From assembly GCA_049652985.1 (NCBI GenBank), contig JBASFK010000004.1, positions 251,879 to 315,878 of the forward strand: a DNA stretch of 64,000 nucleotides. The letters run 5' to 3'. The position numbers were made by a program, and so were the translations under genes. Below the pieces are notes generated by a model. The model saw nothing but the letters and a program-made list of their open reading frames with translations, was not told the DNA's origin and did no database searches. Positions 1 to 64,000 of this stretch are shown here, in pieces; within the stretch, counting starts at the first letter, position 1, and each line of letters opens with the position of its first letter. The DNA is from Alphaproteobacteria bacterium (GTDB taxonomy: Bacteria > Pseudomonadota > Alphaproteobacteria > Micavibrionales > Micavibrionaceae).

Positions 1-339
1 GTTGATGACGGCGGGATGGTCGGTGAATTCCGGCGTGCAGTTCACGAAGCCGCCGAGCTTGATGCAGCGCTTTATCTTTTTCCAGTCACCACCGACGGCT
101 TCATTGGCCCAGGCAAGGATATTGAGCGCGCAGGCCTTCGCGGCCTCGACGCCCTGCTCGGTGGTGAAATTGTCGCCCACGCGGCCGATATGCATTTTCT
201 GGCCGTTCAGAAAGGGGATCTGTCCCGCGATATACAGAAAATCGTCGTCTGCTATCAGGTACGGGACATAATTGGCCGCAGGGGGGGCGACCTTCGGCAG
301 CTCGTAACCAAGCTCTTTCAATTTTGCGCGAATATCCAT
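1..339 (-). CDS. RidA/YjgF-family protein; C-terminus cut by the window edge
   Basis: Not in the ORF track because it runs off the edge. Manual reverse-strand translation from the ATG at 339-337 gives MDIRAKLKELGYELPKVAPPAANYVPYLIADDDFLYIAGQIPF...KLGGFVNCTPEF, typical of RidA-family proteins. Confidence 0.75.
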   Translation of the reverse strand, partial: MDIRAKLKELGYELPKVAPPAANYVPYLIADDDFLYIAGQIPFLNGQKMHIGRVGDNFTTEQGVEAAKACALNILAWANEAVGGDWKKIKRCIKLGGFVNCTPEFTDHPAVIN

Positions 340-454
340 GACATACTCCTTTGTGCGGGGTCATTAAAGGGTCGCAAAAGCCCGTTGTAAAGTCCCTTGG
401 TAAAGCCCTGCCTGTCTGCCATAATGCCGCTCCGGACAAGCTGAAGGACCATGC

Positions 455-844
455 ATGGGACTTTTCAAAATGCTGGGGGTGCTCTCCCCGACTTACATGA
501 CTTTTTTCAAGATGACCGCCCGTGGTGAAAAAGTCGGCCAGGACCAGCTTGGGAACGTCTATTACCGCTCCGCCCCGCGTAAGGGCACGAAACGCGAGCG
601 CCGCTGGGTGATCTACAAGGGCGCGCCCGAGGCCAGTTCCATACCCCCCGAATGGCATGGCTGGATGCATCACCAGACCGACGCCGTCCCGGCCAACGAC
701 ACCGGTTTCCGCCGCGAATGGCAAAAACCCCATCAGCCTAATATGACCGGCACGACAGGCGCTTACCGCCCGCCCGGCCACGTCCTGGAAGGCGGGGAGC
801 GGGATAAGGCCACTGGCGATTACGAACCGTGGCGCCCGGAATAG
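455..844 (+). CDS. NADH:ubiquinone oxidoreductase subunit NDUFA12-like protein
   Basis: 129-aa ORF. GNVYYRS...RRWVIY...IPPEWHGWMHH matches the NDUFA12 family conserved in alphaproteobacteria. Confidence 0.85.
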   Translation: MGLFKMLGVLSPTYMTFFKMTARGEKVGQDQLGNVYYRSAPRKGTKRERRWVIYKGAPEASSIPPEWHGWMHHQTDAVPANDTGFRREWQKPHQPNMTGTTGAYRPPGHVLEGGERDKATGDYEPWRPE

Positions 845-931
845 ATAACCGAATAGATAAACCCCATTTACAGGGCCACGGGTTTCAGGCTAAATCCCTC
901 AGTTAAGTCCCTCATGGGAAAAGGATAAACG

Positions 932-1591
932 ATGAAGCGCAGCGCGATTGAAACACTTCTCGGGGCATTCGTCCTGGCCGTGGCCGGGTTCTTCCTCGTA
1001 TTCAGTTATCAAACCGCAAATGTCGGCAGCATGAACGGCTACACCGTGACGGCGGATTTCTCCGGCATCGGCGGCCTCAAGGCGGGCGACGATGTCGTGA
1101 TCAGCGGCGTCAAGGTCGGCACGGTGACGTCCGTCGAACTGATGCCCGAGAATTTCCTCGCGCGCGTTTACATGGACGTAGCCTCGGGTGTTGAACTGCC
1201 CGGTGACACGGCGGCGTTGATCAGCAGCGAAAGCCTGCTTGGCGGGCGCTATCTCGCGCTCGAGCCCGGCTCGGATGAAAACATGATCAAGGACGGCGGC
1301 CATATCCAGTTCACGCAGGCGCCGCAAAATCTTGAGCAGCTTCTCGGCCAGTTTATTTTCAGCGCCGGCAACAAGGATAAGGGCGGCACTTCCGCGTCGG
1401 AAGTGCCCGCGCCCATTTCACCACGCGTGGAAGACGCGCCGGAACGCGAAGAGGAGGAAGTTGAAATCCCGCACACGACTGTTCCCGAAGTGATGGAAGA
1501 GAATCCTGCTCCCGAGGTCGCGCCGCAGGAAGCCGCACCGCAAGACTCTCAACCTGAACCCGCAGCCGAATCCGAACCGGCTCACCCGTAA
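932..1591 (+). CDS. mlaD: MlaD (MCE-domain) outer-membrane lipid asymmetry protein with a Pro/Glu/Ala-rich C-terminal tail
   Basis: N-terminal TM helix followed by an MCE domain (GGLKAGDDVVISGVKVGTVTSVEL...ESLLGGRYLALEPG). Confidence 0.85.
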   Translation: MKRSAIETLLGAFVLAVAGFFLVFSYQTANVGSMNGYTVTADFSGIGGLKAGDDVVISGVKVGTVTSVELMPENFLARVYMDVASGVELPGDTAALISSESLLGGRYLALEPGSDENMIKDGGHIQFTQAPQNLEQLLGQFIFSAGNKDKGGTSASEVPAPISPRVEDAPEREEEEVEIPHTTVPEVMEENPAPEVAPQEAAPQDSQPEPAAESEPAHP

Positions 1592-1597
1592 GGCGAA

Positions 1598-2221
1598 ATG
1601 TGTTTCGCGAAATTTTTCTTTGCAGTTTTTTTATTGCTCCTGATTCCGGGCGGCGCGTCCGCGCGCGAGATGGAGAATTATCCTGTCGTGAAACTGCAAT
1701 CGCTCGACAAGGTGACGGCGCGCACCATGACCTTCGAAGCGAATGTCGGCAATACCGTAAAATTCGGCTCGCTCTTCATCAAAATCCAGGCCTGCGCCAA
1801 GGCACCGCCGGTTGAGCAGCCGGAATCTGCGGCTTTTCTGCAGATATGGGAGATGAAATCAACAAGCGAGAGCGACAGCGTTTCTGTGAAAGAGCAGCCG
1901 CCCAAGGAAGAAGCACAATGGATTTTCAGCGGCTGGATGTTCGCATCTTCACCTGCGTTGTCGCACATGGACCACCCGATTTACGACGTGTGGGTGCTCG
2001 ATTGCCTGAGCGCGAAGGGCGGCCAGAAGAAGGAAGATAAGAAAGAAGAGCCGAAAAAGGAAACGGAAGAACCCAAAGCGGGAGAGGATGCAGCCGCGCC
2101 TGCCGCTGAGAGTGAAGCGCCCGCTGCTGAAGCGCCTGCCCCTGAAGTACCTGAAGGCGAAACAGCCCCCGCTTCTGACGCGCCAATCGAAAGCGAACAA
2201 TTAAGCCCGCTGGGTGACTAG
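1598..2221 (+). CDS. DUF2155-domain secreted protein with an acidic low-complexity tail
   Basis: Signal peptide, then VVKLQSLDKVTARTMTFEANVGNTVKFGSLFIKIQAC. It has the usual alphaproteobacterial position next to mlaD and NDUFA12-like. Confidence 0.7.
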   Translation: MCFAKFFFAVFLLLLIPGGASAREMENYPVVKLQSLDKVTARTMTFEANVGNTVKFGSLFIKIQACAKAPPVEQPESAAFLQIWEMKSTSESDSVSVKEQPPKEEAQWIFSGWMFASSPALSHMDHPIYDVWVLDCLSAKGGQKKEDKKEEPKKETEEPKAGEDAAAPAAESEAPAAEAPAPEVPEGETAPASDAPIESEQLSPLGD

Positions 2222-2892
2222 TTATTCCCGTGCATTGCGAGATAATCTTCCATGATTATTTTCTGAGAAACGCCGGGCAGCAGGAAATCAGCTTCCTTCG
2301 CGAGCGCTTCATCCAGTTCTTTTTTATAAGCCTCGTGCGGCAATTCATACGCGCCAAACTGTTTCAGGTGCTCATTCACGAACTGCGTGTCGAACATCGC
2401 AAACCCGCCTTTCCACAGCCGTGCGGTCAGGTGCAGGAGCGCGACCTTGCTCGCATCCCGCGTGCGCGCGAACATGCTCTCGCCGAAAAATGCGCCGCCG
2501 ATGGCAAGGCCGTAAATGCCGCCGACCATTTTGTCATCTTTCCAGCATTCAAGGCTGTGCGCGTGGCCGCGACGGTGCAGTTCACAAAAGACTTTGAAGA
2601 TGGGCGCGTTTATCCATGTCTCGGGCCGCTTGGGCGTCGACTCGCCGCAGCCGTGCAGCACACCTTCAAAATCGGTATTGATCCGGATTTCAAAGGGTGC
2701 TTTTTCAATGGTTTTTTGCAGGCGGCGCGGAATATGGATGTTTTCAATCGAAAGCTGCCCGCGCATCTCGGGGCATATCCAGTGGATATACGGGCTGCCG
2801 GAATTATACGCCATGGGAAACAATCCCTGGCGGTAAGCCTCCATCAACAATTCGGGCGTCAGGATAAGCTGCATATATTGATTATAGAGCAA
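2218..2892 (-). CDS. aat: Leucyl/phenylalanyl-tRNA--protein transferase
   Basis: LTPELLMEAYRQGLFPM...GESMFAR...DTQFVNEHLKQFGA. Family-typical sequence across the full length. Confidence 0.9.
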   Translation of the reverse strand: MLYNQYMQLILTPELLMEAYRQGLFPMAYNSGSPYIHWICPEMRGQLSIENIHIPRRLQKTIEKAPFEIRINTDFEGVLHGCGESTPKRPETWINAPIFKVFCELHRRGHAHSLECWKDDKMVGGIYGLAIGGAFFGESMFARTRDASKVALLHLTARLWKGGFAMFDTQFVNEHLKQFGAYELPHEAYKKELDEALAKEADFLLPGVSQKIIMEDYLAMHGNN

Positions 2893-2923
2893 AAATCCAG
2901 TGAAGCGAAATGGCCCGAAATAA

Positions 2924-4273
2924 TTATGATTTCAGCTTTTCTTTCAGCTTTTTCTCGAGCCAGTGGATCGTGTAATCGCCCGAGATGAATTCGGGCTGCT
3001 CGGTGATCCAGTAATGAAGCGGCAAAGTCGTTTTCACGCCTTCTACAACAGTTTCGCGGATCGCGCGGCGCAGGCGGCGAATACATTCCTCACGGTCGCG
3101 GCCATGCACGATCAGCTTGCCGATCATGGAATCGTAATGCGGCGGGATTGTATAGCCGGTATAGACGGCGGAATCGAAGCGCACGCCGAGGCCGCCCGCC
3201 GCGTGGAACTGCGTGATCTTGCCGGGCGAGGGCGCGAAAGTGTCGGGGTCTTCGGCGTTGATGCGTATTTCAATCGCGTGACCTCTAAAACGAATCCGGT
3301 CGGTCTGGATGCTTAAGGGCTGGCCCGCGGCGACGCGGATCTGTTCGGCGATGAGGTCGATACCCGTGATCATTTCCGTGACCGGGTGCTCGACCTGGAT
3401 ACGCGTATTCATTTCCATGAAATAGAATTCACCGTTTTCATACAGGAATTCGATGGTGCCCGCGCCGCGATAGCCAAGTTTACGGATGGTTTCAGCGGCG
3501 AGGCTGCCGATTTTGTTACGTAATTCTTCGTTCAGAGCCGGTGAGGGGCCTTCCTCGATTAATTTTTGATGGCGGCGCTGGATCGAGCAGTCGCGCTCCC
3601 CTAAATGGATGGCGTTGCCATGCGTGTCGCCGAAAACCTGGATTTCAATATGGCGTGGGTTGGTCAGGTATTTTTCAAGATAGACAGTGTCATCGCCGAA
3701 ATTCGCTTTCGCTTCCGCGCTGGCGCGGGCGAGGCACTCTTTAAAATCTTTTTCCTCATGCACGACCTGCATGCCTTTGCCGCCGCCGCCGCTGGCCGCC
3801 TTGATCAGAACCGGGAAGCCCATTTTTTTCGCGATCACCAATCCTTCATCGGCGTTTTTGACCGCGCCGTCGGAGCCGGGAACGACGGGGAGGCCAAGCT
3901 CCTTAACCGTTTTTTTGGCCTGGACTTTGTCGCCCATCATCTCGATGTGTTCGGGCGCGGGACCGATGAAGGTGAAACCGTGCTCCTCGACGATGCGCGC
4001 GAACTGAGCGTTTTCCGAGAGAAAGCCGTAGCCGGGATGGATGGCGTCGGCGCCGGTCAGCGCGGCGGCGCTCAGGATGGCAGGAATATTCAGGTAACTG
4101 TCGCGCGCGGCGGGCGGGCCGATGCAGACGGTTTCGTCGGCAAGGCGCACGGCCATCGCATTGGCGTCGGCGGTGGAATGCACGACGACGCTCTGAATGT
4201 TCATCTCGCGGCAGGCGCGAATGATACGCAGGGCTATTTCACCGCGGTTCGCTATGAGAACTTTTTTAAACAT
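2924..4273 (-). CDS. accC: Acetyl-CoA carboxylase biotin carboxylase subunit
   Basis: 449 aa. [24 protein letters not shown]..., ATP-grasp motifs, [15 protein letters not shown]. Confidence 0.97.
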
Positions 4274-4281
4274 TGGAATGG

Positions 4282-4737
4282 TTACTCGATGACCATGAGA
4301 ACGTCGCCGTATTCAACCGGCTTGGCGTTATCGATCATGATGTGGGTGATGGTTCCGCCTTTTTCAGCCTTGATCGGGTTCATGACTTTCATGGCCTCGA
4401 TGATCAGCAGCGTATCGCCAGCTTTTACCGTATCACCTTTTTTGACGAACGGCGCGGCGTCGGGGCTCGACTTGAGATAGGCGGTGCCGACCATTGGTGA
4501 AGTCACGGCGCCAGGGTGCGTATGGGCGATCGTGTCCGGCGCACTCATGTTCGCGGCCTGCGGCAGGGTCGGGTCCGAAGGCATGCTATGTGCGGACGCA
4601 CCACCGGAAGAAACCACGGCTGTGGCTCCCTTGCTGACGCGGATGACCTTGTCGCCTTCCGCCACTTCGATTTCGGTGAGACCTGTCTGCTCCAGCAGCT
4701 TGGCCAGTTCCTTGATAGTCTTGGGATCGATTTTCAT
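4282..4737 (-). CDS. accB: Acetyl-CoA carboxylase biotin carboxyl carrier protein
   Basis: C-terminal biotinyl domain with the EAMKVMN motif. I chose the start at the internal ATG (4737, [11 protein letters not shown]) rather than the ORF-track start at 4788. Confidence 0.92.
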
Positions 4738-4830
4738 GAAGCTCTTTTTGCCAATTCTTTTTTGGGGACCCTCTAAAACAGACCCCATTGCTTACAGGAC
4801 TTGACAGAAAAAGTCAAAGCTCAAGCAAAA

Positions 4831-5286
4831 TCAACGGCTTAGGAGAGAGGATATTTTTTCAAGGGCCATTTCGTAACCCTTTTCCTTATGGCCCGCGATG
4901 ATATGTTTCGTCACCAGGCCGACATAGGAAAAGCGGCGGAATTTTTCGCGCTTCCGGGGGTTCGACAGGTGGACCTCGATGATCGGGATGGAAAGCAACC
5001 GCAGTGCATCATGAATGGCGATGGATGTATGCGTATAAGCCGCGGCGTTAATGATAAGACCGTCGAAAATCTTTCCCTTTGTTTGTCCTTGGGCCGCTTC
5101 CTGGATCCAGTCGACCAGTTCGCCTTCATGGTTCGACTGGCGGAAATCGACCGCCATACCGAGCGCGCGGACCTTTTGCTCGCACAGCGTTTTGATGTCA
5201 TCAAGCGTCGCGCGACCGTAGATTTCGGGCTCACGCGTGCCGAGCATGTTGAGATTGGGACCATTGAGGATCAGGATTTTTTTCAT
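4831..5286 (-). CDS. aroQ: Type II 3-dehydroquinate dehydratase
   Basis: ILILNGPNLNMLGTREPEIYG...HLSNPRKRE. Classical aroQ-accB-accC arrangement. Confidence 0.95.
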   Translation of the reverse strand: MKKILILNGPNLNMLGTREPEIYGRATLDDIKTLCEQKVRALGMAVDFRQSNHEGELVDWIQEAAQGQTKGKIFDGLIINAAAYTHTSIAIHDALRLLSIPIIEVHLSNPRKREKFRRFSYVGLVTKHIIAGHKEKGYEMALEKISSLLSR

Positions 5287-5885
5287 GGGCCGCGCGCCTC
5301 CGCAAAAAGTTTCAGAAAATCATCGACGCTCGGAGCGGTTTCCGGCTCGTACCTGATGCTATGCCCGATTAAAAACGTGGGCACGGATTTTCCGCCGAGG
5401 ATCGAAAAGGTCCGGTAGCTTTTGTCGATGAGCTTGGCGGTGAGCGGTTCTTCGAGCCCCGCCCGCAATGTGGCCTCGTCAATGCCGAGCGCAAGGCCGA
5501 CATCGGCGATATCCTTTTCTTCGACCTTGTAATCGTTCGTCATGAAATAACGGTAGGCCTCTTTGTATTTACCCTGCAGGCCGGCGGAATAAGTGAGCTT
5601 CATGGCGAATTCCGCGGGCGTTTCCGAAGAGATCGGCAGCGGGGAATAGCGCACGCCGCCGTCCTTTTCCATCGCCTGCATCATCGCCGCGTCCGCGGCC
5701 CGGCAGGGCGCACAGTCATAATCCACGAAAGCGACCACATGCAGCCCGGCATCCGCAGGGCCGAATGTGAAGCTGGCCGGCGCCTGATCGAGACTGCCGC
5801 GGATCATGGCGAGTGAGTATATCGCGTAAATAAGAAGCGCGACGGAAACGAAAAGAACGAAGTAAAACAGCCGCCAGACGATCAT
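5283..5885 (-). CDS. Thioredoxin-fold (DsbA-like) membrane-anchored protein
   Basis: N-terminal TM helix; CxxC motif (DYDCAPCR). Confidence 0.65.
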   Translation of the reverse strand: MIVWRLFYFVLFVSVALLIYAIYSLAMIRGSLDQAPASFTFGPADAGLHVVAFVDYDCAPCRAADAAMMQAMEKDGGVRYSPLPISSETPAEFAMKLTYSAGLQGKYKEAYRYFMTNDYKVEEKDIADVGLALGIDEATLRAGLEEPLTAKLIDKSYRTFSILGGKSVPTFLIGHSIRYEPETAPSVDDFLKLFAEARGP

Positions 5886-5922
5886 GTGTCCTCAACAATT
5901 ACCTTTCGGCTGCTTTGACGCG

Positions 5923-6702
5923 TCAGCTTTTCTTGGCTGCGCGCGCTTCGTCGATGGCTTTCTTCAGGCCGTCCTCGCCGAGATAACCGGGGAAGAGCTG
6001 GCCCTCGATGACGAAGCCCGGAGTGCCTTGGACACCGATTTCACGGGCGACCGTGATACCTTTGTCGATTTCCCGACCGATCTCTTCAGACTGAATGTCT
6101 TTCTTAGCTTTTTCGAGGTCGAGGCCTGCCTTTTTAGCGGCATCTTCCAGCACGGCGTCTTCGATGGCGCCGTTATGCTCCATCAGGATTTTGTGGAACT
6201 CGAAATATTTTCCCTGCTTGTGCGCGGCATGCGCCCATAACGCCGCTGTCAGCGACGTAGGGCCGAGGATCGGCATCTCGATGAAAACGAAACGCACGTT
6301 CTTGTCGGTTTCGAGAATATGGTTGATATCGGTGATCGCTTTTTTGCAGTAGCCGCAATTATAGTCGAAAAATTCAACGACCGTGATATCGCCATTCGGA
6401 TTGCCCGCGCTCGGCATGTCTTTGCCTGCGAGGTAATCTTTGTACTGCACGATTTTTTCCTGCGCGGCCAGCAGGGACTCGCGCTGCTGTTTCTCCTGGA
6501 ACATTTTGAAGGATTCAACGACGACCTCGGGGTTCTCGCGCATATAGTCCTTGATGAGCTGGCGGACTTCGGCTTTTTCCGTTTCGTTCAGGCCCGGGCC
6601 GCTTTCGGCGCGTGCGAACGCGGTGAAGTTCATGATCAGCGCGGCCATGACAAGCGCTATGGCAGGCAGGGCGCAGAGAAGTTTCTTGGTCGTTGAAAGC
6701 AC
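5923..6702 (-). CDS. DsbA-family thiol:disulfide oxidoreductase (periplasmic)
   Basis: Signal peptide; FFDYNCGYCKK CxxC motif; DsbA-like C-terminal half. Confidence 0.8.
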   Translation of the reverse strand: MLSTTKKLLCALPAIALVMAALIMNFTAFARAESGPGLNETEKAEVRQLIKDYMRENPEVVVESFKMFQEKQQRESLLAAQEKIVQYKDYLAGKDMPSAGNPNGDITVVEFFDYNCGYCKKAITDINHILETDKNVRFVFIEMPILGPTSLTAALWAHAAHKQGKYFEFHKILMEHNGAIEDAVLEDAAKKAGLDLEKAKKDIQSEEIGREIDKGITVAREIGVQGTPGFVIEGQLFPGYLGEDGLKKAIDEARAAKKS

Positions 6703-6761
6703 GGGGACGGCTCCTTGGTTAAGATTTCACCACACAACTATAATCATGTTAGCATTTTTGG

Positions 6762-8123
6762 CTAGTCATCTTCATCATCTATTGTCTCAATGTGGGCCAG
6801 AATATCCTTGGCCTTGAGCCATTCACGGCTGTTTGCGGGCGCATTTTTCAGAACAGATTCCGCCTGGTTGCGAGCATAGGGTATCTCCCTCTGCAAAACC
6901 GCTTCCTCGGAGAGGTTGAGCCGCGCCATATTCTCGTTGCCCAGCTTGCCGTAAGCAGTGGCCAGCAACCTGAATATACGGCTCGAGCGCGGCTCGTCCT
7001 GCTGGGCCCGCTCGAGATTTTCAATGGCTTCCTGCTCATGGCCGGATTCAAGCAGGGCATGCCCGAGGGCAAGCCGGATCAGCCCGGCATCAGGTAGCTT
7101 GGTGGCGGCCGCGCGGTAATAGGGAATGGCCTCCTTGACCCGACCGAAATCCATCAGCATCTGGCCTTTGAGTTCCTGGAAATAAGGGTTGCCGGGTTCC
7201 GCGGCGATGAGCTTGTCCGCGCCTTTAAGGGCAAGATCCACCTCGCGGTTGCGGTAGGCGGCGATGGCCTTGGCATAAAGGGCAGGAACGGAAACGTCGC
7301 GGTCGCCGTAAATCCACGGAATTTTCGTCGGCGAGATGAATCCGGTCAGCTTCGCCAGCATTCTTTTGTGCTGCTCCGTCCATGCGGCGGGCAGCGGCGC
7401 ATCAATATATGGCGATTGTTCCGCGCGCTGGCGCACGGCGTCGATCCGGTCGCGCGTGAGCGGGTGGGTGCGCATATATTCGCTCTGCTGGTCCATCGGC
7501 AAAAGCTCTTCCGATTCAAGCTTCTCGAAGAATGTCTCGATGCCCCGGGGATTGAGATGCGCGGTTTCAAAAAAGCGCAGCGCTGCCTGGTCGGCGCTGG
7601 ATTCCTGCACACGGGTATGTGCGAGATAACCGCGCAGCGCCATGCTGCTGCTGCCCGCGGAAATGGTCGAGGCCGCGCCGCTTTCCCCCGTCGCCACAGC
7701 GATGCCGACGCCCAGCACCATGCCGAGAATGCTCTCGTACGATGCGCGCTCCATCGCCGTGCGCGCCGCGATCAGGTGTCCGCCGGAAATGTGGCCGAGC
7801 TCGTGCCCCATCACGCCGATGATCTCGCCCGCATTCTCGGTTCTCTCGATGAGGCCGGTATAAAGGAAGATGTTCGCGCCGCCAGCGACGAAGGCGTTGA
7901 TCTCGGGACTCTGGACGATGATGAGGTTGACGCTGTTTTTATCCATGCCTGCCGCCTGTAGCAGCGGCGCCAGCCATTCCTTGAGCGTATCCTCGATCTC
8001 GGTGTCGCGGATGATGATGGGAGGCGGGGCCGCCCGGGCGAAATCAGCCAGCCCCGTGCACAAGGCCAGCGAAAGAAAGAGACTATGCAAAAACAGTTTC
8101 AGGCGCGGTCTTTTATATGCCAT
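6762..8123 (-). CDS. M48-family zinc metalloprotease with C-terminal TPR repeats
   Basis: HELGHISGGH (HExxH) plus a TPR-like C-terminus. Start chosen at MAYKRPRLKL (ATG 8123). Confidence 0.85.
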   Translation of the reverse strand: MAYKRPRLKLFLHSLFLSLALCTGLADFARAAPPPIIIRDTEIEDTLKEWLAPLLQAAGMDKNSVNLIIVQSPEINAFVAGGANIFLYTGLIERTENAGEIIGVMGHELGHISGGHLIAARTAMERASYESILGMVLGVGIAVATGESGAASTISAGSSSMALRGYLAHTRVQESSADQAALRFFETAHLNPRGIETFFEKLESEELLPMDQQSEYMRTHPLTRDRIDAVRQRAEQSPYIDAPLPAAWTEQHKRMLAKLTGFISPTKIPWIYGDRDVSVPALYAKAIAAYRNREVDLALKGADKLIAAEPGNPYFQELKGQMLMDFGRVKEAIPYYRAAATKLPDAGLIRLALGHALLESGHEQEAIENLERAQQDEPRSSRIFRLLATAYGKLGNENMARLNLSEEAVLQREIPYARNQAESVLKNAPANSREWLKAKDILAHIETIDDEDD

Positions 8124-8197
8124 TATTTCCCTGTATTCATTGCTAGTTTTCCGGGATATTCCGGTCCACAGCATAGCCTCAAAGAATGAAATAGCAT

Positions 8198-8542
8198 ATG
8201 AAATTCGTTCTTCAATGGATCGACGTCGCCTGGCTGGTTCTCGCGCTTGTAGCAGCGCGCAAGGACCAGCGGCTCTGGGTTCTCGCTTTTTTCGCCGCCA
8301 GCATGGTGATGATGCGCATGCTGGTGGAACTGATGGGGTATATTGGCTATCCCGGCGGTATTACAGGCCTGATCGATATGCCGGTTCAGACGCGCGCGAT
8401 GCTGATCTACGGTTTGTTTTATATCGCCTACATTGCATTTTTTTATTATTCGCCGAGCGCGAAAGGAACATTACTTATGGCCGGGTCGATCGGATTTTTC
8501 TTCGCGGCGTTTTTCACAACAGCGGTTATCATGATCCCCTGA
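8198..8542 (+). CDS. Small polytopic membrane protein, unknown function
   Basis: 114-aa ORF with 3-4 hydrophobic segments. No family recognised. Confidence 0.5.
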   Translation: MKFVLQWIDVAWLVLALVAARKDQRLWVLAFFAASMVMMRMLVELMGYIGYPGGITGLIDMPVQTRAMLIYGLFYIAYIAFFYYSPSAKGTLLMAGSIGFFFAAFFTTAVIMIP

Positions 8543-8543
8543 C

Positions 8544-9197
8544 ATGTCCAGAAACAAAAAAAAATCGCGGGTCAAGACGGCAAAGAAGAGAAAAACCTCT
8601 TCGACGCGCTGGCTTGAGCGGCAACTGAATGACCCTTACGTCGACAAGGCGAAGACGGATGGCTACCGCAGCAGGGCCGCGTATAAAATTCTGGAGATCG
8701 ACGACAGAATCAAATTGCTGAAACGCGGAATGAAAGTGGTCGATCTCGGCTCGGCACCCGGCGGCTGGTCGCAGGTTGCCGCGCATAAGGGATGCACCGT
8801 CATCGCCATTGATCTGCTGGAGGTCGGTGAGATTCCCGGCGTCGATTTCCTGCAGATGGATTTCATGGATGACGCCGCGCCGGATAAATTAAAGGCGATG
8901 CTCGGCGGCCCTGCGGATGCTGTGCTCTCGGATATGGCACCCAACACGATGGGTCATAAATCGACGGATCATATCCGCATCATGGCGGTGGTCGAGGCGG
9001 CCTATTATTTCGCGAAAGAGGTTTTGAAACCGGGCGGCACGTTTGTCGCCAAAGTGTTCCAGGGCGGCGCGCAGAATACGATACTGGCCGAGATGAAAAA
9101 GGATTTCAAAACCGTGAAGCACATCAAGCCGCCCGCCAGCCGGAAAGAAAGCTCGGAACAATATCTCGTGGCTATCGGATTTAGAGGCGACAATTAG
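8544..9197 (+). CDS. rlmE: 23S rRNA (uridine-2'-O)-methyltransferase RlmE/FtsJ
   Basis: RSRAAYKILEIDDRIKLL...VVDLGSAPGGWSQV...DMAPNTMGH. Confidence 0.93.
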   Translation: MSRNKKKSRVKTAKKRKTSSTRWLERQLNDPYVDKAKTDGYRSRAAYKILEIDDRIKLLKRGMKVVDLGSAPGGWSQVAAHKGCTVIAIDLLEVGEIPGVDFLQMDFMDDAAPDKLKAMLGGPADAVLSDMAPNTMGHKSTDHIRIMAVVEAAYYFAKEVLKPGGTFVAKVFQGGAQNTILAEMKKDFKTVKHIKPPASRKESSEQYLVAIGFRGDN

Positions 9198-9817
9198 CTG
9201 GGAATATTCTCCGGCGCTTCAGGAGCATTGCCGCTTTTTCTGGCTTGCTGATGTGCTGCGGTTTTACCGATTTGCTGCCGGGCCGTATTTACGAGAGGCT
9301 GTTTCTCAGAGCTCAGTGCGATGTAAAGATCATGGCATCCGTCTCTGGTCGGGTCAGTCAAAGAAATTTGCGATATAATTTGTGTCGGGCTCAGGATGGC
9401 ATGCAGTTTTTTCCATGCCGGCAGCTGATGCAGGAAATCGTAATACCATAGAGGGTGGCGTTTATCGATTGTGAAATCGATTGTCGCGTTGGGGTCCTTC
9501 CTGAGAAGTTCCAGGCCCTCCTCACCGAACATGTATTTTATGCATTCTTTAAATTCGTCTGGTTTATGTTGGCGGATATAATCTATGTAATCGTTCCCTA
9601 TATCGTGCAAAAACGCCGTCGTGGGCCGGGGACCGAGGAGAACGCCGATTTGCAGCGTAAACGGATCATACCGCGTTCCTTGGACAATGCAGCCGATCGG
9701 GTCTTTGACAATGTCCATCAAGCCGGCGTTCATGTTTGATAAAAACTTGAAATGTCCTTTGGCCGGTATTTTTTTTCCGGCTCGTATTACATCGAATGAT
9801 AAACGCAGTGGCAGCAC
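9194..9817 (-). CDS. Hypothetical protein (orphan, visibly lower G+C than its neighbours)
   Basis: 207-aa ORF between rlmE and guaB. No motif recognised. Its stop overlaps the rlmE stop (TTAG). Confidence 0.5.
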   Translation of the reverse strand: MLPLRLSFDVIRAGKKIPAKGHFKFLSNMNAGLMDIVKDPIGCIVQGTRYDPFTLQIGVLLGPRPTTAFLHDIGNDYIDYIRQHKPDEFKECIKYMFGEEGLELLRKDPNATIDFTIDKRHPLWYYDFLHQLPAWKKLHAILSPTQIISQISLTDPTRDGCHDLYIALSSEKQPLVNTARQQIGKTAAHQQARKSGNAPEAPENIPS

Positions 9818-9871
9818 GTTTTTTTCCTATGACAGCTTAAGATTTCCATATATAGACATTAAAACAATTGA

Positions 9872-11455
<1,584 letters not shown>

Positions 11456-11584
11456 TTCCCATAAATCGTACGTAAATCCCAAAAATATTTTCAATTCGAC
11501 ATCTTGCGAAACGTACAGGAAATGAATAATGATTCAGGTCGTGCGGCAATGGTGCTGCATTTTATTTTCAAGGACAGAAAAACT

Positions 11585-11914
11585 ATGAAACGCATTCTCG
11601 CTCTCTTTGCAGCTGCTTTTATCGCAGCCGCACCGTTCGCCGCTATGGCGGAAGACGCCCACGCTCCAGCAGCCGACGCTCCGGCAGCTGAAGCCGTTGC
11701 TCCGGTCGAACACACGCTTGCCGACGGCACGAAAATTGTTGTCGAAGGCGATGCAGTGTCTGTCGTTGCCGCTGACGGCACGAAGACGCCTGCTCCGGAC
11801 GGCGAACACACCCTGGCCGATGGCACGAAGCTGACGACGGCTGCTGGTAAAGTTGTTCCCGGCACCCCTGCCGAACAAGACGTCGAAGTAAAGACGGAAG
11901 AAACCGCTCACTAA
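11585..11914 (+). CDS. Small secreted protein with an internal EHTLADGTK duplication
   Basis: Signal peptide MKRILALFAAAFIAAAPFAAMA. EHTLADGTK occurs twice. Followed by a terminator. Confidence 0.6.
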   Translation: MKRILALFAAAFIAAAPFAAMAEDAHAPAADAPAAEAVAPVEHTLADGTKIVVEGDAVSVVAADGTKTPAPDGEHTLADGTKLTTAAGKVVPGTPAEQDVEVKTEETAH

Positions 11915-11933
11915 TCTGAGCAGTTCCAGATTA

Positions 11934-11971
11934 AAATCCCTGCCTGCGTGATGCGGCAGGGATTTTTCTTT
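11934..11971 (+). terminator. Rho-independent terminator
   Basis: Stem AAATCCCTGCC (11934-11944) pairs with GGCAGGGATTT (11955-11965), followed by TTTTCTTT. Confidence 0.6.
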
Positions 11972-12005
11972 GGTTAAACGTACTCCCCGTGATAGACCAA
12001 CCCCC

Positions 12006-13295
12006 ATGAGACCATCTTCCCGCATACAGGCCGTGATCGAGATATACGAAAAGATCGACGCCGCTAAAATTCCGATGGATGCCGTCGTCGGCGATTACAT
12101 GCGCCATCGTCGTTATATTGGCTCGAAAGACCGCGCCGACATTGCCGAGCGCACCTATAACGTCATGCGCGCATGGGGCCGCCTGAACTGGTGGCTGGAA
12201 CGCGCAGGCGCCGAAGCGACGCCCCGCAACGCCCTGATTGCCAACACTGTGCTGGCTGAAAATGCCGACGAAAACAAGATAAAGGATTTTTTTGACGGCT
12301 CGAAATTCGCGCCCGCCCCGCTGAACGGCGAGGAAATCGCGTTGTTCGAGCGCTTCAAGGGTAAATCGCTCGATCATCCTGACATGCCCGAAGCCGTGCG
12401 CGTTGAATGCCCGCCTTATTACGAAGAGGCGCTGCGCGGCTATTTCGGCGCCGATTTTGCCGATGAACTGAAGGCCATGCAAAAATCCGCGACGCTGGAT
12501 ATGCGCGCGAATGTTTTCGTCGCGCCGCGCGACAAGGTGAAGGCATTGCTCGCCAAGGACGGTGTTGAAACAGACGACACGCCTTTTTCTCCGTGGGGCC
12601 TGCGCGCGCGTGACAAGGCTTATCTTTCAAAGACCAAGGCTTTTGCCAAGGGCCTCGTTGAAATCCAGGATGAAGGCTCGCAGATGATCGCCCATGTCTG
12701 CGGGGCGAAACGCGGCATGCAGGTGCTGGATTTCTGCGCCGGCGGCGGCGGGAAAACGCTGGCGCTGGCGGCGGCGATGGAACGCAAGGGCCGCATCGTC
12801 GCGATGGACATGGACGAGCGCCGTCTGCAAAAGGGCAAAGAAAGATTCAGGAAGGCGCAGGTCGCCGATATCGTCGAGGTACGGCCCCTGTCAGAAGAGC
12901 GCCACCGCAAATGGCTGCGCCGTCAGAAGGAGACGTTCGACATTGTCCTGTGCGATGTGCCGTGCACGGGAACGGGAACGTGGCGCCGCAACCCTGACAA
13001 GCGCTGGAAGCTTTACGGACCGGGCCTTGAGGAACTGACCAAAACGCAGGGCGAAATCCTGGATAAGGTCGCGGGCTGTGTAAAGCCGGGCGGGCGCCTG
13101 GTCTATGCTACATGCTCGCTGCTTCCGGTCGAAAACGAAAATCAGGTCGAAGAATTTCTGAAACGCCACCCGCAATTTTCGGTTTCGCCCGTCGATGAAA
13201 GACTGGGCGCGCCTTTCATGCGCCTGACGCCCCGCCGTCATAACACCGACGGTTTTTTTGCGGCTGTCCTCGTGAAAAACGCAACGCAGGCATGA
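12006..13295 (+). CDS. RsmB/NOP-family rRNA cytosine-C5 methyltransferase
   Basis: SAM motif DFCAGGGGKT; catalytic DVPCTGTGTWRRNPD and ATCS. Start at ATG 12006 clears the upstream terminator. Confidence 0.85.
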   Translation: MRPSSRIQAVIEIYEKIDAAKIPMDAVVGDYMRHRRYIGSKDRADIAERTYNVMRAWGRLNWWLERAGAEATPRNALIANTVLAENADENKIKDFFDGSKFAPAPLNGEEIALFERFKGKSLDHPDMPEAVRVECPPYYEEALRGYFGADFADELKAMQKSATLDMRANVFVAPRDKVKALLAKDGVETDDTPFSPWGLRARDKAYLSKTKAFAKGLVEIQDEGSQMIAHVCGAKRGMQVLDFCAGGGGKTLALAAAMERKGRIVAMDMDERRLQKGKERFRKAQVADIVEVRPLSEERHRKWLRRQKETFDIVLCDVPCTGTGTWRRNPDKRWKLYGPGLEELTKTQGEILDKVAGCVKPGGRLVYATCSLLPVENENQVEEFLKRHPQFSVSPVDERLGAPFMRLTPRRHNTDGFFAAVLVKNATQA

Positions 13296-13337
13296 GCAGG
13301 CCACTTCTCAGTGGATGATCCTCGAAGCCCGCAAAAT

Positions 13338-13366
13338 TTGACAGGTTTATGTTTTCATAATATAAA
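13338..13366 (+). promoter_or_regulatory. Near-consensus sigma70-type promoter (TTGACA-17 nt-TATAAA)
   Basis: TTGACA at 13338-13343, a 17-nt spacer, then TATAAA at 13361-13366. The next ATG (13374) lies about 7 nt after the -10 element. Confidence 0.35.
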
Positions 13367-13373
13367 ACCGTTC

Positions 13374-13598
13374 ATGTTCTCACTGAAAACATTGACGGAC
13401 AAGTTTATGGCGGAGGCGACCAAATTGTTGGATGCCGTAAGCTACCGGCCGAAACAGGAATCGCGGGCTTCTGAACCCGAAATCACATACCCGAACCCCG
13501 ATAAAGGCAAGCCGCTATCTGAGACGACCCATATCGAGATATGCGAAGTGGGCGCGAACAGGGGAAAAATTACGATTAAACCTCTACGTGAATTTTAA
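13374..13598 (+). CDS. Small hypothetical protein (74 aa), possibly leaderless
   Basis: In-frame ATG within ORF 13311..13598, immediately after the promoter-like element. No family recognised. Confidence 0.35.
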   Translation: MFSLKTLTDKFMAEATKLLDAVSYRPKQESRASEPEITYPNPDKGKPLSETTHIEICEVGANRGKITIKPLREF

Positions 13599-13619
13599 CC
13601 GGTAACTTCGGCGGTGGGT

Positions 13620-15926
13620 CTAAGCCGCCGCGCTGGACTTCGCCTTGGCGCGCATCTGCTTCGCCGCTGCCACCATATTTTTCAGCGCCGGTTTCACTTC
13701 CTTCCAGCCGCGTGTTTTCAGACCGCAATCAGGGTTCACCCAGAGTTGCCGCGCATCGATCACCCTAGCCGCTTTTTCGAGCAGGCCGGTCATCTCGCTC
13801 ACATCCGGTACGCGCGGGGAGTGGATGTCGTAAACGCCGGGGCCGATCTCGTTCGGGTATTTGAATTCCGCGAACGCGTCCAGCAGGCGCATTTGCGAGC
13901 GCGACGTTTCAATTGAAATCACGTCGGCGTCCATCGCCGCGACCGATTCAATGATCGTATTGAAATCGCTGTAGCACATATGCGTGTGGATCTGCGTCTT
14001 GTCCTCGACGCCGCTCGCCGATATGCGGAAATTCTCGACGGCCTTGTCGAGGTAATCCTTGTAATCCGCCTTACGCAGGGGAAGGCCCTCGCGTATGGCC
14101 GCTTCATCGATCTGGATCATGCGGATGCCGGCCTTTTCAAGGTCCGTGACCTCGTCGCGGATGGCGAGCGCGATCTGCCGCGCCGTAATATAGCGCGGCT
14201 GGTCGTCGCGCACGAACGACCACTGGAGAATGGTAATCGGGCCGGTGAGCATGCCTTTCATGACCTTGTCCGTGAGGCTCTGCGCGTATTTCGACCACTC
14301 GACGGTCATGGGTTTGGGGCGTGACACATCGCCGAAAATAATCGGCGGCTTCACGCAGCGCGAGCCGTAGGACTGCACCCAGCCGTTTGATGAAAACACG
14401 AAACCGGCGAGCTGCTCACCGAAATATTCGACCATGTCGTTGCGCTCGGGCTCGCCATGCACAAGCACGTCGATATCGATTTCATGCTGGAAATCGACGA
14501 CCGATTTGATTTCATCCTGCATGGCGCGCTTATAGGCGGGCTCGTCGATTTTTCCGGCCTTGAATTCAGCGCGGGCTTTGCGGATATTTTCCGTCTGCGG
14601 GAACGAACCGATCGACGTCGTCGGGAACAGCGGCAGACCGAGCGCGGCATGCTGGATCTTCTGGCGCTCCTTGAACGATGATTTGCGTTTCATCATGCCG
14701 GGCGTAATCGCGTTCATGCGTTCCTGCACTTTTTTGTCGTGGATGCGCGGGGATGTTTTGCGTTCATTCACGATTCCGTCGCTCACCTGCAATGCCAGCG
14801 AAACGGATTCCCGACCGTTATTGACGGCCTTGGCGATGGTGACGATCTCGGCAACTTTCTGCGTCGCGAACGCCATCCAGTTTTTCACCTGCGGGTCGAG
14901 CGCGGTTTCATTATCGAGATCGACCGGCGTGTGCAGCAATGAGCAGCTCGGTGCTACGAAAACCTTGTCGGTGCCGAGTTTCTGCATGGCCCTCTCGATT
15001 TTCTGAATCGAGCCGGATAGGTCGTTTTTCCAGATGTTCCGCCCGTCGATAACGCCGAGCGAGAGCGTTTTGTCCCCGGCCTTTGCAAGAATTTTATCCA
15101 GTTGATCGGCCCCGCGCACGAGATCAACATGGATGCCAGCGACGGGAAGAGCGAATGCGGTGTCGGTATTATCGCGCAAGGACTCGAAATAAGTGGCGAC
15201 AAGAATTTTGAGGCCCGGAACCGCCGCGGCGATCATTTTATAGGCGGTTTTGTAAGCGTCCCTGTAACGGTCCTCGAGGTCGAGCGCGAGTGCTGGCTCG
15301 TCGATCTGCACCCATTCCGCACCAAGATTTTGCAGGTTTTTCAGGATATGAATGTAAGCCTTGACGATGCCGGGCACGAGCGTGCAACGGCATTCATCGA
15401 AACCTTCAATCTTGCTTCCCGCCAGCAAATAAGTGAGGGGGCCGACGAGCACGGGACGCGTCTGGATACCGAGCGCCTTGGCTTCGGAATATTCATCGAA
15501 GATTTTCGTCGAGGAAATCTGGAAGTTCATGTCCGGCGACAGTTCCGGCACGAGATAGTGATAGTTGGTATCCAGCCACTTGGTCATTGTCATCGCCGTG
15601 ACGTCGACGCCGCCTTGCTGACGCCCGCGCGCCATGGCGAAATATGTGTCGAGATCGACATTGCCGCCCTTCCAGTTGTAACGCTTCGGCACTGCCCCGA
15701 GCAGCGCGGTCATGTCGAGAACATGGTCGTAGAAAGAGAAATCGTTGGAGGGGATATGATCGATCCCGGCGTCTTTCTGGAGTTTCCAGTGCCTTGCCCG
15801 CAATTCCTTGCCTGCTTTAAGCAGATCTTGCTCGGAACTTTTACCCGCCCAGAAACTTTCGACGGCTTTTTTTAGTTCGCGGTGAGCGCCGATGCGTGGG
15901 AAGCCAAGATTTGTTGCGAGGACCAT
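13620..15926 (-). CDS. metE: Cobalamin-independent methionine synthase
   Basis: 768 aa, full-length MetE-like (LGFPRIGAHRELKKA...HTHMCYS...). Confidence 0.97.
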   Translation of the reverse strand: MVLATNLGFPRIGAHRELKKAVESFWAGKSSEQDLLKAGKELRARHWKLQKDAGIDHIPSNDFSFYDHVLDMTALLGAVPKRYNWKGGNVDLDTYFAMARGRQQGGVDVTAMTMTKWLDTNYHYLVPELSPDMNFQISSTKIFDEYSEAKALGIQTRPVLVGPLTYLLAGSKIEGFDECRCTLVPGIVKAYIHILKNLQNLGAEWVQIDEPALALDLEDRYRDAYKTAYKMIAAAVPGLKILVATYFESLRDNTDTAFALPVAGIHVDLVRGADQLDKILAKAGDKTLSLGVIDGRNIWKNDLSGSIQKIERAMQKLGTDKVFVAPSCSLLHTPVDLDNETALDPQVKNWMAFATQKVAEIVTIAKAVNNGRESVSLALQVSDGIVNERKTSPRIHDKKVQERMNAITPGMMKRKSSFKERQKIQHAALGLPLFPTTSIGSFPQTENIRKARAEFKAGKIDEPAYKRAMQDEIKSVVDFQHEIDIDVLVHGEPERNDMVEYFGEQLAGFVFSSNGWVQSYGSRCVKPPIIFGDVSRPKPMTVEWSKYAQSLTDKVMKGMLTGPITILQWSFVRDDQPRYITARQIALAIRDEVTDLEKAGIRMIQIDEAAIREGLPLRKADYKDYLDKAVENFRISASGVEDKTQIHTHMCYSDFNTIIESVAAMDADVISIETSRSQMRLLDAFAEFKYPNEIGPGVYDIHSPRVPDVSEMTGLLEKAARVIDARQLWVNPDCGLKTRGWKEVKPALKNMVAAAKQMRAKAKSSAAA

Positions 15927-15942
15927 GTATATCTCCTTTGGT

Positions 15943-16791
15943 CTAGTTTTTTACTGAATTATTGAGGGCATCACAAGCCTGCGCCGTGATGTCCGCTTTG
16001 TTGAGCGTATAGAAATGGATATGAGATACGCCGTTTTTGGCGAGGTCTAACGCCTGCGTGATGAGCAGTTCCCCGGCGTATTTGCGCGCATCTTCCGGCT
16101 TGCCTTCGAATTTTGAAAAGCCGTCGGCCAGCCATTGCGGCACGCCTGCCTGGCACCGCCCGGCAAAACGCGTCATGGCCTTGAAATCGTGGACCGGCAG
16201 CAGACCGGGGCAGATGGGAGTCGTGATGCCGGCTTTCCGGCATTTCTCGACAAAGCTGTAGAATTTATCGTTCTCGAAAAAGAACTGCGTAATCGCGCGC
16301 GTGGCCCCGGCGTCGCATTTTTTCTTAAGCGCTTGGATATCATCGTCCAGGGATTTTGAGTCGGGGTGTTTTTCAGGATAGGCGGCCACGGAAATTTCAA
16401 ACTGGTGGCGTTTGCACAGGGCCTCGATGAAATCACTCGTATACTGGAAATAATTTTTATCATGCGCCAGCGGCCATGACAGGTCGGGCGGTAAATCGCC
16501 GCGCAGTGCGATAACATGGCGCGTGCCGTTTTTCCACAGCGCGTCGGTCACAGCAAAAACATCGTCCCGCGTCGTGTTGATGAAGGTCAGGTGCGCCGCT
16601 ACGGGCAGGTTGGTTTTCTTCCGCAGTTCCGCAACAATGCCGAGGGTTTTATCACGCGTCGAGCCGCCTGCGCCGTAGGTCACCGTCATAAAGGCTGGGT
16701 TCAGAGCCGCCAGCGCAGGAATAGCGTCCCAGAACGCCGCTTCGGCGGCCTCGGTTTTCGGCGGAAAAAATTCAAAGCTGTAGGTGGTCAC
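15943..16791 (-). CDS. metF: 5,10-methylenetetrahydrofolate reductase
   Basis: SFEFFPPKT...TYGAGGSTR... GTG start. It lies 16 bp upstream of metE, so probably in one operon. Confidence 0.95.
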   Translation of the reverse strand: MTTYSFEFFPPKTEAAEAAFWDAIPALAALNPAFMTVTYGAGGSTRDKTLGIVAELRKKTNLPVAAHLTFINTTRDDVFAVTDALWKNGTRHVIALRGDLPPDLSWPLAHDKNYFQYTSDFIEALCKRHQFEISVAAYPEKHPDSKSLDDDIQALKKKCDAGATRAITQFFFENDKFYSFVEKCRKAGITTPICPGLLPVHDFKAMTRFAGRCQAGVPQWLADGFSKFEGKPEDARKYAGELLITQALDLAKNGVSHIHFYTLNKADITAQACDALNNSVKN

Positions 16792-16799
16792 AATGTTTT

Positions 16800-16856
16800 C
16801 TCCCTTTTAGCCTTGGTGACGCGGTGCAAGCTGGCCCGGATAAATCAGGATTCAAA
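16800..16856 (-). promoter_or_regulatory. Candidate SAM-II riboswitch in the metF-metE leader
   Basis: The minus strand reads CCUGAUUUAUCCGGGCCAGCUUGCACCGCGUCACCAAGGCUAAAAGGGAG. GAUUU, GCUUG and AAGGCUAAAAGG resemble the SAM-II core. The SD (AAGGGAG) lies in the 3' pseudoknot strand. The context is a methionine operon in an alphaproteobacterium. Confidence 0.5.
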
Positions 16857-16947
16857 TGCCGCGGCTGTATCACACAGCCTTATTTTTATAGGTTAATTCA
16901 GGCGGCGCGGCAATTGCATTTTTAAGGCCCGTATTGTAGAAGTGCTC

Positions 16948-18549
16948 ATGACAAACAAAGCCCCGCAGACAGCTCCCAAAACAACAGCCAACATCCAGCG
17001 CCACGACCGCATCCTGATCCTCGATTTCGGCTCGCAGGTCACACAGCTCATTGCCAGGCGCCTCCGCGAAAACGGGGTTTACTGCGAAATCTGGCCTTTC
17101 AACCAGGCGCCCGAGGAACGGGTAAAAGGCTTCGCGCCGAAAGGCATCATCCTCTCCGGCGGCCCGGCCAGCGTGACGAAATCCGATTCCCCCCGCGCGC
17201 CGGACTACGTATTCAATCTCGGCCTGCCGCTTTTGGGAATTTGCTACGGCCAGCAGACGATGGTCCAGCAGCTCGGCGGCAAGGTCGAAGGCTCCGACCA
17301 TCAGGAATTCGGTCGCGCCTACGTCAAGGTGCAAAAACCCTGCGCGATTTTCGAAGGCATCTGGAGCCCCGGCGCCAGCGAACAGGTCTGGATGAGCCAC
17401 GGCGACCGTGTCACGAAACTCCCCTCCGGGTTCGAGGTTGTCGGAATTTCAGAGGGCGCGCCCTTCGCCGCCGTCGCCGACGACAAGCGCCATTTCTACG
17501 GCGTGCAGTTCCACCCCGAGGTGATGCACACGCCGCACGGCACGCAGCTTCTCAAAAATTTCACGCATTTAGTGTGCGGCTGCAAGGGCGACTGGACCAT
17601 GGCGGCGTTCCGCGAAGAAGCCGTCGCGAAAATCCGCAAGCAGGTCGGCAAGGGCAAAGTGATCTGCGGCCTGTCGGGCGGCGTGGACTCGAGCGTTACC
17701 GCCGTGCTGCTGCACGAGGCGATCGGCGACCAGCTGACATGCATTTATGTCGATACCGGCCTGATGCGCGCGAATGAAAGCAAACAGGTCGTCGACATGT
17801 TCCGCGGCGCTTACAACATTCCCCTCGTCCATGAGGACGCGAGCGAGCGGTTCCTGAACGGCCTCGAGGGCATCTCCGAGCCGGAAATGAAACGCAAACT
17901 CATCGGCGCGATGTTCATCGACGTGTTCGAAAAACTCACCAAAGAAGCCGGGCAGGCGGAATTCCTCGCGCAGGGCACGCTGTACCCGGATGTGATCGAA
18001 AGCGTGTCGTTCACGGGTGGCCCGAGCGTCACGATCAAAAGCCACCACAATGTCGGCGGCCTGCCCGAGACGATGAAACTGAAACTGGTTGAGCCGCTCC
18101 GCGAACTGTTCAAGGACGAAGTGAGGGCGCTGGGCCGCGAGCTTGGCATGCCCGAGGAATTCATCAAGCGCCACCCGTTCCCCGGCCCCGGCCTCGCGAT
18201 CCGCATTCCCGGCGAAATCACGCGTGAGAAGCTCGAAATTTTGCGCAAGGCCGACACGGTCTATCTCGAGGAAATCCGCAACGCCGGTCTGTACGACGCG
18301 ATCTGGCAGGCCTTCGCCGTGCTGCTCCCGGTCAAAACCGTCGGCGTCATGGGCGATGACAGGACGTATGATTTCGTCTGCGCGCTCCGCGCCGTGACCA
18401 GCACCGACGGCATGACGGCGGATTCATACCCGTTCAGCCACGATTTCCTCTCCCGCGTCGCCACGCGCATCATCAACGAAGTGCGCGGCATCAACCGCGT
18501 CGTCTATGACGTGACGTCCAAGCCCCCGGGGACGATTGAGTGGGAATAG
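16948..18549 (+). CDS. guaA: GMP synthase (glutamine-hydrolysing)
   Basis: GATase domain (ILILDFGSQ...GICYG) plus ATP-PPase SGGVDSSV. Ends ...[11 protein letters not shown]. Start at ATG 16948. Confidence 0.97.
18530..18549 (+). repeat. att core copy 1 (the functional guaA terminus, ACG ATT GAG TGG GAA TAG)
   Basis: GGACGATTGAGTGGGAATA recurs at 28113-28131 (18/19 identical). GACGATTGAGTGGGA recurs at 28551-28565 (15/15 identical). Confidence 0.85.
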
Positions 18550-18611
18550 TTATTTTCCAAAAAATAACTAATAACTAGTTGATATTAAACAAAACTAGCA
18601 ATAATCTGTTC

Positions 18612-18632
18612 ACTACAAACTAACTGTAAACT
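18612..18632 (+). promoter_or_regulatory. Candidate arm-type integrase-binding motifs (ACTACAAAC, CTGTAAACT)
   Basis: The same two 9-mers occur adjacently in both distal arms: CTGYAAACTTACTACAAAC at 28054-28072 and 28491-28509. Confidence 0.4.
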
Positions 18633-18672
18633 CTGATATAATTCGGGCAGTTAGCTTTTGGGCCGAGTGAAC

Positions 18673-19983
18673 ATGCAGTCAAAAAAACGGATTATTGTGA
18701 ACAATCAAAGCCTCAGCATTCAAAAACCTGCCGTCAGCCGCAAGAAGCGTATGAAAAAAGACAACTCCCATCGAATTGTTGATGAGGTCGAAATATTGGA
18801 TGGCGAGGTTAAAGTAATCCGTACGACCAAAAGTGGACAATTTTGGTCCATGTCTTGTTGGCTACGTGAAGAAGGCAAGTGCTATCGGCGTTCATTAAGA
18901 ACAAGAAATCTTGACGAAGCTAAGCAGTTAGCCCGCGACCAATATATTCAAATTAAAGGCGATCTTAAATCAGGTAACAGGATTTTTACGAAGACAGCCG
19001 AAGAACTTGTTCAGGATTTTATCAACCATAAAACTGAAGAGGCAAAAGCAGGTCTTATTACTGAAGGACGTGTTCAAACCATCAGTATATCTTTAAATCG
19101 TTGGTTTTTAAAATATGTCGGTCATACAAAAAAACTCGACAAAATTACGCGACATGATTTTAAAGAATATTTTATATGGCGCAGGAAGCATGCTCCTGAT
19201 GTACGAAATTCAACGCTAACCAATGATCGTGCGCTTATCTCCTCGTTATTTAAATACGGCATTTCACATGGCTATTTAAAGTTTGAGCAGGCCCCGATCT
19301 TCCCTAAATTATCGATTAAAAAGGCTGATGTTGAACGTCGTGATGACCTTACTTTGGCAGAATGGCAACAGATGTTTCGGGCATTTCCAAGTTGGATCAA
19401 AAAATCAAAAGATGAAAAAGAGAAAGAACAGCGTCTCTTTATAAAAGATTTCTTGGTAATAGCCGCTAATACAGGCTTAAGGTTTGGCGAACTAAGAAAA
19501 TTAAAATGGAATATGATTAGAACGTATCAAGCAAAGCGCACAGGCCATCATATACACGTAGAAATTTCGGTTCCTCCCGATACAAAGACAGGGCCAAGAA
19601 CAGCAATCGGGCAAAGAGGAGATGTCTTTGACCGTATTAAAAAACTTTCAAAATTTACTAAGCCTAATGATTGGGTTTTCGTGGATAATGAAACTGGAGA
19701 TCAAATACATAAGAAGGTCTATTACAAGCAATGGCCGCTGCTTTTAAAAGAAAGCAAGCTATCGGATAGTAATAAAAATCTGACGTATTATTCCTTAAGA
19801 CACACCTACATCACATTCAGATTAATCGCTGAAACTAATATATTTTTCCTCGCTAAAAACGTAGGAACAAGTGTCCGGATGATCGAAAATCACTATGAAC
19901 ATGTGAAAACAGATGAGATGAGGCGCGAACTTACAAAATCTAAAAAACGTGATGAAGCTACAAAAATTTTGATAGGGGACTAA
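18673..19983 (+). CDS. int: Tyrosine-type site-specific integrase
   Basis: C-terminal catalytic motifs TGLRFGELRKLKW, YSLRHTYITF and MIENHYEHV. It sits next to the att site at guaA. ATG 18673 preferred over TTG 18658. Confidence 0.9.
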   Translation: MQSKKRIIVNNQSLSIQKPAVSRKKRMKKDNSHRIVDEVEILDGEVKVIRTTKSGQFWSMSCWLREEGKCYRRSLRTRNLDEAKQLARDQYIQIKGDLKSGNRIFTKTAEELVQDFINHKTEEAKAGLITEGRVQTISISLNRWFLKYVGHTKKLDKITRHDFKEYFIWRRKHAPDVRNSTLTNDRALISSLFKYGISHGYLKFEQAPIFPKLSIKKADVERRDDLTLAEWQQMFRAFPSWIKKSKDEKEKEQRLFIKDFLVIAANTGLRFGELRKLKWNMIRTYQAKRTGHHIHVEISVPPDTKTGPRTAIGQRGDVFDRIKKLSKFTKPNDWVFVDNETGDQIHKKVYYKQWPLLLKESKLSDSNKNLTYYSLRHTYITFRLIAETNIFFLAKNVGTSVRMIENHYEHVKTDEMRRELTKSKKRDEATKILIGD

Positions 19984-20008
19984 AATTTAGTTTTAGTTAT
20001 AGGATAAG

Positions 20009-21586
20009 ATGACGTTAGAAATAGTCCCACAAAATGCTCGCTTTACACCTATCAATTTATCTAATTTCATTGAGCATTTAAGAAGACATCAGCAAAAATC
20101 TATAATAAGTAGTGGTTCGTACTTATGTTGGGAAGCGTTTAGAAATCCAGAATTTAAATCTAAGTTGTCATCGCAGCTTCAGCTTATAGAATCTTATGCA
20201 CCCAAAATAATACTCCTAGCTTTAGCAACTGCAAATAATCAGAGAAATCTGACTGTAAATAATGAAGAATTCTATAATTTGTGTAGCAGTTTTCTTCATA
20301 TACGCACTCCTATTTCCGATAAACCTTTTTTGGATTTAGAAGCTAAAAAAATTACTGAAGAGTTAAATGCTGTATGCACAAAAAAGGGCAATATTCCTGT
20401 TGAAAGAATTCATGAAGAATTAATAAGAGCTAGCTGTTCGATAATGTTTATATCTCGAGGGGTCACTGCGCAGCATCGTAATTTTAAAATGAGTTTGGAG
20501 GAAATGTTTAGAGATTATCTCATTATTAAGCACATTGATTCTCAAACTTCTAATGAAGCATCTCGAATTTTAAAGAATATATTTGGTATCGATACACTAC
20601 AGATATTTCGCTCAGCTTTTGGTCTGTTTTCTGTAGCTAATGATACTAATCGAAATGGTTCTCTGAATTTCGGAACGTTAACTTGTGATGTTGCTTTAAC
20701 TGACCGTTTGAAAATAGATCTAACAACATGTCTTTCAGTGGCCACAAACACTTCCTATAAAGAAAGCGATTTGCGCGAGAACTGGCTTAATAAGGAAGTT
20801 CTTTCGGAACATGAGCTTTATCAGTCTTATGCTCCCGATCCCTTATCCTATAATCCTATCATTCACAGAGATAGATCAGTATTAGAGAATCAATTCTTAA
20901 TTCCATCGCCTGGCTTATTCTTTCGAGGCTTTCGGCAATCCCTATTCTCCATTCTTTATCAAAATGCTTCGAATAAAGGAGATATGGGAAGACAAATAGG
21001 CAATGCAATAGAAACTCACATTGAAGTAGCCTTAAAAAGCATTTTTTCGAAAGATCGAGTAACAAAAATTCAAAGCGATGAAAGACAAGCAGATTTTTTA
21101 ATTCAGCTCGAAAAAATCGATCTAATAATCGAGATCAAATCAATGATTGGAGGTATTTCAGATAAATTTGTTATGCGACCAGATCACACTGCTAAAATGT
21201 GGAATCGTCTTTATAGTGCATGTACACAATGTGCATCTTCATTAAAAACGGACGGCACAAAAAATAAACCAATCATTCCTATTATTTTAATCGCAGACCA
21301 TATCACAGCGGAACATTTACCCTTTGATCATTATGCATTCCATGCGGGCCTATATAAAGACTCAGGCATCAATGCGATTGAATATATTTCATGGAATTCT
21401 TTAGAGGATATTCTTTCGAAAACATCTATTGCCGAATTTGAAAAGGCATTATTGAAAAAATGGAAGGATCCAGCAAGAGTTACAGTCGGTACTTCAATGG
21501 CTTTAGACTTAAACAGAGATACACCTGCACATGAATATCAATATCTAAAAGATGCAGAAGTAGAAATTTTTATGAGAGAAATATAA
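20009..21586 (+). CDS. Unknown N-terminal domain fused to a C-terminal PD-(D/E)xK-type nuclease motif set (putative)
   Basis: 525 aa. Ordered motifs GNAIETHIEVAL (E335), QADFLI (D362) and LIIEIKS (E375-x-K377). The first ~330 aa have no recognised motif. Confidence 0.5.
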   Translation: MTLEIVPQNARFTPINLSNFIEHLRRHQQKSIISSGSYLCWEAFRNPEFKSKLSSQLQLIESYAPKIILLALATANNQRNLTVNNEEFYNLCSSFLHIRTPISDKPFLDLEAKKITEELNAVCTKKGNIPVERIHEELIRASCSIMFISRGVTAQHRNFKMSLEEMFRDYLIIKHIDSQTSNEASRILKNIFGIDTLQIFRSAFGLFSVANDTNRNGSLNFGTLTCDVALTDRLKIDLTTCLSVATNTSYKESDLRENWLNKEVLSEHELYQSYAPDPLSYNPIIHRDRSVLENQFLIPSPGLFFRGFRQSLFSILYQNASNKGDMGRQIGNAIETHIEVALKSIFSKDRVTKIQSDERQADFLIQLEKIDLIIEIKSMIGGISDKFVMRPDHTAKMWNRLYSACTQCASSLKTDGTKNKPIIPIILIADHITAEHLPFDHYAFHAGLYKDSGINAIEYISWNSLEDILSKTSIAEFEKALLKKWKDPARVTVGTSMALDLNRDTPAHEYQYLKDAEVEIFMREI

Positions 21587-22293
21587 TGTTTAATAAAGCA
21601 GATATTGATGCAGCAGAATTAGATTGGAAAGACGCAGACGAATTTAACGAATCGTTATCAAAGTTAAAAAAAGGCCAAGTTAAGTTCATAAAGGTTGAAG
21701 GTGATCTTGCTCGATCAAAACTCGCTTGGAAAATAGCAACTTATTCTGAGGCTATACGCTATCGATTAATAGAGGTAACGGAGGCATGTATTGATGAATG
21801 GCAAAAAGAACGTTTTGTCGCATGTTTTATCATGGCGAGAGTAATAATAGAAACTGTTGCGGCATTATATGAATTGGAACATCAATTACAAAAACTATTA
21901 GCTAATAAAGATCTGGATGCGATCGACGCAATGATAATGAAGAGAACATTCGGCACAAGACTAGCTGACTTGTTCGGCGGTAAAAAAGCTTATGAAGCTG
22001 TAAGTGTTCTCACTACTATTGATAAATTAGATAAATTTCTTAAAGGGCATGTAAGAGAAGCTTATGATCGTCTCTCTGAATATACGCACACAAATTATAT
22101 GGGTGTTTGTAGTTCGTACGAAAAAATTGATTACAAATACGGAGACGTGACGTATGGTAATCAGAATACTAAGCACAATGTGTTCATGCGACTGCAGGGT
22201 GAGTTTGGTCTTCTAGAGCTGGCTAATATCACATTTGAGAAAATTAAGTCGCATGTTAAGGCAACTGCTGATCTTCAGCATGAACTAGATTAG
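21586..22293 (+). CDS. Hypothetical helical protein with an Rx5H (HEPN-like) motif, translationally coupled to the upstream gene
   Basis: The ATG overlaps the upstream stop (ATAATG). AYDRLSEYTH contains R162-x5-H168. The HEPN assignment is tentative. Confidence 0.35.
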   Translation: MFNKADIDAAELDWKDADEFNESLSKLKKGQVKFIKVEGDLARSKLAWKIATYSEAIRYRLIEVTEACIDEWQKERFVACFIMARVIIETVAALYELEHQLQKLLANKDLDAIDAMIMKRTFGTRLADLFGGKKAYEAVSVLTTIDKLDKFLKGHVREAYDRLSEYTHTNYMGVCSSYEKIDYKYGDVTYGNQNTKHNVFMRLQGEFGLLELANITFEKIKSHVKATADLQHELD

Positions 22294-22493
22294 ATAATCA
22301 AATCTTTCAATTCACAATCTAAAGCATCTGCAATCGAAACTAACGACTTGATTGTGACATTCATTTTTCCATTTTCAATTTCCGAGAGATAGCTTCGATC
22401 AATCTGCGCTAACCCACATAAGTCTTCTTGCGTAAGATTCTGCTTCTTTCGCAGTTTTACGATATTTTTCCCTATGATCTTTAGCTCTTTCAT
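22290..22493 (-). CDS. XRE-family (Cro/CI-type) helix-turn-helix regulator
   Basis: 67 aa. LRKKQNLTQEDLCGLAQIDRSYLSEIENGKMNVTIKSLVSIADAL is a canonical HTH_XRE sequence. Confidence 0.85.
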   Translation of the reverse strand: MKELKIIGKNIVKLRKKQNLTQEDLCGLAQIDRSYLSEIENGKMNVTIKSLVSIADALDCELKDLII

Positions 22494-22500
22494 AGAGAAA

Positions 22501-22549
22501 TTATGTTGTTTTTAACCCACAAAGACCGTAGGTTATAACCAACATAATG
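22501..22549. promoter_or_regulatory. Candidate operator in the divergent XRE / 22561 promoter region
   Basis: Inverted repeat ATTATGTTG (22501-22509) / CAACATAAT (22541-22549) encloses a perfect 10-bp palindrome GGTTATAACC (22532-22541). Confidence 0.35.
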
Positions 22550-22560
22550 AAGGAGTTAGC

Positions 22561-23340
22561 ATGTTCAAAAGAGTAGGGATAGCAACAATAGCTGTGACAT
22601 TGTGCCTTTTGTCTAATCCAATTAAAGCCCAGGATTATCAAAGTGCTTTGGAATTAGTGGAAGGGGATGAATACGCTAGCTATTTCATAGCGCCAACATT
22701 TAAAGACAAAATAAAACAAGCTCTCCAAATATCTGATCAAAGCATATCACCAGAAGCTCTAAGTGTTTTGCAAAGTCTCGATGTTCGTGGCCTTAAGTTG
22801 ATGGCGACATACGAAGAAGCTCTAAGCTTCGCTAAATCCGAAAACAGCGTCTGCCAATCCATTCTAAGCAATTTTCACAGCCTATGGCATGTCATGAACA
22901 TGGATAGGAATGTAAGTGGGAAAACGACACAAGCGGATTCAAAAACAAAAGTGTCACAAAGTGCAATGTATTGTAATGGAAAAGTGACATATTTGTCATT
23001 TACACCATTAGGCCGTTTAAATGATGTGACAATGACATTGGTTTCAGAAGAAAATAATGACGAAATTCTAAAAACATTTGAACAGAAGTTATCTGGTAAA
23101 AAAATAGATACGAAATGCACAAGACGAAATCTTGGTAAATGTGAAGCCGGAATATATTTTTATAAAGACCAATTCTCTAAATTCAATTTACTATTCGAGG
23201 ATAAAGCTACTTTTAAAGATGGGAAATATTTCTATGTTTATGAGATGGAGCTTTCATCTGATTACCTTAAAAAAACAGATAACGATGCTTTAAAACAAAT
23301 CTTGGAATCTAATCAATCTAAACAAAAGACGAAGCTTTAA
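22561..23340 (+). CDS. Secreted hypothetical protein
   Basis: Signal peptide MFKRVGIATIAVTLCLLSNPIKAQD. No family recognised. Confidence 0.6.
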   Translation: MFKRVGIATIAVTLCLLSNPIKAQDYQSALELVEGDEYASYFIAPTFKDKIKQALQISDQSISPEALSVLQSLDVRGLKLMATYEEALSFAKSENSVCQSILSNFHSLWHVMNMDRNVSGKTTQADSKTKVSQSAMYCNGKVTYLSFTPLGRLNDVTMTLVSEENNDEILKTFEQKLSGKKIDTKCTRRNLGKCEAGIYFYKDQFSKFNLLFEDKATFKDGKYFYVYEMELSSDYLKKTDNDALKQILESNQSKQKTKL

Positions 23341-23355
23341 AACGGCCATAAAAAA

Positions 23356-23388
23356 AGCTGCAATAATTAACATTGCAGCTTTTCTCTT
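23356..23388 (+). terminator. Rho-independent terminator
   Basis: Stem AGCTGCAAT (23356-23364) / ATTGCAGCT (23372-23380), 7-nt loop, then TTTCTCTT. Confidence 0.65.
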
Positions 23389-23550
23389 AATTCATATTTC
23401 AGATCACTTATTTTTCATTTTCTGTTTTTGTAACTTTCAATTAAAAATTATTTTTTCAAATTTACATTTCCTATCTCTTATTCTATGTTCCTATTCATCT
23501 TTCTCTTTTCATTAAGCAATAATAAAATATTGCAGAACTCATAACGAATT

Positions 23551-23571
23551 CGGCACATCTTAATTTTTACG
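23551..23571 (+). repeat. Direct repeat copy A (CGGCAC-ATC-TTAATTTTTACG), embedded in a hairpin
   Basis: Matches 24938-24955 (CGGCAC-TTAATTTTTACG). Here the 12-mer forms the loop of the hairpin CACATC (23554-23559) / GATGTG (23571-23576). Confidence 0.55.
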
Positions 23572-23623
23572 ATGTGAGGAACGGTGCTCGGTTACTTGAA
23601 GTTTTCAGCGTAAATTGGCAGCG

Positions 23624-24100
23624 TTACTTGGAACAAAATTCACGGCTAATGATAAAAGCTCGATAATTTTGATCTTTATATTGTTCCTTTAAACAGTAAT
23701 CCAAACGTCCAGTAAAAGGTTGAATATCGATTGAACCACTTTTAACCAGCGTCTCCCATACATCAGGCGCATGCTGTTCGAAGCGTTCGATATGTTCTCG
23801 ATTAACCCTTGTTAATAGATGATAGTGAAGGTTCGACTGGATATGCTCAGGGAACGCGATGAAAAACGTTCGTTCTTCAGGTGGTTTTTTATACCAATTC
23901 GTCCCTAAAATTCTTCGGTCGATATTTGCATGAAATTTTTTAAGTTTGTCGCGGGCAGAATCCAATGTTTCGGGTCTATTAAAAACGAGCGTCATGAAAT
24001 GGGTAAAGTTTTGGCTGTCTAGCCAAACTTTGAATTTGGGGAGTAATTTTGATGGAAATATAGTGGTGGTGGTCATCAACCTATTTATGCATTGAGCCAC
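23624..24100 (-). CDS. Small rolling-circle Rep-like (HUH) protein, possibly YagK/YfjJ / inovirus gpII-like (tentative)
   Basis: 158 aa with three ordered motifs resembling RCR Rep motifs: FMTLVF (motif 1), LHYHLLT (HUH) and LDYCLKE (uxxYuxK). Confidence 0.45.
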   Translation of the reverse strand: MAQCINRLMTTTTIFPSKLLPKFKVWLDSQNFTHFMTLVFNRPETLDSARDKLKKFHANIDRRILGTNWYKKPPEERTFFIAFPEHIQSNLHYHLLTRVNREHIERFEQHAPDVWETLVKSGSIDIQPFTGRLDYCLKEQYKDQNYRAFIISREFCSK

Positions 24101-24133
24101 TTATCGCGTTAAGTTATTGATTGTCCAATAAAA

Positions 24134-24164
24134 AATGGCTTCTATTGTAATAATAGAAGCCATT
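24134..24164 (-). terminator. Hairpin terminator between 24177..24776 and the Rep-like gene
   Basis: 13-bp stem AATGGCTTCTATT (24134-24146) / AATAGAAGCCATT (24152-24164). A T-run follows on the minus strand. Confidence 0.5.
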
Positions 24165-24176
24165 TTATGTTTGTTG

Positions 24177-24776
24177 CTAAACGCTCCGAATCCATGGAAA
24201 CGAGTCGTATTCTTCATATTCTTCAAGTGTCCGTGGATTTTGACGAATAAATTGATTTAGAGACCGCTGCATCTTCTCGTTACGCTGTTCGTCAAAAATT
24301 GCCTCTAAAAGTGGATCGTAGATAGTAAGACGCGCAGGACAATTTTGGACTACATCATTCACTGTAAATTCAGTATTTTTCAATTCACTGATGTCTGTGG
24401 CAATTTTAGCATCGCGTTCCATCAGCTCATGAAGATGAAAGGCAATATACAGCTTCATACTTTTATAAAGCTTTTTGTTGGATTTTTTACACCCATTATT
24501 TGCCAACTGAACAAGTTTAATGGAAGATTTTTTATCATAATCTGAGAATTCTTGACGAGTTACATAGCGACCTGTAGTTACAATTAGCTGGTGCAGGGAC
24601 TGGGTGTAATCTGCTACTTGTTTATCAGAGAGTTTACGGATGGACTTCAGCGCATAATAAATTTCGCTGCCAAAGAAAGTTCTTACCATGCCATCGTCTA
24701 GAGTCTCGGGATTCCACACGTAGTGAATGGAATATTTGCGATTGAAGTAAATAGGTAGATTGGCCTTCATTTTCAT
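24177..24776 (-). CDS. Hypothetical protein
   Basis: 199-aa AT-rich ORF upstream of the Rep-like gene. No family recognised. Confidence 0.55.
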   Translation of the reverse strand: MKMKANLPIYFNRKYSIHYVWNPETLDDGMVRTFFGSEIYYALKSIRKLSDKQVADYTQSLHQLIVTTGRYVTRQEFSDYDKKSSIKLVQLANNGCKKSNKKLYKSMKLYIAFHLHELMERDAKIATDISELKNTEFTVNDVVQNCPARLTIYDPLLEAIFDEQRNEKMQRSLNQFIRQNPRTLEEYEEYDSFPWIRSV

Positions 24777-24937
24777 TTTTTCCTTATTTTAATTAATTTT
24801 TGCAATCGCCTTATGCGTTTGCTTCATGTCCAAATCCAAACTTCCATAACCACATGCAAAATGGTTCTCTGGTATAAAGAGAATTGGTTTGAAGTGGGAA
24901 ATGTGGTGTTGGGGGGACATGAACCTATTTATTCACG

Positions 24938-24955
24938 CGGCACTTAATTTTTACG
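24938..24955 (+). repeat. Direct repeat copy B (CGGCAC-TTAATTTTTACG)
   Basis: Same orientation as 23551-23571. Together the two copies bracket the two minus-strand genes 23624-24776. Confidence 0.55.
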
Positions 24956-24986
24956 TTTTTTTACGTAATAATATGTCGTTCTTTAG

Positions 24987-25018
24987 ACTGATTATGATAC
25001 TTTGTTATCATAATCAGT
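24987..25018. repeat. Perfect 13-6-13 palindromic site (ACTGATTATGATA-CTTTGT-TATCATAATCAGT)
   Basis: 13-bp perfect inverted arms at 24987-24999 and 25006-25018 with a 6-bp spacer. It lies 114 bp upstream of the small tyrosine recombinase gene. Confidence 0.7.
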
Positions 25019-25131
25019 GGTATATAACCCATTGATTTATAATATAATTTTAGCTCATGTGTTGCGTTGACCTTATCCCAATACATTAGGAAATTGCCTG
25101 TACTTAACGTTTTCTAATGAAAGGACAGACA

Positions 25132-25719
25132 ATGGGACTAGGTAAGCAGGCCAAGATCTTATCGAGGCATCAGCAAGCGGCTTTAATTTCGTTTTTAACG
25201 ACCACTAGACACGCCAAACGAAACCAAGTGATTTTCCTGTTATCGATTAGAGCCGGTCTTAGAGCGAAAGAAATCGCGTTTATCACCTGGTCTATGGTTT
25301 CAGATGCCGAAGGCAATATATCCGATGTTATTAATCTTCGAAATTCCGCGTCTAAAGGTAATTCTGGCGGCATAATCTGGATGAACAGCGATTTAAGGCA
25401 GGCTCTAATTGAATACCGGGCTACTCAAAACTTAATGAGTGGTAATGACAGGATCATTAAAACAGAACGCGGTGAAAACACATCAGCCCAAGTTATCGTG
25501 AATATGTTCAAGGGTTGGTACAAGAAACTGGGTTTCGAGGGGTGTTCATCACACAGCGGCCGTCGAACCTTCATTACAAACGCAGCTCGTAAAATATCGA
25601 CGGTCGGTGGTTCGATTCGAGATGTTCAAGTCCTAGCCAGACATTCATCCCTTCAAATGACCCAGAGATATATTGAATGTGATGTCGAAGCACAGAAAAA
25701 AGTGGTTCAGCTAATATAG
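25132..25719 (+). CDS. Small tyrosine recombinase (catalytic domain only)
   Basis: RAGLRAKEI, SSHSGRRTFIT, LARHSS and TQRYIE supply the R..HxxR..H..Y residues. ATG 25132 has an AAGGA RBS; an alternative ATG is at 25117. Confidence 0.85.
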   Translation: MGLGKQAKILSRHQQAALISFLTTTRHAKRNQVIFLLSIRAGLRAKEIAFITWSMVSDAEGNISDVINLRNSASKGNSGGIIWMNSDLRQALIEYRATQNLMSGNDRIIKTERGENTSAQVIVNMFKGWYKKLGFEGCSSHSGRRTFITNAARKISTVGGSIRDVQVLARHSSLQMTQRYIECDVEAQKKVVQLI

Positions 25720-25762
25720 CAAAAAATTCATTATTATTCTGAATTTATGCTATAAATTCGAA

Positions 25763-26404
25763 ATGTCAGAACAACCGAAACTTCTACCATTAATTCAAAA
25801 GAAAATAGATGAAGAAAGACAAGTTCTACTTCAACTCATAACTTCTTGGATCATGCACTTTGCTAGTGGCAAGGGCACTATAAAAACTTTCAGCGGGAAA
25901 ACCTGTTCTTGGTCAGGCACATTGTTCGAGGGGAGTTCACGAGACGTATTTTGGGGCAGATATATTGAACCATTTTTAGAAGATTGTACCGAACGTCTAA
26001 TTGATTTGGTGGTGCAAGAATCTGACAGCAATAAACTCAATCTGAAATTGGAATTATATACCTTATCAAACCATATGCGTGGTTTGTTTGCCCGAATATA
26101 CAATGAAATGGCTGAGGCTGATCAACGGATGTTGGGTATGGGACATCCTAATCAAATAGACAGAAAAGACGTTACTCAGGAAATCATAAGCATGAACCAC
26201 TATTTGGATCAGCACATTGTCATGGCTCTTAATAAACATAAGTCACGCACTTCTTTGAAAACAAAATTTATTGAAAATTTTAAAGAGCAGGCTGTTCAAA
26301 AGCTCGTAGAATATTCGATCGTAGCAATTATTTCTATTTTAGGATGGATATTTGCAAGCGAACATATCGCGGCAATCATCAACTCTCTAAGAAATAACGG
26401 GTGA
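25763..26404 (+). CDS. Hypothetical protein with a C-terminal TM helix
   Basis: 213 aa. Helical N-terminal part and one hydrophobic segment (YSIVAIISILGWIFA). No family recognised. Confidence 0.55.
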   Translation: MSEQPKLLPLIQKKIDEERQVLLQLITSWIMHFASGKGTIKTFSGKTCSWSGTLFEGSSRDVFWGRYIEPFLEDCTERLIDLVVQESDSNKLNLKLELYTLSNHMRGLFARIYNEMAEADQRMLGMGHPNQIDRKDVTQEIISMNHYLDQHIVMALNKHKSRTSLKTKFIENFKEQAVQKLVEYSIVAIISILGWIFASEHIAAIINSLRNNG

Positions 26405-26413
26405 CAGAAGAAA

Positions 26414-27229
26414 ATGAATTCAAAAGTTGATTTTAAAGCTCGCGCAAAGCAGCATCTTGCTGCTGCAAAAGAAGAATTATCGTCAGGAGATGAAAGACGT
26501 TTAAAATATGCGGCTCTTGAAATTCGTATGGCAATGGAAGCCGTAACTTACGAACGTGCTCAGGCATATATCAAGGATATCCCGCCAGAAGTTTATGAAA
26601 CTTGGCAACCTAAAAAACTGATGTTGTTTCTACTTGAGGCCGATCCTTATGCAGACCAATCTTCAACACTTTCAGTAGGAATAGAAAAAGAATATGGAGT
26701 CGAAGCCAAGGAAATGAAAACCCTTGGCACTGAGCATATTTTGTCGTTGGCAGAAATAAAAAAGAATTATGATGCGATTGGTAGCTATCTTCATATGCCA
26801 ACGTATAAACAACTTCAGGAGGCTAAACAAAACCTTTCAAGTCTCAAAGATAGATGTGAAAAAATAATTGAAAAACTAGAGAAAGTTATCAATTCCAAAA
26901 TTCATAACATAAAATTTACAGTTTTTTCCGAAGTACATTGTGTTCGATGTGAGCATCTGATTAAAAAGAATATAGCTCATCTAAAAAAGCTTGATACAAT
27001 CGAAGCCAAATGTTTGGGATGTGGTGCAACTTATTTGGTTGAGAACGCAGACAACGATCAAATTAAATGGAAACCAAAAAAATCTTTATTTAATTGCATT
27101 AACAAAGAATGTAACGAAGAAAATTCAATTTGGAACGATGAGTTAAAGCCTGGCACAATTATTCAATGTAAAGCGTGCAATGCTAATAACGAAATTGCAT
27201 TGTCTGTTGTTTTAAGAAGCACAGTATAA
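26414..27229 (+). CDS. Hypothetical protein: helical N-domain plus two C-terminal zinc-ribbon-like Cys pairs
   Basis: 271 aa. C176xxC179...C200xxC203 and C228x4C233...C252xxC255. N-domain motifs LEIRMAMEAVTYE and NYDAIGSYLH resemble those in ORF 21586..22293. Confidence 0.55.
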   Translation: MNSKVDFKARAKQHLAAAKEELSSGDERRLKYAALEIRMAMEAVTYERAQAYIKDIPPEVYETWQPKKLMLFLLEADPYADQSSTLSVGIEKEYGVEAKEMKTLGTEHILSLAEIKKNYDAIGSYLHMPTYKQLQEAKQNLSSLKDRCEKIIEKLEKVINSKIHNIKFTVFSEVHCVRCEHLIKKNIAHLKKLDTIEAKCLGCGATYLVENADNDQIKWKPKKSLFNCINKECNEENSIWNDELKPGTIIQCKACNANNEIALSVVLRSTV

Positions 27230-27257
27230 AGCCATAAAAATTAGATACCGCGAATAT

Positions 27258-27995
27258 CTAATGCAACATCTTGTATTGAAGATAAGCTCGAAAATCAGGC
27301 ATAGGCTTGTTATTAGCAAAAAATATCAGTCCGATATCAAACGAAAAAATATTTTTATATCTGTTATTGGCTATGTCTGAGTATTCGATTGTCAGTTTTA
27401 AGCTGGGAATAGGGCAGTCCAAATTCTTTGAAAGCACTGCAAAATTTATATAAAAATAATTTGAAACAAGCCAAGTATAAGCTGCAGGTACAGGTATCTT
27501 AAGGCCAGTTTGTTCGATGGAAGCTGGAAGCAGATAATCTTCGCTCCGCTCTAAGCTTGGGTTCAAATTAACTAATGCTTCGGATTTATCGCCATCTTTA
27601 AATTCTAAAAAACTGTCTAATTTTTTTATTGTGACCCTTGTCTCATTTTCTTGATTCAACTGGTTCAATTTTTGAATGAATGTGTCGAAATCAAAATCCC
27701 AAGTTAACTGTATATCTTTGGCAGCTCCATTTCCCAGATTAAATAACGATATTTCTAAATCAGGCGATTTTAGCTCTTCCAGTTCTTCGTTTTTTGAGTC
27801 GTTTAATACCCAATCACAAAAAATAGCGGACTGAAAGTAACCACTGAAAACTTGTTTGATGGGTACAATGTCAGGCTTATAGCTATGCTTCCTTTGCCTG
27901 TGCATTTCGAGCAGTGTTAACAAAGCAGCAATTGCTGCAAAAAAAGTCGCCCAATCAGCAACAAATGACGATAAATTTTCGAATGAAATAGGCAT
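27258..27995 (-). CDS. Hypothetical membrane-anchored protein
   Basis: 245 aa with an N-terminal TM helix (WATFFAAIAALLTLL). Convergent with 26414..27229. No family recognised. Confidence 0.55.
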   Translation of the reverse strand: MPISFENLSSFVADWATFFAAIAALLTLLEMHRQRKHSYKPDIVPIKQVFSGYFQSAIFCDWVLNDSKNEELEELKSPDLEISLFNLGNGAAKDIQLTWDFDFDTFIQKLNQLNQENETRVTIKKLDSFLEFKDGDKSEALVNLNPSLERSEDYLLPASIEQTGLKIPVPAAYTWLVSNYFYINFAVLSKNLDCPIPSLKLTIEYSDIANNRYKNIFSFDIGLIFFANNKPMPDFRAYLQYKMLH

Positions 27996-28053
27996 TTAAA
28001 GATGATACTTTTTATAGGGTAAGCTATCCATTCAAATTTTCTGGCAGGATAAG

Positions 28054-28132
28054 CTGCAAACTTACTACAAACAAAAATATTATGATTATAAATCAAATAA
28101 TTAGACGCATAAGGACTATTGAGTGGGAATAA
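28054..28132 (+). repeat. Island right arm plus att core copy 2 (ACT ATT GAG TGG GAA TAA)
   Basis: The 75-bp arm 28054-28128 is collinear with 28491-28565 (58/75 identical by hand), including a perfect 21-mer AAACTTACTACAAACAAAAAT. It ends in a copy of the guaA terminus. Confidence 0.8.
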
Positions 28133-28565
28133 ACGATGGAAATCAAAATTATTAATATAAAAACAGATGAAATAAAAGATTGGGATAGCTTCCATGCTGT
28201 ATTTCAAAAGGCATTTGGATTTCCTGATTTTTACGGACGTAATATGAATGCATGGATTGATTGTATGTCTTATCTTGATGAATCGGATAATGAGATGACC
28301 AACATAACAGTTAAATCAGGCGGCATAATTATATTGAATATAGAAAACTCTGCGGAATTCAAAAAACGCTGCGCAGAGCAATATGAAGCATTGATAGAAT
28401 GCTCTGCATTTGTAAATTATAGACGCATTGAAGCCGGGGAGACCCCCGTTCTTTCTCTAATTTTTTCTGGACATTATTAAAGCAATCCAACTGTAAACTT
28501 ACTACAAACAAAAATTTTTTGAAGTTAGATCAAATGTTTATAAGTGCAGAGACGATTGAGTGGGA
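28132..28565 (+). mobile_element. Mini-element or remnant between att copies 2 and 3, carrying only a barstar-like gene
   Basis: Bounded by copies of the guaA terminus. It shares its right arm with the large island. No recombinase of its own. Confidence 0.6.
28136..28480 (+). CDS. Barstar-family ribonuclease inhibitor (orphan immunity protein)
   Basis: FHAVFQKAFGFPDFYGRNMNAWIDCMSYL aligns with barstar [28 protein letters not shown]. Size (114 aa) is appropriate. Confidence 0.8.
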   Translation: MEIKIINIKTDEIKDWDSFHAVFQKAFGFPDFYGRNMNAWIDCMSYLDESDNEMTNITVKSGGIIILNIENSAEFKKRCAEQYEALIECSAFVNYRRIEAGETPVLSLIFSGHY

Positions 28566-28569
28566 GTGA
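28491..28569 (+). repeat. Second right arm plus att core copy 3 (ACG ATT GAG TGG GAG TGA)
   Basis: See 28054-28132. GACGATTGAGTGGGA is identical to 18531-18545, and the T-I-E-W-E-stop reading is retained. Confidence 0.8.
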
Positions 28570-28573
28570 TGAA

Positions 28574-29182
28574 ATGCAGAATGTTGATGTGAATCAAATT
28601 GCAATTTCTATTGCAGATAAAATCACATCAGAGCTGGATGTAAGAATTGCCTTAATTGGTGTTTTTGGTGTTGCTGTTGGTGCTTTAATTCCCGGAATTT
28701 TATCTCTTTTTGAGAAAAAAATTGGATACGCTAATGATTACTACAAAAGCATTGTCCAGCGCCGTATTGCTGCCTATGAAGAATTGGAAAATTTAATAAT
28801 CGCTTTGAAAACATCCGTAATCGACACAGATAATAAGCCATATCATCTATTATTCGCTCAAGAGGATGAAGGTAAGGCAGTTTATTTCAGAACTCAAAGT
28901 ATTATGCGCCAATCTCTCTGGCTTAGTAATAAGGCTTTAAGAAAATTAATATCTTTTGGTGACCGCATGTTTAATGCTGACCGGAAAGATATGGTTGCGT
29001 TTGCAAAAGAACATTACAAGGAGATTGCAGATTGGCGCCATGAGATTGAAAAAATTCTTGCCGCTGATATGTTAGAGCTTCACAACGTTAAAAAATTTCT
29101 GAAACAAAAAAATAAGGGCAATTCAAAATATCGTGCTCTTCATATAAAAAGCTCTAAACAAGAGTTAGAAAGTTTAGAATAA
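28574..29182 (+). CDS. Hypothetical membrane-anchored protein (AT-rich, beyond the last att copy)
   Basis: ATG 28574 (MQNVDVNQ...) with one TM helix (IALIGVFGVAVGALIPGILSLF). No family recognised. Confidence 0.5.
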   Translation: MQNVDVNQIAISIADKITSELDVRIALIGVFGVAVGALIPGILSLFEKKIGYANDYYKSIVQRRIAAYEELENLIIALKTSVIDTDNKPYHLLFAQEDEGKAVYFRTQSIMRQSLWLSNKALRKLISFGDRMFNADRKDMVAFAKEHYKEIADWRHEIEKILAADMLELHNVKKFLKQKNKGNSKYRALHIKSSKQELESLE

Positions 29183-29186
29183 TCTC

Positions 29187-29753
29187 ATGTCCCTCAAAGC
29201 AAAATGGCAGGATTGGTTCGATAAGACGGTCGAGGAGTGCCTCGTCCAGAGCGAGGGCGAGCGTATCCGCGCGCAGGGAATCATCCGCGGCAAAAATCCC
29301 GACTTCACCGTCCAGTATAAAATCACGATGAACGATCAATGGGTGTTCCGCGAGGCGGAAATCCAGAGCAAGGACGCGGACGACAAGGGCAAGCAGATTT
29401 TCCTCAGCTCCGACGGCAACGGCAGATGGACCGATTACAAGAACCAGCGCATCGAGGGGCTGGAAGAAGCGCGCGACATCGATTTCATCCTGACGCCCTT
29501 GACCAACACCCTGCCGATCAAGCGCCTTCACCTGACACGCGGCGAGAGTGCCGACATCACCATCGCCAGCATTTCATTTCCCGCGCTTGAAGTGACACCT
29601 GACACGCAGCGCTACACCTGCATCGAGCCTGGCAGGCTGTACCGTTTTGAGTCACTGTCCTCGGATTTCACGCAGGATATCGAGTTCGACGAGGGCGGCC
29701 TCGTTTCCAATTACCCGCAGATGTTCAAGCGAGTGAAATTGGGCAGGGATTAA
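29187..29753 (+). CDS. Putative glycolipid-binding domain (DUF1089-like) protein
   Basis: DIDFILTPLTNTLPIKRLHL...QRYTCIEPGRLYRFES...GGLVSNYPQMFKRV matches my recollection of this family. G+C returns to the host level here. Confidence 0.6.
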   Translation: MSLKAKWQDWFDKTVEECLVQSEGERIRAQGIIRGKNPDFTVQYKITMNDQWVFREAEIQSKDADDKGKQIFLSSDGNGRWTDYKNQRIEGLEEARDIDFILTPLTNTLPIKRLHLTRGESADITIASISFPALEVTPDTQRYTCIEPGRLYRFESLSSDFTQDIEFDEGGLVSNYPQMFKRVKLGRD

Positions 29754-30145
29754 ATTTCCTCGTTCACCACGCCGCCGGCATGAGCCTCGGCAAGGAAAAA
29801 ATCGAAAACATATTGTTCGCCTTCGGCCGGGAATTTTCCCGCCGCGTTTTCGTAGCTTTCAAGCTCGCGCGCTTCATGGCCTTTTCCGAATTCCTCGGCC
29901 TGCGCCTGCGCGAGGATGAGAATGCCTTCCGTGCTCATCAGCGGCACGGGATAGGGCACGCTCCCGCCACGCACACCGTCATTGGCCTGCTCTGAATCGG
30001 CAAGCCAGTGCGCAAACCTGAAATCATCCTCCTCTATCCCGTCGCGGTGCTTTCGCGCGCGCATGCGGGGCAGGCTGACCGGGTTTAATGCCGGGATCAT
30101 ATCGGGCACGGTTAGTCTCCTTATGACAGCTATACGTTCCGCCAA
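29750..30145 (-). CDS. Hypothetical protein
   Basis: 131-aa ORF with host-like composition. No family recognised. Its stop overlaps the convergent neighbour's stop. Confidence 0.4.
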   Translation of the reverse strand: MAERIAVIRRLTVPDMIPALNPVSLPRMRARKHRDGIEEDDFRFAHWLADSEQANDGVRGGSVPYPVPLMSTEGILILAQAQAEEFGKGHEARELESYENAAGKFPAEGEQYVFDFFLAEAHAGGVVNEEI

Positions 30146-30361
30146 CGCCGCACCTACGGGGAAGTTCGGTAATTTATCTAAAATTATTGCCGTATTATCC
30201 TTTTATTATTGTCATAATTCTTAAAATGTTAAGCCGTGTCGATTAGGCTGGAAGGAGTGGTTTTGCACGTAAATCCTGCGTGGAACCATGGTCTCTGCCG
30301 GTCTCGCAAGGCAGTGAAGCGATAAACCGACAGACTGCGCCCTGAAAGGAGGGGCCTGATC

Positions 30362-31234
30362 ATGATGGAAGAGCAAAAAGAAATGCTGAAGGCGGCGCTT
30401 GGCGCCATGAAGCAGCAATCATTCCTGAGCGCCTACCGCAAGACGTTCAGCCTGTTCCGCGCCGACACCGACGCCTGGAAGGAACATGTATTCCGCCTGC
30501 GTTACGACGTGTATTGCGAGGAAAATCTTTTCATCAACCCGGACTCGCACCCGGACAAACTCGAAAGTGATTCCTATGACGACCGCGCCGAGCACTACGT
30601 TCTTCTGCACCGCCCGACCGCCAAGGCTGTGGGCACGCTCCGCATCGTGCTGCCCAATGACGAGCAGCCCGGCCAGAGCTTCGCTGCGCAGGAAGTCTGC
30701 GATCATCAACTGCTGAAGCAGGATTCACGGGCCCTGACGCTGTGCGAAATTTCCCGCTTCTGCATGTCCAAAAACTTCCGCAAGCGCGAGCTCGACGGCT
30801 TTCTGCTGCCCGCATACTACGACCAGGACATGGTCGAGACGAAAAAGAACGGCCATGTGAAACTCATACGCAGGAAAATCCCTTATGCGCCGCTGGCCCT
30901 GCTGGCGGGCGCGTTTGAATCGGCGCTGAACGCGCGCATTACCGACTGCGTCTGGATGGTCGAGCCGCGCCAGCTCTGGAGCCTGAAAAAAATAGGGCTG
31001 AACTACCGCGTCCTTGGCCCTCATATCGACCATCATGGCGGCCTGCAGCCCGTGATCTTCAATATCAAGAACGTGCTGGACAGCATGCACACCCAGAAAC
31101 CCCATTGCTGGGAGATCGTCTCGGACGAGGGCCGCCTCCAGAAACTGGCCGACGAACTGGTCCAGAATGACTGGCAGGACGCGCTTATCGACGATTCCGC
31201 CAGGAGCCAGACCGCGGACCGGACGGTACTCTAA
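30362..31234 (+). CDS. FeeM-type N-acyl amino acid synthase (PEP-CTERM/exosortase-associated acyltransferase family)
   Basis: VFRLRYDVYCEENLFINPD...YDDRAEHYVLLHRPT...GTLRIVLPN...CEISRFCMSKNFRKRE matches the family pattern. Confidence 0.7.
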   Translation: MMEEQKEMLKAALGAMKQQSFLSAYRKTFSLFRADTDAWKEHVFRLRYDVYCEENLFINPDSHPDKLESDSYDDRAEHYVLLHRPTAKAVGTLRIVLPNDEQPGQSFAAQEVCDHQLLKQDSRALTLCEISRFCMSKNFRKRELDGFLLPAYYDQDMVETKKNGHVKLIRRKIPYAPLALLAGAFESALNARITDCVWMVEPRQLWSLKKIGLNYRVLGPHIDHHGGLQPVIFNIKNVLDSMHTQKPHCWEIVSDEGRLQKLADELVQNDWQDALIDDSARSQTADRTVL

Positions 31235-31317
31235 AGCCCCTATAATTCTTTGCATTTCCGTGCCGGATATGTATAAATACGGCGCTTCCACAGCCTTTGA
31301 GCGGAGAATGCAAGGAT

Positions 31318-32214
31318 ATGAGCCAGAAATCTAAATCGGGCAACGTTATCAATATTAAAACCGGCCTCGCAGAAATGCTGAAGGGCGGCGTCATCATGGA
31401 CGTCGTCACGGCTGATCAGGCGAAAATCGCCGAGGATGCCGGCGCGGTGGCGGTCATGGCGCTGGAGCGCGTACCATCCGATATCCGCAAGGCCGGCGGC
31501 GTGGCGCGTATGAGCCCGCCTGAACTCGTCCAGCAGATCATGGAAAGCGTTTCCATTCCCGTCATGGCGAAATGCCGCATCGGCCATTTCGCCGAGGCGC
31601 AGATTCTTGAGGCCATCGGCGTCGATTACATCGACGAGTCCGAGGTGCTGACGCCCGCTGACGAAGACTTCCACATCAACAAGCATGATTTTAAAATCCC
31701 GTTCGTCTGCGGCGCGAAGAATCTTGGCGAAGCGCTGCGCAGAATTGGCGAAGGCGCAGCATTGATGCGCACCAAGGGCGAACCCGGCACCGGCAATATC
31801 GTCGAGGCGGTGCGTCACCTGCGCGAGATCAACCAGGAGATCAAGAAACTCACCGTCACCGATGACGCTGAGCTCATGACCGCAGCAAAAAATCTTGCCG
31901 CGCCGTATGAACTGGTGAAACTGGTGAAAGAACTCGGCCGCCTGCCTGTGCCGAATTTCGCGGCTGGCGGCATTGCCACGCCCGCGGACGCGGCGCTGTG
32001 CATGCAGCTCGGCGCGGAAACGGTATTTGTCGGCTCCGGCATTTTCAAATCCGAAAACCCGGCGCTGTTTGCAAAAGCCATCGTTAAGGCAACGACGCAT
32101 TTCGACAATCCGAAAATCGTTCTCGAAGCCTCCAAGGGCCTTGGCACCGCGATGCCCGGCATCGAAATCGGCACTATCGAAACCACGATGCGGATGGCTA
32201 ATCGGGGCTGGTAA
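31318..32214 (+). CDS. pdxS: Pyridoxal 5'-phosphate synthase lyase subunit
   Basis: [14 protein letters not shown]...[13 protein letters not shown]-type motifs, full length. ATG 31318 has an AAGGA RBS. Confidence 0.95.
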
Positions 32215-32792
32215 TGGCCAAACCTGTTATTGGCGTGCTGGCCCTTCAGGGCGCGGTCGAACCCCACAGAAAACATATCGAGGCGGCGGGCGGTGAATTC
32301 CGCGCGGTGAAAACGCCTGAGCAATTTGAGACTGTTGACGCTTTCATTCTCCCCGGCGGCGAAAGCACGACAATGTTGAAGCTGATCGAAGCTTTCGATT
32401 TGTGGGACGCGCTTGCGGCGCAGTTCAAAGCTAAGCCGGTATGGGGCATCTGCGCCGGATCGATTTTGATCGCCGAGAATGTTACCAGCCCTGCACAAAA
32501 ATCTTTCGGCCTGATCCCTATGACGGTTGAAAGAAACGCCTATGGCCGTCAGCTTGAAAGCCATCACGCCGACATTAATGGCTATGACGTCTCGCTCATC
32601 CGCGCGCCGGTGATTTCAAAAACTGGCGACGGCGTTGAAGTGGAAGCTACGCATGAAGGCAAGCCCGTATGGGTCGAAAAAGGGCGCTATATGGCCACGA
32701 CATTCCACCCTGAACTGACACTCGATTACCCCTCGCCGATGCACAGGGAATTTGTTAATCTCGTGCGCGAATACGGCAAAAAAGCGGCCTGA
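32214..32792 (+). CDS. pdxT: Pyridoxal 5'-phosphate synthase glutaminase subunit
   Basis: IGVLALQGA...GICAG...FHPE. Start overlaps the pdxS stop. Confidence 0.93.
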   Translation: MAKPVIGVLALQGAVEPHRKHIEAAGGEFRAVKTPEQFETVDAFILPGGESTTMLKLIEAFDLWDALAAQFKAKPVWGICAGSILIAENVTSPAQKSFGLIPMTVERNAYGRQLESHHADINGYDVSLIRAPVISKTGDGVEVEATHEGKPVWVEKGRYMATTFHPELTLDYPSPMHREFVNLVREYGKKAA

Positions 32793-32794
32793 AA

Positions 32795-34171
32795 ATGATC
32801 AGATACATCTCCACGCGCGGCGGGGGTTCGCCTCAAAATTTCGAGCAGGTTCTGCTGGCCGGTCTTGCGCCGGATGGCGGCCTTTATGTGCCGGAAACGT
32901 GGCCGAAACTGGACCTGCATAAGCTCAAGGGAAAATCTTACGTCGAAGTGGCGGAAGAGGTGATCTTTCCCTTCGTCGAAGGCAGCATCGGGCGCGAAAC
33001 GCTGTGCGGGATTTTGAAGGAAACATACGGTGAGGATGTTTTTCGGCATAAGGATGTCGTGCCGCTTCATAAACTCTACGATAATATTTACGCGCTTGAG
33101 CTGTTTCACGGCCCGACAATCGCCTTCAAAGACATTGCGTTGCAATTTCTCGGCCGCCTGTTCGATCACGTCCTGAAGAAAAATGACCGTCATGTCACCA
33201 TCGTCGGCGCGACGTCCGGCGATACGGGTTCGGCCGCGATCGAGGGCTGCCGCCATTCGGACAACGTAAAGATTTTCATTCTTCACCCGCAGGGCCGCGT
33301 CTCCGACGTGCAACGCCGCCAGATGACCACGGTGAATGCGCCGAATGTTCATAACATTGCGCTGCAGGGCACGTTCGACGACTGCCAGAACGCGGTCAAG
33401 GATATGTTCAACGACGTGGAATTCCGCACTGAAATGAATTTGTCCGCGGTGAATTCCATCAACTGGGCGCGTATTGTCGCGCAGATCGTTTATTACGTGA
33501 CGGCGTCTCTGGAACTCGGCGAGGGCACGACCTTCGTCGTTCCGACCGGAAATTTCGGCAACGTGTTCGCTGGTTATTACGCACGGAAAATGGGTGTCCC
33601 GCTCAACCTCGCGATTGCCACCAACCGCAACGATATCCTGACGCGCTTTTTCGAAAACGGGACGATGAAGGCGGAAGAGACGCATGCATCCTTAAGCCCG
33701 TCGATGGATATCCAGATATCCAGCAATTTTGAGCGCTACTTGTTCGATCTCCTGGATCGCGATGCCAAAAAACTTTCGGCGGTCATGACCGAATTCAAAA
33801 ACACCGGAAAATTTTCCCTTCCAGAAGAACTTCATGAAAAAGCGCGAAGGGAATTTTCAGCCCACCGCGTGAACGATACAGAAACGCTTGAGACTATCAA
33901 AAAAATTCACGATGAAACCGGCTATGTGCTCGACCCTCACACGGCTGTAGGAACTAATGCCGCGCTCAAAATTGCAAAAACCGCAACCGGCCCTGTCGTC
34001 ATCCTCGCCACCGCCCACCCGGCCAAGTTTCCTGATGCAGTAGAACGCGCCACGGGCACCCGCCCCCCACTGCCCTCGCATTTGGCGGATCTTCTGAGCC
34101 GCCCTGAAAAACTCGAGGTTATGGCCAATAATTTGCAAAAACTGCAGGATTTTATCCGCAAAAATGCCTGA
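32795..34171 (+). CDS. thrC: Threonine synthase
   Basis: YISTRG...LELFHGPTIAFKD (PLP lysine)...SGDTGSAA. Confidence 0.95.
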   Translation: MIRYISTRGGGSPQNFEQVLLAGLAPDGGLYVPETWPKLDLHKLKGKSYVEVAEEVIFPFVEGSIGRETLCGILKETYGEDVFRHKDVVPLHKLYDNIYALELFHGPTIAFKDIALQFLGRLFDHVLKKNDRHVTIVGATSGDTGSAAIEGCRHSDNVKIFILHPQGRVSDVQRRQMTTVNAPNVHNIALQGTFDDCQNAVKDMFNDVEFRTEMNLSAVNSINWARIVAQIVYYVTASLELGEGTTFVVPTGNFGNVFAGYYARKMGVPLNLAIATNRNDILTRFFENGTMKAEETHASLSPSMDIQISSNFERYLFDLLDRDAKKLSAVMTEFKNTGKFSLPEELHEKARREFSAHRVNDTETLETIKKIHDETGYVLDPHTAVGTNAALKIAKTATGPVVILATAHPAKFPDAVERATGTRPPLPSHLADLLSRPEKLEVMANNLQKLQDFIRKNA

Positions 34172-34226
34172 TTATACAGTATCTTGGGCTTGCCTTTGAG
34201 TAGCCGGTGCCTTATTTATAACCCCC

Positions 34227-35489
34227 ATGTCTCATATTCAGTTTACAACCCTCGATAACGGCCTGCGTGTCATCACCGACACGGTTCCCGATGTGCACAG
34301 CGTCGCCCTCGGCATTTGGGTGAATGTCGGCACCCGCAACGAGGCGCCGGAATATAATGGCGCGGCGCACATGGTCGAGCACATGCTGTTCAAGGGCACA
34401 CCGACACGCACCACGCAGCAGATTGCCGAAATTGTCGAGGATGTCGGCGGCAATATGAACGCCTATACCAGCCGCGAGTTGACCAGCTATCATATCCATC
34501 TGCTGAAGAATGACTCAGGTCTCGCGCTCGACATTCTGGCCGATATCTACCAGAACGCGGTCATGCCTGAGGAAGAGATGGAGCGCGAGCGTCATGTCAT
34601 CCTGCAGGAAATCGGCATGTGCAACGACACGCCCGACGAACTGGTGTTCGATAATTATTACGAAGCCGCCTATCCGGGCCAGACGGTGGGCGCGCCGATC
34701 CTCGGCAAGGCTGCGGATATATCCGGCATGAAGCGCAGCGCGCTGAGCGATTATATCCGGCGCTATTACACGCCGCCGCGCACGGTGATTTCCGCCGCCG
34801 GTAATCTCGATCACCAGGATTTCGTCGCGAAAGTCGAAAGCATGTTTCGCAATCTGCCGCCCGCACAGGCGGACAGCCAGCCCGCCGCGAATTACAAGGG
34901 CGGTGAAGTTCGCGCCGACAAGGAGCTGGAGCAGAGCCATATCGTTCTCGGCTTTGAGGGCGTATCGCGCCTCAGCCCGGATTACTACACCGCCCAGGTT
35001 CTTTCGACCTTGCTCGGCGGCGGCATGTCGTCAAGATTATTTCAGGAAGTGCGTGAAAAACGTGGGCTGGTTTATTCAATCTATTCGTTCCACTCCGGCT
35101 ACATCGACAGCGGCCAGTTCGCGATCTATGCCGGAACCGGCCCCGATGATCTGAAAAAGCTGGTGCCGGTCGTTTGCGACGAGGTGAGGAATGTTTGTGA
35201 AAACGTCACGGTCGCAGAACTTGAACGCGCCAAGGCGCAGATCAGGTCGGGAATTCTGATCGGCCAGGAATCCATGATGACCCGCGCCGACCAGCAGGCG
35301 AAATATCTGATTTATCGCCACCAGCCGGTCGATATCGGCGGCATCATTCACGCGATCGACAGCGTTGATACGGCTTCTGTGTGTGAAGTGGCGCAGAAAA
35401 TCTTTTCATCCCGCCCGACGATTTCGGCGCTCGGACCTCTGAAAAATCTCGAAAGCTACGAAAAAATCGAAAAAAGACTGCGCGCCTAG
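34227..35489 (+). CDS. M16-family zinc peptidase (mitochondrial processing peptidase-like)
   Basis: Inverted zinc motif HMVEHMLFKGT; 420 aa with two M16 halves. Confidence 0.9.
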   Translation: MSHIQFTTLDNGLRVITDTVPDVHSVALGIWVNVGTRNEAPEYNGAAHMVEHMLFKGTPTRTTQQIAEIVEDVGGNMNAYTSRELTSYHIHLLKNDSGLALDILADIYQNAVMPEEEMERERHVILQEIGMCNDTPDELVFDNYYEAAYPGQTVGAPILGKAADISGMKRSALSDYIRRYYTPPRTVISAAGNLDHQDFVAKVESMFRNLPPAQADSQPAANYKGGEVRADKELEQSHIVLGFEGVSRLSPDYYTAQVLSTLLGGGMSSRLFQEVREKRGLVYSIYSFHSGYIDSGQFAIYAGTGPDDLKKLVPVVCDEVRNVCENVTVAELERAKAQIRSGILIGQESMMTRADQQAKYLIYRHQPVDIGGIIHAIDSVDTASVCEVAQKIFSSRPTISALGPLKNLESYEKIEKRLRA

Positions 35490-36067
35490 GCGCGACCCGC
35501 AACGGAAGAAAGCATGCCGGGGTCGAACCCGAGCTTCTGCACGGCCATCGTCCATTTTTCATCCGGCGCGGCATGGAAGATAATGTTCGGATCAGGGTCG
35601 GCGACCAGCCATGAATTCTCCTGGATTTCGCGGTCGAGTTGGCCCGGGCCCCAGCCGGCATAACCCAGCAGGAACAACAGGCGGTCGGGCCCGCCGCCGC
35701 CGGCGATCACTTTCAGGGCCTCGACCGTGCCGGTAATGCCGTATGCATCGCCGACGGTGACTGTATCCTTCTGGCTGAAATCGCGGGAATGAAGGATGAA
35801 ACCACGCGCGGCTTCCACGGGGCCGCCGCACAGGACGGGCATGTCCAGATTCGCCAGGTCGATTCGGATATCCGAGGACATTCTGAGTTGTTCCAGCAGG
35901 CTTTTGAATTCGATTCCCGGCAGGACATGATTGATGACAAGGCCCATCGCGCCTTTTTCATCATGCGCGCACATGAAAATGACGGCGCGGTAAAAGCGCG
36001 GATCACCCAGCCCCGGCATGGCGAGCAGTAATTTCCCGGTCAGGCTGTGTTCCGAATTTTTGTTCAT
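35486..36067 (-). CDS. YqgE/AlgH-family protein (UPF0301)
   Basis: LTGKLLLAMPGLGDPRFYRAVIFMCAHDEKGAMGLVIN. Confidence 0.9.
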   Translation of the reverse strand: MNKNSEHSLTGKLLLAMPGLGDPRFYRAVIFMCAHDEKGAMGLVINHVLPGIEFKSLLEQLRMSSDIRIDLANLDMPVLCGGPVEAARGFILHSRDFSQKDTVTVGDAYGITGTVEALKVIAGGGGPDRLLFLLGYAGWGPGQLDREIQENSWLVADPDPNIIFHAAPDEKWTMAVQKLGFDPGMLSSVAGRA

Positions 36068-36098
36068 TGCAAAAGTAAGCCAGAAGAAAAAAGGAAAG

Positions 36099-37223
36099 TC
36101 AAAGCCTGTAAATTTTTATCGTTTTTTCCACGATATGCGCGGTTGCGAATTCGCGCTCGGCCCGGGCGCGGGCGGAAATTTCCATTTTTTTTTGCAAGGC
36201 AGAATCGGTCAGGATTTTTTCAACCGCATCCGCCGTGGCCTCGGCATCTTTGACCGGGACAAGTAAACCATTCTCATTATGCGCCACCGCTTCACGGCAG
36301 CCCGGATGATCGGTGGTAACGCAAGCCTTGCCCATCGCGGCGGCTTCAAGAAGAACGCGCGGGATTCCCTCGCGGTACCAAGATGGGTAAGCGATCAAGG
36401 CCGCCTGGGCATACAGCGCCGGCATGTCGTCGACACGGCCTATCCATTCAACCGGCGTGCCCGCCACCATCCGCTGCATTTCTTCTTTTGAGATAGCCAG
36501 TGGGTTGTGATCCGTGACGCCTCCGGCCACCTGAAAACGTGCGGGAATCTGCCGTTTTTCAAGGATTTTGGCCATCTCGATAAAGACTGATACGCCCTTG
36601 TCGCGCACCAGCCGCGTGGGCATGAGAACGAGAGGAGGCAGGGAATTATCCGTACCGGCGCGCGGCGAAAATTTTTCTATATCCACGCCGGAACCCGGAA
36701 TCAAAACGCAGTTTTCTTCAGCAACAAAATTTTTGCGGACGAGAATATTCATGTCGTCTGAGTTTTGAAACGTGACAACGGCGTCCGGGTTGCGCAGGAC
36801 ATGTTTCAGAAACGGCGCGGCTAAACAAAGCATGATTTTTGATTTCAGGTCATGACCGGAAAAAAGATAACCAAGCCCGGCAATTGTGTAGACGGTTTTT
36901 AACCCGCGCATGCCCCGCATTGCGATACCGGTAAGAAGGGAATATTTCAGCGTAATCGTGTGAACGAGGTCAGGATTTAAATCCTGTAATATTTTTCGAA
37001 GAGCGAAAATTGTTTTGAGGGCGGATAATGGCGAAAACCCGTTTTGCATCAGCGGCAAATCATGACCAGTAAAACCCTGCGCCTTTAATTTCGAATCCGA
37101 CGAAGCGCCCGGTGCGGCGAGGTGGATTTCGCAACCCCGTGCCTGCGCGGCAAGAGCCAGCGGCAGGCGTGAGGACCAGAAATCCCCGGTTTCAGCCAGT
37201 ACATACAGAATTTTTTGCGTCAT
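36099..37223 (-). CDS. Group-1 (GT4-like) glycosyltransferase
   Basis: 374 aa with a C-terminal EGIPRVLLEAAAMGKACVTTD (E-x7-E region). Confidence 0.85.
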   Translation of the reverse strand: MTQKILYVLAETGDFWSSRLPLALAAQARGCEIHLAAPGASSDSKLKAQGFTGHDLPLMQNGFSPLSALKTIFALRKILQDLNPDLVHTITLKYSLLTGIAMRGMRGLKTVYTIAGLGYLFSGHDLKSKIMLCLAAPFLKHVLRNPDAVVTFQNSDDMNILVRKNFVAEENCVLIPGSGVDIEKFSPRAGTDNSLPPLVLMPTRLVRDKGVSVFIEMAKILEKRQIPARFQVAGGVTDHNPLAISKEEMQRMVAGTPVEWIGRVDDMPALYAQAALIAYPSWYREGIPRVLLEAAAMGKACVTTDHPGCREAVAHNENGLLVPVKDAEATADAVEKILTDSALQKKMEISARARAEREFATAHIVEKTIKIYRL

Positions 37224-37232
37224 GCTGCGACC

Positions 37233-39167
37233 TCAATTAATCCAGCGTTCATGCCAGGCCTGGAACATCAATGCGCCCCAGAGCTTTTGCGCGTTCGAGC
37301 CACGGTTTTCAAGGTGATCCTGCCACGCGGCGCGGATGACGCCTGCATCGAGCCCGGATTGCTCGAGCCTGTCCGTCGACAGCAGATTTTCCGCCCAGTC
37401 TTTGAGCGGCCCGCGCAGCCATGCGCCGACAGGAACGGCAAATCCTTGTTTCGGTCGCTCGAACAATTCTTCTGGTACGTGCCGTTTAAGAACCTGCCGC
37501 AGCAGCCACTTACCCTGGCCGCCCCGCATTTTGAAACGCTCAGGCAGTCGCCATGCATATTCATAGATGCGGCGATCAAGCAGCGGCGCGCGCGCCTCGA
37601 GCGACACCGCCATGCTGGCCCGGTCGACCTTGGTGAGAATATCGCCGGGAAGATAAAACAGCGCGTCCCAGTACATCATTTTTTCGGCGAATGAAAAATC
37701 ATGCGGCGGCTGGAAATCGCTGTCGCTCAGCAGCGTTTTTACGGCAACGTTATTGGCGACTGGCGGCGTCGGCCATTGGCCGAGAAGGCTTTGGTAAATC
37801 TCCTCCTGCGTGTTAAGGCCGAAAAGATCCGCCGCTTTGTGCATCAGGATTCCAGCCTGCGGACGGTTTTTGATCAATGTGTTCCAGCGCTCCGGCGGCA
37901 ACGTTTTAATGGCGCTGCCAACCGCGCGGCGCAAGGGTTTCGGCAGGAATTTGATGCGGTTCCAGAGTTTCGCGCCTGTCACATGGCGGTTATAACCGCC
38001 CAGCATTTCATCGCCGCCATCGCCCGAAAGTGCGACAGTGACATCACGTCGCGCGAACTGTGAAACCAGGTAAGTGGGAATGGCCGACATATCGGCGAAC
38101 GGCTCATCGTAAATCTCGGGAAGGCGGGGGATGACATTCAGCGCATCCTGCGCGCTTAAATAAATCTCATGGTGATCGGTCCCCAGATGCGCGGCAATTT
38201 TTTTCGCATGCGCGGCTTCATCGAAACCTTCTTCATGAAAGCCAATCGTATAAGTTTTCACCTTCTGGCCGGAAATTCTTTGCATCAATGCGACGACGCT
38301 GGAGCTGTCTATGCCACCGGAAAAAAACGCGCCGAGCGGGACATCGGAAATTAAACGATCACGCACGCATTCGGTCAGCAGTTCTTCAAATTCATTGATG
38401 ACGGCTTCATCACCGCCACCGATTTTTTTTGAACGGGCGTCTTCCACCACGCGCGTATGGTGCCAGTACGGCTCCATGCGGCTTTCCAGGTCTGCGTTCT
38501 GTTGAAGTCCTTCAATGCCGAGCGCGAGGCGGTGTCCGGCGGGCAGGCTCCAGACATTTTTATAGATGCAGGAGGGCGAGGGGACATAACCGTATTGCAG
38601 GAACAGCGAGAGCGCCTCGGGATTGATCGCCGCCTTAAACCCTGGGTGCGCGCGGAGTGCCTTAAGCTCCGACGCGAACACGAGTGCGCCCTCTGCCCAT
38701 CCAACATAAAGAGGTTTTTTGCCCAAACGGTCGCGCGCGAAATGAAGTTTGCGCTCTTTAGCGTCCCAGATGACGAAAGCGAACATGCCGTTGATTTTCT
38801 GCAAGGTCTGGTTGAGGCCCCACGCTTCCACAGCGGCAAGAATGGTTTCGGTATCGCTGCGTCCGCGGAACTGCACGCCCGAACGTTCGAGTTCCTTGCG
38901 CAAGTTCAGAAAATTGTAAATCTCGCCGTTAAAAACAATTGTGTACCGGCCCGAAGCCGAGCGCATGGGCTGTCGCCCCTCGGGTGAAAGGTCGATAATG
39001 GACAAGCGGCGGAAGGCAAAAACCAGCGGAACGTTATCGTCTATCCAGACCTGCCCGTCATCCGGGCCGCGATGACGCAGCGTGTCGGCCATGGCCCGAC
39101 CGCGCGCCTGCATGTCGGATCGGCGCGCCTCGTTTGCTAGGTTGAGAAAGCCTGTAAAACCGCACAT
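37233..39167 (-). CDS. asnB: Asparagine synthase (glutamine-hydrolysing), AsnB family
   Basis: N-terminal MCGF nucleophile; PP-loop FFSGGIDSS; 644 aa. Probably co-transcribed with the glycosyltransferase (10-bp gap). Confidence 0.9.
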   Translation of the reverse strand: MCGFTGFLNLANEARRSDMQARGRAMADTLRHRGPDDGQVWIDDNVPLVFAFRRLSIIDLSPEGRQPMRSASGRYTIVFNGEIYNFLNLRKELERSGVQFRGRSDTETILAAVEAWGLNQTLQKINGMFAFVIWDAKERKLHFARDRLGKKPLYVGWAEGALVFASELKALRAHPGFKAAINPEALSLFLQYGYVPSPSCIYKNVWSLPAGHRLALGIEGLQQNADLESRMEPYWHHTRVVEDARSKKIGGGDEAVINEFEELLTECVRDRLISDVPLGAFFSGGIDSSSVVALMQRISGQKVKTYTIGFHEEGFDEAAHAKKIAAHLGTDHHEIYLSAQDALNVIPRLPEIYDEPFADMSAIPTYLVSQFARRDVTVALSGDGGDEMLGGYNRHVTGAKLWNRIKFLPKPLRRAVGSAIKTLPPERWNTLIKNRPQAGILMHKAADLFGLNTQEEIYQSLLGQWPTPPVANNVAVKTLLSDSDFQPPHDFSFAEKMMYWDALFYLPGDILTKVDRASMAVSLEARAPLLDRRIYEYAWRLPERFKMRGGQGKWLLRQVLKRHVPEELFERPKQGFAVPVGAWLRGPLKDWAENLLSTDRLEQSGLDAGVIRAAWQDHLENRGSNAQKLWGALMFQAWHERWIN

Positions 39168-39259
39168 AGTGATCTATATTTATTCCGTTGGTTATCTGGT
39201 AAAATGTTATATCAGGACCAAAGCGGCCCGCCTACGGGCAAATGAGGGTGTAAATCCGC

Positions 39260-39859
39260 ATGGATATTGATCTTTTATTTACAAGCGAGGGTGAGGCAGG
39301 GCTCATCGCCAATGGCAATTTCGTCAAGAAAGCCATCGGCGTGGTGCTCGACAACAAGACCGGCATCCTGACTCTTGAATATGCCGATTCTGATTACATG
39401 GAATTCAATATCCCGGTTGAAGGCGACTTTTTCGCGGCGCTCGATGCCAACGCGCAAATCCATGTCGGCGCCATCAAGAACGGGAATATCGCGCAGGCCT
39501 ACCAGGTGCCGCTGATGTTTCTCGACGATCCTTACCGGGGTGAAATGCTGCGTGGTAACCGCGAACAGGGGAATCCGCTGCAGGCTTTCAATCATTTCGT
39601 CAAGCGCTGCACGACAGGCCAGCCCGTTCACCGTAACGACCTCGGCGATGAAAAATCCATGGGTTGCGTATTAGGCGAAGCCAGCCCGGCGAACCTGCAG
39701 TTCGCGCCGCATCTCGCAAGGCGTCATGCGCTTGAGGCCGGGCACAAAATTATTCCCACGCTCAATGTGCCGCATATTCATGGACCGGGTCTCGGAACAA
39801 CCAGTCCCGGTGGTCGCTCGATGTACCAGCAGCCGACGAAAAAGGACGACGACGAGTAA
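39260..39859 (+). CDS. Hypothetical protein
   Basis: 199-aa ORF. The N-terminal ~90 aa weakly resemble ORF 63562..63846. Confidence 0.45.
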   Translation: MDIDLLFTSEGEAGLIANGNFVKKAIGVVLDNKTGILTLEYADSDYMEFNIPVEGDFFAALDANAQIHVGAIKNGNIAQAYQVPLMFLDDPYRGEMLRGNREQGNPLQAFNHFVKRCTTGQPVHRNDLGDEKSMGCVLGEASPANLQFAPHLARRHALEAGHKIIPTLNVPHIHGPGLGTTSPGGRSMYQQPTKKDDDE

Positions 39860-40939
39860 TCAATTACCCGGCGCGGCCTCGGCAGCCTTTTCCTCTTTCA
39901 CTTCTTTTTGAGCCTCAGCTTTGGATTGTTTTTCTTTTTCACGGCGGATGATGCGCCATTCGGAAACGTTTTTCTGATGCTCGGAATGCGTTTCCGAGAA
40001 AATATGCCCGCCGGTTCCATCAGCGACGAAATAAATGAAATTATGCTCTTCGGGATGCAGCACGGCTTCGAGCGATGCCTTGCCCGGGTTTGCAATGGGG
40101 CCGGGCGGCAGACCGGGATGCAGGTACGTGTTATAAGGTGAATCGAATTCAAGGTCTTTTTTTAGCAGGCGGCGGCCCAGTGGTCCGGTGCCTTCGCTTT
40201 TCGGTTTTCCCTTCGTAAGCGCGTAAATGACGGTGGGGTCGGTCTGTAATGCGATGTTTTTTCTCAGGCGGTTGATGAACACCCCCGCGACGCGTTTTCT
40301 TTCTGAAGCTACGCCCGTTTCCTTCTCCACGATGGAGGCGAGTGTAACGGCTTCTTCCTTGGTGCTGAAGGGAAGATTCTGCGCACGGGTCGGCCATAAT
40401 TCCTCGATCGCCTTGGTCATCCCTTCCTGCATGCGGGTGATAATATCCTGCTTGTTTTCTTTCAGGCGGTAATCGTAAGTCTCGGGCAGCAGCGAACCCT
40501 CGGATGGCATATTCGCGACATTACCTTCCATGTCACCGAGTTTGTTCACGAGCTTCACAATTTCAAAGCTCGTCAGCCCCTCGGGGATCGTAATGCGGCG
40601 ACCGTAAATGCGCCCGTCGCGGATCATGCGCATGATGCTGCTGGCGCTGGCGAGGGGCTGGATTTCATACTCGCCCGCTTTCAGGTCACCCTGCGCGCTG
40701 AGGATCGTCGTGCCGAACAGGAAAATCAATTCGCTTTCGATCGCACCCGCGCCGTCCAGTTTTCCTGCAATGGCTCGCAGGCCAGAGCCGGTGGGAATTT
40801 CAACCAGGGTTGTTTCCAGCAGGGGGCCGGGTTTCTGGAACTGCCATGCCGCCCACCAGAAAGCGATTGCCGATAAAACGACGCACAGCGTGGCGGTGAA
40901 AACCAGCCCGCCCAGAAACCATTGATCGGATTTTTTCAT
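39860..40939 (-). CDS. mltG: Endolytic murein transglycosylase MltG (YceG-like)
   Basis: N-terminal TM helix, LASIVEKETG motif, YNTYLHPGLPPGPIANPG. Lys/Glu-rich C-terminal tail. Confidence 0.92.
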   Translation of the reverse strand: MKKSDQWFLGGLVFTATLCVVLSAIAFWWAAWQFQKPGPLLETTLVEIPTGSGLRAIAGKLDGAGAIESELIFLFGTTILSAQGDLKAGEYEIQPLASASSIMRMIRDGRIYGRRITIPEGLTSFEIVKLVNKLGDMEGNVANMPSEGSLLPETYDYRLKENKQDIITRMQEGMTKAIEELWPTRAQNLPFSTKEEAVTLASIVEKETGVASERKRVAGVFINRLRKNIALQTDPTVIYALTKGKPKSEGTGPLGRRLLKKDLEFDSPYNTYLHPGLPPGPIANPGKASLEAVLHPEEHNFIYFVADGTGGHIFSETHSEHQKNVSEWRIIRREKEKQSKAEAQKEVKEEKAAEAAPGN

Positions 40940-40941
40940 CT

Positions 40942-42219
40942 CTAGATCGCCCTGACGATCAGGCTGGCGTTCGTGCCGCCAAAACCGAAAGAATTGGAAA
41001 GAGCGACTTTAACTTTTTTCTGCTTCGCCGTTTTCGGCACAAGATCGATACCCTTGCAGGCTTCAGAAACATTCTCAAGGTTCAGCGTCGGCGGCAGTGC
41101 GCCGCTTTCAATCGCCTTGATGGAGTAAATTGCCTCCACCGCGCCCGCCGCGCCGAGCAAATGGCCGATCGCCGATTTGGTCGAAGACATGGAGACTTTA
41201 TTGAGCGCGTTCGCGAATAATCTTTTGACCGCCGTGCATTCGATGCCATCGCCCAGCGGCGTCGATGTGCCGTGCGCGTTGATGTAATCGATATCTTCGG
41301 GGTTCAGCTTCGCGCGTTTCAGCGCGGCCTGCATGGCGCGGAAGCCGCCATTTCCGTCTTCGGATGGGGATGTGATGTGATAGGCGTCACCCGACATGCC
41401 GTAGCCGATGACTTCCGCGTAAATTTTCGCGCCGCGTTTTTTCGCGTGCTCGTATTCTTCAAGAACGACAACGCCTGCGCCCTCGGCGATGACGAATCCG
41501 TCGCGGCCTTCATCGAAGGGGCGTGAGGCCTCGGTCGGTCGGTCGTTGTAACCGGTTGAGAGAGCGCGCGCGGCGGCAAAGCTCGCGACGCCGAAACGGT
41601 TAACGGCGGCTTCGGCTCCGCCCGCGATCATGACATCGGCGTCGTCGAACGCGATCATGCGCGCGGCATCGCCGATGGCATGGGTGCCGGTGGCGCAGGC
41701 CGTCACGACGGAATGATTGGGGCCCTTGAAGCCGTAACGGATGGAAACAAGCCCGGAAGCGAGGTTGATCAATTGTGCGGGCACTGTGAAGGGCGAGAGA
41801 CGGCGCGGCCCGCGTTCGGCCATTGTAATGACCGCGTCATGCGTGGTTCCCAGGCCGCCGATGCCCGAGCCGATTAGAACGCCAGTGCGGTATAAATCTT
41901 CATCGTCCGTAGGTTTCCAGCCGGAATCCTCGATGGCTTCCTGCGCGGCAGCCATGCCGAATGTGATGAAAGTGTCGGTCTTGCGCTGCTCCTTCGGCTC
42001 CATGAACAAATTCACGTTGAATGCGCCGTCCTTGGGATTTTCATCCTCGGTGCGCGGTACGACGCCCGCGATATGCGAGGAGATATCCGTGAGATCAAAA
42101 GACTCGATTTTCTTGATACCGCTTTTGCCCGCGGTAAGGGTAGCCCAGTTATGCGCGACGCCGAAACCCAGCGGCGACACCATTCCCATGCCTGTGACTA
42201 CAACGCGTCTCATGGTCAT
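40942..42219 (-). CDS. fabF: Beta-ketoacyl-ACP synthase II
   Basis: 425 aa, full-length KAS II (VVTACATG...HGTSTPLGD...NSFGFGGTNASL). Confidence 0.97.
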   Translation of the reverse strand: MTMRRVVVTGMGMVSPLGFGVAHNWATLTAGKSGIKKIESFDLTDISSHIAGVVPRTEDENPKDGAFNVNLFMEPKEQRKTDTFITFGMAAAQEAIEDSGWKPTDDEDLYRTGVLIGSGIGGLGTTHDAVITMAERGPRRLSPFTVPAQLINLASGLVSIRYGFKGPNHSVVTACATGTHAIGDAARMIAFDDADVMIAGGAEAAVNRFGVASFAAARALSTGYNDRPTEASRPFDEGRDGFVIAEGAGVVVLEEYEHAKKRGAKIYAEVIGYGMSGDAYHITSPSEDGNGGFRAMQAALKRAKLNPEDIDYINAHGTSTPLGDGIECTAVKRLFANALNKVSMSSTKSAIGHLLGAAGAVEAIYSIKAIESGALPPTLNLENVSEACKGIDLVPKTAKQKKVKVALSNSFGFGGTNASLIVRAI

Positions 42220-42244
42220 AAAATATATGTCCGGAAGGCATAAT

Positions 42245-42279
42245 AAAAGCCCCGATTTCTAAAGAAAAAAGGGGCTTTT
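42245..42279 (-). terminator. Hairpin between acpP and fabF (possible partial terminator)
   Basis: AAAAGCCCC (42245-42253) / GGGGCTTTT (42271-42279). The loop is long (17 nt) and the T-tail on the minus strand is weak. Confidence 0.4.
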
Positions 42280-42288
42280 GAATGGAAC

Positions 42289-42531
<243 letters not shown>

Positions 42532-42647
42532 AATTCCCTATGTTTTATTATGCTAATTGTTTGACAAGACCCGGACTTTACCAGCCTTAAAACTCTTTGC
42601 AAGTCTTTTATGGAAGTATCATATTCCGTAAATATTACAAGGGTTTT

Positions 42648-43319
42648 TCAGGCAAAAAGACGCTCGCGTATGTGGATAAGCGACGTGAAAATCTCAGCCG
42701 CTCCGGCCCTTCTCAACTTCTCCGCGTAACTCTTTTGATCGGTGTGTGTGCCGACGAATCCGAACGTCTTCATTCCCGCCGCAACCGCACCCGTCACGCC
42801 TGCAACGCTGTCCTCGATGACGAGGCATTTATTGGTTTGTGCGTTCAGCCGCTCCGCCGCCAGCAGGAATAAATCCGGCGCGGGCTTGGGGTTTGGTGCC
42901 ATCAGGCCTGTGAAAATATAACTCTCCTCGAAATATTTTTTCACACCCGCCACCTCCAGCGAAGAAATCACGTTGTCGCGCTGACCGTTCGAAACCACGC
43001 AGATTTTAACTCTTTTCGAAGCTTCGGCTACCAGTTCCAGAGCGCCGGGAATGGTTTTCATCTGCCCGGGCGCAAGTTTTTCCACCAGCGCGATATAACG
43101 CTCTATGATGTCAGCGGGAAAAATATGGCCCGTCTCTTTCGATATGCCATCCAGAATATGCTTGAGGCGAAGTCCGACGAAATGCTCGAAAGCGTAATCC
43201 ATATCGTACTGCGCGAGGCCTTCGCCGTGTAGCAGCTGAATGGTTGCGAAATTGTTCAGATATTCTGAATCGACCAGCGTGCCGTCGCAGTCGAAAATGA
43301 GAAGGTCGAAATCATTCAT
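42648..43319 (-). CDS. HAD-superfamily hydrolase
   Basis: DLLIFDCDGTLVDSE (DxDGT motif). The start ATG at 43319-43317 overlaps the fabG stop (TAATG). The longer 320-aa ORF was rejected. Confidence 0.85.
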   Translation of the reverse strand: MNDFDLLIFDCDGTLVDSEYLNNFATIQLLHGEGLAQYDMDYAFEHFVGLRLKHILDGISKETGHIFPADIIERYIALVEKLAPGQMKTIPGALELVAEASKRVKICVVSNGQRDNVISSLEVAGVKKYFEESYIFTGLMAPNPKPAPDLFLLAAERLNAQTNKCLVIEDSVAGVTGAVAAGMKTFGFVGTHTDQKSYAEKLRRAGAAEIFTSLIHIRERLFA

Positions 43320-44056
43320 TAAATCATCGCCAGTCCGCCATTCACATGAATGGTCTGGCCGGTGACGTAGGCGGCTTCCTCGCTCGCGAGATAAACGGCC
43401 GCGGCGGCGATGTCTTCCGAACTTCCCATCTTGCCCGCCGGGATGTTGGCGGTGATGCGGCCCTTCTGATCGTCGTTCAGCGTGTCCGTCATGGCTGTGG
43501 CGATGAAGCCGGGGGCTATGCAATTCACGGTGATGTTGCGCGATGCGATTTCCTGCGCCATCGCCTTGCTCCAGCCGATCATGCCGGCTTTGCTTGCAAC
43601 GTAATTGCACTGGCCGGGATTGCCGGTAACCCCGACGACCGAGGCCACGTTGATGATACGGCCCCAGCGGCGCTTCATCATTCCTCTTTGTAGAGCCTGC
43701 GCGAGTTTGAACGTCGAGGTCATGTTGACGTTGATCACTTCATTCCATTCATCGTCCTTCATGCGCATCGAAAGATTATCGCGCGTCAGGCCCGCATTGT
43801 TCACAAGGATATCGACCTGGCCCATAGCCTCTTCGGCGCGCTTGGCGAGATCCACTGCGGCTTCTCCCGACGACAGGTCTGCGGCAAGAATAGAAACCCG
43901 CTCGCCGAGTTCGGCGGCGAGGGCTTTGAGCTTCTCTTCATTCCGGCCCGATATGCCGACATGCGCGCCCTGCGCGTGCAATGCCTTGGCGACTGCCCCG
44001 CCAATGCCGCCCGTGGCGCCTGTGACGAGTGCTTTTTTGCCGGTCAGATTGAACAT
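43319..44056 (-). CDS. fabG: 3-oxoacyl-ACP reductase
   Basis: ALVTGATGGIGGA...NNAG...YVASKAG. SDR family, 245 aa. Confidence 0.96.
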   Translation of the reverse strand: MFNLTGKKALVTGATGGIGGAVAKALHAQGAHVGISGRNEEKLKALAAELGERVSILAADLSSGEAAVDLAKRAEEAMGQVDILVNNAGLTRDNLSMRMKDDEWNEVINVNMTSTFKLAQALQRGMMKRRWGRIINVASVVGVTGNPGQCNYVASKAGMIGWSKAMAQEIASRNITVNCIAPGFIATAMTDTLNDDQKGRITANIPAGKMGSSEDIAAAAVYLASEEAAYVTGQTIHVNGGLAMI

Positions 44057-44235
44057 GAAGTCGCCCTTTCGAAAAACTGATCCCTAGGACTTAAAAAACG
44101 CCTGCCTATAAAGCAAGGCTTATCGCTGTTGACATAACAATATTAAGGGATTATAGCCCCTTTTTACGCGATTTTAAGCCTTTTGGGCGACACTGGGTAC
44201 GAGGCCAAACGGCCGGGAATAAGGGGTTAATAACG

Positions 44236-44472
44236 ATGGCAAAAGCCACGCAGACTAATAAAGCAGCAAAAACGAACCTAGGCGATTTCCGCTCGGTGGA
44301 CTCGCTGGTGCTCAGCAATATCGTCAGCGCCTTCAGGCCGGACGAAATCGGGCTGAGCAAAGCGTGGGAAGAATTCTACATCGCCTGCCAGGCTGCAAAT
44401 GCCAGCCACGAATTCCTGCGTGCGATCCATGACATCAAGGAATCAATAGAGGATGCCGAGCGATGCGCGTGA
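44236..44472 (+). CDS. Small hypothetical protein (78 aa), antisense-oriented inside the fab cluster
   Basis: ORF-track entry. No family recognised. Confidence 0.3.
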   Translation: MAKATQTNKAAKTNLGDFRSVDSLVLSNIVSAFRPDEIGLSKAWEEFYIACQAANASHEFLRAIHDIKESIEDAERCA

Positions 44473-44621
44473 TGTTTTCACTTCCTTCGCAACTTGTCGC
44501 CGAATTCAAGGCCGGGGCCGGGAATGAACTTCCCAAATTAAAGGCATTTCATGAAAAGCATGGCCATGCCGAAGTCGCGCTTGCTATGCAGGTTGCCGCC
44601 AACGCAACGAACAATCTTTAA
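44463..44621 (+). CDS. Small hypothetical ORF (52 aa) overlapping the previous one by 10 nt
   Basis: Manual translation gives MRVMFSLPSQLVAEFKAGAGNELPKLKAFHEKHGHAEVALAMQVAANATNNL. It is below the ORF-track size cut-off. No family recognised. Confidence 0.2.
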   Translation: MRVMFSLPSQLVAEFKAGAGNELPKLKAFHEKHGHAEVALAMQVAANATNNL

Positions 44622-44624
44622 TCA

Positions 44625-45560
44625 TCAGCCTTTAAGTTTCGCGATCAGGGCTTCGATCTGTTCGGGGCTTGAGACGCTGTCGACGGCGATATCCTTATCG
44701 ATGCGCTTCACTAATCCATTCAGAACTTTCCCTGCGCCAAGCTCAATCATTTCCGTCACGCCCTGCGCTTTCATCCAGAGAACGGACTCGCGCCAGCGCA
44801 CCATGCCGGTGATCTGCTGAACCAATAGTTTCTTAATCTGCGTGGGGTCTGTAACGGATTGCGCCGTCACGTTCGAAACAATAGCAGGCGAGGGCGTTTT
44901 CAGATTTGTCTCGTTGAGCGCGCCTTCCATGATCCTTGCAGCTGGTTCCATTAATGAACAATGAAACGGCGCGGAGACCGGAAGCAGGATCGCGCGTTTC
45001 GCCCCGCGCTCGGTTGCGAGTTGAATGGCTTTTTCGACAGCATCTTTTTTGCCGCTGATCACGACCTGCCCGGTGGAATTGTCATTCGCAACTTCGCTGC
45101 CGGAATCTTTTGCGACCTGCTGCACGTCTTCAAAGCTGAGACCGAGAACCGCGGTCATCGCGCCCACGCCGACCGGCACGGCCTTTTGCATCGATTGCCC
45201 GCGCAACGATAAAAGTTTCGCGGTGACAGGGATTTCAAGGGAACCCGCCGCCGTCAGTGCCGAATATTCCCCCAGAGAATGACCCGCCACGAACTTTGCG
45301 GCTTTGGCCAAATCGACGCCGCCCTGTTTCTGCAGCACGCGTACGACGGCCATCGAAACCGCCATCAGGGCGGGCTGGGTGTTCTCGGTCAGGTTGAGGT
45401 CGGTATCCGGGCCCTCGAAGATGATTTTACTTAATTTCTTGCCCAGCGATTCGTCGATTTCGTCAAAAACGTCCCGCGCTTCGGCAAAAGCGTCATATAA
45501 ATCTTTGCCCATGCCCACAGCCTGTGAACCCTGCCCCGGGAAGATGAAAGCGCGTGTCAT
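44625..45560 (-). CDS. fabD: Malonyl-CoA:ACP transacylase
   Basis: FIFPGQGSQ...GHSLGEYSAL. Confidence 0.95.
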   Translation of the reverse strand: MTRAFIFPGQGSQAVGMGKDLYDAFAEARDVFDEIDESLGKKLSKIIFEGPDTDLNLTENTQPALMAVSMAVVRVLQKQGGVDLAKAAKFVAGHSLGEYSALTAAGSLEIPVTAKLLSLRGQSMQKAVPVGVGAMTAVLGLSFEDVQQVAKDSGSEVANDNSTGQVVISGKKDAVEKAIQLATERGAKRAILLPVSAPFHCSLMEPAARIMEGALNETNLKTPSPAIVSNVTAQSVTDPTQIKKLLVQQITGMVRWRESVLWMKAQGVTEMIELGAGKVLNGLVKRIDKDIAVDSVSSPEQIEALIAKLKG

Positions 45561-45842
45561 ATTTACCTCAAGTTATTGTCCTAAAACGAATTATTTTGTA
45601 ATAAAATTACCGAAAACATGCGGTTGCAGGTCATTTAATTTCGCACCGCACCATAATTCCTTTAGAAAAACTTTGTGATTTTCAGGTGCCTGTGAAACTA
45701 TAAATCATCAAACTATGGCTGATTTAGCAGAAGGATTGCTGCTTTCAAAGAGGGGAATTTCCGGATCGGCCTCTAGGGACTGCGTCATAAATAAAAAAGC
45801 GGCATCAACCGCCGAACAGATTACCTGAACAGGGGATTTATT

Positions 45843-46154
45843 GTGAGCCTATCCGTCCATCAAAGGATTCGTATTCTTATTGAACAAACGACTGACGCAT
45901 TCGCCTGCTATGACGCGGTTAATGCCGATTATGCTGAATTTGCAACCCTGGCCCTGTCGGACTTCAAGGATGCCCTGGACAAGCCCAACCTGACCCGCGG
46001 CCAGCTTACCCATATGCTGCGCCGGGGCATGATCAAGCATAGCGACAAGGCGCCCGGCTCATGGTCCGCCTTCATGGCCGCCCATATCGCCCGGGCCGCC
46101 AATCTCGATCCGTCGCCCGATGGGGGCTTTTATCGCTCCATCCGGGACGAATAG
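45843..46154 (+). CDS. Hypothetical protein
   Basis: 103-aa ORF with host-like composition. No family recognised. Confidence 0.4.
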   Translation: MSLSVHQRIRILIEQTTDAFACYDAVNADYAEFATLALSDFKDALDKPNLTRGQLTHMLRRGMIKHSDKAPGSWSAFMAAHIARAANLDPSPDGGFYRSIRDE

Positions 46155-46313
46155 GCCCATACCGGCCCATAAAATCCCACAAAAACCCTTGCTTTCTCCC
46201 CCAGAAAGGGGCTAAAACCCCTCATCTTTTGAACCATAACCTCGCTGGCATTTGATATGTCAGCTTTCCCCCGAAGATTAGCGGGGGTCATAAACCGAGA
46301 GGAGCATTGAAAA

Positions 46314-46667
46314 ATGCCTGTCTATGAAACCGTGTTTATCGCACGCCAGGATTTGACCGAAGCACAGGTCAAGGATCTGACCGATAAATTCTCCAAGATC
46401 GTCACCGACCTGAAGGGCAAGATTTTGAAGACCGAATACTGGGGTCTTCGTACGCTGGCCTACAGAATTAAAAAAGCCCGCAAGGCGCATTACGTTCTCA
46501 TTGAGACGGATGCGCCCGGCGAAGCCGTCATCGAGCTCGAGCGTAACCTGCGCCTGCACGAGGACATCATGCGCAGCCTGACTGTTCGCCGCAATGAACC
46601 GTCGAAAGCGCAATCCGCGATCCTCGATAAAGAGAAGCGCTACGATGAAGAGAAGGAAGCTGCATAA
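46314..46667 (+). CDS. rpsF: 30S ribosomal protein S6
   Basis: [14 protein letters not shown]...[13 protein letters not shown]. Confidence 0.95.
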
Positions 46668-47044
46668 TGAGCACCGAACAATCCAACGTAAAACGTCCGT
46701 TTTTCCGCCGCAGGAAAACCTGCCCGTTCTCCGGCCCGAATGCGCCACAGATCGACTGGAAGGATCTGCGCATGCTGGGACGTTACATCTCCGAGCGCGG
46801 CAAGATCATACCGAGCCGCATCACCGCCGTTTCGCAAAAGAAACAGCGTGAACTGGCTGTGGCGATCAAGCAGGCACGCTTCATGGCGATCCTGCCCTAT
46901 GTTCGCACCGAACAGGAAGGCGGCGGACGCCCATACAATAAAGGCCCGAAAGAGTACGGCTCACGCGACTACGGTTCGCGCGATCGCGACTCCGGATCCC
47001 GTGAAAGAAGCGCCGGTCCCCGTGAACGCACACCGCGCGAATAA
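46667..47044 (+). CDS. rpsR: 30S ribosomal protein S18 with a long Arg/Gly/Ser/Asp-rich C-terminal tail
   Basis: [10 protein letters not shown]...[25 protein letters not shown]...[20 protein letters not shown], followed by a ~45-aa tail. Confidence 0.93.
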
Positions 47045-47062
47045 AGGTAAAGGAACAAGATC

Positions 47063-47800
47063 ATGGCTACACAAGTAATTTTACTGGAGCGCGTTGAAAA
47101 TCTCGGGCAGATGGGCGATGTTGTCGCCGTCCGTCCCGGTTACGCGCGCAATTACCTTCTGCCGCAGAAAAAAGCTCTGCGCGCCAGCAAGGAAAATATC
47201 GCGTATTTCGAGGCCCAGAAAAAAGTCCTGGCCTCCGAGAACGACAAGCGCCGCGTTGCCGCCGAGAAGGTTGCCAAGAACTTGGAAGGCACCAAGGCCC
47301 CGCTCATCCGCCAAGCGTCCGAAGCCGGACAGCTTTACGGATCGGTCACATCGCGCGACATAGCCGAGCAGGTTTCGGCCGCTTCGGGCGAGAAGATCGA
47401 GCGTTCGATGGTTCAGATGAACCAGAACTTCAAATCGGTCGGCCTGTTCAATGTCGATATCATGCTTCACCCCGAGGTGAAAATATCGGTCGTAGTGAAC
47501 ATTGCACGCAGCCCGGAAGAAGCTGAAACCCAGGCTAAAACCGGCAAAGCCCTTATCGCTGAGGACAGCCGCAGAAAACAGGCAGCCGAGGAGCCTTCGG
47601 AAGAAGAAGCCCTGGCCGCCGTTCTGGAAGCTGACGCTCTTGAAGCGACGAAGGAACGCGAAGCTGTTGAAAGCGCTGAAAGTGCCGAAGAAGCTGCCGA
47701 GCTTGCCGCCAAAGCCAAAGCCCGCGCCGAGCGTAAAAAAGCCAAAAAAGCAGACGAGCCGGAAGAAGCTGGTGAGGCTGAAGAAAACACGGAAGAATAA
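47063..47800 (+). CDS. rplI: 50S ribosomal protein L9 with a long acidic/alanine-rich C-terminal extension
   Basis: MATQVILLERVENLGQMGDVVAVRPGYARNYLLPQKKALRAS. The ~80-aa E/A/K tail is not part of canonical L9. Confidence 0.93.
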   Translation: MATQVILLERVENLGQMGDVVAVRPGYARNYLLPQKKALRASKENIAYFEAQKKVLASENDKRRVAAEKVAKNLEGTKAPLIRQASEAGQLYGSVTSRDIAEQVSAASGEKIERSMVQMNQNFKSVGLFNVDIMLHPEVKISVVVNIARSPEEAETQAKTGKALIAEDSRRKQAAEEPSEEEALAAVLEADALEATKEREAVESAESAEEAAELAAKAKARAERKKAKKADEPEEAGEAEENTEE

Positions 47801-47877
47801 GGGTTTATCCCCCTTATTCACAGGCGTTGTGAATATAAGGCTGGCATGAGGGATTCATCCTCTGCTAGCCTTTTTTC

Positions 47878-49359
47878 ATGGTTCAATACGCCACACTGAA
47901 AAAGCCGCTGGTCGAAAGCGAAGGCAAGCCCGTTTCCTATCGTGTTCTGCCGCATAACCAGGATGCGGAGCAGGGATTGCTCGGCGCGCTGCTGGTCGAT
48001 AACCGCGCCTATGAAAAAGTCGGTGACTTCCTGCGCGGCGAGCATCTTTTCCTCCCCGCCCATCAGCGCATTTTCGATGCCATTGTAAAGATGATTGATC
48101 GCGGGCAGACAGCCTCGCCGGTTACGCTCAAGAATTATTTCGAGAAAGATGACGATTTGAAAGAGGTCGGCGGCGCGGAGTACCTGGCCGATCTTGCCGC
48201 CAGCGTCGTCAGCGTCATCAACGCACACGATTACGCGCGTACAATCTATGATCTTCATTTGCGGCGCTCGCTGATTTCCATCGGCGAGGAAGTCGTCAAT
48301 GAAGCGTTCGACCACGATATTGAACGCGGCGCCACCGACACGATTGAAATGGCCGAGGCGCGGCTCTACGAACTGGCGGAAACGGGAGAGGTAAAAGGCA
48401 GCTTCGTCACGCTGCGCACGTCCGTTCTCGCCGCGATCGAACATGCGGAAAAAGCCTATAAATCCGATGGAAACGTCACGGGAGTGACGACGGGCCTCAT
48501 TGATATGGATAAAATCCTCGGCGGCCTGCAGAATTCCGACCTCGTCATTCTCGCCGGGCGACCCTCAATGGGTAAAACCGCGCTTGCAACCAACATTGCT
48601 TTCGCCGCCGCGAACAAATACGCCGAGACTGGCGGCGCGCAAGGCGCGATTGTCGGCTTCTTCAGCCTCGAGATGTCTTCCGACCAGCTGGCGTCGCGTA
48701 TTCTCGCCGACCAGTCGAACATCGCCAGCGATGCCATCCGCAAGGGCACGATCAAGCAGGAAGATTTCCGCGCCTTCGCCGAAGCATCACAACGCCTCAG
48801 CCAGGTTCCGCTTTATATCGACGATACGCCGTCGCTTTCCATCAGTGCGATCAGAACGCGCGCACGCCGTCTAAAACGCCAGCACGGGCTCGGCCTTCTC
48901 GTGGTCGACTATTTGCAGCTCTTGCGCGGCACGGGATCGAAGCAGGGGCTCGACAACCGCGTGCAGGAAGTCTCCGAGATTACGCGCGGCCTCAAGGCGA
49001 TTGCCAAGGAATTGCAAATTCCGGTTCTTGCGCTCTCGCAGTTATCAAGACAAGTCGAACAGCGCGAGGACAAACGCCCGCAACTCTCCGACCTCAGGGA
49101 ATCCGGCTCCATCGAACAGGACGCCGACGTCGTCATGTTCGTCTACCGCGAGGAATATTACCTGAGCCGCGCCGAGCCCGAGCCCGGCACAGAAAAACAT
49201 TTGAAATGGCAGGAACGCTGCGACAAGGCGCTCAATGTCGGCGAATGTATCGTCGCCAAGGCGCGTCACGGTCCTATCGGCACGGTCAGATTACAATTTA
49301 ACCCGACCTTCACGCGCTTTTCGGATCTTGCGCAAAGCGCATACGAAGACCGCTATTGA
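47878..49359 (+). CDS. dnaB: Replicative DNA helicase
   Basis: PHNQDAEQGLLGALL...GRPSMGKTA (Walker A)...LSQLSRQVEQR. Confidence 0.97.
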   Translation: MVQYATLKKPLVESEGKPVSYRVLPHNQDAEQGLLGALLVDNRAYEKVGDFLRGEHLFLPAHQRIFDAIVKMIDRGQTASPVTLKNYFEKDDDLKEVGGAEYLADLAASVVSVINAHDYARTIYDLHLRRSLISIGEEVVNEAFDHDIERGATDTIEMAEARLYELAETGEVKGSFVTLRTSVLAAIEHAEKAYKSDGNVTGVTTGLIDMDKILGGLQNSDLVILAGRPSMGKTALATNIAFAAANKYAETGGAQGAIVGFFSLEMSSDQLASRILADQSNIASDAIRKGTIKQEDFRAFAEASQRLSQVPLYIDDTPSLSISAIRTRARRLKRQHGLGLLVVDYLQLLRGTGSKQGLDNRVQEVSEITRGLKAIAKELQIPVLALSQLSRQVEQREDKRPQLSDLRESGSIEQDADVVMFVYREEYYLSRAEPEPGTEKHLKWQERCDKALNVGECIVAKARHGPIGTVRLQFNPTFTRFSDLAQSAYEDRY

Positions 49360-49366
49360 TCGCAAT

Positions 49367-49396
49367 AAAAAAGGGGCCGCGAAGGCCCCTTTTCTT
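49367..49396. terminator. Bidirectional rho-independent terminator
   Basis: GGGGCC (49373-49378), GCGAA loop, GGCCCC (49384-89), flanked by an A-run and a T-run. It lies between convergent dnaB and the 1153-aa gene. Confidence 0.7.
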
Positions 49397-49407
49397 CATG
49401 GCGATTT

Positions 49408-52400
49408 CTATTTTCGCCTAGGCTCTATTTTTATACCACCCGGAACCACCGTAGGATCAGGCGGCAGGATTTGTGACGCAGTTTGAAATTGCTCTTTGGC
49501 CAGTCCGAGCGTGCCGTCAAGACCGCGTCTCAGTTCGTCATTCGTAAGCCCGTCCGTGTTTGTGTCCATGTCGCGCAACGCTTCGATGCCGTTTTGCCTA
49601 AGCGCTTCCTTGATTTCGTCGAGATCCAGTTTGTTATCGTGGGTGCGGTCGTAACGTTTGACAAGCTCGGGGCTGAAACCAGCCTCGGCAGCTTTCTTCA
49701 ATTCATCATCAATACCAAGCCAGCTTGAGAATCTGCTGGTCAGCGTCATGCGGGCGATTTTATCGCCTATGTAACCGCCGCCCAGGGCGCCGATCGTTCC
49801 GCCTGCGATTGCGCCGATAGTCGCGCCGCCGACTGTTCCCAGCCCCGGCACTACAAAACTTCCCGCCAGTCCGCCCAGTTTGGCGCCGAGAATGGCAAGG
49901 CCTGTGGCAGTGGCCAGCCCGCCTGTCGCTGCGCCTGCTGCGCCTGCCGCCCGGCCGGCATCGCCTCTGCGTCGGCCAAGCTCGAAATCAACGCCGCTGG
50001 AAACGACGGTGGCGCCTATGGCGACAGGTGTCAGCAGCTTGCTCCCGGTTTTAACCTTGCTTGCGATCTGCGCTGTTTTTTCAAGGGTTTCCTCGGCCAC
50101 GAGAGCGGCGCGTGCAGCGGCTTTTGCAACCGGCTGTTGCGCCTGGGCTGCGCTTGCGATCTTGCCGGCGCGGTGAATTTCCACGGCGTCGGCGCCGATA
50201 GCGGTTGAGTCCGCGAAAATTCCTGTCAGGGCCGTGCCTCTTTCGTCTTTCAAATCCTGTTGACCGGCCTCCCCAAAAAGGCGGTGTCCCAGACTCCACG
50301 CGCCAAATCCCATACCAACGCCGCGGCCAAGCTTGATATCCGTATGCTGCGGCGCTTGCCAGGGGCGCAGGGTTTCCGCTGGGCCGTCATGCATTGTGTT
50401 TCGCGCGTCAAGATTGAGACGCTCGATGCCCAGGTTTTCTCTTTCTCCATCCAGAATTTTGGCTTTTTGTTCGTGCCTTGCTGTTTCTTCAGGTGTGGGG
50501 TTGTCCATGCTGAGCGATTCTTGCATATGCTTTTCGATGCGATGGCCCAGATCTTCCCTTTTCAGGCGCAGGCTTTCGTAATCGGCCTCCAGCACGCGGC
50601 CGCGCTCTTCATGTTTTGCGCGCGCGCGATTGTGGCTCTCAAGATTATTTTCGTGTTTCTTCTCTTTAAGATGGAGTTCAGCGTCCCGGATAATAAAATT
50701 TTCTTCCAGTCTGTCGACGGTCTTCTTCAGTTTTTTTTGCTCGCGGGACAGAGGTTGATCGCTTGTCTCCGGTAACGCCTCGCGTGCCTCTTTGAGCTTC
50801 GCTTCAAGTTCTGCTACTTTTTTGCGTTCTTTTACGATCGCCTCGTATTCTTTTATAAGCCGCTCCGACTCTTCCTTCAGGTATTTCGTAGTGTCTGCAT
50901 GAAACTCGGGTTCCACGAGTTGCGCTCGCTCGGGCATAACATGCTCGTCGTGCACGGTTATCGCCGCGGGTTTCTCAGCTATTACTGCGGTGGTCGCTTT
51001 CGCCTCTACTGCCGGGCTATTGGTTTTCGATACCTGTTCAGGGTTAGGCGCCACCGGCTTAGATTCTTCTTTATATGTAGCTTCGAGATCGAAGCCTATC
51101 TTCCTGCGCTCTGGCAGGGTCTCATTGGCGACTTCCTGCAGGATGCGGGCATTCTCAGCAGCTTGTGCTTCTGTTTCCGCGACGATTTGTTTCGATTTGT
51201 TTATACGCCCGCGAATTAGTTCGGCACCCAGTGCCGCTGATATTAACATTGTAGCCGGATCAACAACCGTTTCGATCAGGCTGTTATCATCCGGCGCGGA
51301 AACAGGGCTGTCTTCCGGCGTTTCGGATTGATCTGGTTCCTGCAGTCCGCTTTCGCTGACTGCTCTGATCGCGGCAACTTCGACCTGCATGCCCTGCAAA
51401 GCGCCGCCAAAGCTGCTCCGCACCGAAGCGAGTAATTCGGCCTCCGGCGTATTTTCGTCCTTGGACGCTTCGAGGGCGGCCTTCATTTTTTCCGGGTCGC
51501 CCTTGAAGACATCGTAAAGCTTCGCGGCAATTGCAAGGCTCTGCATTTTTTCAGTATTGTCCCGGTCGGTTGGATCGATATCGTTTTCGAGATCGATTCC
51601 GAAATTGTCTTTGATAAATGGCCCCAGAATGTCGCGCGCGCTGTCGGCATCATAATTTCCATCATGTCCCCGGCCCAGAATGTCCAGCATATCCCCGGTC
51701 GTCAGGTAGCCGTTTTTCTCATAGTCATCTTTAATATTTATGGCGATGTCGGAATAATCTATTTCCCTGTGTGCATCAGCAGGCGCGGATTCTTCGAAAT
51801 TTTCCTGCGTTTTTTCTTGTCCGTTTTCGTCCGTGTTTGTGGAAGATTCTGTGCCGCTGGTCGCGCCTCCATCCTGAGACGGCGTTGTAGCGGTTTCTTC
51901 CGGCACTATAGTTTGCGTTTGCGGCGATTGTCCGTCCGTTTTTCCGTCGCTATTTTGCGGTTCGGCAGGGGCTCCGGGCGTTATTTCGGGCTGAGTTACC
52001 GTTGTATCTGTTTTCTCCTGAGTAGGGGTCGCCGGCTGTGATGTTGGTGCAGGAGGAACTGGCCGCGGCCCGATCGTCGGGCTCTCGATCAGCTTCGCCC
52101 AGATCAGTGATTCCCCGCGGCTGCGCTCGCCATTAATGACCTGGCTTCTGAACAGTTCACGAAATTCTCGTCCAATTTTTTTCTCAAGCCCGTTGCGCGC
52201 GCTGCTGGCTTCTGTTGCAAGATTCAATTGGCCATTGCGGTTGTAATCATTTGCCATCGCAGCCTGGCGGTTAAATTCCGCGATGTCTCTCGGGATGGGG
52301 CCCGGCCCGCCCTGAGCGGTTTCCATGTCGACGATATTTTGTATCGTCTGACGCTGCATGCCATTGTTGAAATCCTGACGGTCGCTGTAATCGAAGCGGA

Positions 52401-52869
52401 CGATCTTGTCGACAATCGTCCAGCGAAATGTATGGCGCAGTTCGTCGTCGGGAATATCCATGCTCGCGAAAAGATCCCCGCCGTTCAGAAGCTCGGCGGT
52501 TTTTGCGGCTGCCTCACTGCCAGGCTGGCCCAGCGCGACACCCAGCGCCCTGTATTCCGCTAAATCCGCGCCCATTTTCATCGCGGTATCGATCAGTTTT
52601 TTGGTGCTTTTATAAAGATCTTCACGGTCTTTAGCGGACAACGGCTCAGACCCGGCATCTTTAAAACTGTGGAATTTCAGACGCATCACGGTAATCTGCA
52701 AATCCAGATCGACGTTTCCGTCAGTCAGAGTCCGTTCGAGCGCAGCGCGGCTCTTTTTATAGTCACGCGTGTCGTCGTCAGTAAGATATGTGCGGTGAAA
52801 ATTAGCGGTCTCGGCGTACAGGTCCCCTGCACGGGATAAAACGTTTTGACCAGCAGGATTATCTGCCAT
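49408..52869 (-). CDS. Very large hypothetical protein (1153 aa): Pro/Thr-rich linker, coiled-coil region, C-terminal glycine-zipper segment and EF-hand-like loops
   Basis: Single uninterrupted ORF. GxxxG-rich GAAGAATGGLATATGLAILGAKLGGLAGSFVVPGLGTVGGATIGAIAGGTIGALGGGYIG. DRTHDNKLDLDE and DTNTDGLTNDE are calcium-loop-like. No N-terminal signal peptide seen. Confidence 0.75.
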   Translation of the reverse strand: MADNPAGQNVLSRAGDLYAETANFHRTYLTDDDTRDYKKSRAALERTLTDGNVDLDLQITVMRLKFHSFKDAGSEPLSAKDREDLYKSTKKLIDTAMKMGADLAEYRALGVALGQPGSEAAAKTAELLNGGDLFASMDIPDDELRHTFRWTIVDKIVRFDYSDRQDFNNGMQRQTIQNIVDMETAQGGPGPIPRDIAEFNRQAAMANDYNRNGQLNLATEASSARNGLEKKIGREFRELFRSQVINGERSRGESLIWAKLIESPTIGPRPVPPAPTSQPATPTQEKTDTTVTQPEITPGAPAEPQNSDGKTDGQSPQTQTIVPEETATTPSQDGGATSGTESSTNTDENGQEKTQENFEESAPADAHREIDYSDIAINIKDDYEKNGYLTTGDMLDILGRGHDGNYDADSARDILGPFIKDNFGIDLENDIDPTDRDNTEKMQSLAIAAKLYDVFKGDPEKMKAALEASKDENTPEAELLASVRSSFGGALQGMQVEVAAIRAVSESGLQEPDQSETPEDSPVSAPDDNSLIETVVDPATMLISAALGAELIRGRINKSKQIVAETEAQAAENARILQEVANETLPERRKIGFDLEATYKEESKPVAPNPEQVSKTNSPAVEAKATTAVIAEKPAAITVHDEHVMPERAQLVEPEFHADTTKYLKEESERLIKEYEAIVKERKKVAELEAKLKEAREALPETSDQPLSREQKKLKKTVDRLEENFIIRDAELHLKEKKHENNLESHNRARAKHEERGRVLEADYESLRLKREDLGHRIEKHMQESLSMDNPTPEETARHEQKAKILDGERENLGIERLNLDARNTMHDGPAETLRPWQAPQHTDIKLGRGVGMGFGAWSLGHRLFGEAGQQDLKDERGTALTGIFADSTAIGADAVEIHRAGKIASAAQAQQPVAKAAARAALVAEETLEKTAQIASKVKTGSKLLTPVAIGATVVSSGVDFELGRRRGDAGRAAGAAGAATGGLATATGLAILGAKLGGLAGSFVVPGLGTVGGATIGAIAGGTIGALGGGYIGDKIARMTLTSRFSSWLGIDDELKKAAEAGFSPELVKRYDRTHDNKLDLDEIKEALRQNGIEALRDMDTNTDGLTNDELRRGLDGTLGLAKEQFQTASQILPPDPTVVPGGIKIEPRRK

Positions 52870-53034
52870 GATCGATCACACCCTTCTCTCTATGCTTTGC
52901 GGCGCTTTTTCTTATGTAAACGCTTTCGCAACTATTACCGGAATTCTATTTTTTTATATATTTTTCAAGTTAAACCCATGGTAAATCAAAACAGGCTTTC
53001 ATCGCAAGAAATTAATGTTTAAAAATTCATTAAA

Positions 53035-54177
53035 ATGCTGAAAAACAAGGGAATTTTGACCATCGACCTCGACGCGGTGGTCCATAATTATAACGTGCTC
53101 AGGCAGCAGGCCGCGCCGGGTGCGCGGGTGGCCGCCGTGGTCAAGGCGAACGGCTATGGGCTGGGATCGGTTGAGATAGGCAAGGTTTTGGCCCGGGCAG
53201 GGTGCCGGGATTTTTTCGTCTCCTCTTTCGAGGAGGGATTGGTGCTCCGCGCTTCGTTGAAGGAGCCCCGCATTTTTGTTCTGAACGGTTTCTACGGCAG
53301 CGTCGCCGAAGCGTACCCCGAGCATAATCTGATTCCCGCGCTGGGAAGTTTTCTGGAGATCGAGGATTACCGCAAGCTGGCGGCGAAACTCGGCCGGAAG
53401 CTGGACACGTATTTAAGTTTCAACATCCGTATGAACCGCCTCGGCCTCGGCAAGGTCGAAACCGAAAAGCTGGTCAGCGATAAAGGCCTGCTGGAAGGAT
53501 TGAACATCGTTGGCATTCTAAGCCACTTCGCCAGCGCCGATGAAAAGGACAACCCGCTGAGCGACGAACAGCATGAAATTTTTGAGAAAATCGCGCGGCA
53601 TTTTCCGGGAGCCGAGAAATCCCTTGCGAATTCTTTCGGCACATTCAGGAGCAAAAAATATCATTACGATCTCCTGCGCCCCGGCATGGCGCTTTACGGA
53701 CTCAACCCCACGCCCGGAGCGCCAAACCCCATGCGGCGTGTCGTCAGCCTGAATCTTCCGGTCATGCAGCTGCGTACAATTTATGCGGGAGCGGGCGTGG
53801 GCTACGGCATGACATGGACCGCCGAAAAAGACACATTGCTGGCCACCGTTGCGGCTGGCTACGCCGACGGCATTTTCCGCTCTCTCAGCAACAAGGGCGC
53901 ACTGTACTGGAATGGCATACGCTGTCCTATCCGTGGCCGTGTCTCGATGGACCTGACGACGGTTGATATTTCCGGTGTGCCGGAAAAAAAAAGGCCGAGG
54001 CCGGGTGACATGATGGAACTGATCGGAGAACACCAGAGCGTAGACGAACTTGCGCACGATGCGGGTACGATCGGATATGAAGTGCTCACCGATCTTGGTC
54101 ACCGCTATGAAAGAATCTATGTGGGTGACACCATGCGCATGTCAGGCGGCAGATCAGCATCCGCGAGCGGCGCATAA
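53035..54177 (+). CDS. alr: Alanine racemase
   Basis: AVVKANGYGLG (PLP lysine)...YGLNPTPG...GRVSMD. Confidence 0.93.
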   Translation: MLKNKGILTIDLDAVVHNYNVLRQQAAPGARVAAVVKANGYGLGSVEIGKVLARAGCRDFFVSSFEEGLVLRASLKEPRIFVLNGFYGSVAEAYPEHNLIPALGSFLEIEDYRKLAAKLGRKLDTYLSFNIRMNRLGLGKVETEKLVSDKGLLEGLNIVGILSHFASADEKDNPLSDEQHEIFEKIARHFPGAEKSLANSFGTFRSKKYHYDLLRPGMALYGLNPTPGAPNPMRRVVSLNLPVMQLRTIYAGAGVGYGMTWTAEKDTLLATVAAGYADGIFRSLSNKGALYWNGIRCPIRGRVSMDLTTVDISGVPEKKRPRPGDMMELIGEHQSVDELAHDAGTIGYEVLTDLGHRYERIYVGDTMRMSGGRSASASGA

Positions 54178-54782
54178 GAATTGAAATAATCCGGCATCAG
54201 GCGGAAATCCCACCATTCCTGCGGCAGGGGAAGCAGGGGCGTTTTCAGCTTCTTCGCTGCGCCGAGCATGGAACTCGTTAGCGCCGCGCGGTTTTTTCGT
54301 ATTTCCTGCGAAAGGTTTTTGTAATCGCGGTGCGCTGGATTTTTCTCCGGCGAGGAATCCAGCGCAAGAAAATCGAAATCCGTCCCCATCTCCACAAGCT
54401 CGCCTTTTTCATTCTCAAGGCCGATATCCACCGCCATTCCGCGCGGGTGTCCGCCCATGCCGGGGCGGGAGAGAAGATTTTCACTCAGCCATTCCGGGTT
54501 GCCCCGCACGCGGGCGGTGCGCAGCATGGCTTCCTGCGCGTCGGTGGTGCGGAGGCCGTCATAAAGAACGAAATGCAGTCCGTAATTTTCAAAACAGGCA
54601 AGGGCGGCCATCGCGACGACCCCGGCCAGTTCCTCATGCAACCACAGCCGGGCATCCCGGCGGTAGATACGCTCGGCAAATAAAAGATTGTCGTCTTTGG
54701 CATAGGCAAGCTCGACCCGGAAGGCGTTTTCCTCTGCCAGCCTGTTCATGGGAATAAGGGATTTTGGGTCAATTTTGCGCAT
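54117..54782 (-). CDS. ddpX: D-Ala-D-Ala dipeptidase (M15D, VanX/DdpX-like)
   Basis: FRVELAYAKDDNLL...LYDGLRT...GGHPRGMAVDI...GTDFD. Its 3' end overlaps the alr 3' end by 61 bp. Confidence 0.85.
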   Translation of the reverse strand: MRKIDPKSLIPMNRLAEENAFRVELAYAKDDNLLFAERIYRRDARLWLHEELAGVVAMAALACFENYGLHFVLYDGLRTTDAQEAMLRTARVRGNPEWLSENLLSRPGMGGHPRGMAVDIGLENEKGELVEMGTDFDFLALDSSPEKNPAHRDYKNLSQEIRKNRAALTSSMLGAAKKLKTPLLPLPQEWWDFRLMPDYFNSYAPLADADLPPDMRMVSPT

Positions 54783-54880
54783 GTTTTTCAGTCATTTCAG
54801 CCTGTTTCGCTCTGGACGGAAAGCCCTGTTTCCTTTAATCTTCGAGCCCGGACACCACTCAAACATTAAAACAAAGCCCG

Positions 54881-55720
54881 ATGACCGCAAAGTCTGAAAA
54901 AATCGCGATTGACGTTCATCACACGGCGTCGTTCCTGACTGATCTTCTGCCAGATACGTGCCAGGCGCTGGGGCGTACCATCCTCGCTTTCCTCCAGCGC
55001 GTTGGCCAACTTTCGATTTTTGTCGGCAAGTCGGTTATGCATTGTTTTACGCCGCCCTTTTTCCCGAGCCAGATATGGCGCCAGCTTGTCGATATCGGTT
55101 ATTACTCGCTTCCCGTTGTCGGCATGACCGCGCTATTCACCGGCATGGTGCTCGCGCTCCAGAGCTATACCGGTTTCACGCGTTTCAACGCTGAGAGCGC
55201 GATTGCAGCCGTGGTGGTTCTCTCCGTTACGCGCGAGCTTGCACCGGTTCTTGCTGGTCTTATGGTTGCGGGAAGGGTGGGCGCCGCCATCGCCGCTGAA
55301 ATCGGCACCATGCGCGTGACCGAGCAGATTGACGCTATGAGTACGCTCTCCGTCAACCCGTTTAAATATCTGATCGCGCCGCGCGTTATTGCGGGCACGC
55401 TGATGCTGCCGATTTTGGTGCTGGTCGGCGATATCATCGGCGTTTATGGCGGCTATGTCATTGCCATCTACCGCCTCGATTTTTCCGAAGGAAATTATCT
55501 GGCGCAGACATGGGATATTCTTGAAACCATGGACGTCGTTTCCGGTTTGGTTAAAGCAGCCGTATTCGGTTTCATTGTCTCCATCCTCGGTTGCTATAAC
55601 GGCTTTAATTCCCAGCGCGGCGCGCAGGGGGTGGGCGCGGCAACGACAAACGCGGTCGTTTCCGCCTCCATTGTTATCCTGCTCTTCAACTATCTCCTGA
55701 CGCAGGTGTTCTTCTCATGA
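54881..55720 (+). CDS. mlaE: MlaE-family ABC transporter permease
   Basis: 279 aa, polytopic. VTRELAPVLAGLMVAGRVGAAIAAEIGTMRVTEQIDAM is the MlaE signature region. Confidence 0.9.
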   Translation: MTAKSEKIAIDVHHTASFLTDLLPDTCQALGRTILAFLQRVGQLSIFVGKSVMHCFTPPFFPSQIWRQLVDIGYYSLPVVGMTALFTGMVLALQSYTGFTRFNAESAIAAVVVLSVTRELAPVLAGLMVAGRVGAAIAAEIGTMRVTEQIDAMSTLSVNPFKYLIAPRVIAGTLMLPILVLVGDIIGVYGGYVIAIYRLDFSEGNYLAQTWDILETMDVVSGLVKAAVFGFIVSILGCYNGFNSQRGAQGVGAATTNAVVSASIVILLFNYLLTQVFFS

Positions 55721-56496
55721 GCACAAATGGGCAGCAGCCGAAACTGAAACTTTCCGGCGTCAAAAAACATTTCGGCAAAAAAGTCGTTCTCGACGGCATC
55801 GATCTTGAAATCGAACAGGGCAAGTCGCTCGTCGTCATCGGCGCCAGCGGTACGGGAAAATCCGTCATGCTGAAATGCGTGCTCGGCCTCCTGAAGCCTG
55901 ACGAAGGCTCAATCATGGTCGACGGTGAGGAAACGACGCACCTGCGCGGCAGCGAACGCGACGCGGTCATGGAAAAATTCGGCATGCTGTTCCAGGGCGG
56001 CGCATTGTTCGATTCCATGAAAGTCTGGGAAAACGTGGCTTTCGGCCTTATTCACGGCGGCGGCATGGACCGGAAAAAAGCATGGGAAGTCGCAATAGAA
56101 AAAATCGTCGCGGTAGGCCTGAAGCCCGAGGTTGGCAATCTCTACCCGGCCGAGCTTTCCGGCGGCATGCAAAAACGCGTCAGCCTCGCGCGCGCGGTGG
56201 CGAAAAATCCGGAAATCATTTTCTTCGACGAGCCCACGACCGGCCTCGACCCGATCATGGCCGACGTCATCAACGACCTTATCATTCGCTCGGTGAAGGG
56301 CCTCGGCGCAACCGCGCTCTCCATCACTCACGACATGGCATCCGCACGCAAGATTGCCGATTATGTGGCGATGATCCACCAGGGCAAGATCATCTGGCAT
56401 GGCTCGGTGAAGGATCTCGACAATTCCGGCAGCGAATATGTCGACCAGTTCATTCATGGTCGCGCGACCGGCCCGATCACAAGGCGCGTAGCATAA
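55717..56496 (+). CDS. mlaF: MlaF-family ABC transporter ATP-binding protein
   Basis: GASGTGKS Walker A, LSGGMQKRVSLARA signature, FFDEPTTGLD Walker B. Start overlaps the mlaE stop. Confidence 0.9.
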   Translation: MSTNGQQPKLKLSGVKKHFGKKVVLDGIDLEIEQGKSLVVIGASGTGKSVMLKCVLGLLKPDEGSIMVDGEETTHLRGSERDAVMEKFGMLFQGGALFDSMKVWENVAFGLIHGGGMDRKKAWEVAIEKIVAVGLKPEVGNLYPAELSGGMQKRVSLARAVAKNPEIIFFDEPTTGLDPIMADVINDLIIRSVKGLGATALSITHDMASARKIADYVAMIHQGKIIWHGSVKDLDNSGSEYVDQFIHGRATGPITRRVA

Positions 56497-56502
56497 TAAA
56501 TT

Positions 56503-58956
56503 ATGAAATACCTGAAGCAGGCTTTCCTCGGACTTATTTCCCTCGGTTTTCTCGGTTTGATCGCCGGGATTTTCGGCTTTGCCTACATTCTCAATTACTA
56601 TAGCAAGGAACTGCCGGATTATCGCGCGCTAAAGGAATACAAGCCGCCGATCATCACCCGCATCTATGCAGGCGATGGCCGCTTGATGGCCGAGTTCGCG
56701 CAGGAACGCCGGGTTTTCGTGCCGATCGAGGAAATCCCGCCGCGCGTCAAAAATGCGTTCATCGCCGCTGAGGACCAGAATTTCTATAGCCATGAAGGAT
56801 TTGACCTCACGGCAATCGCCCGCGCGGTCTGGCTGAACTTCAAAGGTGAAAGCCTGAGCGGCGCGTCCACCATCACGCAGCAGGTCGCGAAGAACCTGCT
56901 CCTGACCAAGGACCGCACCTATACGCGTAAAATCCGCGAGCTGATCCTTGCCTACCGCATGGAGCAGACGATGAACAAGGACCGCATCCTTGAAATCTAT
57001 CTCAACGAAATTTTCCTGGGCGCGCGCGCTTATGGTGTTGCTGCTGCCGCCCAGCAATATTTTAATAAATCGCTCGACGAACTCACTATTGCCGAGGTTG
57101 CCTATCTCGCGGCATTACCCAAGGCCCCGAACAATTATCACCCCGTGCGCAAGCATGAAAAAGCAGTCAGCCGCCGCAACTGGGTCATCGGCAGGATGCT
57201 GGCCGACGGTTTCATCACCGAGGCCGAAGCCGATCTCGCAAAAGTCGCGCCGCTGGAAACAGTGCCGCGTGATGAATCCCGCATTGTGAATGCACCATAT
57301 TTCGCAGAGGAAGTCCGCCGCGACCTCGGCACAAAATACGGGCAGAATTCTCTATACCAAGAGGGCATGGTTGTACGCACGACCATCGATCCGCGCCTGC
57401 AGGATATAGCGGTCAGGTCGCTCCGCGCGGGATTGATGGACTACGACAAGCGCCATGGTTATCGCGGCGCGCTGAAAAACATCCCCGTCGGTGTCGAGTG
57501 GGAAAACGAAGTTGCGAATTTCCCGGTGCCGGAAGGCATGCTGCCTGAATGGGATATTGCGCTGGTTCTCGATGTCGGTGCGAACGAGGCGAAAATCGGG
57601 TTTTCCGGCGGCGGCAAAGGCACGATCAAACTCGACGGCGTCAAATGGGCGCGCGAATGCCTGAATGAATGCTACGCGCAGGGACCGGAAGTCACGGCCG
57701 TCAGCCAGGTATTGCAAAAGGGCGATATCATTCTCACCGAACCCATCAACGACACCAAGAGTGAATATATCCTGCGGCAGATTCCGCTGATCCAGGGCGC
57801 AATCCTTGCCATGGACCCGCACACGGGCCGCATTCTCGCCATGCAGGGCGGCTGGACATACGGCACCAGCGAATATAACCGCGCCACGCAGGCCAACCGC
57901 CAGCCGGGTTCGAGCTTCAAGCCTTTCGTCTATCTCGCCGCGCTGGACAAGGGCTTTACGCCCGCCACGCTCGTTCTCGACGCGCCCTTTGTTATTGAAG
58001 ATCGCCCCGGTCATTACTGGAGTCCGCAGAACTACAGCGACGATTTTCTTGGGCCCACCACGATCCGGCAGGGCGTGGAAAAATCCCGTAACCTGATGAC
58101 GGTGCGCCTCGCCGATCATGTCGGCATGGAAACAATTGCCGAATATGCGAAACGTTTCGGTATCATGGACGATATGTTGCCGCGCCTGTCTTATGCGCTG
58201 GGCGCGGGCGAAACGACGCTTTTGAAAATGACAGGCGCATACGGTGAACTCGTGAACGGCGGAAAGAAGATAACGCCCAGCATCATCGACCGCATCCAGG
58301 ACCGCCGGGGTGCGACGATCTTTCAGCACGACAACCGCCCCTGCGTCGGCTGCGGCCAGCTTATTCGCTGGGACGGGCAGGGCATACCCGACGTTCCCGA
58401 CAACCGCGAACAGATCGGCGATCCGCGCACTGCTTACCAGATGGTTTCGATTCTTGAAGGCGTCGCGCAGCGCGGCACGGCGGCAAAACTGAAAGCTTTG
58501 GGCCGCCCGCTCGGCGGCAAGACGGGAACGACGAACGAATCCAAGGACACATGGTTCGTCGGCTTTTCTCCGGACCTTGTTGTCGGTGTGTTTATGGGCT
58601 TCGACGACCCCCGCTCGCTCGGCAAGCGCGAGACGGGCTCATCCGTCGCGCTGCCTGTGTTTAAATCCTTTATGGAAGAGGCACTGAAGGACGTACCCGC
58701 AATGCCGTTCCGCACACCGCCCGGCATTAAAAACATTCGCATCAATGCTCACACTGGCGCACGCGCGCAGCCGGGCGACACCAATGTAATCTGGGAAGCC
58801 TTCGTTCAGGGCACCGAGCCAACAGACGCGCCGGTTGCGCTTGAGGAAAACGGCGTGAACATGATCCCGTCGGCAGGCGGCACCGATATAAGCCCGCTTC
58901 CGCCATCCGCCAATCCCGGCGAGGAAGCGACGACCGGAACCGGCGGCCTGTATTAA
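56503..58956 (+). CDS. mrcA: Bifunctional penicillin-binding protein 1A (transglycosylase/transpeptidase)
   Basis: AAEDQNFYSHEGFD, RKIRE (GT51); SSFKP, KTGTT (transpeptidase). 817 aa. Confidence 0.95.
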   Translation: MKYLKQAFLGLISLGFLGLIAGIFGFAYILNYYSKELPDYRALKEYKPPIITRIYAGDGRLMAEFAQERRVFVPIEEIPPRVKNAFIAAEDQNFYSHEGFDLTAIARAVWLNFKGESLSGASTITQQVAKNLLLTKDRTYTRKIRELILAYRMEQTMNKDRILEIYLNEIFLGARAYGVAAAAQQYFNKSLDELTIAEVAYLAALPKAPNNYHPVRKHEKAVSRRNWVIGRMLADGFITEAEADLAKVAPLETVPRDESRIVNAPYFAEEVRRDLGTKYGQNSLYQEGMVVRTTIDPRLQDIAVRSLRAGLMDYDKRHGYRGALKNIPVGVEWENEVANFPVPEGMLPEWDIALVLDVGANEAKIGFSGGGKGTIKLDGVKWARECLNECYAQGPEVTAVSQVLQKGDIILTEPINDTKSEYILRQIPLIQGAILAMDPHTGRILAMQGGWTYGTSEYNRATQANRQPGSSFKPFVYLAALDKGFTPATLVLDAPFVIEDRPGHYWSPQNYSDDFLGPTTIRQGVEKSRNLMTVRLADHVGMETIAEYAKRFGIMDDMLPRLSYALGAGETTLLKMTGAYGELVNGGKKITPSIIDRIQDRRGATIFQHDNRPCVGCGQLIRWDGQGIPDVPDNREQIGDPRTAYQMVSILEGVAQRGTAAKLKALGRPLGGKTGTTNESKDTWFVGFSPDLVVGVFMGFDDPRSLGKRETGSSVALPVFKSFMEEALKDVPAMPFRTPPGIKNIRINAHTGARAQPGDTNVIWEAFVQGTEPTDAPVALEENGVNMIPSAGGTDISPLPPSANPGEEATTGTGGLY

Positions 58957-59042
58957 GGATATATATTAAGGATTTAGGCCCTTTCGTCTGCTTCTGAAAT
59001 CCGTTAGCCTTGAAACAACGAGATAAAGGGCAGGGGATTTTA

Positions 59043-60470
59043 ATGAAACAGCTTTTCCGCAAAAAAGACGTTGCCAATAACGACAACGGCCCTTGCCTTA
59101 AACGGGTTCTCAGCGCGTTCGACCTGACTCTGCTCGGCATCGGCGCCATCATCGGCACGGGAATTTTCGTACTCACCGGCGTTGCAGCGGCGACGCAGGC
59201 AGGGCCCGCAGTCGTGCTCTCCTTTATCGTCTCCGGTGCGGCCTGCACCTTCGCGGCGCTGGCTTACTCCGAGCTTGCCGCCAGTGTCGGCGGCTGCGGC
59301 AGCGCCTATGGTTATTCCTACGCTGCTTTCGGCGAGTTGATCGCCTGGATCATCGGCTGGGATCTTATCCTTGAATACGGCGTCGCGGTCGCGGCGGTGG
59401 CCAATGGCTGGTCGGGATATTTCAACAATGCGCTGGTCGCCATCGGCTATGGCTTGCCGGAATATCTGACCAAGGGGCCGTGGGCTATCGACCCGGTGAC
59501 GAAACTGCCCGATGGCGGTCTCATGAATCTCCCCGCCATTGCCATTATCCTGATCCTGATGGTGCTTCTAATCGTTGGCATCAAGGAAGCATCGCGCATT
59601 AACGCCGCGATGGTGTTCGTGAAGCTGCTGACAATCACGGTCTTTATCGCCGTCGCCATCTTCCACATCAACCCGGAAAACTGGTCGCCCTTCATGCCAT
59701 TCGGATGGTTCGGGCATGATGCGAACGGTCATCCTATCGGCGTCCTCGCCGGCGCATCGCTCGTGTTCTTCGCCTATGTCGGGTTCGATGCGGTCTCGAC
59801 GGCTGTTGAGGAATCAAAAGACCCGCAGCGCGACGTGCCCATTGGCATTATCGCCTCGCTCGTCTTCTGCACCATCATATATATAGTCGTCTCTGGCCTG
59901 CTGACCGGCATTCTTCCTTACCCTGAACTCAATGTGTCCTTCCCTGTTGCGCACGCGCTGATGGAAGTGGGCGTGACCTGGGCCTCGGCGCTGGTCGCCA
60001 CCGGCGTTATCACCGGCCTGACGACCGTGATGCTCGTGCTGTATTACGGCCTGACACGTATCATTCTCGCCATCTCGCGCGACGGCCTTATCTCTCCGTT
60101 CTTCGCGCGCATCAGCGAGAAAACTCACACGCCCATCCGCACGACGGTTTTATGCGGCGTGCTGATGGCGCTCATGGCGGGTTTTTTGCCGTTCCAGGCG
60201 CTGGCTGAACTGGTGAATATCGGCACGCTCGCCGCGTTCGTCCTTGTCTGCTTCGGGGTGATTATCCTGCGCGTTACACGTCCCGACATGCCGCGTCCGT
60301 TCAAGATGCCGTTCGGTCTCGTGCTGCCGATTCTGGGTGTGCTCTCTTGCGGCGCATTAATCGCCTTCCTGCCGTGGCACACGCATGTTCGATTCGTTGT
60401 CTGGCTCGCGGTCGGGATTGTGCTGTATTTCGCTTACTCCTACCGCCACAGCAAACTCGCGAAAAGCTAG
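59043..60470 (+). CDS. APC-family amino acid permease
   Basis: About 12 TM segments. LLGIGAIIGTGIFVLTG is typical of the cationic amino acid transporter/YhdG-like group. ATG 59043. Confidence 0.88.
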   Translation: MKQLFRKKDVANNDNGPCLKRVLSAFDLTLLGIGAIIGTGIFVLTGVAAATQAGPAVVLSFIVSGAACTFAALAYSELAASVGGCGSAYGYSYAAFGELIAWIIGWDLILEYGVAVAAVANGWSGYFNNALVAIGYGLPEYLTKGPWAIDPVTKLPDGGLMNLPAIAIILILMVLLIVGIKEASRINAAMVFVKLLTITVFIAVAIFHINPENWSPFMPFGWFGHDANGHPIGVLAGASLVFFAYVGFDAVSTAVEESKDPQRDVPIGIIASLVFCTIIYIVVSGLLTGILPYPELNVSFPVAHALMEVGVTWASALVATGVITGLTTVMLVLYYGLTRIILAISRDGLISPFFARISEKTHTPIRTTVLCGVLMALMAGFLPFQALAELVNIGTLAAFVLVCFGVIILRVTRPDMPRPFKMPFGLVLPILGVLSCGALIAFLPWHTHVRFVVWLAVGIVLYFAYSYRHSKLAKS

Positions 60471-60550
60471 CGCAAAACATTCGATTTGACTGATTTCCCA
60501 ATATTGTGTAAAACGCAACGTTAACATAATAACGTCTGGGAAATGAGAAA

Positions 60551-62503
60551 ATGATCCATCCGGTCATCGAAGAAGTTACGCGTGATATCAGAATAAGAAG
60601 CACAGTAAAGCGGGCCTGGTACCTCGACCAGACCAATGAACAAAGACGGAAGTTCGAATCGAATGAACTCGGCCCGCGCGGCCGGGCGGATGGCTGCAGC
60701 AACTGCGCGCATTCTTTTGCCGCCGCAGCCAATGATGAAAAAAAGATGATCATGTCCGGCGCGTGCACTCTGGCGATGATCGATTCCGGCAACGAAGAGA
60801 TTTCCTCGGGCCAGCCTTACGAAGCATATCGCGCAATCATCAGGGATGAGGCGAAGATATACGGCGCGGTGGCGAAGGTTGCCGGCGGCGTTCCCGCCAT
60901 GTGCGATGGCGTGACGCAAGGCTTCGACGGCATGGAATTATCCTTGTTCAGCCGCAATACCGTGGCGCAGTCGACTGTGGTTTCTCTCGCGGTCAACACG
61001 CATGACGGTGTTTTTATTCTGGGCGAATGCGACAAGATTTTCCCGGGCCTGGTGATGGGTGTGACGGCTTTCGGTCATCTGCCTGTCATCTCGATCCCCA
61101 GCGGCCCCATGAAAACCGGCATTTCCAACGCGAAAAAAAACGAGGTGCGGCAAAAATTCAAGAAAAACGAGGTCGGCGAGAGAGAATTGCAGATGTCCGA
61201 AAATCAATCCTACCATTCGCCTGGCGTCTGTACTTTTTTTGGCACGGCCAACACCAACAAGGCGGTGGCCGAGGCGATGGGGCTGGTGCTTCCCGGCTCG
61301 TCTTTTGTTAATCCCACCAATCCATTGCGCGATGCGCTGACGCGCGACTCGGTCAGAAGAATGGCGCAAGGCGAGATCGACCCGCTGATGGACATCATTG
61401 ACGAGCGCAGCTTCGTCAATGCCATGGTCGTGCTGATGGCCATGGGCGGCTCCACTAACCACACGATGCATATCCCGGCCATGGCTGCGCAATTCGGCAT
61501 CGATATAAATTGGGATGACATGGACCGGATTTCTTCCGTGGTTCCGCTGATCGCAAAAATCTATCCCAACGGCAAGGCAGACATTAATGACTTCCGCGAG
61601 GCGGGCGGCATGGCCGTTATCATCAGAAACCTGCTCGATGCCGGTTTGCTGCATGAAGATGTGAACACCGTGGCCGGTCATGGGCTGGAACGTTATACGC
61701 AAACGCCGGTTCTTGATGTCGATACTGTGAAATGGACTTCGGATATCCCGGAACGCCTCGACACGGAAAACCCCGACACGGATATTATCCGCAAAGTGGA
61801 TTCTCCCTTTGCTCCCGACGGCGGCATTAAACTGGTCCAAGGCACTTTAGGGCGTGCTGTTATTAAAACCTCGGCGGTCAAGGATGAGCACCGCGTCATT
61901 AAGGGATTTGCGAGCATATTCGATACACAAAAACAATTTCACCGCGCCTTTGAGGCATGGCAAAAGAAAACTTCCGGCGCAGAATTGAACGAAGAAGAAA
62001 AAATCCTTGCCGCAAAGCTGGATAAGGAAAGCGTCGTCGTCGTCCTGCGTGGCCAGAGCGCAAGGCACAACGGCATGCCTGAACTGCACGGCCTGATCAA
62101 TCCGCTTGATATTATGCAGAAGACGGGAAAGAGAGTCGCGCTGATTACCGACGGTCGGCTCTCCGGTGCGTCGGGGGCTGTTCTGGCCGCCATCAATTTA
62201 CACGACCAGAATCTATTCAGGATCCACGACAATGATGAACTCATAATAGACAGTATTACCGGAAAAATCGACATTGATCTGGACGAAGTCAACTGGCTTG
62301 GACGCGAACCGACGAACAAAAATAGAATTAGGGATGCCGATCAATACGGCATCGGTCGCCAGTTCTTTTTTGCGGAACGCACATATATAAGCTCACCCGA
62401 AAAAGGATGCATCATGCCGCTGCCGCCGATTCCGGAATATTTCCAGCTAAGATTTAAACCATACATTTTTGAATCACCTGAGCCAGTAGGGGTAACTCAA
62501 TGA
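60551..62503 (+). CDS. edd: Phosphogluconate dehydratase (IlvD/Edd family), divergent and extended
   Basis: VAGGVPAMCDGVTQGFDGMELSLFSR...GECDKIFPGLVMG...FGHLPVISIPSGPM parallels E. coli Edd. About 650 aa, with extra internal and C-terminal segments. Confidence 0.8.
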   Translation: MIHPVIEEVTRDIRIRSTVKRAWYLDQTNEQRRKFESNELGPRGRADGCSNCAHSFAAAANDEKKMIMSGACTLAMIDSGNEEISSGQPYEAYRAIIRDEAKIYGAVAKVAGGVPAMCDGVTQGFDGMELSLFSRNTVAQSTVVSLAVNTHDGVFILGECDKIFPGLVMGVTAFGHLPVISIPSGPMKTGISNAKKNEVRQKFKKNEVGERELQMSENQSYHSPGVCTFFGTANTNKAVAEAMGLVLPGSSFVNPTNPLRDALTRDSVRRMAQGEIDPLMDIIDERSFVNAMVVLMAMGGSTNHTMHIPAMAAQFGIDINWDDMDRISSVVPLIAKIYPNGKADINDFREAGGMAVIIRNLLDAGLLHEDVNTVAGHGLERYTQTPVLDVDTVKWTSDIPERLDTENPDTDIIRKVDSPFAPDGGIKLVQGTLGRAVIKTSAVKDEHRVIKGFASIFDTQKQFHRAFEAWQKKTSGAELNEEEKILAAKLDKESVVVVLRGQSARHNGMPELHGLINPLDIMQKTGKRVALITDGRLSGASGAVLAAINLHDQNLFRIHDNDELIIDSITGKIDIDLDEVNWLGREPTNKNRIRDADQYGIGRQFFFAERTYISSPEKGCIMPLPPIPEYFQLRFKPYIFESPEPVGVTQ

Positions 62504-63381
62504 AAATTCCTTTTAACGACGTAGTTAAATTTACTGAAACCGAAAAGCGGACGGCTGATATTCTACGCCAGTCGCCCATTGTGCCCCTAATTGGCATCGA
62601 TGAAGAGGACCGGTTCGAAGATTTGATCGAAGCCGCGATCGCGGCAAGCCCGGAAGGCTTGGTCCCCGCGATTGAAGTGCTGCTTCGCAATGAAAAGGCA
62701 ATTGATCAGGGCCTTGCCAGGCTTGCCGAACTGAAAAAACAATTTGGCGACCGGGTTCACATCCTTGCCGGCAGCATCATTAAGCCTGAAGATGTCGAAA
62801 GAGTTGCGGCTGCCAGTCTCGACGGTCTTGTGTCCGGCGGTTACAGCAAGCGCGTGGCAGACGCCGCCTTGCAGAAGGGCATGCCTTATCTTCCGGGCTT
62901 CATGACGCTGGATGAAGTTAAAATGGCCCATGAAAAAGGCCTGACACTGATCAAGCTGTTCCCCGCGCGCAGCCCGGACGTCAAGTCTATTACAGCGCCT
63001 TTATCAAGGACGGGCGTTCAGTTTGTCGAAAATACATCGGAGAATGCCGCGGTAAGAGTTTGCGGTACGGCGACGGAAGTTCTTGCTGCATGGGAAGAGG
63101 GCGCGGAAAAAGTGATACTCATTCCCGCTGAAACGGAGTGGCCCGAGACTATGGCTTATCTGTTGGCAAACGGCATGCAGGCCTGCTGCACCGGCGGCGT
63201 CACGGCTGAAAACTTGGCGGAATTTTCAAAAGAGCCTGCAATTACTGGCGTCGGTGCAAGCTTTATTACCGGCAAGGCCGACAAGAAGAATTTCCGGGAG
63301 TCGGTAAGGCAGAATCTTTCTGCTGCGATTTCCAACTGGTCAAATACCCCGGCTCCTGAAGCGCCAAGATTAGAAAAATAA
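62500..63381 (+). CDS. eda: KDPG/KHG aldolase-like protein, extended
   Basis: PAIEVLLRN and LIKLFPA (active-site Lys region) fit Eda. Its start overlaps the edd stop (ATGA). At 293 aa it is longer than typical Eda. Confidence 0.65.
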   Translation: MKIPFNDVVKFTETEKRTADILRQSPIVPLIGIDEEDRFEDLIEAAIAASPEGLVPAIEVLLRNEKAIDQGLARLAELKKQFGDRVHILAGSIIKPEDVERVAAASLDGLVSGGYSKRVADAALQKGMPYLPGFMTLDEVKMAHEKGLTLIKLFPARSPDVKSITAPLSRTGVQFVENTSENAAVRVCGTATEVLAAWEEGAEKVILIPAETEWPETMAYLLANGMQACCTGGVTAENLAEFSKEPAITGVGASFITGKADKKNFRESVRQNLSAAISNWSNTPAPEAPRLEK

Positions 63382-63403
63382 AAGACAGTTTTTCCGGAAG
63401 CAA

Positions 63404-63478
<75 letters not shown>

Positions 63479-63561
63479 TTATTCCTTGGGTGAGACCGCA
63501 AAATATAGTGATTTCGCCGCCTGATGCAAGCGTAAAGTAGGCCTGAATTTAAAGGGTTTTC

Positions 63562-63846
63562 CTAGAAAAGCTCGCCGACTTTGACCAGCGGGACGCTGTA
63601 GCCGAGGGGTTCCTGGTTCGGGAACAGGGAGTAGATGATGACGTTCGGGCTCTTCTCGACCGGGTAGGTCATGTTCTCCGGTACTTCATAGTGCATCAGT
63701 TCGTTCGTCTCTTCGTCGCCGCCATAGATCAGCATGAACAGGCGCTGGTCGCGATAAAACTCCACGCGCTTGACAACATGCGGCAGGGGCTTGTCACTGA
63801 CAAGCATCACACCTCCATCATGTAATATGCCAAGCTCGATATTCAT
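63562..63846 (-). CDS. Small hypothetical protein
   Basis: 94-aa ORF with host-like composition. Weak similarity to the N-terminus of ORF 39260..39859. Confidence 0.45.
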   Translation of the reverse strand: MNIELGILHDGGVMLVSDKPLPHVVKRVEFYRDQRLFMLIYGGDEETNELMHYEVPENMTYPVEKSPNVIIYSLFPNQEPLGYSVPLVKVGELF

Positions 63847-63848
63847 GT

Positions 63849-63998
63849 TTATACTTTGGGTCCGTTGTTGCCCGTTTTAGGTGCGCCTGGTTTCGGGTGG
63901 TCCGGCGCCGACAGATTAAATTCTCTCGTGATACGCGGGCCGAGTTCCTTCTTCAGCATGTCACAAGGGCTGCCGTCCGCGATCACCCACTTGTCGTA
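63849..63998 (-). CDS. 3' end of an unidentified CDS running off the window
   Basis: Manual translation gives YDKWVIADGSPCDMLKKELGPRITREFNLSAPDHPKPGAPKTGNNGPKV-stop. The stop lies 2 nt before the next gene's ATG. Family not recognised. Confidence 0.3.
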   Translation of the reverse strand, partial: YDKWVIADGSPCDMLKKELGPRITREFNLSAPDHPKPGAPKTGNNGPKV

Positions 63999-64000
63999 GC

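Follow-up and report, generated by a model that had tools for sequence, protein, structure and literature searches.

GIsul2, a 15-kb integrative element, occupies the guaA 3' end in Shigella, Acinetobacter, Enterobacter and others. Experiments established its 19-bp attachment sites, whose core is 5'-GAGTGGGA-3', and an arrangement of three sites that includes an integrase-less sub-unit; tandem CR2-sul2 units with re-created perfect cores are also on record (PMC9376610). The Brucella suis IncP island and Trueperella ATE-1, one of them alphaproteobacterial, are also tyrosine-integrase elements at the guaA 3' end (PMC5704250). For CIMEs, accretion has been described as site-specific integration, followed by decay to an att-bounded integrase-less unit, next to which a new element then integrates (PMC5704250).

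Here, we analyzed a window of 64,000 nucleotides (the whole stretch of DNA under study) from an alphaproteobacterium, in which AT-rich DNA with two further copies of the guaA terminus follows guaA (Table 1). The original prediction for this window had named GIsul2 as a precedent at the guaA 3' end; the precedent is real and has the same 8-bp core (PMC9376610). We conclude, with a probability of about 0.8, that a family of small integrative elements uses the guaA 3' end as its chromosomal attachment site, and that such elements are stacked in the window. This conclusion is based on the repeats, on the conservation of an arm and a core, on the target specificity of an integrase family and on exact junctions revealed by strain comparison.

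Table 1. Features at and downstream of guaA (window positions; attachment sites are predicted).
Feature	Position	Strand	Basis or remark
guaA (GMP synthase), target gene	16948..18549 (ORF start 16942/16948)	+	Pfam GATase + GMP_synt_C
Copy 1, predicted attL of integrase-bearing element	18530..18548	+	Member of 19-mer repeat family
Integrase-side arm-type repeats (P' arm), ACTACAAAC-taa-CTGTAAACT	18612..18632	+	Start 64 nt past guaA stop; two copies, 11-12 nt apart
Tyrosine integrase, 436 aa, lambda type	18673..19983	+	PF00589; PHROG integrase
Cargo and backbone of 9.6-kb element	20009..27995	.	ORFs; Pfam, PADLOC, PHROGs
HTH regulator of 9.6-kb element	22290-22493	-	
Rep-like gene of 9.6-kb element	23624-24100	-	Weak PF23343 match, E=1e-3, under cut-off
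int2, short second tyrosine recombinase of 9.6-kb element	25117-25719		
Further genes of 9.6-kb element: orf525, orf235, orf259, orf199 (-), orf213, orf271, orf245 (-)			Gene order: orf525, orf235, HTH, orf259, Rep-like, orf199, int2, orf213, orf271, orf245
Copy 2, predicted attR of integrase-bearing element	28054..28131	+	Arm CTGCAAAC-tta-CTACAAAC, core, then ATAA
Barstar-family gene, only gene of 437-bp integrase-less unit (copies 2-3)	28136..28480	+	PF01337, E=5e-15, full length
Copy 3, predicted attR of barstar unit	28491..28568	+	Arm CTGTAAAC-tta-CTACAAAC, core, then GTGA
orf202, single AT-rich gene separating copy 3 from native DNA	28574..29182	+	GC 0.35
Native chromosome resumes	29175		blastn homology to L083-L089 starts there in all
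Glycolipid-binding-family gene	29187-29753	+	PF06475; GC back to 0.53-0.59

Repeats of the guaA terminus and their junctions

The guaA end ACGATTGAGTGGGAATAG (18532-18549) recurs as ACTATTGAGTGGGAATAA at 28115-28132, closing with TAA, and as ACGATTGAGTGGGAGTGA at 28552-28569, closing with TGA, and the last 19 nt of the gene are repeated at 28113-28131 and 28550-28568. The chance test for repeats consisted of 100 dinucleotide-preserving shuffles of the window. With up to three mismatches allowed, the 19-mer GGACGATTGAGTGGGAATA matched the 64-kb window at three places, each on the + strand, and had no match in any of the shuffles. Each distal copy is preceded by a conserved arm of ~60 nt. When 28054-28128 and 28491-28565 were aligned without gaps, the collinear arms were identical at 58 of 75 positions (77%) and had the exact 21-mer AAACTTACTACAAACAAAAAT in common; furthermore, the arm 19-mer CTGTAAACTTACTACAAAC was restricted to these two arms within the window and was absent from the 100 shuffles. 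The original prediction had placed all three termini at exactly these coordinates, and its count of 58 of 75 with a perfect 21-mer was reproduced. Copy 2 has two arm repeats spaced 11 nt and its core GAGTGGGA at 28121-28128; its arm matched the nhmmer arm profile at E=2.5e-18 and was 75-81% identical to the arms of the related loci L083, L087 and L090. The copy 3 arm, with its core at 28558-28565, matched at E=2.9e-21 and was 87% identical to the L083 arm. Among elements with unrelated cargo, the arm (~75 nt before the core) was the sole conserved non-coding stretch, at 75-87% identity. Copies 2 and 3 are thus best read as genuine right-end attachment sites (attR), as judged from sequence.

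Strain comparison located the junctions. The 533-aa GuaA of the window is identical to the protein in GCA_021733565.1, where guaA has another downstream element and ends in GAGTAA, unlike the window terminus. The loci L001 and L131 belong to one assembly, hereafter the sister strain, whose GuaA is identical to that of the window. Homology between the window and L001 stopped at 18551; in copy 1 the core GAGTGGGA (18538-18545) is followed by ATAG in the window versus GTAA in L001. At the other end, L131 matched the window at 99.93% identity from precisely 28555 on, with an unrelated arm before that point. Because this match resumes at the GAGTGGGA of copy 3, copy 3 is a true recombination junction. 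Since the strains split right after GAGTGGGA on the left and rejoin at the GAGTGGGA of copy 3, the guaA stop codon and the wobble position of its final Glu codon (18546-18549) are element-derived. The earlier proposal that elements rebuild the guaA 3' end on insertion was therefore borne out by the breakpoints at copies 1 and 3. In addition, GC fell at 18550 from 0.61-0.63 to 0.28-0.41.

Copies 2 and 3 might instead reflect a local duplication within one island, or a chance or coding-constrained likeness to the guaA end. An 11-mer core with one mismatch, a weak test on its own, reached three matches in 6 of 100 shuffles, which leans that way. However, the guaA and arm 19-mers behaved otherwise in the same shuffles, neither copy falls within the best-supported coding regions, related elements have exactly one arm and core at their end, and the sister-strain homology breaks exactly at copy 3. 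A recent duplication, which the original prediction had also discounted, is contradicted because the arms are as distant from each other (77%) as from the arms of other genomes (75-87%). We consider such an origin highly improbable.

An integrase family at guaA

As the original prediction had stated, the AT-rich DNA opens with a tyrosine integrase. It scored 36.7 bits against PF00589 (cut-off 27.1), its catalytic domain has the R...H-x-x-R...Y arrangement of tyrosine recombinases, and R270, R376, H377 and Y408 were invariant in 32 homologues. The best PDB matches of its AF2 model (pLDDT 84) in Foldseek were Tn1549 Int and full-length lambda Int (E=4e-9), and the model aligned with full-length lambda Int 1z1b over 400-412 columns. 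Residues 35-99 of the model form four beta strands and a helix (pLDDT 80-95) with no Pfam arm-domain match, and the N-terminus is predicted to be an arm-binding-like domain. The 9-mers ACTACAAAC (18612-18620) and CTGTAAACT (18624-18632) both stand beside the integrase gene, as had been noticed earlier. The motif YTACAAAC was found at +64/+65 from the guaA stop in the window and in L083-L094, and at +51 in L001, with a second copy at +75 in L083-L089; it was absent from the corresponding position in all 80 species-representative guaA loci. In all family members, paired 8-9-nt repeats, 11 nt apart, flank the core on both sides at fixed distances, and empty sites lack them. Their position and conservation suggest that the integrase may bind these repeats.

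The integrase family was confined to uncultured Alphaproteobacteria, and the closest GuaA matches were from Rhodospirillales and Micavibrio MAGs. A tblastn search of 72,556 plasmids returned only five alphaproteobacterial matches, at 25-27% identity. An identical integrase protein is on record beside a guaA fragment. All five relatives whose surroundings were examined (83, 63, 56, 44 and 32% identical) lie 113-152 nt past the guaA stop, and their elements terminate in the same arm and core as the element in the window. The original prediction had counted recognition of some other site against itself; the placement of all five relatives directly after guaA points the other way, and the family very probably targets the guaA 3' end.

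Positions 18546-28120 form an intact 9.6-kb element that carries the integrase, with a GC of 0.28-0.40 compared to 0.55-0.63 in the flanks. Complete elements with this arm and core were AT-rich and measured 1.6-10 kb. L083 or L090 also has int2, the HTH region and the Rep-like gene, but not the remaining cargo genes. Searches of the island proteins with Pfam, PADLOC and PHROGs recognized no excisionase and gave no matches to a relaxase, coupling protein or secretion system; the element was not classed as an ICE or IME because no relaxase or conjugation module was found among these proteins. It was not classed as a prophage or phage satellite either, as PHROGs matched only its two recombinases and a single family whose function is unknown. 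The attR pattern had no match in IMG/VR.

The AT-rich block varies between strains. Its content differed under the same flanks in the window, L083-86, L087-89 and L001/L131, and cargo differed among strains with the same integrase (L087/L088 versus L089; L083 versus L085 and L086). The sister strain holds a different element at guaA and neither the 9.6-kb element nor the barstar unit, and within this species no guaA site was found empty. Integrase homologues were found in 0 of 80 species-representative guaA loci, so the site was not ancestrally occupied. An alternative, which the original prediction had singled out for checking, is that the block is ancestral to the lineage and the repeats are relics without mobile-element activity. 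Flanking gene order is indeed the same in relatives, and some AT-rich DNA follows guaA in every close relative examined; nevertheless, the variable content, the differing cargo beside one integrase, the absence of the integrase from the species representatives and a GC ~20 points under that of the host contradict this idea, which we find barely credible.

Stacked units downstream of guaA

In the mechanism that we propose, strand exchange by the 436-aa integrase would take place inside the 8-bp core GAGTGGGA, spanning the guaA Glu-Trp-Glu codons; the sister-strain breakpoints confine the exchange to GAGTGGGA. The attachment site of the element would comprise, in order, an upstream arm that has a pair of CTRYAAAC repeats spaced 11 nt and ending 45 nt before ATTGAGTGGGA, then the core with a replacement wobble base and stop codon, and then a downstream arm with two similar repeats from 64 nt past the stop, followed by the integrase gene. 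Integration would leave guaA intact with an element-supplied stop, and the distal end of the element would gain a copy of arm and core. Outward from guaA, the layers would be the 9.6-kb integrase element, the 437-bp barstar unit and orf202. By the time the other two came, orf202 would already have been joined to the guaA stop, so that guaA would have ended successively in TGA (with orf202), TAA (with the barstar unit) and the present TAG.

The original prediction had covered 18530-28569. The AT-rich block extends beyond this end: it continues to ~29174-29185, ~600 bp beyond copy 3, and therefore includes one more AT-rich gene, orf202. This gene starts 4 nt past the copy 3 stop and is common to the window and L131 at 99.93%; unrelated AT-rich genes replace it at the same position in L083-86, L087-89 and L090. 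It is very probably the oldest layer, present before the two strains split. No distal attachment site of orf202 was recognizable, and a decayed core at 29168-29182, considered as its distal end, was not above chance. The barstar unit lies between direct cores (28113-28131 and 28550-28568) and has no integrase or transfer genes, as expected of a cis-mobilizable unit. It has only one arm, and its own mobility is uncertain because arm repeats are lacking on the guaA-proximal side. The units may still be mobile. Tandem arrays of 2-4 cores also occur at guaA ends on independent metagenome contigs (L097, L101, L120, L108, L119, L122), L097 and its near-identical counterpart L096 differ by one core-bounded unit, and integrase-less, mostly single-gene units between the same cores are common at guaA ends in metagenomes.

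The original prediction of tandem accretion of related elements at guaA was thus upheld as regards stacking, by the relatives, the attR arms and the junctions, but a stepwise build here and a ready-made tandem look alike. The integrase element and the barstar unit could have been assembled in another genome, excised via copies 1 and 3 and integrated here once by cis-mobilization. There is precedent for an integrase-less unit moving in a composite with a conjugative element (PMC5704250 and its references 80-83). Since the two arms do not differ in repeat type, a single integrase could act on either, and the sister strain has neither layer, so the layers need not have come separately in this lineage. 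Nothing speaks specifically against such a transfer, which would alter the place of accretion and not the structure; the 77% arm identity would still demand two distinct parent elements. We regard it as rather unlikely.

Another possibility, doubtful on balance, is that the barstar unit is a purpose-built integrase-less cassette and not a decay product, which family integrases would insert in trans at the guaA stop from a core-gene-arm circle; its gene would be transcribed and translationally coupled from guaA, as in integron-like gene capture, and the cassette-free junction would read guaA...GAGTGGGA-GTGATGAAATG. The full-length barstar gene starts 3 nt past the copy 2 stop, orf202 is similarly close to copy 3, and junctions of 0-5 nt were found independently in L087-89, L090, L101, L108, L118 and L131. 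The closest barstar homologue (75%) also lies just 3' of guaA and keeps a fossil core before its ATG at identical spacing, in a genome whose GuaA is only 74% identical. Furthermore, L097 and L096 are 98.9% identical and one core-bounded 682-bp GNAT unit apart, with no integrase found on the L097 contig; 15 of the 16 genes of the small units listed are co-oriented with guaA; and the core GGGAG/GGGA, 3-7 nt before these ATGs, resembles a ribosome-binding site. However, about two-thirds of the attR-like cores are 19-160 nt from the next gene, one unit (L115) has an opposite-strand gene, and some integrase-less units keep both arms and resemble plain deletion derivatives (L119 versus L100). Co-orientation may merely mirror the parent elements, and the examples are partly non-independent.

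Comparison with known systems

GIsul2 and the window are alike in the guaA 3' end, the core GAGTGGGA, the 19-bp sites and the integrase gene beside guaA. In contrast, the GIsul2 integrase (pAB3 copy) matched that of the window only at a BLASTP E of 0.23, with no detectable relatedness, and combines Arm-DNA-bind_3, Phage_int_M and Phage_integrase where the window integrase has PF00589 only; membership of the P4-like GIsul2 family was rejected on these grounds. Since the two integrases share no detectable sequence similarity, the common target looks convergent. The GIsul2 backbone (alpA, repA/repC, trbJKL, ars, ISCR2-sul2, toxin-antitoxin, resG) had no counterparts among the island proteins in Pfam, PADLOC and PHROGs, and the hosts here are uncultured Alphaproteobacteria; no resistance genes were found in the island. 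The Brucella suis IncP island and Trueperella ATE-1 carry replication, toxin-antitoxin or antitoxin modules (PMC5704250), which were not seen in the window.

The barstar unit, with att cores and without integrase or transfer genes, fits the definition of CIMEs such as those of ICESt1/ICESt3 at the fda 3' end of Streptococcus thermophilus. The target gene, hosts and integrase family differ, and no conjugation or mobilization genes were found in the intact element of the window. Units of the window type are mostly single genes, often ≤5 nt from the core, a feature not described for CIMEs. Dehalococcoides tandem islands at ssrA reportedly also occupy the end of a single-copy essential gene, each closing with a repeat of its 3' end. 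They differ from the window in having an RNA-gene target, another integrase type, a larger size and catabolic cargo.

Mobile integron cassette arrays are comparable in function only. In both cases, short units without an integrase, most of them single genes, line up in one orientation beside a fixed insertion point that possibly supplies expression, and every unit ends in a recombination site. We put forward tentatively, as possible though not probable, that in many Alphaproteobacteria and marine bacteria the guaA terminus works much like an integron, as a platform for gene capture and expression. Core-gene-arm cassettes would then be inserted in trans at GAGTGGGA by several integrase sub-families with differing arm-repeat types, each new gene lying 0-5 nt past the guaA stop with the core GGGAG as its ribosome-binding site and with housekeeping-gene expression, and the barstar unit and orf202 would both be cassettes of this kind. 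Unlike in integrons, the integrase is not of the IntI type but of the lambda/Tn1549 type with arm sites (the IntI structure 2a3v ranked only 25th among PDB matches), the unit ends look like double-stranded arm and core sites and not attC sites, and insertion takes place where a housekeeping gene ends. Taken together, the process is a known one, namely site-specific stacking and genomic-island accretion with integrase-less units, and the integrase family that occupies guaA here is a previously undescribed one.

The guaA terminus and its junctions

The original prediction described three versions of the guaA terminus, and all three lie exactly where it placed them: the codons for Thr-Ile-Glu-Trp-Glu and a stop are repeated twice downstream of guaA, in the same orientation and with different stop codons (Table). 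The 19-mer GGACGATTGAGTGGGAATA had three matches in the window at up to 3 mismatches and none in 100 shuffles. The two 75-nt stretches before the distal copies (hereafter arms) were also found as predicted, being 77% identical without gaps, and the 9-mers ACTACAAAC and CTGTAAACT are present also at 18612-18632. Within the window, the 5' 19-mer of the arms is confined to the two arms. A shuffle test of an 11-mer was by itself unconvincing; a chance origin of the repeats was ruled out by shuffles of the 19-mer and the arm. The GC content falls at 18550 from ~0.62 to 0.28-0.41, and the first gene of the AT-rich block is a tyrosine integrase, both as predicted. The block starts at the guaA end as proposed, but its extent had to be revised, since AT-rich DNA continues to ~29175, past the third copy, which makes orf202 a further gene beyond copy 3.

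A known RNA or tRNA was rejected as the target, with no Rfam family in 16000-31000 and the only tRNA of the window at 63404. Promoter and terminator scans gave no signal beyond shuffle expectation. An inverted repeat (TTATTTTCC/AAAAAATAA, 18549-18577) immediately follows the guaA stop and may serve in protein binding or as a substitute terminator for guaA; comparable palindromes occupy the same position on the related contigs L083 and L090, and the repeat is missing after copies 2 and 3.

Features of the window and of comparison contigs
Feature	Location	Strand	Description
guaA	window 16948-18549	+	Pfam GATase and GMP_synt_C; ends ACG ATT GAG TGG GAA TAG
Copy 2 of guaA end	window 28115-28132	+	stop TAA
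Copy 3 of guaA end	window 28552-28569	+	ends GAG TGA
Rep-like gene	window 23624-24100	-	158 aa; weak, sub-cut-off REP_ORF2-G2P match (E=1e-3)
Short tyrosine recombinase	window 25117-25719	+	195-200 aa; catalytic domain only, PF00589 (E=2e-16)
orf213	window 25763-26404		cargo gene
orf202	window 28574-29182		outermost AT-rich gene
N-acyl amino acid synthase-like gene	window 30362-31234	+	native flank; FeeM/GNAT-type, 92% conserved in related MAGs
Genes at orf202 position	L083-86		240 aa
	L087-89		171 aa
	L090		PIN_12 protein
Units after guaA in species representatives	L015 12842-12900; L066 12906; L069 12816		low-GC one-gene units (1.2-1.4 kb), ending in a second GAGTGGGARTRR
Tandem-core contigs	L097		GNAT unit (667 bp) and FkbM-methyltransferase unit (1.6 kb); integrase not found on contig
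	L101		four cores
	L120		integrase element, then 934-bp unit
	L115		GuaA C-terminus (124 aa) identical to that of the window; 906-bp one-gene unit
	L108, L113, L119, L122		further tandem-core contigs

The sister strain GCA_021733565.1 has a GuaA protein identical to that of the window, followed by a different AT-rich element whose integrase is 32% identical to the window integrase. On the left side, the two strains are 98.7% identical up to 18551, and the core GAGTGGGA is followed by ATAG in the window and by GTAA in the sister strain. The right end of the sister element is on a separate contig (L131), which carries its own arm (GAGTTACAAAGTAGTTACAAAC...) and then GCT ATA GAG TGG GAG TGA. Beginning at this core, 1423 nt of L131 match the window from 28555 onward at 99.93% identity; the stretch takes in orf202 and the glycolipid-binding gene and extends past them. 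These breakpoints, on L131 and on the guaA-side contig L001, indicate that copy 3 is a real recombination junction used independently by two different elements, that strand exchange is confined to GAGTGGGA, and that the ancestral order was guaA(...GAG TGA)-orf202-native DNA. Furthermore, the element supplies the wobble position of the last Glu codon together with the stop, and thus it does rebuild the guaA terminus on insertion, as the first reading of the DNA had proposed.

Copy 1 is the junction of guaA with the P' (integrase) side of the large element, copy 2 joins the arm of the large element to the P' side of the barstar unit, and copy 3 joins the arm of the barstar unit to the old guaA terminus with orf202. 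A circle of the 9.6-kb element would read ...AGACGCATAAGGACTATT-GAGTGGGA-ATAGTTATTTTCCAAAAAATAAC, the 437-bp barstar circle would read ...AAGTGCAGAGACGATT-GAGTGGGA-ATAAACGATGGAAATC, and a composite circle would join arm 3 to ATAGTTATTTTCC; restored sites would read guaA...GAGTGGGA-ATAAACGATGG and guaA...GAGTGGGA-GTGATGAAATGCAG. No excision product was found in the contigs examined, and none had the terminal overlap of an excised circle, although L100 and L127 show the order arm-core-integrase; the arm repeats of L100 differ in type before and after the core, and it was therefore read as a tandem and not as a circle junction. When GuaA, the glycolipid-binding protein, orf202 and barstar were looked up as exact sequences, the only returns were the window contig and the sister strain, with no empty site in the same species. 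The sample SRR28011564 contains precisely this locus.

Integrase family and attachment site

The window integrase has ~50 homologues at 30% identity or more, and those with names come from MAGs labelled Alphaproteobacteria, Rhodospirillales or Proteobacteria. Genomic surroundings were examined for five relatives (83, 63, 56 and 44% identical, and one at 32% found by another route), and all five begin 113-152 nt downstream of a guaA stop. Among 80 species-representative guaA loci (GuaA 70-80% identical), a homologue of the integrase was found in none, and GuaA ends in Thr-Ile-Glu-Trp-Glu-stop in every one. Elements with unrelated cargo have in common the integrase region and the ~75-nt stretch before the distal guaA-end copy, which in related elements is 75-87% identical to the window arms (nhmmer profile, 1e-16 to 1e-21). 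The arm starts with two CTRYAAAC repeats 11 nt apart, and the end of the second is 45 nt from ATTGAGTGGGA. On the integrase side, all close-family members carry a YTACAAAC repeat 64-65 nt past the guaA stop (+51 in L001), in most cases with a second repeat of this type 11 nt beyond the first; the motif is missing at that position in 80/80 species-representative loci. The repeat types GTTACAAAC, GTTAGAAAG and GTTACAT are mixed within a single array.

Judged from these repeats, the attachment site resembles those of the lambda type in its layout, with putative arm sites on both sides of the core, and we infer that the integrase binds the arm repeats. Such a layout fits the residues and predicted domains of the integrase: the catalytic residues R, H-R and Y do not vary, and in the AF2 model (pLDDT 84), which aligns with full-length lambda Int and Tn1549 Int, four strands and a helix form an N-terminal domain (residues ~30-100) before the core-binding and catalytic domains. 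On L093/L094, a 44% identical integrase (P0029) follows guaA and has the +65 repeat; no second core is present within the 10 kb searched, the downstream GC is host-like (0.60), and this integrase may be stranded, its right end lost.

Layers of the window and core-bounded units elsewhere

Layer 1, a complete element, encodes two recombinases (the integrase and a second, short one), an HTH regulator and a Rep-like protein, besides cargo without assigned function. The short recombinase is a conserved backbone gene (90% identical in L083, 68% in L090 and 31-34% in the marine contigs L100 and L103), for which dimer resolution or cargo exchange are possible roles; the genes downstream of it vary between elements (L083/L084, L090-92 and the window). 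The Rep-like protein is kept in the related element of L083 (45% identity), and the gene hints that the excised element may replicate. Cargo varies among strains that share an integrase: the L089 element is minimal (1.6 kb, integrase alone), L087 and L088 have two additional genes, and L083, L085 and L086 are mutual deletion variants. An identical integrase (P0002) was observed in the four contigs L083/L084, L085 and L086 with three different internal gene sets, of which L085 and L086 are without the short recombinase and an 875-aa AAA ATPase; three gene sets with one integrase indicate rapid cargo turnover inside one element type. In another MAG (L008 11597-12229), a 66% identical homologue of orf213 lies 21 nt past the guaA stop with no integrase, arm or second core present, and thus this gene can occur either as cargo inside an island or alone beside guaA, depending on the genome.

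A virus or satellite was rejected as an identity, the attR pattern having no match in IMG/VR and structural PHROGs being absent. When plasmid relatives were sought by tblastn with the integrase, only five alphaproteobacterial matches at 25-27% identity were found, and PADLOC detected only weak PtuB and LmuB fragments and an HTH control protein as defence cargo.

In layer 2 (437 bp), the start of a full-length barstar gene lies 3 nt past the copy 2 stop, and one arm and the core follow the gene; the unit has no integrase, and its side toward guaA is free of repeats. Layer 3 consists of orf202, with a start 4 nt past the copy 3 stop; in each related lineage, a different AT-rich single gene occupies this position. 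On the syntenic contigs L083-L089, homology to the window restarts at one point, 12 nt before the glycolipid-binding gene. For the right end of orf202, a decayed attachment site was considered and rejected, as the nhmmer arm profile was empty near 29100-29180 and a hand alignment of the last 12-15 nt was no better than chance; a decayed arm is recognisable only in L083 (20435-20459), where the match is weak (nhmmer E=9.8). The layers may have been assembled stepwise at this locus or may have arrived as a pre-assembled tandem.

When metagenomes were scanned for the arm-plus-core pattern, 33 contigs matched, many of which have 2-4 tandem cores after guaA. In addition, a second core is located 1.2-2 kb past guaA, around integrase-less units, in 4 of the 80 species representatives, including the cultured Siccirubricoccus sp. 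G192 and Phaeospirillum tilakii KCTC 15012; L015 retains an arm-like stretch. Integrase-less, mostly single-gene core-bounded units at guaA ends are frequent; besides metagenomes, at least two cultured species carry them. For the window barstar, the closest homologue (75%) likewise follows a guaA, the product of which is 74% identical, with a fossil core (ATTGAGTAGAAGTTAGCAATGG) before the ATG at the same spacing as in the window and a fossil arm after the stop. On L134, the live guaA stop and the barstar unit's fossil core are ~230 bp apart; the GC-rich DNA between them (7753-7982) has the hairpin palindromes GTCATCCCTGCGAAAGCAGGGATCC and CCCCCGACTTGATCGGGGG, which may be REP-like insertions. 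In a Rhizobium sp. Q54 MAG (L049 11525-13626), the copy of the guaA 3' end is longer (~70 nt) and situated 2 kb past guaA; tblastn showed no integrase homologue in the intervening high-GC unit, which seems to represent another family of guaA-end units.

The small units may be remnants of deletion, and such decay is favoured by the many looser stop-to-ATG junctions and by two-armed remnants such as L119. True cassettes inserted in trans, an origin that we regard as rather unlikely, are favoured by the repeated occurrence of stop-to-ATG distances of 0-5 nt, by the conservation of the barstar junction and by the polymorphism between L096 and L097 (98.9% identical), which consists of one core-bounded 682-bp unit. 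The cultured hosts open the choice between decay and trans-moved cassettes to experiment, and the cassette-like units are a moderately interesting lead. In annotation, such units can be recognised simply by a second GAGTGGGARTRR soon after guaA.

Comparison with GIsul2 and published accretion

The guaA 3' end is a documented target of GIsul2, ATE-1 and the Brucella suis IncP island (PMC5704250), which confirms the precedent named in the original prediction. A published model of accretion proceeds by integration, decay to an integrase-less unit and new integration (PMC5704250). The window structure belongs to this known kind, and the tandem accretion proposed from the sequence alone is supported. 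The window combines three layers, a junction mapped to 8 bp from two natural strains and an element-supplied stop codon, and it offers an unusually complete view of island stacking at one gene end.

GIsul2 has 19-bp attachment sites with the core GAGTGGGA, three sites (attL, attLR and attR) have been described, and integrase-dependent excision and integration were demonstrated experimentally for the whole island and for an integrase-less sub-unit (PMC9376610). The window element uses the same core GAGTGGGA, and guaA of E. coli likewise has this sequence at its end. However, membership in GIsul2, for which the pAB3 copy served as reference, was rejected: the two integrases have no detectable sequence similarity and differ in domain make-up, and none of the GIsul2 backbone was found in the window. 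Dissimilar integrases with the same core point to convergence on the Thr-Ile-Glu-Trp-Glu-stop of GMP synthase, an invariant gene end, and such convergence is the best reading of the 8-bp core that they share.

Follow-up and report, generated by a model that had tools for sequence, protein, structure and literature searches.

A probable pairing by chance of two single-gene cargo modules, a predicted PD-(D/E)xK nuclease (ORF1) and a DUF5677-like helical protein (ORF2), in a guaA-targeting genomic island

Genomic islands are known to integrate at the 3' end of guaA, GIsul2 being one example. Upx was reportedly described as a single-gene defence nuclease by Gao et al. in 2020. It is a protein of 1272 aa with three domains, NTD-MD-CTD (PMC13099982), it senses terminase (PMC13601566), and a role in defence has been assigned to its ExK motif (PMC13099982, PMC13601566). 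Genes of the DUF5677 type are enriched beside recombinases, and the one DUF5677 gene that was tested in Enterococcus is absent from the genes reported as phage-protective (PMC12632615). In the window analyzed here (the whole stretch of 64,000 nucleotides), features recalling each of these systems were found together: an island inserted at guaA, a gene (ORF1) whose predicted product resembles Upx, and a gene (ORF2) whose product is distantly related to DUF5677. The first-pass annotation had read the last two as one candidate defence system made of a DNase and an RNase. The analysis reported below points instead to ORF1 and ORF2 as independent single-gene cargo modules, which probably came to lie side by side by chance.

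The features of the locus, with the basis of each assignment, are the following:

16942 to 18549, forward strand: guaA (GMP synthase), from the ORF listing; its final 19 nt are the island attachment site.
18530 to 18548, forward strand: attL-type repeat GGACGATTGAGTGGGAATA at the 3' end of guaA, from direct-repeat family D2 and a pattern search.
18658 to 19983, forward strand: tyrosine integrase of 441 aa (Pfam Phage_integrase, E = 4.7e-9).
19984 to 21585, forward strand: 1.6-kb segment made of a 25-nt leader and ORF1, from tblastx against L011, junction sequences and the L009 and L014 junctions.
20009 to 21586, forward strand: ORF1, 525 aa; approximately the first 320 residues form a helical N-terminal domain, and a predicted PD-(D/E)xK core and C-terminal helices come after it.
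20975 to 21418, forward strand: predicted PD-(D/E)xK catalytic core of ORF1 (about residues 323-470), from conserved residues and the model's secondary structure.
21586 to 22293, forward strand: ORF2, 235 aa, an all-helical, DUF5677-like stand-alone protein.
22290 to 22493, reverse strand: convergent XRE/Cro-type HTH gene, 67 aa (Pfam HTH_3, E = 6.7e-15).
28113 to 28131, forward strand: attR-type repeat, copy 1, with 18 of 19 bases the same as the guaA end.
28550 to 28568, forward strand: attR-type repeat, copy 2, 16 of 19 bases identical, within a 75-nt tandem duplication.

The guaA protein was 84.5% identical to the GMP synthase of the syntenic contig L009, whose gene carries the Pfam domains GATase and GMP_synt_C. 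With the integrase beside its target, repeats at both borders and an atypical composition (GC of approximately 0.35, compared with 0.55 in the flanks), the region is a guaA-targeting, integrase-mediated genomic island, which also contains a second, truncated recombinase gene. ORF1 and ORF2 are the first genes past the integrase, and they lie on the same strand with their stop and start sharing ATAATG at 21583-21588; coordinates, strand, overlap and position as first cargo of an AT-rich island were all exactly as first annotated. Within the window, co-transcription of the two overlapping genes is possible, and a functional interaction could have been acquired locally. A promoter and terminator scan, whose output was at chance level, detected no terminator among the integrase, ORF1 and ORF2. 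Downstream, the HTH gene shares 4 nt with the stop end of ORF2, and its 3' end also adjoins ORF2 in L011, where the tblastx match of window positions 21586-22371 continues beyond ORF2; the ORF2 homologue in L011 is immediately preceded by an integrase homologue with an internal deletion. Two further island proteins (26414-27229 and 28544-29182) were considered as paralogues of ORF2 and rejected (profile comparison probability of 0.2%).

In ORF1, the acidic and ExK residues singled out in the first-pass annotation were located where it had put them (E335 at 21011-21013, D362 at 21092-21094, E375 at 21131-21133 and K377 at 21137-21139). In the alignment of the 13-sequence family these four residues were nearly invariant, the exception being one truncated member, and H337 was invariant. 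The structural model (pLDDT 86.3, pTM 0.88) presents a core in the order alpha-beta-beta-beta-alpha-beta, comprising a helix at 323-346 (with E335 and H337), strands at 351-353, 363-366 (D362 just before it) and 371-377 (E375 and K377), a helix at 391-415 (Q407) and a strand at 422-428. The top Foldseek match of this model was Upx (9wuf; E = 1.7e-4, probability 1.00, 508 aligned columns), with a global TM-score of just 0.30 and a sequence identity of 9%, followed by Nt.BspD6I, the small subunit of R.BspD6I (probability 0.97), Hjc (probability 0.92-0.94) and Bse634I; the low global TM-scores are due to the multi-domain nature of ORF1. The conserved catalytic residues, the canonical core in the model and the structural matches to Upx, Nt.BspD6I and Hjc make it very probable that ORF1 is a PD-(D/E)xK nuclease, in agreement with the restriction-endonuclease fold first proposed for it.

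Both proteins and both families were also scanned against the Pfam, NCBIfam, PHROGs and PADLOC profiles, with nothing significant, and when the two family profiles were searched against PDB sequences, no match was obtained. For ORF1 and its family there was no Pfam, NCBIfam or PDB-sequence match, and the comparison of ORF1 and 13 relatives with PADLOC (E <= 1) returned weak PtuB and REase_II matches and nothing else, the best REase_II score (E = 0.014) coming from a single member. The matches to PtuB and HNH at residues 391-471 of ORF1 were weak and probably due to chance. The N-terminal domain (about 320 residues, helical) matched no known family, in line with the earlier remark that this part carries no recognizable motif, and profile search found no winged-helix or other DNA-reading domain.

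The ORF1 family is rare, with 13-17 clusters (17 among 5.8 billion) and a distant relative on a cyanobacterial plasmid, and none of its members was found in a viral-contig scan. The relatives are located among mobile-element, toxin-antitoxin and defence-type genes, which upholds the mobile or defence setting first assigned to ORF1. Their neighbourhoods include ParE, PIN, MazE and Fic genes; an integrase, a YhcG-like nuclease and a PIN gene in the integrase island of L003; a FitA-PIN pair; relaxase and type IV secretion genes; AbiEi/AbiEii, Fic and DUF4917; a faint Mrr_cat match; and, in a Calothrix plasmid region, a type III res subunit, AAA ATPases and a vWA protein. In three contigs, inside a type IV secretion element, a DUF3363 relaxase-like gene ends in an overlap with the ORF1 homologue; in L004, the homologue lies among housekeeping genes. 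No methyltransferase adjoins ORF1 in the window or its homologues in their loci, the only one seen near any of them being paired with a NotI gene 8 kb off in L004. Since no PADLOC, Pfam or NCBIfam model matches the family, it is the neighbourhoods and the fold resemblance that suggest a role of ORF1 in defence.

Regarding ORF2, the match to Pfam DUF5677 (PF18928) was below threshold (E = 0.051; 14.1 bits against a cut-off of 27.1 bits), and the model was matched by 18 of 80 relatives at E <= 0.01 (best value 1.5e-5). As ORF2 and most of its relatives score under the family threshold, the ORF2 family (1343 representatives at E <= 1e-3, clusters at 50% identity) appears to be a distantly related sister group of DUF5677 rather than a clear member. 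The conserved residues are R60, R85, E89, Y160, S164, E165, H168, N170 and G173, with R60, R85 and E89 invariant. The motif R162-x5-H168, on which the earlier assignment to the HEPN RNases was based, is indeed present (in AYDRLSEYTH), yet the meaning attached to it did not stand: a bare Rx4-6H turns up in 54% of composition-preserving shuffles of ORF2, ORF1 itself has three, and of the 80 relatives only 19 have Arg at position 162 (F, L and I being common there), against 79 that retain H168. Moreover, ORF2 and the 80 relatives matched no HEPN-clan profile (Pfam returned DUF5677 and scattered single families only, PADLOC none), and the PDB sequence search gave no such match, AbiV included. The ORF2 model is all-helical (pLDDT 75, 5 sequences used), and Foldseek found no significant match for it in the PDB and a viral library, the best PDB value being E = 0.27. 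Resemblance was weak both to 2q00, which we take to be a HEPN-domain protein (TM 0.61 on target, probability 0.66), and to AbiV (9bj5; probability 0.08), and all these matches are inseparable from those to generic helical bundles. By the motif criterion, ORF2 is not a HEPN RNase. Among 97 immediate neighbours of 58 ORF2-family genes, 101 Pfam families were matched, none of them in more than three neighbours, and the ORF2 family thus has no conserved partner gene.

Whether ORF1 and ORF2 belong together was evaluated with a reciprocal HMM test on loci of their relatives, gathered with hand-built degenerate DNA patterns. ORF2-family ORFs occurred in 0 of 14 ORF1 loci and ORF1-family ORFs in 0 of 64 ORF2-family loci, the lack of co-occurrence that had been named beforehand as refuting a two-gene system. 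In the nine ORF1 contexts without ORF2, the next downstream gene was on the opposite strand in seven and more than 600 nt away (next called gene) in two. In turn, ORF2 homologues without ORF1 lie 19-40 nt past guaA in L009 and L014 and 5 nt past the integrase in L011, and the three are under purifying selection (dN/dS 0.08-0.15). In tblastx comparisons, L011 was otherwise collinear with the window and missing the 1.6-kb ORF1 segment. As ORF2 thus persists behind guaA or the integrase in the absence of ORF1, the latter has the appearance of a cassette added to a backbone of integrase and ORF2, either gain here or loss elsewhere being compatible with the pattern. The ATAATG overlap coincides exactly with the boundary of the segment lacking from the related loci, so that it is most likely the product of one gene having been placed beside the other; of the translational coupling first described, the overlap itself is real, and a conserved operon is an unlikely origin for it. 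No att-type repeats were found around the lone ORF2 homologue in L009. A target duplication at the edges of the segment missing from L009 was considered, and the similarity between AAAAATAAC and GAAATATAA was too weak to accept it.

These results bear directly on the reading that joins a DNase (ORF1) and a HEPN RNase (ORF2), by translational coupling, into a single two-component system of defence or abortive infection. The shared strand and overlap, the position just behind the integrase, the conserved polar residues of ORF2 (H168 among them) and the terminator-free interval between the genes, in a scan at chance level, are all consistent with it; however, this model is largely refuted by the co-occurrence test, and ORF2 persists alone under purifying selection, a collinear locus is without exactly the ORF1 segment, and R162, the motif and the profile and fold searches fail to identify a HEPN protein, which makes the model very improbable. 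With neither co-occurrence nor HEPN support, the pair is not a two-component DNase+RNase system. A looser version for ORF2 taken singly, namely a divergent stand-alone RNase toxin of HEPN type like AbiV with a catalytic arginine provided from another helix (R60 or R85), would agree with its helical bundle, its invariant R60, R85 and E89 and nearly invariant H168, the weak resemblance to 2q00 and AbiV, and the reported enrichment of DUF5677 genes beside recombinases; we consider it improbable nonetheless, given that no significant fold or profile match was obtained, that the contiguous defining motif is not conserved, and that the DUF5677 gene tested was not reported as protective (PMC12632615).

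Two other readings concern ORF1. It could be a solitary endonuclease with the type IIS layout of FokI and BspD6I, in which direct readout of DNA sequence or modification, and not the sensing of a phage protein, would fall to the helical N-terminal domain; as there is no methyltransferase partner beside ORF1 or its homologues, it would then be a type IV, modification-dependent enzyme. Foldseek alignments with Nt.BspD6I over 530-568 columns (E = 1e-2 to 4e-2) and the weak REase_II match of one family member speak for this, but the probabilities of the BspD6I matches are low (0.54-0.69), as are their TM-scores of around 0.2, profile search identified no DNA-reading domain, and the top match is Upx, a protein-sensing nuclease, so that this reading is an unlikely one. 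Alternatively, the mobile element could be the one that profits from ORF1, through a part in, for example, conjugative DNA processing, entry exclusion or the competition between elements, and not in defence against phages, as the overlaps with DUF3363 relaxase-like genes in three contigs and the integrase islands here and in L003 would suggest; we give this little credence, since most homologues lie beside neither relaxase nor integrase and their partners vary by locus.

The explanation that we favour, as the probable one, is that ORF1 and ORF2 are independent modules. The backbone of this island lineage would consist of the integrase, ORF2 and the convergent HTH gene, in that order, and ORF1 would be an additional 1.6-kb cassette between integrase and ORF2, whose placement created the ATAATG overlap. 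Most likely a solitary nuclease that travels as mobile-element or defence cargo, ORF1 may work alone as a Mg2+-dependent DNA nuclease, with its N-terminal domain either recognizing the target or keeping the enzyme inactive until a foreign signal is met, as the Upx and FokI/BspD6I-type layouts would suggest; either the mobile element or the host might benefit from it as a nuclease of defence or inter-element competition. ORF2, whose large DUF5677-like family consists of helical proteins that stand alone and have a putative conserved polar pocket (R60, R85, E89, Y160, S164, E165, H168 and N170), would function without ORF1. A bolder proposal, tentative and on the unlikely side, is that ORF1 founds a new and very rare system that acts against phages or plasmids with a single gene, namely a compact nuclease of Upx-like layout in which the helical domain of approximately 320 residues is a new sensor or DNA-reading module; more remotely, ORF1 and ORF2 would be a newly assembled functional pair.

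In terms of annotation, the locus illustrates that a stop/start overlap beside an integrase is insufficient to call a multi-gene defence system, the overlap coinciding here with a putative cassette boundary. Considered as independent cargo, ORF1 would represent a rare and so far uncatalogued family of solitary PD-(D/E)xK nucleases whose neighbourhoods and fold resemble Upx-type single-gene defence nucleases and, if active, a small and readily cloned effector with a new N-terminal domain. The ORF2 family (>1300 clusters at 50% identity), with its sharply conserved, putative polar pocket and its recurrence beside recombinases, is a reasonable structural and biochemical target independently of ORF1.

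Compared with guaA islands such as GIsul2, the island shares the tyrosine integrase beside guaA and the direct repeats of the guaA 3' end at its borders, but its cargo is unrelated, and it has two attR-type copies and a truncated second recombinase. ORF2 is like the DUF5677 proteins in standing alone and in its association with recombinase genes (for DUF5677, PMC12632615). Shedu (SduA, DUF4263), to which ORF1 had at first been likened, is similar in the general idea of a variable N-terminus and a C-terminal PD-(D/E)xK domain in one gene; the likeness ends there, as ORF1 and its relatives have no DUF4263 or SduA match in Pfam or PADLOC. Nt.BspD6I and R.BspD6I (FokI-like type IIS) combine, like ORF1, an N-terminal helical region with a C-terminal PD-(D/E)xK cleavage domain, and their alignments are full-length, but the scores are weak (E ~1e-2, TM ~0.2), and ORF1 is without a methyltransferase, a small-subunit partner or a recognizable DNA-recognition domain. 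From Upx, ORF1 differs in that no family member had a convincing PADLOC match, the Upx model included, and in its length (525 aa versus 1272 aa), which leaves room for just part of the NTD-MD-CTD layout. Both are nevertheless single-gene proteins in which a large non-catalytic helical region precedes a C-terminal PD-(D/E)xK core with D...ExK, and from the structural model we infer a likeness of ORF1 to the C-terminal domain of Upx.

The two genes directly behind the island integrase, ORF1 and ORF2, had been read in the first-pass annotation as a candidate DNase-RNase defence pair. Their coordinates, shared + strand and overlapping stop and start codons (ATAATG) were confirmed by the ORF list, and their placement behind the integrase of an AT-rich island also held: GC content was 0.33-0.40 across the block carrying both genes vs. 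approximately 0.55 in the flanks. The GMP synthase gene guaA lies directly upstream of the island, and copies of its 3' end bound it:

18530-18548: 3'-terminal 19 nt of guaA, attL-type (repeat search)
18658-19983: tyrosine integrase, 441 aa (Pfam Phage_integrase), upstream of ORF1
20009-21586, + strand: ORF1, 525 aa (ORF list)
21586-22293, + strand: ORF2, 235 aa (ORF list)
28113-28131: first attR-type copy of the guaA end, 18/19 identical
28550-28568: second attR-type copy of the guaA end, 16/19 identical

Such an arrangement is the hallmark of an element inserted by its integrase at the guaA 3' end, the extra attR-type copy being a remnant; no tRNA gene was found near the island. Both attR-type copies lie inside a 75-nt tandem duplication (28054-28568) at a spacing of 437 nt, and their presence suggests that islands inserted at guaA one after another or in tandem. 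Beyond them, AT-rich DNA runs on to approximately 29182. An orphan Barstar-family (barnase inhibitor) gene (28136-28480, + strand; Pfam E = 5e-15) starts 5 nt past the first copy, with no barnase-like partner seen alongside. The island also carries a second tyrosine-recombinase gene encoding only the catalytic domain (25117-25719, + strand; 200 aa, Pfam E = 2e-16), as well as a 158-aa ORF (23624-24100, - strand), weakly matching the REP_ORF2-G2P replication-protein family below threshold (E = 1e-3), which may be a small-replicon remnant. No recognised defence system was found elsewhere in the island.

Reciprocal HMM searches detected an ORF2-family ORF in 0/14 ORF1-bearing loci, and an ORF1-family ORF in 0/64 ORF2-family loci. 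The absence of co-occurrence, named in the first-pass annotation itself as grounds for abandoning the proposed pair, is therefore what was found. ORF1 was likewise missing from the four loci of close ORF2 homologues (L009, L011, L012 and L014; 0/4), and no ORF2 relative was present in the contexts of nine ORF1 homologues (0/9). ORF1 and ORF2 are independent of each other, their pairing is specific to the window, and their overlap falls at a cassette boundary.

In L009, a syntenic Alphaproteobacteria MAG with approximately 70-80% nucleotide identity to the window, the ORF2 homologue is a lone gene (36% GC) starting 19 nt past guaA; in L014 it starts 40 nt past guaA, and in L012 it is preceded by short ORFs only, without recorded Pfam match. 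The gap between the lone gene of L009 and the core genome is occupied by inverted-repeat elements of high GC content, REP- or MITE-like, together with a threefold tandem repeat of CCCGCCTAAAT (10660-11100). Collinearity between L011 and the window starts at the island left edge, extends across the integrase and ORF2 and reaches into a convergent HTH gene, but L011 lacks segment 19984-21585, comprising ORF1 and its 25-nt leader. Its integrase homologue (100-1490) has an in-frame deletion of window-protein residues 131-337, and the adjoining ORF2 homologue, starting 5 nt past it, is intact, so that L011 looks like a decaying island retaining ORF2. Across ORF2 homologues dN/dS was 0.08-0.15, with dS near saturation, and these genes are therefore still functional without ORF1. 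The difference in ORF1 presence would reflect either insertion in the window island or loss elsewhere; no convincing target duplication was found flanking ORF1.

Only five close homologues of ORF2 were recovered, and an exhaustive profile search yielded 1343 representatives at E ≤ 1e-3 (747 at E ≤ 1e-10), most of them stand-alone and 230-250 aa long. Pfam DUF5677 was matched by 18 of 80 aligned relatives (best E = 1.5e-5) and by ORF2 itself at 14.1 bits, below the 27.1-bit cut-off. The family had zero matches in PADLOC and PDB sequences, and scattered single-member matches only in NCBIfam (E ≥ 1e-3). ORF2 belongs, as a distant member, to a widespread and uncharacterised family. A hand-built signature pattern retrieved 60 loci from the genome collection, 58 of them with true family members from many phyla; their 97 nearest neighbours matched 101 Pfam families, each in at most three neighbours. 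Enrichment of the family directly downstream of serine recombinases has been reported, and its sole tested member fell outside the set of protective genes (PMC12632615).

The HEPN RNase reading of ORF2 had relied on R162 and H168. Position 162 is Arg in only 19/80 relatives, with F, L and I frequent, and a bare Rx4-6H occurred in 54% of ORF2 shuffles. The all-helical model (pLDDT 75) matched nothing significantly in the PDB or the viral structure library, and its small-bundle matches (2q00, TM 0.61; AbiV, probability 0.08) were indistinguishable from generic helical bundles. The HEPN reading is therefore unsupported. In the family alignment, R60, R85, E89, N170 and G173 are invariant in 80/80 relatives, Y160 and H168 are each conserved in 79/80, and S164, E165 and P169 in at least 74/80. 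This constellation, invariant or nearly so across the family (alignment A3, >1300 clusters at 50% identity), suggests a catalytic or ligand-binding pocket. A new two-gene DNase-RNase defence system is unsupported.

ORF1 had zero matches in Pfam and NCBIfam, and weak, probably chance matches only in PHROGs and PADLOC; its family profile gave nothing meaningful against PDB sequences, and no relatives appeared in the viral-contig scan. The family is very small (13 clusters among 5.8 billion proteins, a profile search adding only four fragments). The motif residues of the first-pass annotation all occupy the codons it assigned; E335, D362, E375 and K377 are nearly invariant in the family alignment, and H337 is invariant. 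In the confident AlphaFold model (pLDDT 86.3, pTM 0.88) they sit on a helix-strand-strand-strand-helix-strand core (residues 323-428), preceded by approximately 320 mostly helical residues. The catalytic signature of ORF1 is conserved and falls on a predicted core of canonical topology, and ORF1 is very probably a PD-(D/E)xK nuclease.

The next called gene downstream of the ORF1 homologue was on the opposite strand in 7/9 contexts, and on the same strand but >600 nt away in 2/9. The contexts comprised a Nitrospira chromosome (ParE, PIN, MazE and Fic genes); an integrase with a YhcG-type nuclease and a PIN gene; a FitA-PIN pair; AbiEi/AbiEii, Fic and DUF4917; a gene with a faint Mrr_cat match; housekeeping genes; neighbours of no known identity; a Calothrix plasmid (type III res subunit, AAA ATPases, vWA protein), whose ORF1 relative is 23% identical; and a type IV secretion/conjugative element (L006, 3745-7481; also L007 and L008), where the homologue and the stop of a DUF3363 relaxase-like gene (718 aa) share 4 nt. 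TraG/VirD4-like, VirB11-like, ParA and Toprim genes also lie on the L006 element. These neighbourhoods point to a possible role in defence or in inter-element competition among mobile elements. ORF1 would cleave DNA in a metal-dependent way without a partner; its N-terminal domain would either read DNA, as in type IIS or type IV enzymes, or keep the nuclease off in the absence of a bound foreign cue, in an Upx-like manner.

In the PDB, Foldseek matched the ORF1 model to Upx, a single-gene defence nuclease (9wuf; E = 1.7e-4, probability 1.00, 508 columns aligned, TM-score only 0.30). Other matches, all of them PD-(D/E)xK enzymes, were the FokI-like nickase Nt.BspD6I, the R.BspD6I small subunit, Hjc resolvases, Bse634I, HincII and arenavirus endonucleases. 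The canonical core of Upx (residues 1121-1272; D1161, E1176, K1178) closes a C-terminal domain of 558 residues, and the E1176A substitution abolishes defence (PMC13099982, PMC13601566). A bolder reading, plausible but less likely than not, would make ORF1 a new defence nuclease, compact and encoded by a single gene, whose sensor domain would also be new. ORF1 is an addition to a known kind, the solitary PD-(D/E)xK nucleases that form part of mobile or defence cargo, and lies outside current profile libraries; its overall layout is like that of the C-terminal part of Upx or of a type IIS enzyme, a resemblance rather than membership.

Follow-up and report, generated by a model that had tools for sequence, protein, structure and literature searches.

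The 64,000-nucleotide stretch of Micavibrionaceae DNA analysed here (the window) carries a gene for a small Rep-like protein and, upstream of it, a 199-aa ORF; both lie between two directly oriented copies of a short repeat. The initial annotation proposed that the interval 23551-24955 is either a rolling-circle replicon that has integrated or a mobile HUH unit of the ori/ter type, with repeated nick sites as its ends. This raises the question of whether the repeats delimit a mobile unit at all, and which element the Rep-like protein might otherwise serve. The features discussed below are listed in Table 1.

Table 1. Features of the Rep-like gene locus and of the island that carries it (positions refer to the window).
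Feature	Position	Strand	Basis or remark
35% GC island	18530-28131	+	copies of the att core from the guaA 3' end at its borders
island integrase, 441 aa	18658-19983	+	homologues adjoin rep-like genes in L006, L010, L028, and L032
conserved non-coding block, candidate origin	23518-23623	-	105 bp; conservation and structure
repeat copy C	23551-23571	+	inside a window-specific 6-bp hairpin CACATC/GATGTG (23554-23576)
rep-like gene, predicted 150-aa HUH (Rep-class, single-Tyr) endonuclease	23624-24076	-	residues, Pfam, AF2, Foldseek
rep 5' region, copy A	24068-24108	-	conserved ATAAATAGGTTGATG and degenerate version of the repeat (CGCGATAAGTGGC)
terminator-like hairpin, 3' of the 199-aa ORF	24127-24171	-	inverted repeat I4
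199-aa ORF, putative cargo	24177-24776	-	lineage-specific insertion between small recombinase and rep
rep 5' region, duplicated copy B (ATAAATAGGTTCATG), heading a 43-aa ORF	24789-24935	-	repeat D3, alignment
repeat copy B	24938-24955	+	putative ancestral rep promoter region
13-6-13 perfect palindrome, recombinase-rep intergenic region	24987-25018		inverted repeat I15
catalytic-domain-only tyrosine recombinase, 200 aa	25117-25719	+	Pfam Phage_integrase, E = 2.3e-16

The maximal ORF of the rep-like gene (23624-24100, minus strand) codes for 158 aa and has a GTG start at 24100. The true start is likely the ATG at 24076, because this agrees with the database gene call (P0001) and because the family-conserved ATAAATAGGTTGATG precedes this ATG. 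While this shortens the protein to 150 aa, the three Rep motifs that had been recognized in the ORF are present in the expected order and coincide with family-invariant residues. Motif I (FMTLVF, uuTu) is located on a predicted strand (residues 26-31) and contains T29, with N33 following; both residues are conserved. The HUH motif (LHYHLL) is located on predicted strand 84-90 and carries H84 and H86, the H84-Y-H86 triplet being fully conserved in a set of 19 sequences and near-invariant in one of 90. The YxxK motif (LDYCLKE), C-terminal to HUH on a predicted helix (125-128), has an invariant Y127 and an invariant or near-invariant K130. Over all 90 family members compared, invariance is seen at E77 and Y127 and near-invariance at T29, N33, R69, H84, H86, and K130.

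The family is uncharacterised and comprises 812 clusters at E <= 1e-3; we regard it as a distant relative of PF23343. PF23343 (REP_ORF2-G2P), the HUH domain of Spiroplasma virus ORF2 and of inovirus G2P replication initiators, is the only Pfam family matched by the Rep-like protein. With 19.8-20.0 bits (E about 9e-4), this match does not reach the gathering cut-off (27.8 bits); 52 of the 90 family members match PF23343 at E <= 0.01, the best with E = 1.2e-9. The AF2 model (pLDDT 86.5, pTM 0.82) has the topology beta-alpha-beta-beta-alpha-beta-alpha with the tyrosine on the last helix. When this model was compared to a viral structure library with Foldseek, 18 matches were obtained at E < 1e-3 (TM up to 0.72), and those with a name are Reps, among them a nonstructural (NS) protein of a parvovirus, an ORF2/G2P protein, and one annotated as putative Rep. 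Matches in the PDB are weak (best E = 8e-3), with MVM NS1, AAV Rep, and TYLCV Rep found amid generic ferredoxin-like folds. An alignment of the family profile with AAV Rep68 superimposes the E-x6-HxH segments at a similarity that is not significant (E = 0.33). A sequence search of the PDB with the Rep-like protein alone as query returned nothing, NCBIfam, PHROGs, and PADLOC gave no match, and extra domains sought in longer family members were uninformative. Based on the family-invariant E/HUH/YxxK residues, the weak PF23343 matches, the AF2 model, and the Foldseek matches to viral Reps, the 150-aa protein is very probably a rolling-circle-type HUH (Rep-class) enzyme predicted to nick DNA, in support of the Rep/HUH identity proposed initially.

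With ORF2/G2P-type proteins the Rep-like protein shares the order of motifs, and a protein with this domain is among its structural matches, but it scores below the cut-off, has only 150 aa and no extra domains, and is encoded on a chromosomal island. The Reps of AAV and of CRESS viruses and parvovirus NS1, which are among its best structural neighbours in the PDB and in the viral library, have the same E-x6-H-u-H spacing of metal ligands and the catalytic tyrosine on a later helix; unlike these, the Rep-like protein is devoid of an SF3 helicase domain. A kinship with YagK/YfjJ, which had also been suggested, was not supported. Neither the protein nor any of 90 relatives matches PF11726 (YagK_YfjJ_C), a family that E. 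coli YfjJ matches with 1e-63, and hhalign gave a probability of 5%, with an alignment confined to the HUH motif. E. coli YfjJ and YagK (islands CP4-57 and CP4-6) are likewise small, contain HYHL, and are encoded in integrase-bearing islands, and YfjJ also touches PF23343 (E = 7e-7); however, its neighbours are alpA and yfjI, whereas the rep-like gene is next to a small recombinase. A literature search retrieved no functional work on YagK/YfjJ.

The repeat itself is real and directly oriented, as annotated. It reads CGGCAC(ATC)TTAATTTTTACG and has an exact core of 13 nt, or 19 nt with a 3-nt indel. The exact 13-mer CTTAATTTTTACG is found at only two sites in the window (0.13 expected), and these are the only two sites in the whole 2.0-Mb genome, so that the repeat is unique rather than scattered. 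Its statistical significance is moderate. When the 1.8-kb region was simulated 500 times with a Markov model, 36 of the simulated sequences contained an exact 13-mer repeat. Simulation of the two intergenic regions reached the composition-aware score of the gapped 18-19-nt match in 2 of 1000 runs; with lenient scoring, the match was equalled in 17 of 300 simulations. Three further exact 13-mer repeats occur within the island. Copy C is indeed found within a 6-bp hairpin (stem CACATC at 23554-23559 and GATGTG at 23571-23576), but the loop (TTAATTTTTAC) has 11 nt and not 12. This hairpin does not fold better than shuffled sequence (z = -1.1), its stem is not conserved in the related loci L009 or L006, and the repeat is the least conserved part of the conserved non-coding block in which it resides. 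The loop motif TAATTTTTAC was sought in eight loci and is absent from them; a repeat pair upstream and downstream of rep was not found in any relative.

Comparison with L009, the closest relative, and with L006 showed that the backbone is collinear, with homology continuing on both sides of each repeat copy. The repeats are thus not the ends of an element. The rep-like gene occurs once per genome, and in the relatives it is always found within an integrase-bearing island and never in a different context, which does not support a mobile 1.4-kb unit. A rolling-circle transposon was also considered, as the transposases of IS91/ISCR and TnpA of IS200/IS605 are HUH enzymes as well, and the directly oriented ori and ter ends of IS91 provide the analogy behind the initial annotation. 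It was rejected because the rep-like gene is single-copy within a fixed island, the flanks are collinear across the repeats, relatives are devoid of the repeat pair, and there is no match to a transposase family.

Nor do the two genes form a unit. The 199-aa ORF has no homologues among 5.8 billion proteins, no match in Pfam, NCBIfam, PHROGs, or PADLOC, and is absent from L009; its AF2 model, computed from the single sequence, is unusable (pLDDT 35). It is located in an insertion in which the 5' region of rep has been duplicated. Copies A and B of this region constitute repeat D3 (24 nt, 83% identity), and their 15-nt pattern is found twice (0.01 expected). Copy B with its 43-aa ORF is probably a remnant of the rep start. 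Judged from these comparisons, the 199-aa gene is cargo, inserted along with the duplication of the rep 5' region, and no conserved partner of rep. An intact HUH gene between unique, directly oriented repeat copies, one of them in a hairpin loop, would fit the initially annotated replicon or transposable unit. The collinear backbone, the private nature of the 199-aa insertion, the lack of the repeat pair in relatives, the hairpin that is neither conserved nor better than shuffles, and the constant single-copy context all speak against it, and we consider this reading very improbable. The idea of a self-mobile unit at 23551-24955 is herewith corrected.

The gene resides in a larger, foreign element. 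An island of about 9.6 kb (35% GC, with about 56% in the surrounding genome) has an integrase gene beside the 3' end of guaA, direct att repeats, and a deviant composition, as is characteristic of integrative islands. Direct repeats of the guaA end start at 18530, 28113, and 28550, the third copy covering 28550-28568. In L006, a remnant of 1.56 kb is left between these same att cores, beside another guaA end. Conjugation genes were not found within the island. When genomes from the same genus were checked for an empty site, the right-flank gene and an att arm were retained, but the flanking sequence compared (about 1.2 kb in G402 and 3.1 kb in G401) did not contain guaA, and an empty site was not recovered. 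A profile scan with the rep-locus alignment retrieved two loci in genome contigs and two in metagenome contigs, and no loci in viral contigs. By comparison with its relatives, the rep-like gene is a backbone (core) gene of this low-GC island integrated at the guaA 3' end.

Two further conserved components are found on either side of rep. Downstream, the conserved non-coding block shows 72-75% nucleotide identity to L009 and L006, while the coding sequence of rep reaches 65-72% and the intergenic region upstream 63.5%. As its conservation is at least equal to that of the rep coding DNA, we regard this block as the best candidate for an origin. It contains an inverted repeat (TTTACG/CGTAAA) and a conserved hairpin, TGCCGAATTC-GTTAT-GAGTTCTGCA, which is followed by GCAATATTTTATTAT; in L005 and L008, a hairpin with a different stem is found at the same position and is followed by G(C/T)AATA. 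The assignment of the origin draws on three distinct sequences and on one compensatory change that is not significant (157 of 500 shuffles). When 9-mers were searched around rep in 13 loci for a family-wide nick motif, nothing downstream exceeded the null, and only (G)CATAAATAG, directly before the start codon, was recovered. A helicase or single-strand-origin feature was not identified, Rfam gave no match in the region 22400-25300, and a promoter scan was uninformative (6 sites, 6.7 expected).

Upstream, a small tyrosine recombinase is encoded, which is 78-82% identical in L005, L008, and L009. Of 15 loci, 10 have a homologue upstream of rep in divergent orientation, as does the contig of P0150. 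The palindrome in the intergenic region is partly conserved in L009 and is probably the site of this recombinase. In L041, a serine resolvase is encoded at the same position in place of the tyrosine recombinase. This argues for resolution as the job of the partner, and such a job implies a circle that replicates.

In our preferred reading, to which we give an even chance, the Rep-like protein initiates replication of the island after excision and forms, together with the divergent small recombinase, a 'replicate and resolve' module. The 441-aa integrase would excise the island, and the Rep-like protein would nick a site in the block just downstream of its own gene. The excised circle would then replicate by the rolling-circle mode with the helicase and polymerase of the host, and the small recombinase would resolve multimers at the palindrome. 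The 19-nt repeat would most simply serve as a recognition element for a protein, with one site next to the candidate origin (copy C) and another within the ancestral promoter of rep (copy B).

The main rival, which we consider rather unlikely, is that the Rep-like protein acts as a mobilisation relaxase. It would nick an oriT in the conserved block or in the intergenic region, and a conjugative helper element would transfer the excised island as an integrative mobilizable element. Classical HUH relaxases have the tyrosine before the HUH motif, whereas the order here is HUH followed by tyrosine, as in Reps; the resolvase-type partner points to multimer resolution of a replicon, and a helper element or coupling protein is not visible. 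On the other hand, the island is equipped for integration (integrase, att sites) and devoid of conjugation genes, and the family was not found on phages or in IMG/VR viral contigs and has only a single weak match on a plasmid (a megaplasmid), so that no autonomous replicon ties it to replication. In addition, streptococcal IMEs use proteins of the rolling-circle initiator type as relaxases (PMC5704250, PMC7563843).

There is also a small but real chance that the repeat has no role in nicking. It may be a promoter or operator to which a regulator binds (the XRE protein of the island, or Rep as autorepressor), a by-product of the duplication and insertion, or in part due to chance, and the Rep-like protein may have been domesticated for DNA binding. 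Copy B, which adjoins a tandem ACGTAAAAA duplication, lies at about -20 to -38 (in nt) relative to the duplicated rep start, and the degenerate version is found at the equivalent place before the real rep; this agrees with a repeat that has no role in nicking, as do its moderate significance and the other 13-mer repeats in the island. However, the invariance of all catalytic residues throughout a family of more than 800 clusters suggests that catalysis has been retained, and copy C is located within a block under apparent constraint.

A replicating excised island would have counterparts. AICEs combine an integrase with a replication initiator (PMC2440964), and replicons of their own are present in SGI1 and its related islands (PMC8409611). 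AICEs such as pSAM2 (Int, Xis, RepSA) and SGI1 (rep-oriV and MpsA/oriT) resemble the guaA island in having an integrase, att sites, and a self-encoded initiator, and SGI1 also codes for a tyrosine-recombinase-like protein with a cis site directly upstream (PMC8409611). The guaA island differs in being much smaller, in the lack of transfer genes, and in its unrelated initiator family; unlike MpsA, the partner of rep can be replaced by a serine resolvase. Most genomic islands have no known means of persisting or spreading after excision, and here more than 800 clusters of stand-alone 150-aa HUH nucleases are tied to small integrase-bearing islands and a resolvase-type recombinase. If the Rep-like protein does initiate replication, many small islands carrying defence genes or other cargo would be short-lived rolling-circle replicons, and the pairing would provide a compact initiator-plus-site system that is easily tested in vitro.

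A more far-reaching and highly speculative reading, to which we assign very little weight, joins the minimal HUH protein with the catalytic-domain-only recombinase into an undescribed 'replicate-resolve-and-capture' platform of small islands. The Rep sites beside rep (B and C of the 19-mer, and the degenerate copy A) would then double as insertion points for cargo through Rep-mediated strand transfer. The accumulation of variable genes exactly between recombinase and rep would thereby be accounted for, as would the arrival of the 199-aa gene along with a duplicated 5' region of rep.

The longest open reading frame of rep, which codes for a small HUH nuclease-like protein (Rep), spans 23624-24100 on the minus strand (158 aa, GTG start), while the database gene call starts at ATG 24076 (150-aa product). 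We take rep as 23624-24076 because this ATG is immediately preceded by ATAAATAGGTTGATG, the motif found ahead of the start codon in relatives. The three Rep motifs described for the 158-aa frame in the initial annotation coincide exactly with residues conserved among 90 family members, in which E77 and Y127 are invariant and T29, N33, R69, N82, H84, H86, and K130 nearly so. The conserved glutamate is additional to these motifs and sits seven residues ahead of the first histidine. According to an exhaustive phmmer search, the family comprises 812 representative clusters at E ≤ 1e-3 (252 at E ≤ 1e-10), its members having mostly 145-190 aa. Rep alone has a single, sub-threshold Pfam match (PF23343 REP_ORF2-G2P, 19.8 bits, cut-off 27.8). 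PF23343 is matched by 52 of the 90 members (best E = 1.2e-9), Rep_1 by two, and Rep_N by one. When the family profile was compared with AAV Rep68, the E-x6-HxH segments aligned without reaching significance (E = 0.33).

The AlphaFold2 model of Rep (pLDDT 86.5, pTM 0.82, alignment of 19 sequences) has the element order strand (motif I), helix, strand ending in E77, HUH strand, helix, strand, and Y127 helix. Foldseek returned 18 matches at E < 1e-3 among predicted viral structures (best 2.8e-7, TM 0.72); those with names are an ORF2/G2P-domain protein, a "putative Rep", a parvovirus nonstructural (NS) protein, and an uncharacterised rudivirus protein, and a microvirus replication initiator is next in the list (E = 2.8e-3). 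Against PDB there was no match at 1e-3 or better, with MVM NS1, AAV Rep, TYLCV Rep, and PCV2 Rep scattered among generic ferredoxin-like folds. Family residues, PF23343 matches, model, and viral structural matches agree, and we predict with high confidence that Rep is an HUH nuclease of the Rep class. The suggested resemblance to YagK/YfjJ was not borne out, as PF11726 matches neither Rep nor its 90 relatives; membership was rejected, hhalign pairing the HYHL segment only (5% probability). E. coli YfjJ (1e-63 on PF11726, 7e-7 on PF23343) reaches PF23343 as the Rep family does, whereas the PF11726 match is YfjJ's only.

Coordinates of features in the window and in loci of relatives (prefixed L)
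Feature	Coordinates	Remarks
guaA	16942-18549	low-GC stretch begins directly after
Perfect hairpin	23353-23383	12-bp stem; between rep and convergent 259-aa ORF
Conserved non-coding block	23518-23623	~105 bp; after rep stop codon
Inverted repeat TTTACG...CGTAAA	within 23518-23623	copy C begins with its 3' arm
Hairpin TGCCGAATTC-GTTAT-GAGTTCTGCA	within 23518-23623	followed by GCAATATTTTATTAT
Repeat copy C	23551-23571	downstream of rep
Motif (G)CATAAATAG(G)TT.ATG, examples	24074-24088; 24918-24932; L005:8124-8138; L008:7133-7147	real and upper rep start in the window
Repeat copy B	24938-24955	
13-6-13 palindrome	24987-25018	
Small tyrosine recombinase	25117-25719 (+)	200 aa
Small recombinase, L005	L005:3789-4376	
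67-aa XRE protein, L005	L005:9197-9397	
Decayed sibling island	L006:5316-6874	1.56 kb, between two guaA att cores; host 49% GC; guaA end, truncated integrase, conserved block, rep with replaced N-terminus, second att core
Serine resolvase	L041:95-1544	region with the resolvase (PF00239, 243 aa), which is divergent beside the Rep-like gene, where the small tyrosine recombinase normally sits

The direct repeat CGGCAC(ATC)TTAATTTTTACG is present as described. Its exact 13-mer is confined to copies B and C, both within the window (0.13 occurrences expected) and across the 2.0-Mb genome, and is thus not a scattered AT-rich motif. Because the local DNA composition is very skewed, the repeat carries moderate statistical weight: 36 of 500 Markov simulations of the 1.8-kb region contain an exact 13-mer direct repeat, and when the pair of intergenic regions was simulated 1000 times, 2 simulations equalled the composition-aware score of the full gapped match; under lenient scoring, 17 of 300 simulations did so. 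The island contains three further exact 13-mer repeats. The 6-bp hairpin around copy C exists, but its loop has 11 nt instead of 12 and its stability is unremarkable (z = -1.1); in L009 and L006 the stem CACATC/GATGTG is not kept, and the 13-mer is kept only in part. Copy B lies ~20-38 nt upstream of a duplicated rep start, and a degenerate repeat, CGCGATAAGTGGC, occupies the equivalent spot before the real rep. A non-catalytic repeat, regulatory or of chance origin, is an unlikely alternative.

Far less probable is the initial proposal of a 1.4-kb rolling-circle unit in which the repeats bracket rep and the 199-aa ORF. Alignments of the window to L009, the closest relative (Rep 74% identical), and to L006/L007 continue on either side of copy C; that to L009 also spans the recombinase start, the palindrome, and copy B, and extends into a rep start. 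As the alignment continues across both copies, neither is an element/target junction. No significant upstream/downstream repeat pair was found in L009, L008, L005, or L001, and that in L010 is gappy and borderline (15 of 300 shuffles). The 199-aa ORF has no homologue detected among 5.8 billion proteins and no match to family libraries. L009 consists of recombinase, 200-bp intergenic region, and rep, without the 199-aa gene. In the window, the upper rep start (ATAAATAGGTTCATG) heads merely a 43-aa ORF, and the real rep is headed by the second copy, also seen as a 24-nt repeat with 83% identity (D3). We therefore place the 199-aa gene, which has its own terminator hairpin, in an insertion of ~845 bp that has a diverged copy of the duplicated rep 5' region on each side. 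Adjoining copy B is a tandem ACGTAAAAA(A) duplication (24953-24976) that creates two CGTAAAAA units 10 nt apart; with a third unit inside copy C, the arrangement looks iteron-like.

Judged by gene neighborhoods, the conserved partner of rep is the small recombinase and not the 199-aa ORF. A Phage_integrase-family protein of ~190-200 aa, consisting of the catalytic domain only, is encoded upstream of and divergent from rep in 10 of 15 loci with DNA around Rep relatives. It adjoins rep (200-330 bp) in L009, L010/L011, L026/L027, and L032/L033; variable genes intervene in L001, L005, L008, L028, and the contig of family member P0150. The recombinase is better conserved (78-82% identity in L005, L008, and L009) than Rep (45-74%). 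A non-homologous serine resolvase displaces it in L041, which suggests that the partner acts in site-specific resolution. In L006, L010, L028, and L032, the pair is joined by a large integrase of the same type as in the window. Between the window and L005, a MAG labelled Pseudobdellovibrionaceae, the small recombinase is 82%, a 67-aa XRE protein 85%, and Rep 49% identical, which suggests that distant hosts have exchanged backbone modules in a mosaic fashion.

The GC content drops from ~56% in the window to ~35% in 18550-29190, a stretch that opens with a 441-aa tyrosine integrase right behind guaA; the guaA end GGACGATTGAGTGGGAATA is found again at 28113 and 28550. We thus conclude that rep resides in a guaA-integrated island. 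In the decayed L006 sibling, the integrase is truncated to its first 262 residues (78% identical). The same-genus genomes G402 and G401 (L039, L040) keep the right-flank gene plus a 75-80-nt att arm, and guaA was not found next to this arm within the fetched flanks (~1.2 kb and 3.1 kb, respectively). Other DNA seems to fill the site there, which would make it an integration hotspot. rep is single-copy in its genome, and 4 of the 401 sampled genomes of the phylum contain a family member. Phage records and IMG/VR contigs yielded no relatives; there is one weak match on an Azospirillum megaplasmid.

Among window, L009, and L006, the block downstream of rep is 72-75% identical, compared to 65-72% for rep coding DNA and 63.5% for the upstream intergenic region. 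Its inverted repeat shows one compensatory change, which is not significant with three distinct sequences (157 of 500 shuffles). At the equivalent position, L005 and L008 (Rep ~47% identical) carry a hairpin whose stem differs (CATGAGAG-A-CTCTCATG); G(C/T)AATA and AT-rich DNA come directly after it. Short of proof, these hairpins are suggestive of a cis-acting site, and the block is a better origin candidate than the repeat.

In the scenario that we favor, and to which we give an even chance, the integrase would excise the island, Rep would nick in this block and thereby start rolling-circle replication using host enzymes, and the small recombinase would resolve multimers at the 13-6-13 palindrome; the 19-nt direct repeat may serve as recognition element both at the origin and within the promoter of rep. 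There is precedent in AICEs such as pSAM2, where Int is combined with a replication initiator (PMC2440964), and in SGI1, with rep-oriV plus the tyrosine-recombinase-like MpsA and oriT directly upstream of MpsA (PMC8409611). That Rep is instead a relaxase for mobilisation is an unlikely alternative. HUH initiators in integrative elements are already known; the Rep family is unnamed, with Pfam scores below threshold, and our literature searches turned up no description of how systematically it is paired with a minimal recombinase in small islands.

At 8 of 13 loci (null maximum 5-6), the motif (G)CATAAATAG(G)TT.ATG lies immediately at the start codon of rep, and there is no Shine-Dalgarno sequence at normal spacing at motif-bearing starts. 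The motif may be a -10 box for leaderless transcription or may be bound by a protein. The perfect hairpin downstream of rep is probably a bidirectional terminator; between rep and this hairpin is a 240-bp non-coding tract of 26-28% GC.

Follow-up and report, generated by a model that had tools for sequence, protein, structure and literature searches.

By the common view, a tyrosine recombinase cannot clamp its DNA without a core-binding domain. In Cre/loxP, XerCD/dif and ResD/rfsF, all with a role in dimer resolution, such a domain clamps a core site with 11–13-bp arms and a 6–8-bp spacer; Xer further needs FtsK or accessory proteins, and neither loxP nor dif is accompanied by a second dyad or an operator. 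TnpI of Tn4430, a protein of about 284 aa, is likewise two-domain. The IRS of Tn4430 lies just upstream of tnpI; its 116 bp hold a 14-4-14 core, which is cut with a 6-bp stagger, and a pair of accessory motifs (PMC2847244). Other proteins consist of the catalytic domain only. FimB and FimE, phase-variation invertases of E. coli with about 200 aa, belong to the fim switch, in which two 9-bp inverted repeats 314 bp apart bracket a promoter. MobK, TcpM and MpsA, relaxases of the MOB_M kind, have no core-binding domain, keep the catalytic residues and have an oriT just upstream (PMC8152469; PMC9299015); the three are mutually dissimilar (PMC8152469). Below we compare these systems with a palindrome and an adjacent recombinase gene of an alphaproteobacterium.

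The window, that is the whole stretch of DNA that was analyzed, comprises 64,000 nucleotides (GCA_049652985.1 JBASFK010000004.1:251879-315878). At 24987–25018 it contains the core dyad ACTGATTATGATA-CTTTGT-TATCATAATCAGT, and reading of the sequence returned the two perfect 13-bp arms around a 6-bp spacer exactly as they were first described in the earlier note. Block shuffles of matched composition predict 0.03 perfect inverted repeats per window when the arms must reach 13 bp and the spacer must not exceed 12 bp. A half-site matrix derived from 98 arms in related loci was then run over the window. The dyad, with a pair score of 29.5, was the sole full site in 64 kb; the next best pair scored 2.0, and half-site pairs in shuffles did not exceed 6.8. 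The single copy that had been counted by eye was thereby borne out. Apart from the core, the half-sites detected in the window were orphans, among them a right-arm-like sequence without a partner arm, TATCATAATCTGA at 24533–24545 (11/13 matches), located inside ORF199 and 450 bp from the dyad. By consensus match only, a promoter-like TAGACT-16-TATCAT with a TG extension is present inside the core dyad (24984–25011, plus strand).

The recombinase gene lies downstream of the palindrome on the plus strand. Its open reading frame spans 25117–25719 and encodes 200 aa. As homologues begin with MGLGKQ and a Shine-Dalgarno sequence, AAGGA, occurs at 25121–25125 on the plus strand, we assigned the start to the ATG at 25132, 6 nt after the Shine-Dalgarno sequence; relatives have GGAG or AGGA at the equivalent place. 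The gene thus extends from 25132 to 25719 and encodes 195 aa, and its ATG is 113 nt from the palindrome, in line with the approximate values of 195 aa and 114 bp proposed before. Pfam recognizes PF00589 only, at residues 15–188 of the 200-aa frame (E = 2e-16). The catalytic residues R44, K75, H141, R144, H171 and Y180 were all found, in this order. No N-terminal core-binding domain was detected with Pfam, and the XerA model aligns from its position 93 on; together with family lengths of 190–205 aa this upholds the view of the protein as a catalytic domain only. An AlphaFold2 model (pLDDT 75) gave the catalytic domains of XerA, Tn1549 Int and Cre as top Foldseek matches with a probability of 1.0, and the predicted fold is closest to XerA and Cre. 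The suggestion that profiles would reveal the recombinase clade held in part: NCBIfam and Pfam place the protein with Xer-type recombinases only, and the curated Xer models do so weakly and far below their cut-offs. The Xer equivalog models of NCBIfam, for example, reach 32–56 bits against cut-offs of 220–335.

Sequence comparison assigns the recombinase to a coherent family of catalytic-domain-only tyrosine recombinases. At least 7,956 of the 8,000 scored candidates from a 90%-identity protein collection match it, and the best 120 homologues in this collection are 68–92% identical and nearly all 195 aa long. Among 50%-identity clusters, 157 match at E ≤1e-30 and 1,619 at E ≤1e-10, with lengths of 190–205 aa in almost all of the best matches. 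The R-K-H-R-H-Y hexad is kept in 90–91 of 91 intact family genes, down to 37% identity. Homologues about 33–40% identical occur in phages, including phiCbK-type Caulobacter phages, which we take to be lytic. We found no published description of such a family in the literature searched, in which MOB_M and Fim are the precedents. The family itself is apparently undescribed, whereas each of its parts has a precedent: Fim and MOB_M for the catalytic domain without a partner domain, and TnpI for a regulated four-motif site.

To place the palindrome in its family context, we compared 27 genome, 80 metagenome, 64 viral and several plasmid regions, and based the dyad statistics on those 65 loci whose upstream sequence was long enough. 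A conserved unit of about 735 bp, made up of the 32-bp dyad, an IHF-like motif, a 42-bp dyad and the gene, emerged from more than 100 related loci. The order of dyad, IHF-like motif, TGTAC and second dyad is identical in every locus read. In the 65 loci the 32-bp dyad is found at −134 to −150 from the ATG and its half-sites have the consensus A-C-T-[GC]-A-T-[TG]-A-T-A-N-A-A. Dyad position 14 is mostly T and position 19 mostly A, which makes 14-4-14 the geometry across the family. Between lineages, the arms of the core dyad shift in concert, from ACTCATGA... to ACCCAGTAG... and ACTTGTTAG..., and to TAGTATAT... in Piscirickettsia. Mismatches between the two arms amount to 23 G:T, 28 A:C and 105 of other types; as they are not of the wobble type, the dyad is probably bound by protein and not folded as an RNA or single-stranded DNA hairpin. 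Two of the loci (L010 and L021) carry an extra perfect palindrome of the GTATTTCCTA/TAGGAAATAC type at −196 to −177, 30 nt upstream of the dyad. A half-site at the 3′ end of the gene was also considered, where ACTGGT-like codons occur, and was dropped since it does not co-vary with the arms.

Two further elements separate the core dyad from the gene. The first, 6 nt past the dyad at 25025–25037, reads TAACCCATTGATT on the plus strand and AATCAATGGGTTA on the minus strand, and in the latter orientation fits WATCAANNNNTTR. The IHF consensus, read on the other strand, is YAANNNNTTGA, and this sequence occurs 5–6 nt after the dyad in 21 of the 65 loci and in a relaxed form in 40, compared with 0.45 expected. 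The motif may thus be a binding site for IHF. The second element is a 42-bp dyad, ATACATTAGGAAA ... TTTTCTAATGAAA, at 25081–25122. It is built from the same type of half-site, exceeds the core in width by one helical turn and reaches as far as the Shine-Dalgarno sequence. In most loci its half-sites are located at −54 (plus strand) and −22 (minus strand), and they recur with a 22-nt gap between them. These half-sites differ from the arms of their own locus by 4.0 mismatches, from foreign arms by 5.9, and shuffled leaders give 6.6, so that the half-sites of the two dyads co-vary within a locus. In the window the 42-bp dyad is degenerate; its matrix score of 12.6 is the second best of all 42-bp pairs in 64 kb. 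We infer that it serves as an accessory site, an operator or both.

In most relatives the best sigma-70-like promoter match is −50 to −40 from the ATG, inside the second dyad; its −10 lies within the proximal-left half-site and its −35 on the conserved TGTAC. The distal dyad is then about 90 bp upstream of the likely promoter. The window differs from most relatives in that its best promoter match is inside the distal dyad.

The initial comparison with a bare loxP-like site needs correction. The core architecture is as claimed, but the second dyad at 25081–25122 and the IHF-like motif had been overlooked, and they bring the site nearer to a regulated site of the TnpI/IRS type. As in Tn4430, the putative cis site is immediately upstream of the recombinase gene and has a 32-bp 14-4-14 core followed, before the gene, by two more motifs, which makes four motifs with a common sequence in total. 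The motifs span about 116 bp in the IRS (PMC2847244) and about 146 bp here. The accessory motifs are direct repeats in Tn4430, whereas here they form the 42-bp inverted pair. No Tn3-family transposase is nearby, and an IHF-like motif is present here. Moreover, TnpI has two domains and the 195-aa protein has no core-binding domain. We consider it likely that the palindrome at 24987–25018 is the binding and cleavage site of the adjacent 195-aa recombinase, because the gene encodes the only candidate binder that co-varies with the half-sites, and because the enzyme is catalytically intact by its residues and the dyad has the geometry of a competent core for this enzyme class.

Next, we determined how far the conserved unit extends. 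In about 16 of 29 locus pairs at 85–92% identity, homology runs from the outer edge of the left arm to the stop codon. Alignment of related loci revealed no conservation beyond the stop codon, and no target duplications were found around the unit. The neighboring genes are not conserved among loci. The exceptions are the two islands closest to the window island: both L001 and L002 have the Rep-like ORF and ORF199, and L001 has the integrase as well. Across the loci no conserved partner gene was found. The neighbors include integrases, large serine recombinases, defence-like ATPases and porins, among others. Integrases make up 6 of the 146 neighbor ORFs within 3.5 kb, and an integrase is present in the same island here and in several relatives. 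No conjugation genes (T4SS, coupling protein) were among the families most often matched by the 146 neighbor ORFs. Mobility in the manner of an insertion sequence was rejected: the unit has neither target duplications nor terminal inverted repeats, the identical protein P0049 is always in the same context, and paralogues on the same plasmid are only about 85% identical.

Several loci bear traces that are suggestive of recombination at the dyad. The Piscirickettsia plasmid L030 carries two paralogous units, A and B, whose right arms are the same but whose left arms and spacers differ. Strain NVI 5692 (L187, L188) combines a right arm, leader and gene of type B (92–100%) with a left arm and spacer that are type A-like, with 16–17/19 matches compared with 12/19 to B. 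Such chimeric dyads locate a breakpoint within the 32 bp. Among 27 close pairs, identity is 56% for the central 6 bp, compared with 72% for third codon positions and 82% for the arms. Finally, in L044 a second full site is located 927 bp off in inverted orientation, with the gene between the two sites, and the segment of 930 bp is possibly invertible. The two L044 sites (533–564 and 1459–1490) have identical spacers (cagccg / cggctg) and partly homologous outward flanks. The search of relatives for further site copies, as proposed in the earlier note, was thus positive for L044 and not for about 70 other loci, in which no second site was present within 3–6 kb. Neither a directly repeated site pair nor a deletion product was found among the loci. 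A crossover inside the dyad was also considered for L006, L021 and L010; it was not clean because the leader is a mosaic. In L006 and L021 the downstream flank is 97–98% identical and the unit itself 76–88%.

The unit resides in a low-GC island (18530–28131, 35% GC) at the 3′ end of guaA, delimited by att-like direct repeats at 18530–18548 and 28113–28131; a third copy of the repeat is at 28550–28568. As had been noticed, the recombinase is the second one in an island with its own integrase, a 441-aa tyrosine integrase (PF00589) at 18658–19983 on the plus strand, which is 83% identical to that of the related island L001. On the minus strand, a Rep-like ORF (23624–24100) matches PF23343 (REP_ORF2-G2P) weakly (E = 1e-3), and the unannotated 199-aa ORF199 (24177–24776) adjoins it. 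Since L001 and L002 keep the two ORFs in synteny with the recombinase, these form a backbone of the island family, which may replicate after excision. An ORF and Pfam/NCBIfam profile search of the island returned no transposase, and the same profiles returned no other recognizable relaxase. PADLOC gave no meaningful match to defence systems, and an Rfam scan of 23000–27000 with E up to 1 gave no match.

On plasmids the gene has a different company. In Piscirickettsia it is located between HicAB or PIN-AbrB toxin-antitoxin genes and parB/parA, with up to five copies per plasmid. On a conjugative Legionella plasmid, which has its own MOBF relaxase, it is beside parB, parAB and rep. The plasmid homologues with this par/rep context are 30–55% identical to the recombinase.

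Our tentative best explanation, which falls a little short of probable, is that the unit is a recombination module complete in itself, which resolves multimers or cointegrates and regulates its own expression. That site and enzyme form such a self-contained module, as originally suggested, is strongly supported by the conserved position, the co-varying half-sites, the sharp limits and the invariant catalytic residues. In such a module, 24987–25719 would act as one autonomous unit. Two protomers, each holding the DNA by nothing but its catalytic domain, would occupy the 32-bp dyad and make cuts 6 bp apart. Strand exchange would take place with another copy of the site, located on a sister molecule or a dimerised one, and would resolve multimers or cointegrates of the excised island or of a plasmid. 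Protomers on the 42-bp dyad could not exchange strands, given the wide distance between its arms; jointly with a host bending protein, they would serve as accessory subunits and repress transcription from the promoter of the gene, in parallel to TnpI/IRS of Tn4430. Of the two roles proposed earlier, multimer resolution or a Cre/lox-like switch, resolution would be the better fit by layout and plasmid context. It is suggested by the TnpI/IRS-like layout, the plasmid maintenance context and the phage homologues, and favored by the Rep-like gene next to the unit in the window island, by the MOBF relaxase that the Legionella plasmid already has and by the lack of conjugation genes among the families most often matched by the 146 neighbor ORFs. 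The chimeric Piscirickettsia dyads and the faster divergence of the central 6 bp count in its favor as well. Several points count against it. A single site per replicon would suit an oriT just as well, the accessory motifs form an inverted pair and not direct repeats as in Tn4430, and the plasmid homologues that provide the par/rep context are distant. In addition, neither a direct-repeat site pair nor a deletion product came to light, an integrative island of 9.6 kb would have an obvious need for resolution only if it replicates after excision, and relaxases account for all three known proteins on mobile elements that are recombinase-like, have the catalytic domain only and have a cis site upstream.

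The last point leads to an unlikely but still substantial possibility that the earlier note had not considered, namely that the unit is a mobilisation module with a MOB_M-kind relaxase and an upstream oriT. A dimer would nick one strand of the dyad, a helper element would transfer the excised island, and the second dyad would serve autoregulation. IHF sites are common in oriTs, which we counted for this reading. The protein resembles MobK, TcpM and MpsA in having the catalytic domain only, a tyrosine near the C-terminus, an inverted-repeat cis site upstream and a promoter that probably overlaps it; the catalytic residue is Y179 in MobK, which is dimeric (PMC8152469), and Y180 here. MOB_M relaxases are reported to be abundant, often annotated as integrases and in 96% of cases near an integrase (bioRxiv 10.64898/2026.01.13.699239), on small plasmids or islands. 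Likewise, the small island studied here has its own integrase and no other recognizable relaxase, several relatives adjoin integrases or large serine recombinases, and modular oriT-plus-relaxase cassettes would fit the sharp limits of the unit. However, a comparison of the family profile with TcpM (pCW3) gave an hhalign probability of 0.5% and no specific similarity, MobK and MpsA being likened by description, and NCBIfam/Pfam place the family only with Xer-type recombinases. MobK (pIGRK) differs by two extra C-terminal helices and a G-rich oriT element, and MpsA (SGI1) by its need for MpsB and a small RNA, while here there is no conserved partner gene. No plasmid from Klebsiella, the host of MobK, was among the matches listed at E = 1. 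MOB-suite typing in PLSDB knows the MOBM class (pCW3), yet labels the Piscirickettsia carriers non-mobilizable. The context speaks against mobilisation as well: the plasmid homologues are in par/rep/toxin-antitoxin maintenance regions, on the Legionella plasmid next to a MOBF relaxase, others are in phages presumed to be lytic or in up to five copies on Piscirickettsia plasmids, and T4SS or coupling-protein genes were not among the families most matched by the 146 neighbors. Lastly, a fully symmetric core with a 6-bp stagger suits strand exchange and not single-strand nicking. There is also an outside chance that the unit represents a widespread and previously unrecognised class of minimal nomadic DNA-processing cassettes. 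These would be either a relaxase clade with a symmetric, recombination-competent oriT, used both in nicking for transfer and in recombination, or self-relocating units, with limits at the outer edge of the dyad and the stop codon and without target duplications.

The remaining readings fare worse. That the dyads are operators only, through which the protein represses its own promoter and perhaps the divergent one while its recombination target is elsewhere in the host or element, has a slim chance of being correct. It would account for the −10-like hexamers in the half-sites, the best promoter matches inside the dyads, the 42-bp dyad that cannot be a crossover site and the one full site in 64 kb. 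Still, two inverted motifs with a 6-bp stagger by themselves make a competent core for enzymes of this class, the gene is accompanied by no other conserved site in more than 100 loci, and in most relatives the distal dyad lies about 90 bp upstream of the likely promoter; in Piscirickettsia the breakpoint falls in the dyad. A FimB/FimE-like inversion switch, in which a segment between two inverted sites turns flanking genes or itself on and off, is very improbable. FimB and FimE use IHF, which we counted in its favor. With about 200 aa and no domain besides the catalytic one, they can be aligned over their whole length with the family (residues 10–184 here to 7–175), and the inverted sites of L044, with identical 6-bp spacers and the gene inside, have the corresponding arrangement. 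However, the similarity is only about 22% (hhalign probability 11%), and NCBIfam NF007370 scores 14 bits against a cut-off of 221. The window has a single core site, and L044 is the exception among about 70 loci; the element order is constant in every locus read, with no inverted variants, and the spacers of the two dyads differ. The Cre/lox-like switch suggested at the outset likewise finds no support in the window, with its one site and no inversion variants. Nor does the locus match Xer/dif, since the site is in an island and not at the chromosomal terminus and the protein is not a two-domain Xer. Barely credible, finally, is a nucleic-acid hairpin that would work as a terminator, as an RNA element or as the single-strand origin used by the Rep-like gene. 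The perfect 13-bp stem and the Rep-like ORF 900 bp away are compatible with it, but the palindrome lies between two divergent genes and so terminates neither, it has no T-run, terminator call or Rfam match, and its arm mismatches show no excess of G:T. Furthermore, the half-site recurs twice more with a 22-nt gap, and the dyad travels with the recombinase and not with Rep.

The resolution module that we favor and the relaxase reading have different consequences. A decision between them would reclass small alphaproteobacterial islands, and likewise plasmids of Piscirickettsia, Legionella and Acinetobacter, as mobilisable or as merely stabilised. In either case, the family is large, with about 8,000 clusters at 90% identity, and its enzymes make do with a catalytic domain and a lineage-specific four-motif site. 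It thus offers a small and tractable system for studying how a synapse or a relaxosome is assembled without a core-binding domain. Its lineage-specific half-sites and spacers could also yield compact orthogonal recombination tools.

Some minor observations concern the surroundings of the units. In L006, a 317-bp 3′ fragment of a second recombinase gene (8012–8554) follows a 2.5-kb porin-gene segment; this segment (5592–8106 in L006/L021) is 97–98% identical between the two genomes, in contrast to about 80% for their recombinase units. On L030, tandem repeats of about 27 nt (GCAGTAAAAACAGCTACTCACACCGTGA) begin after 6480, right after the stop codon of Piscirickettsia copy B. Several independent short metagenome contigs that encode P0049 (L117–L122) end 50–96 nt upstream of the gene; these ends between dyad and ATG could reflect structural heterogeneity or just low coverage. 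At the guaA end, the third att-like repeat is accompanied by a 75-nt repeat (28054–28128 and 28491–28565; 77% identity), which suggests tandem accretion of the 9.6-kb island and then of a 437-bp islet. The islet contains a Barstar (barnase inhibitor) gene at 28136–28480 alone, with no barnase-like gene nearby, and low GC runs on to about 29200. Between the Rep-like ORF and ORF199, a perfect 15-5-15 palindrome (24132–24166) is followed on the minus strand by a T-run, and for this reason is probably the terminator of ORF199; alternatively, it might be a replication origin hairpin. Further perfect palindromes are present at 23353–23383 (12-7-12) and 11933–11966 (12-10-12), so that the window contains four such palindromes compared with 0.23 expected.
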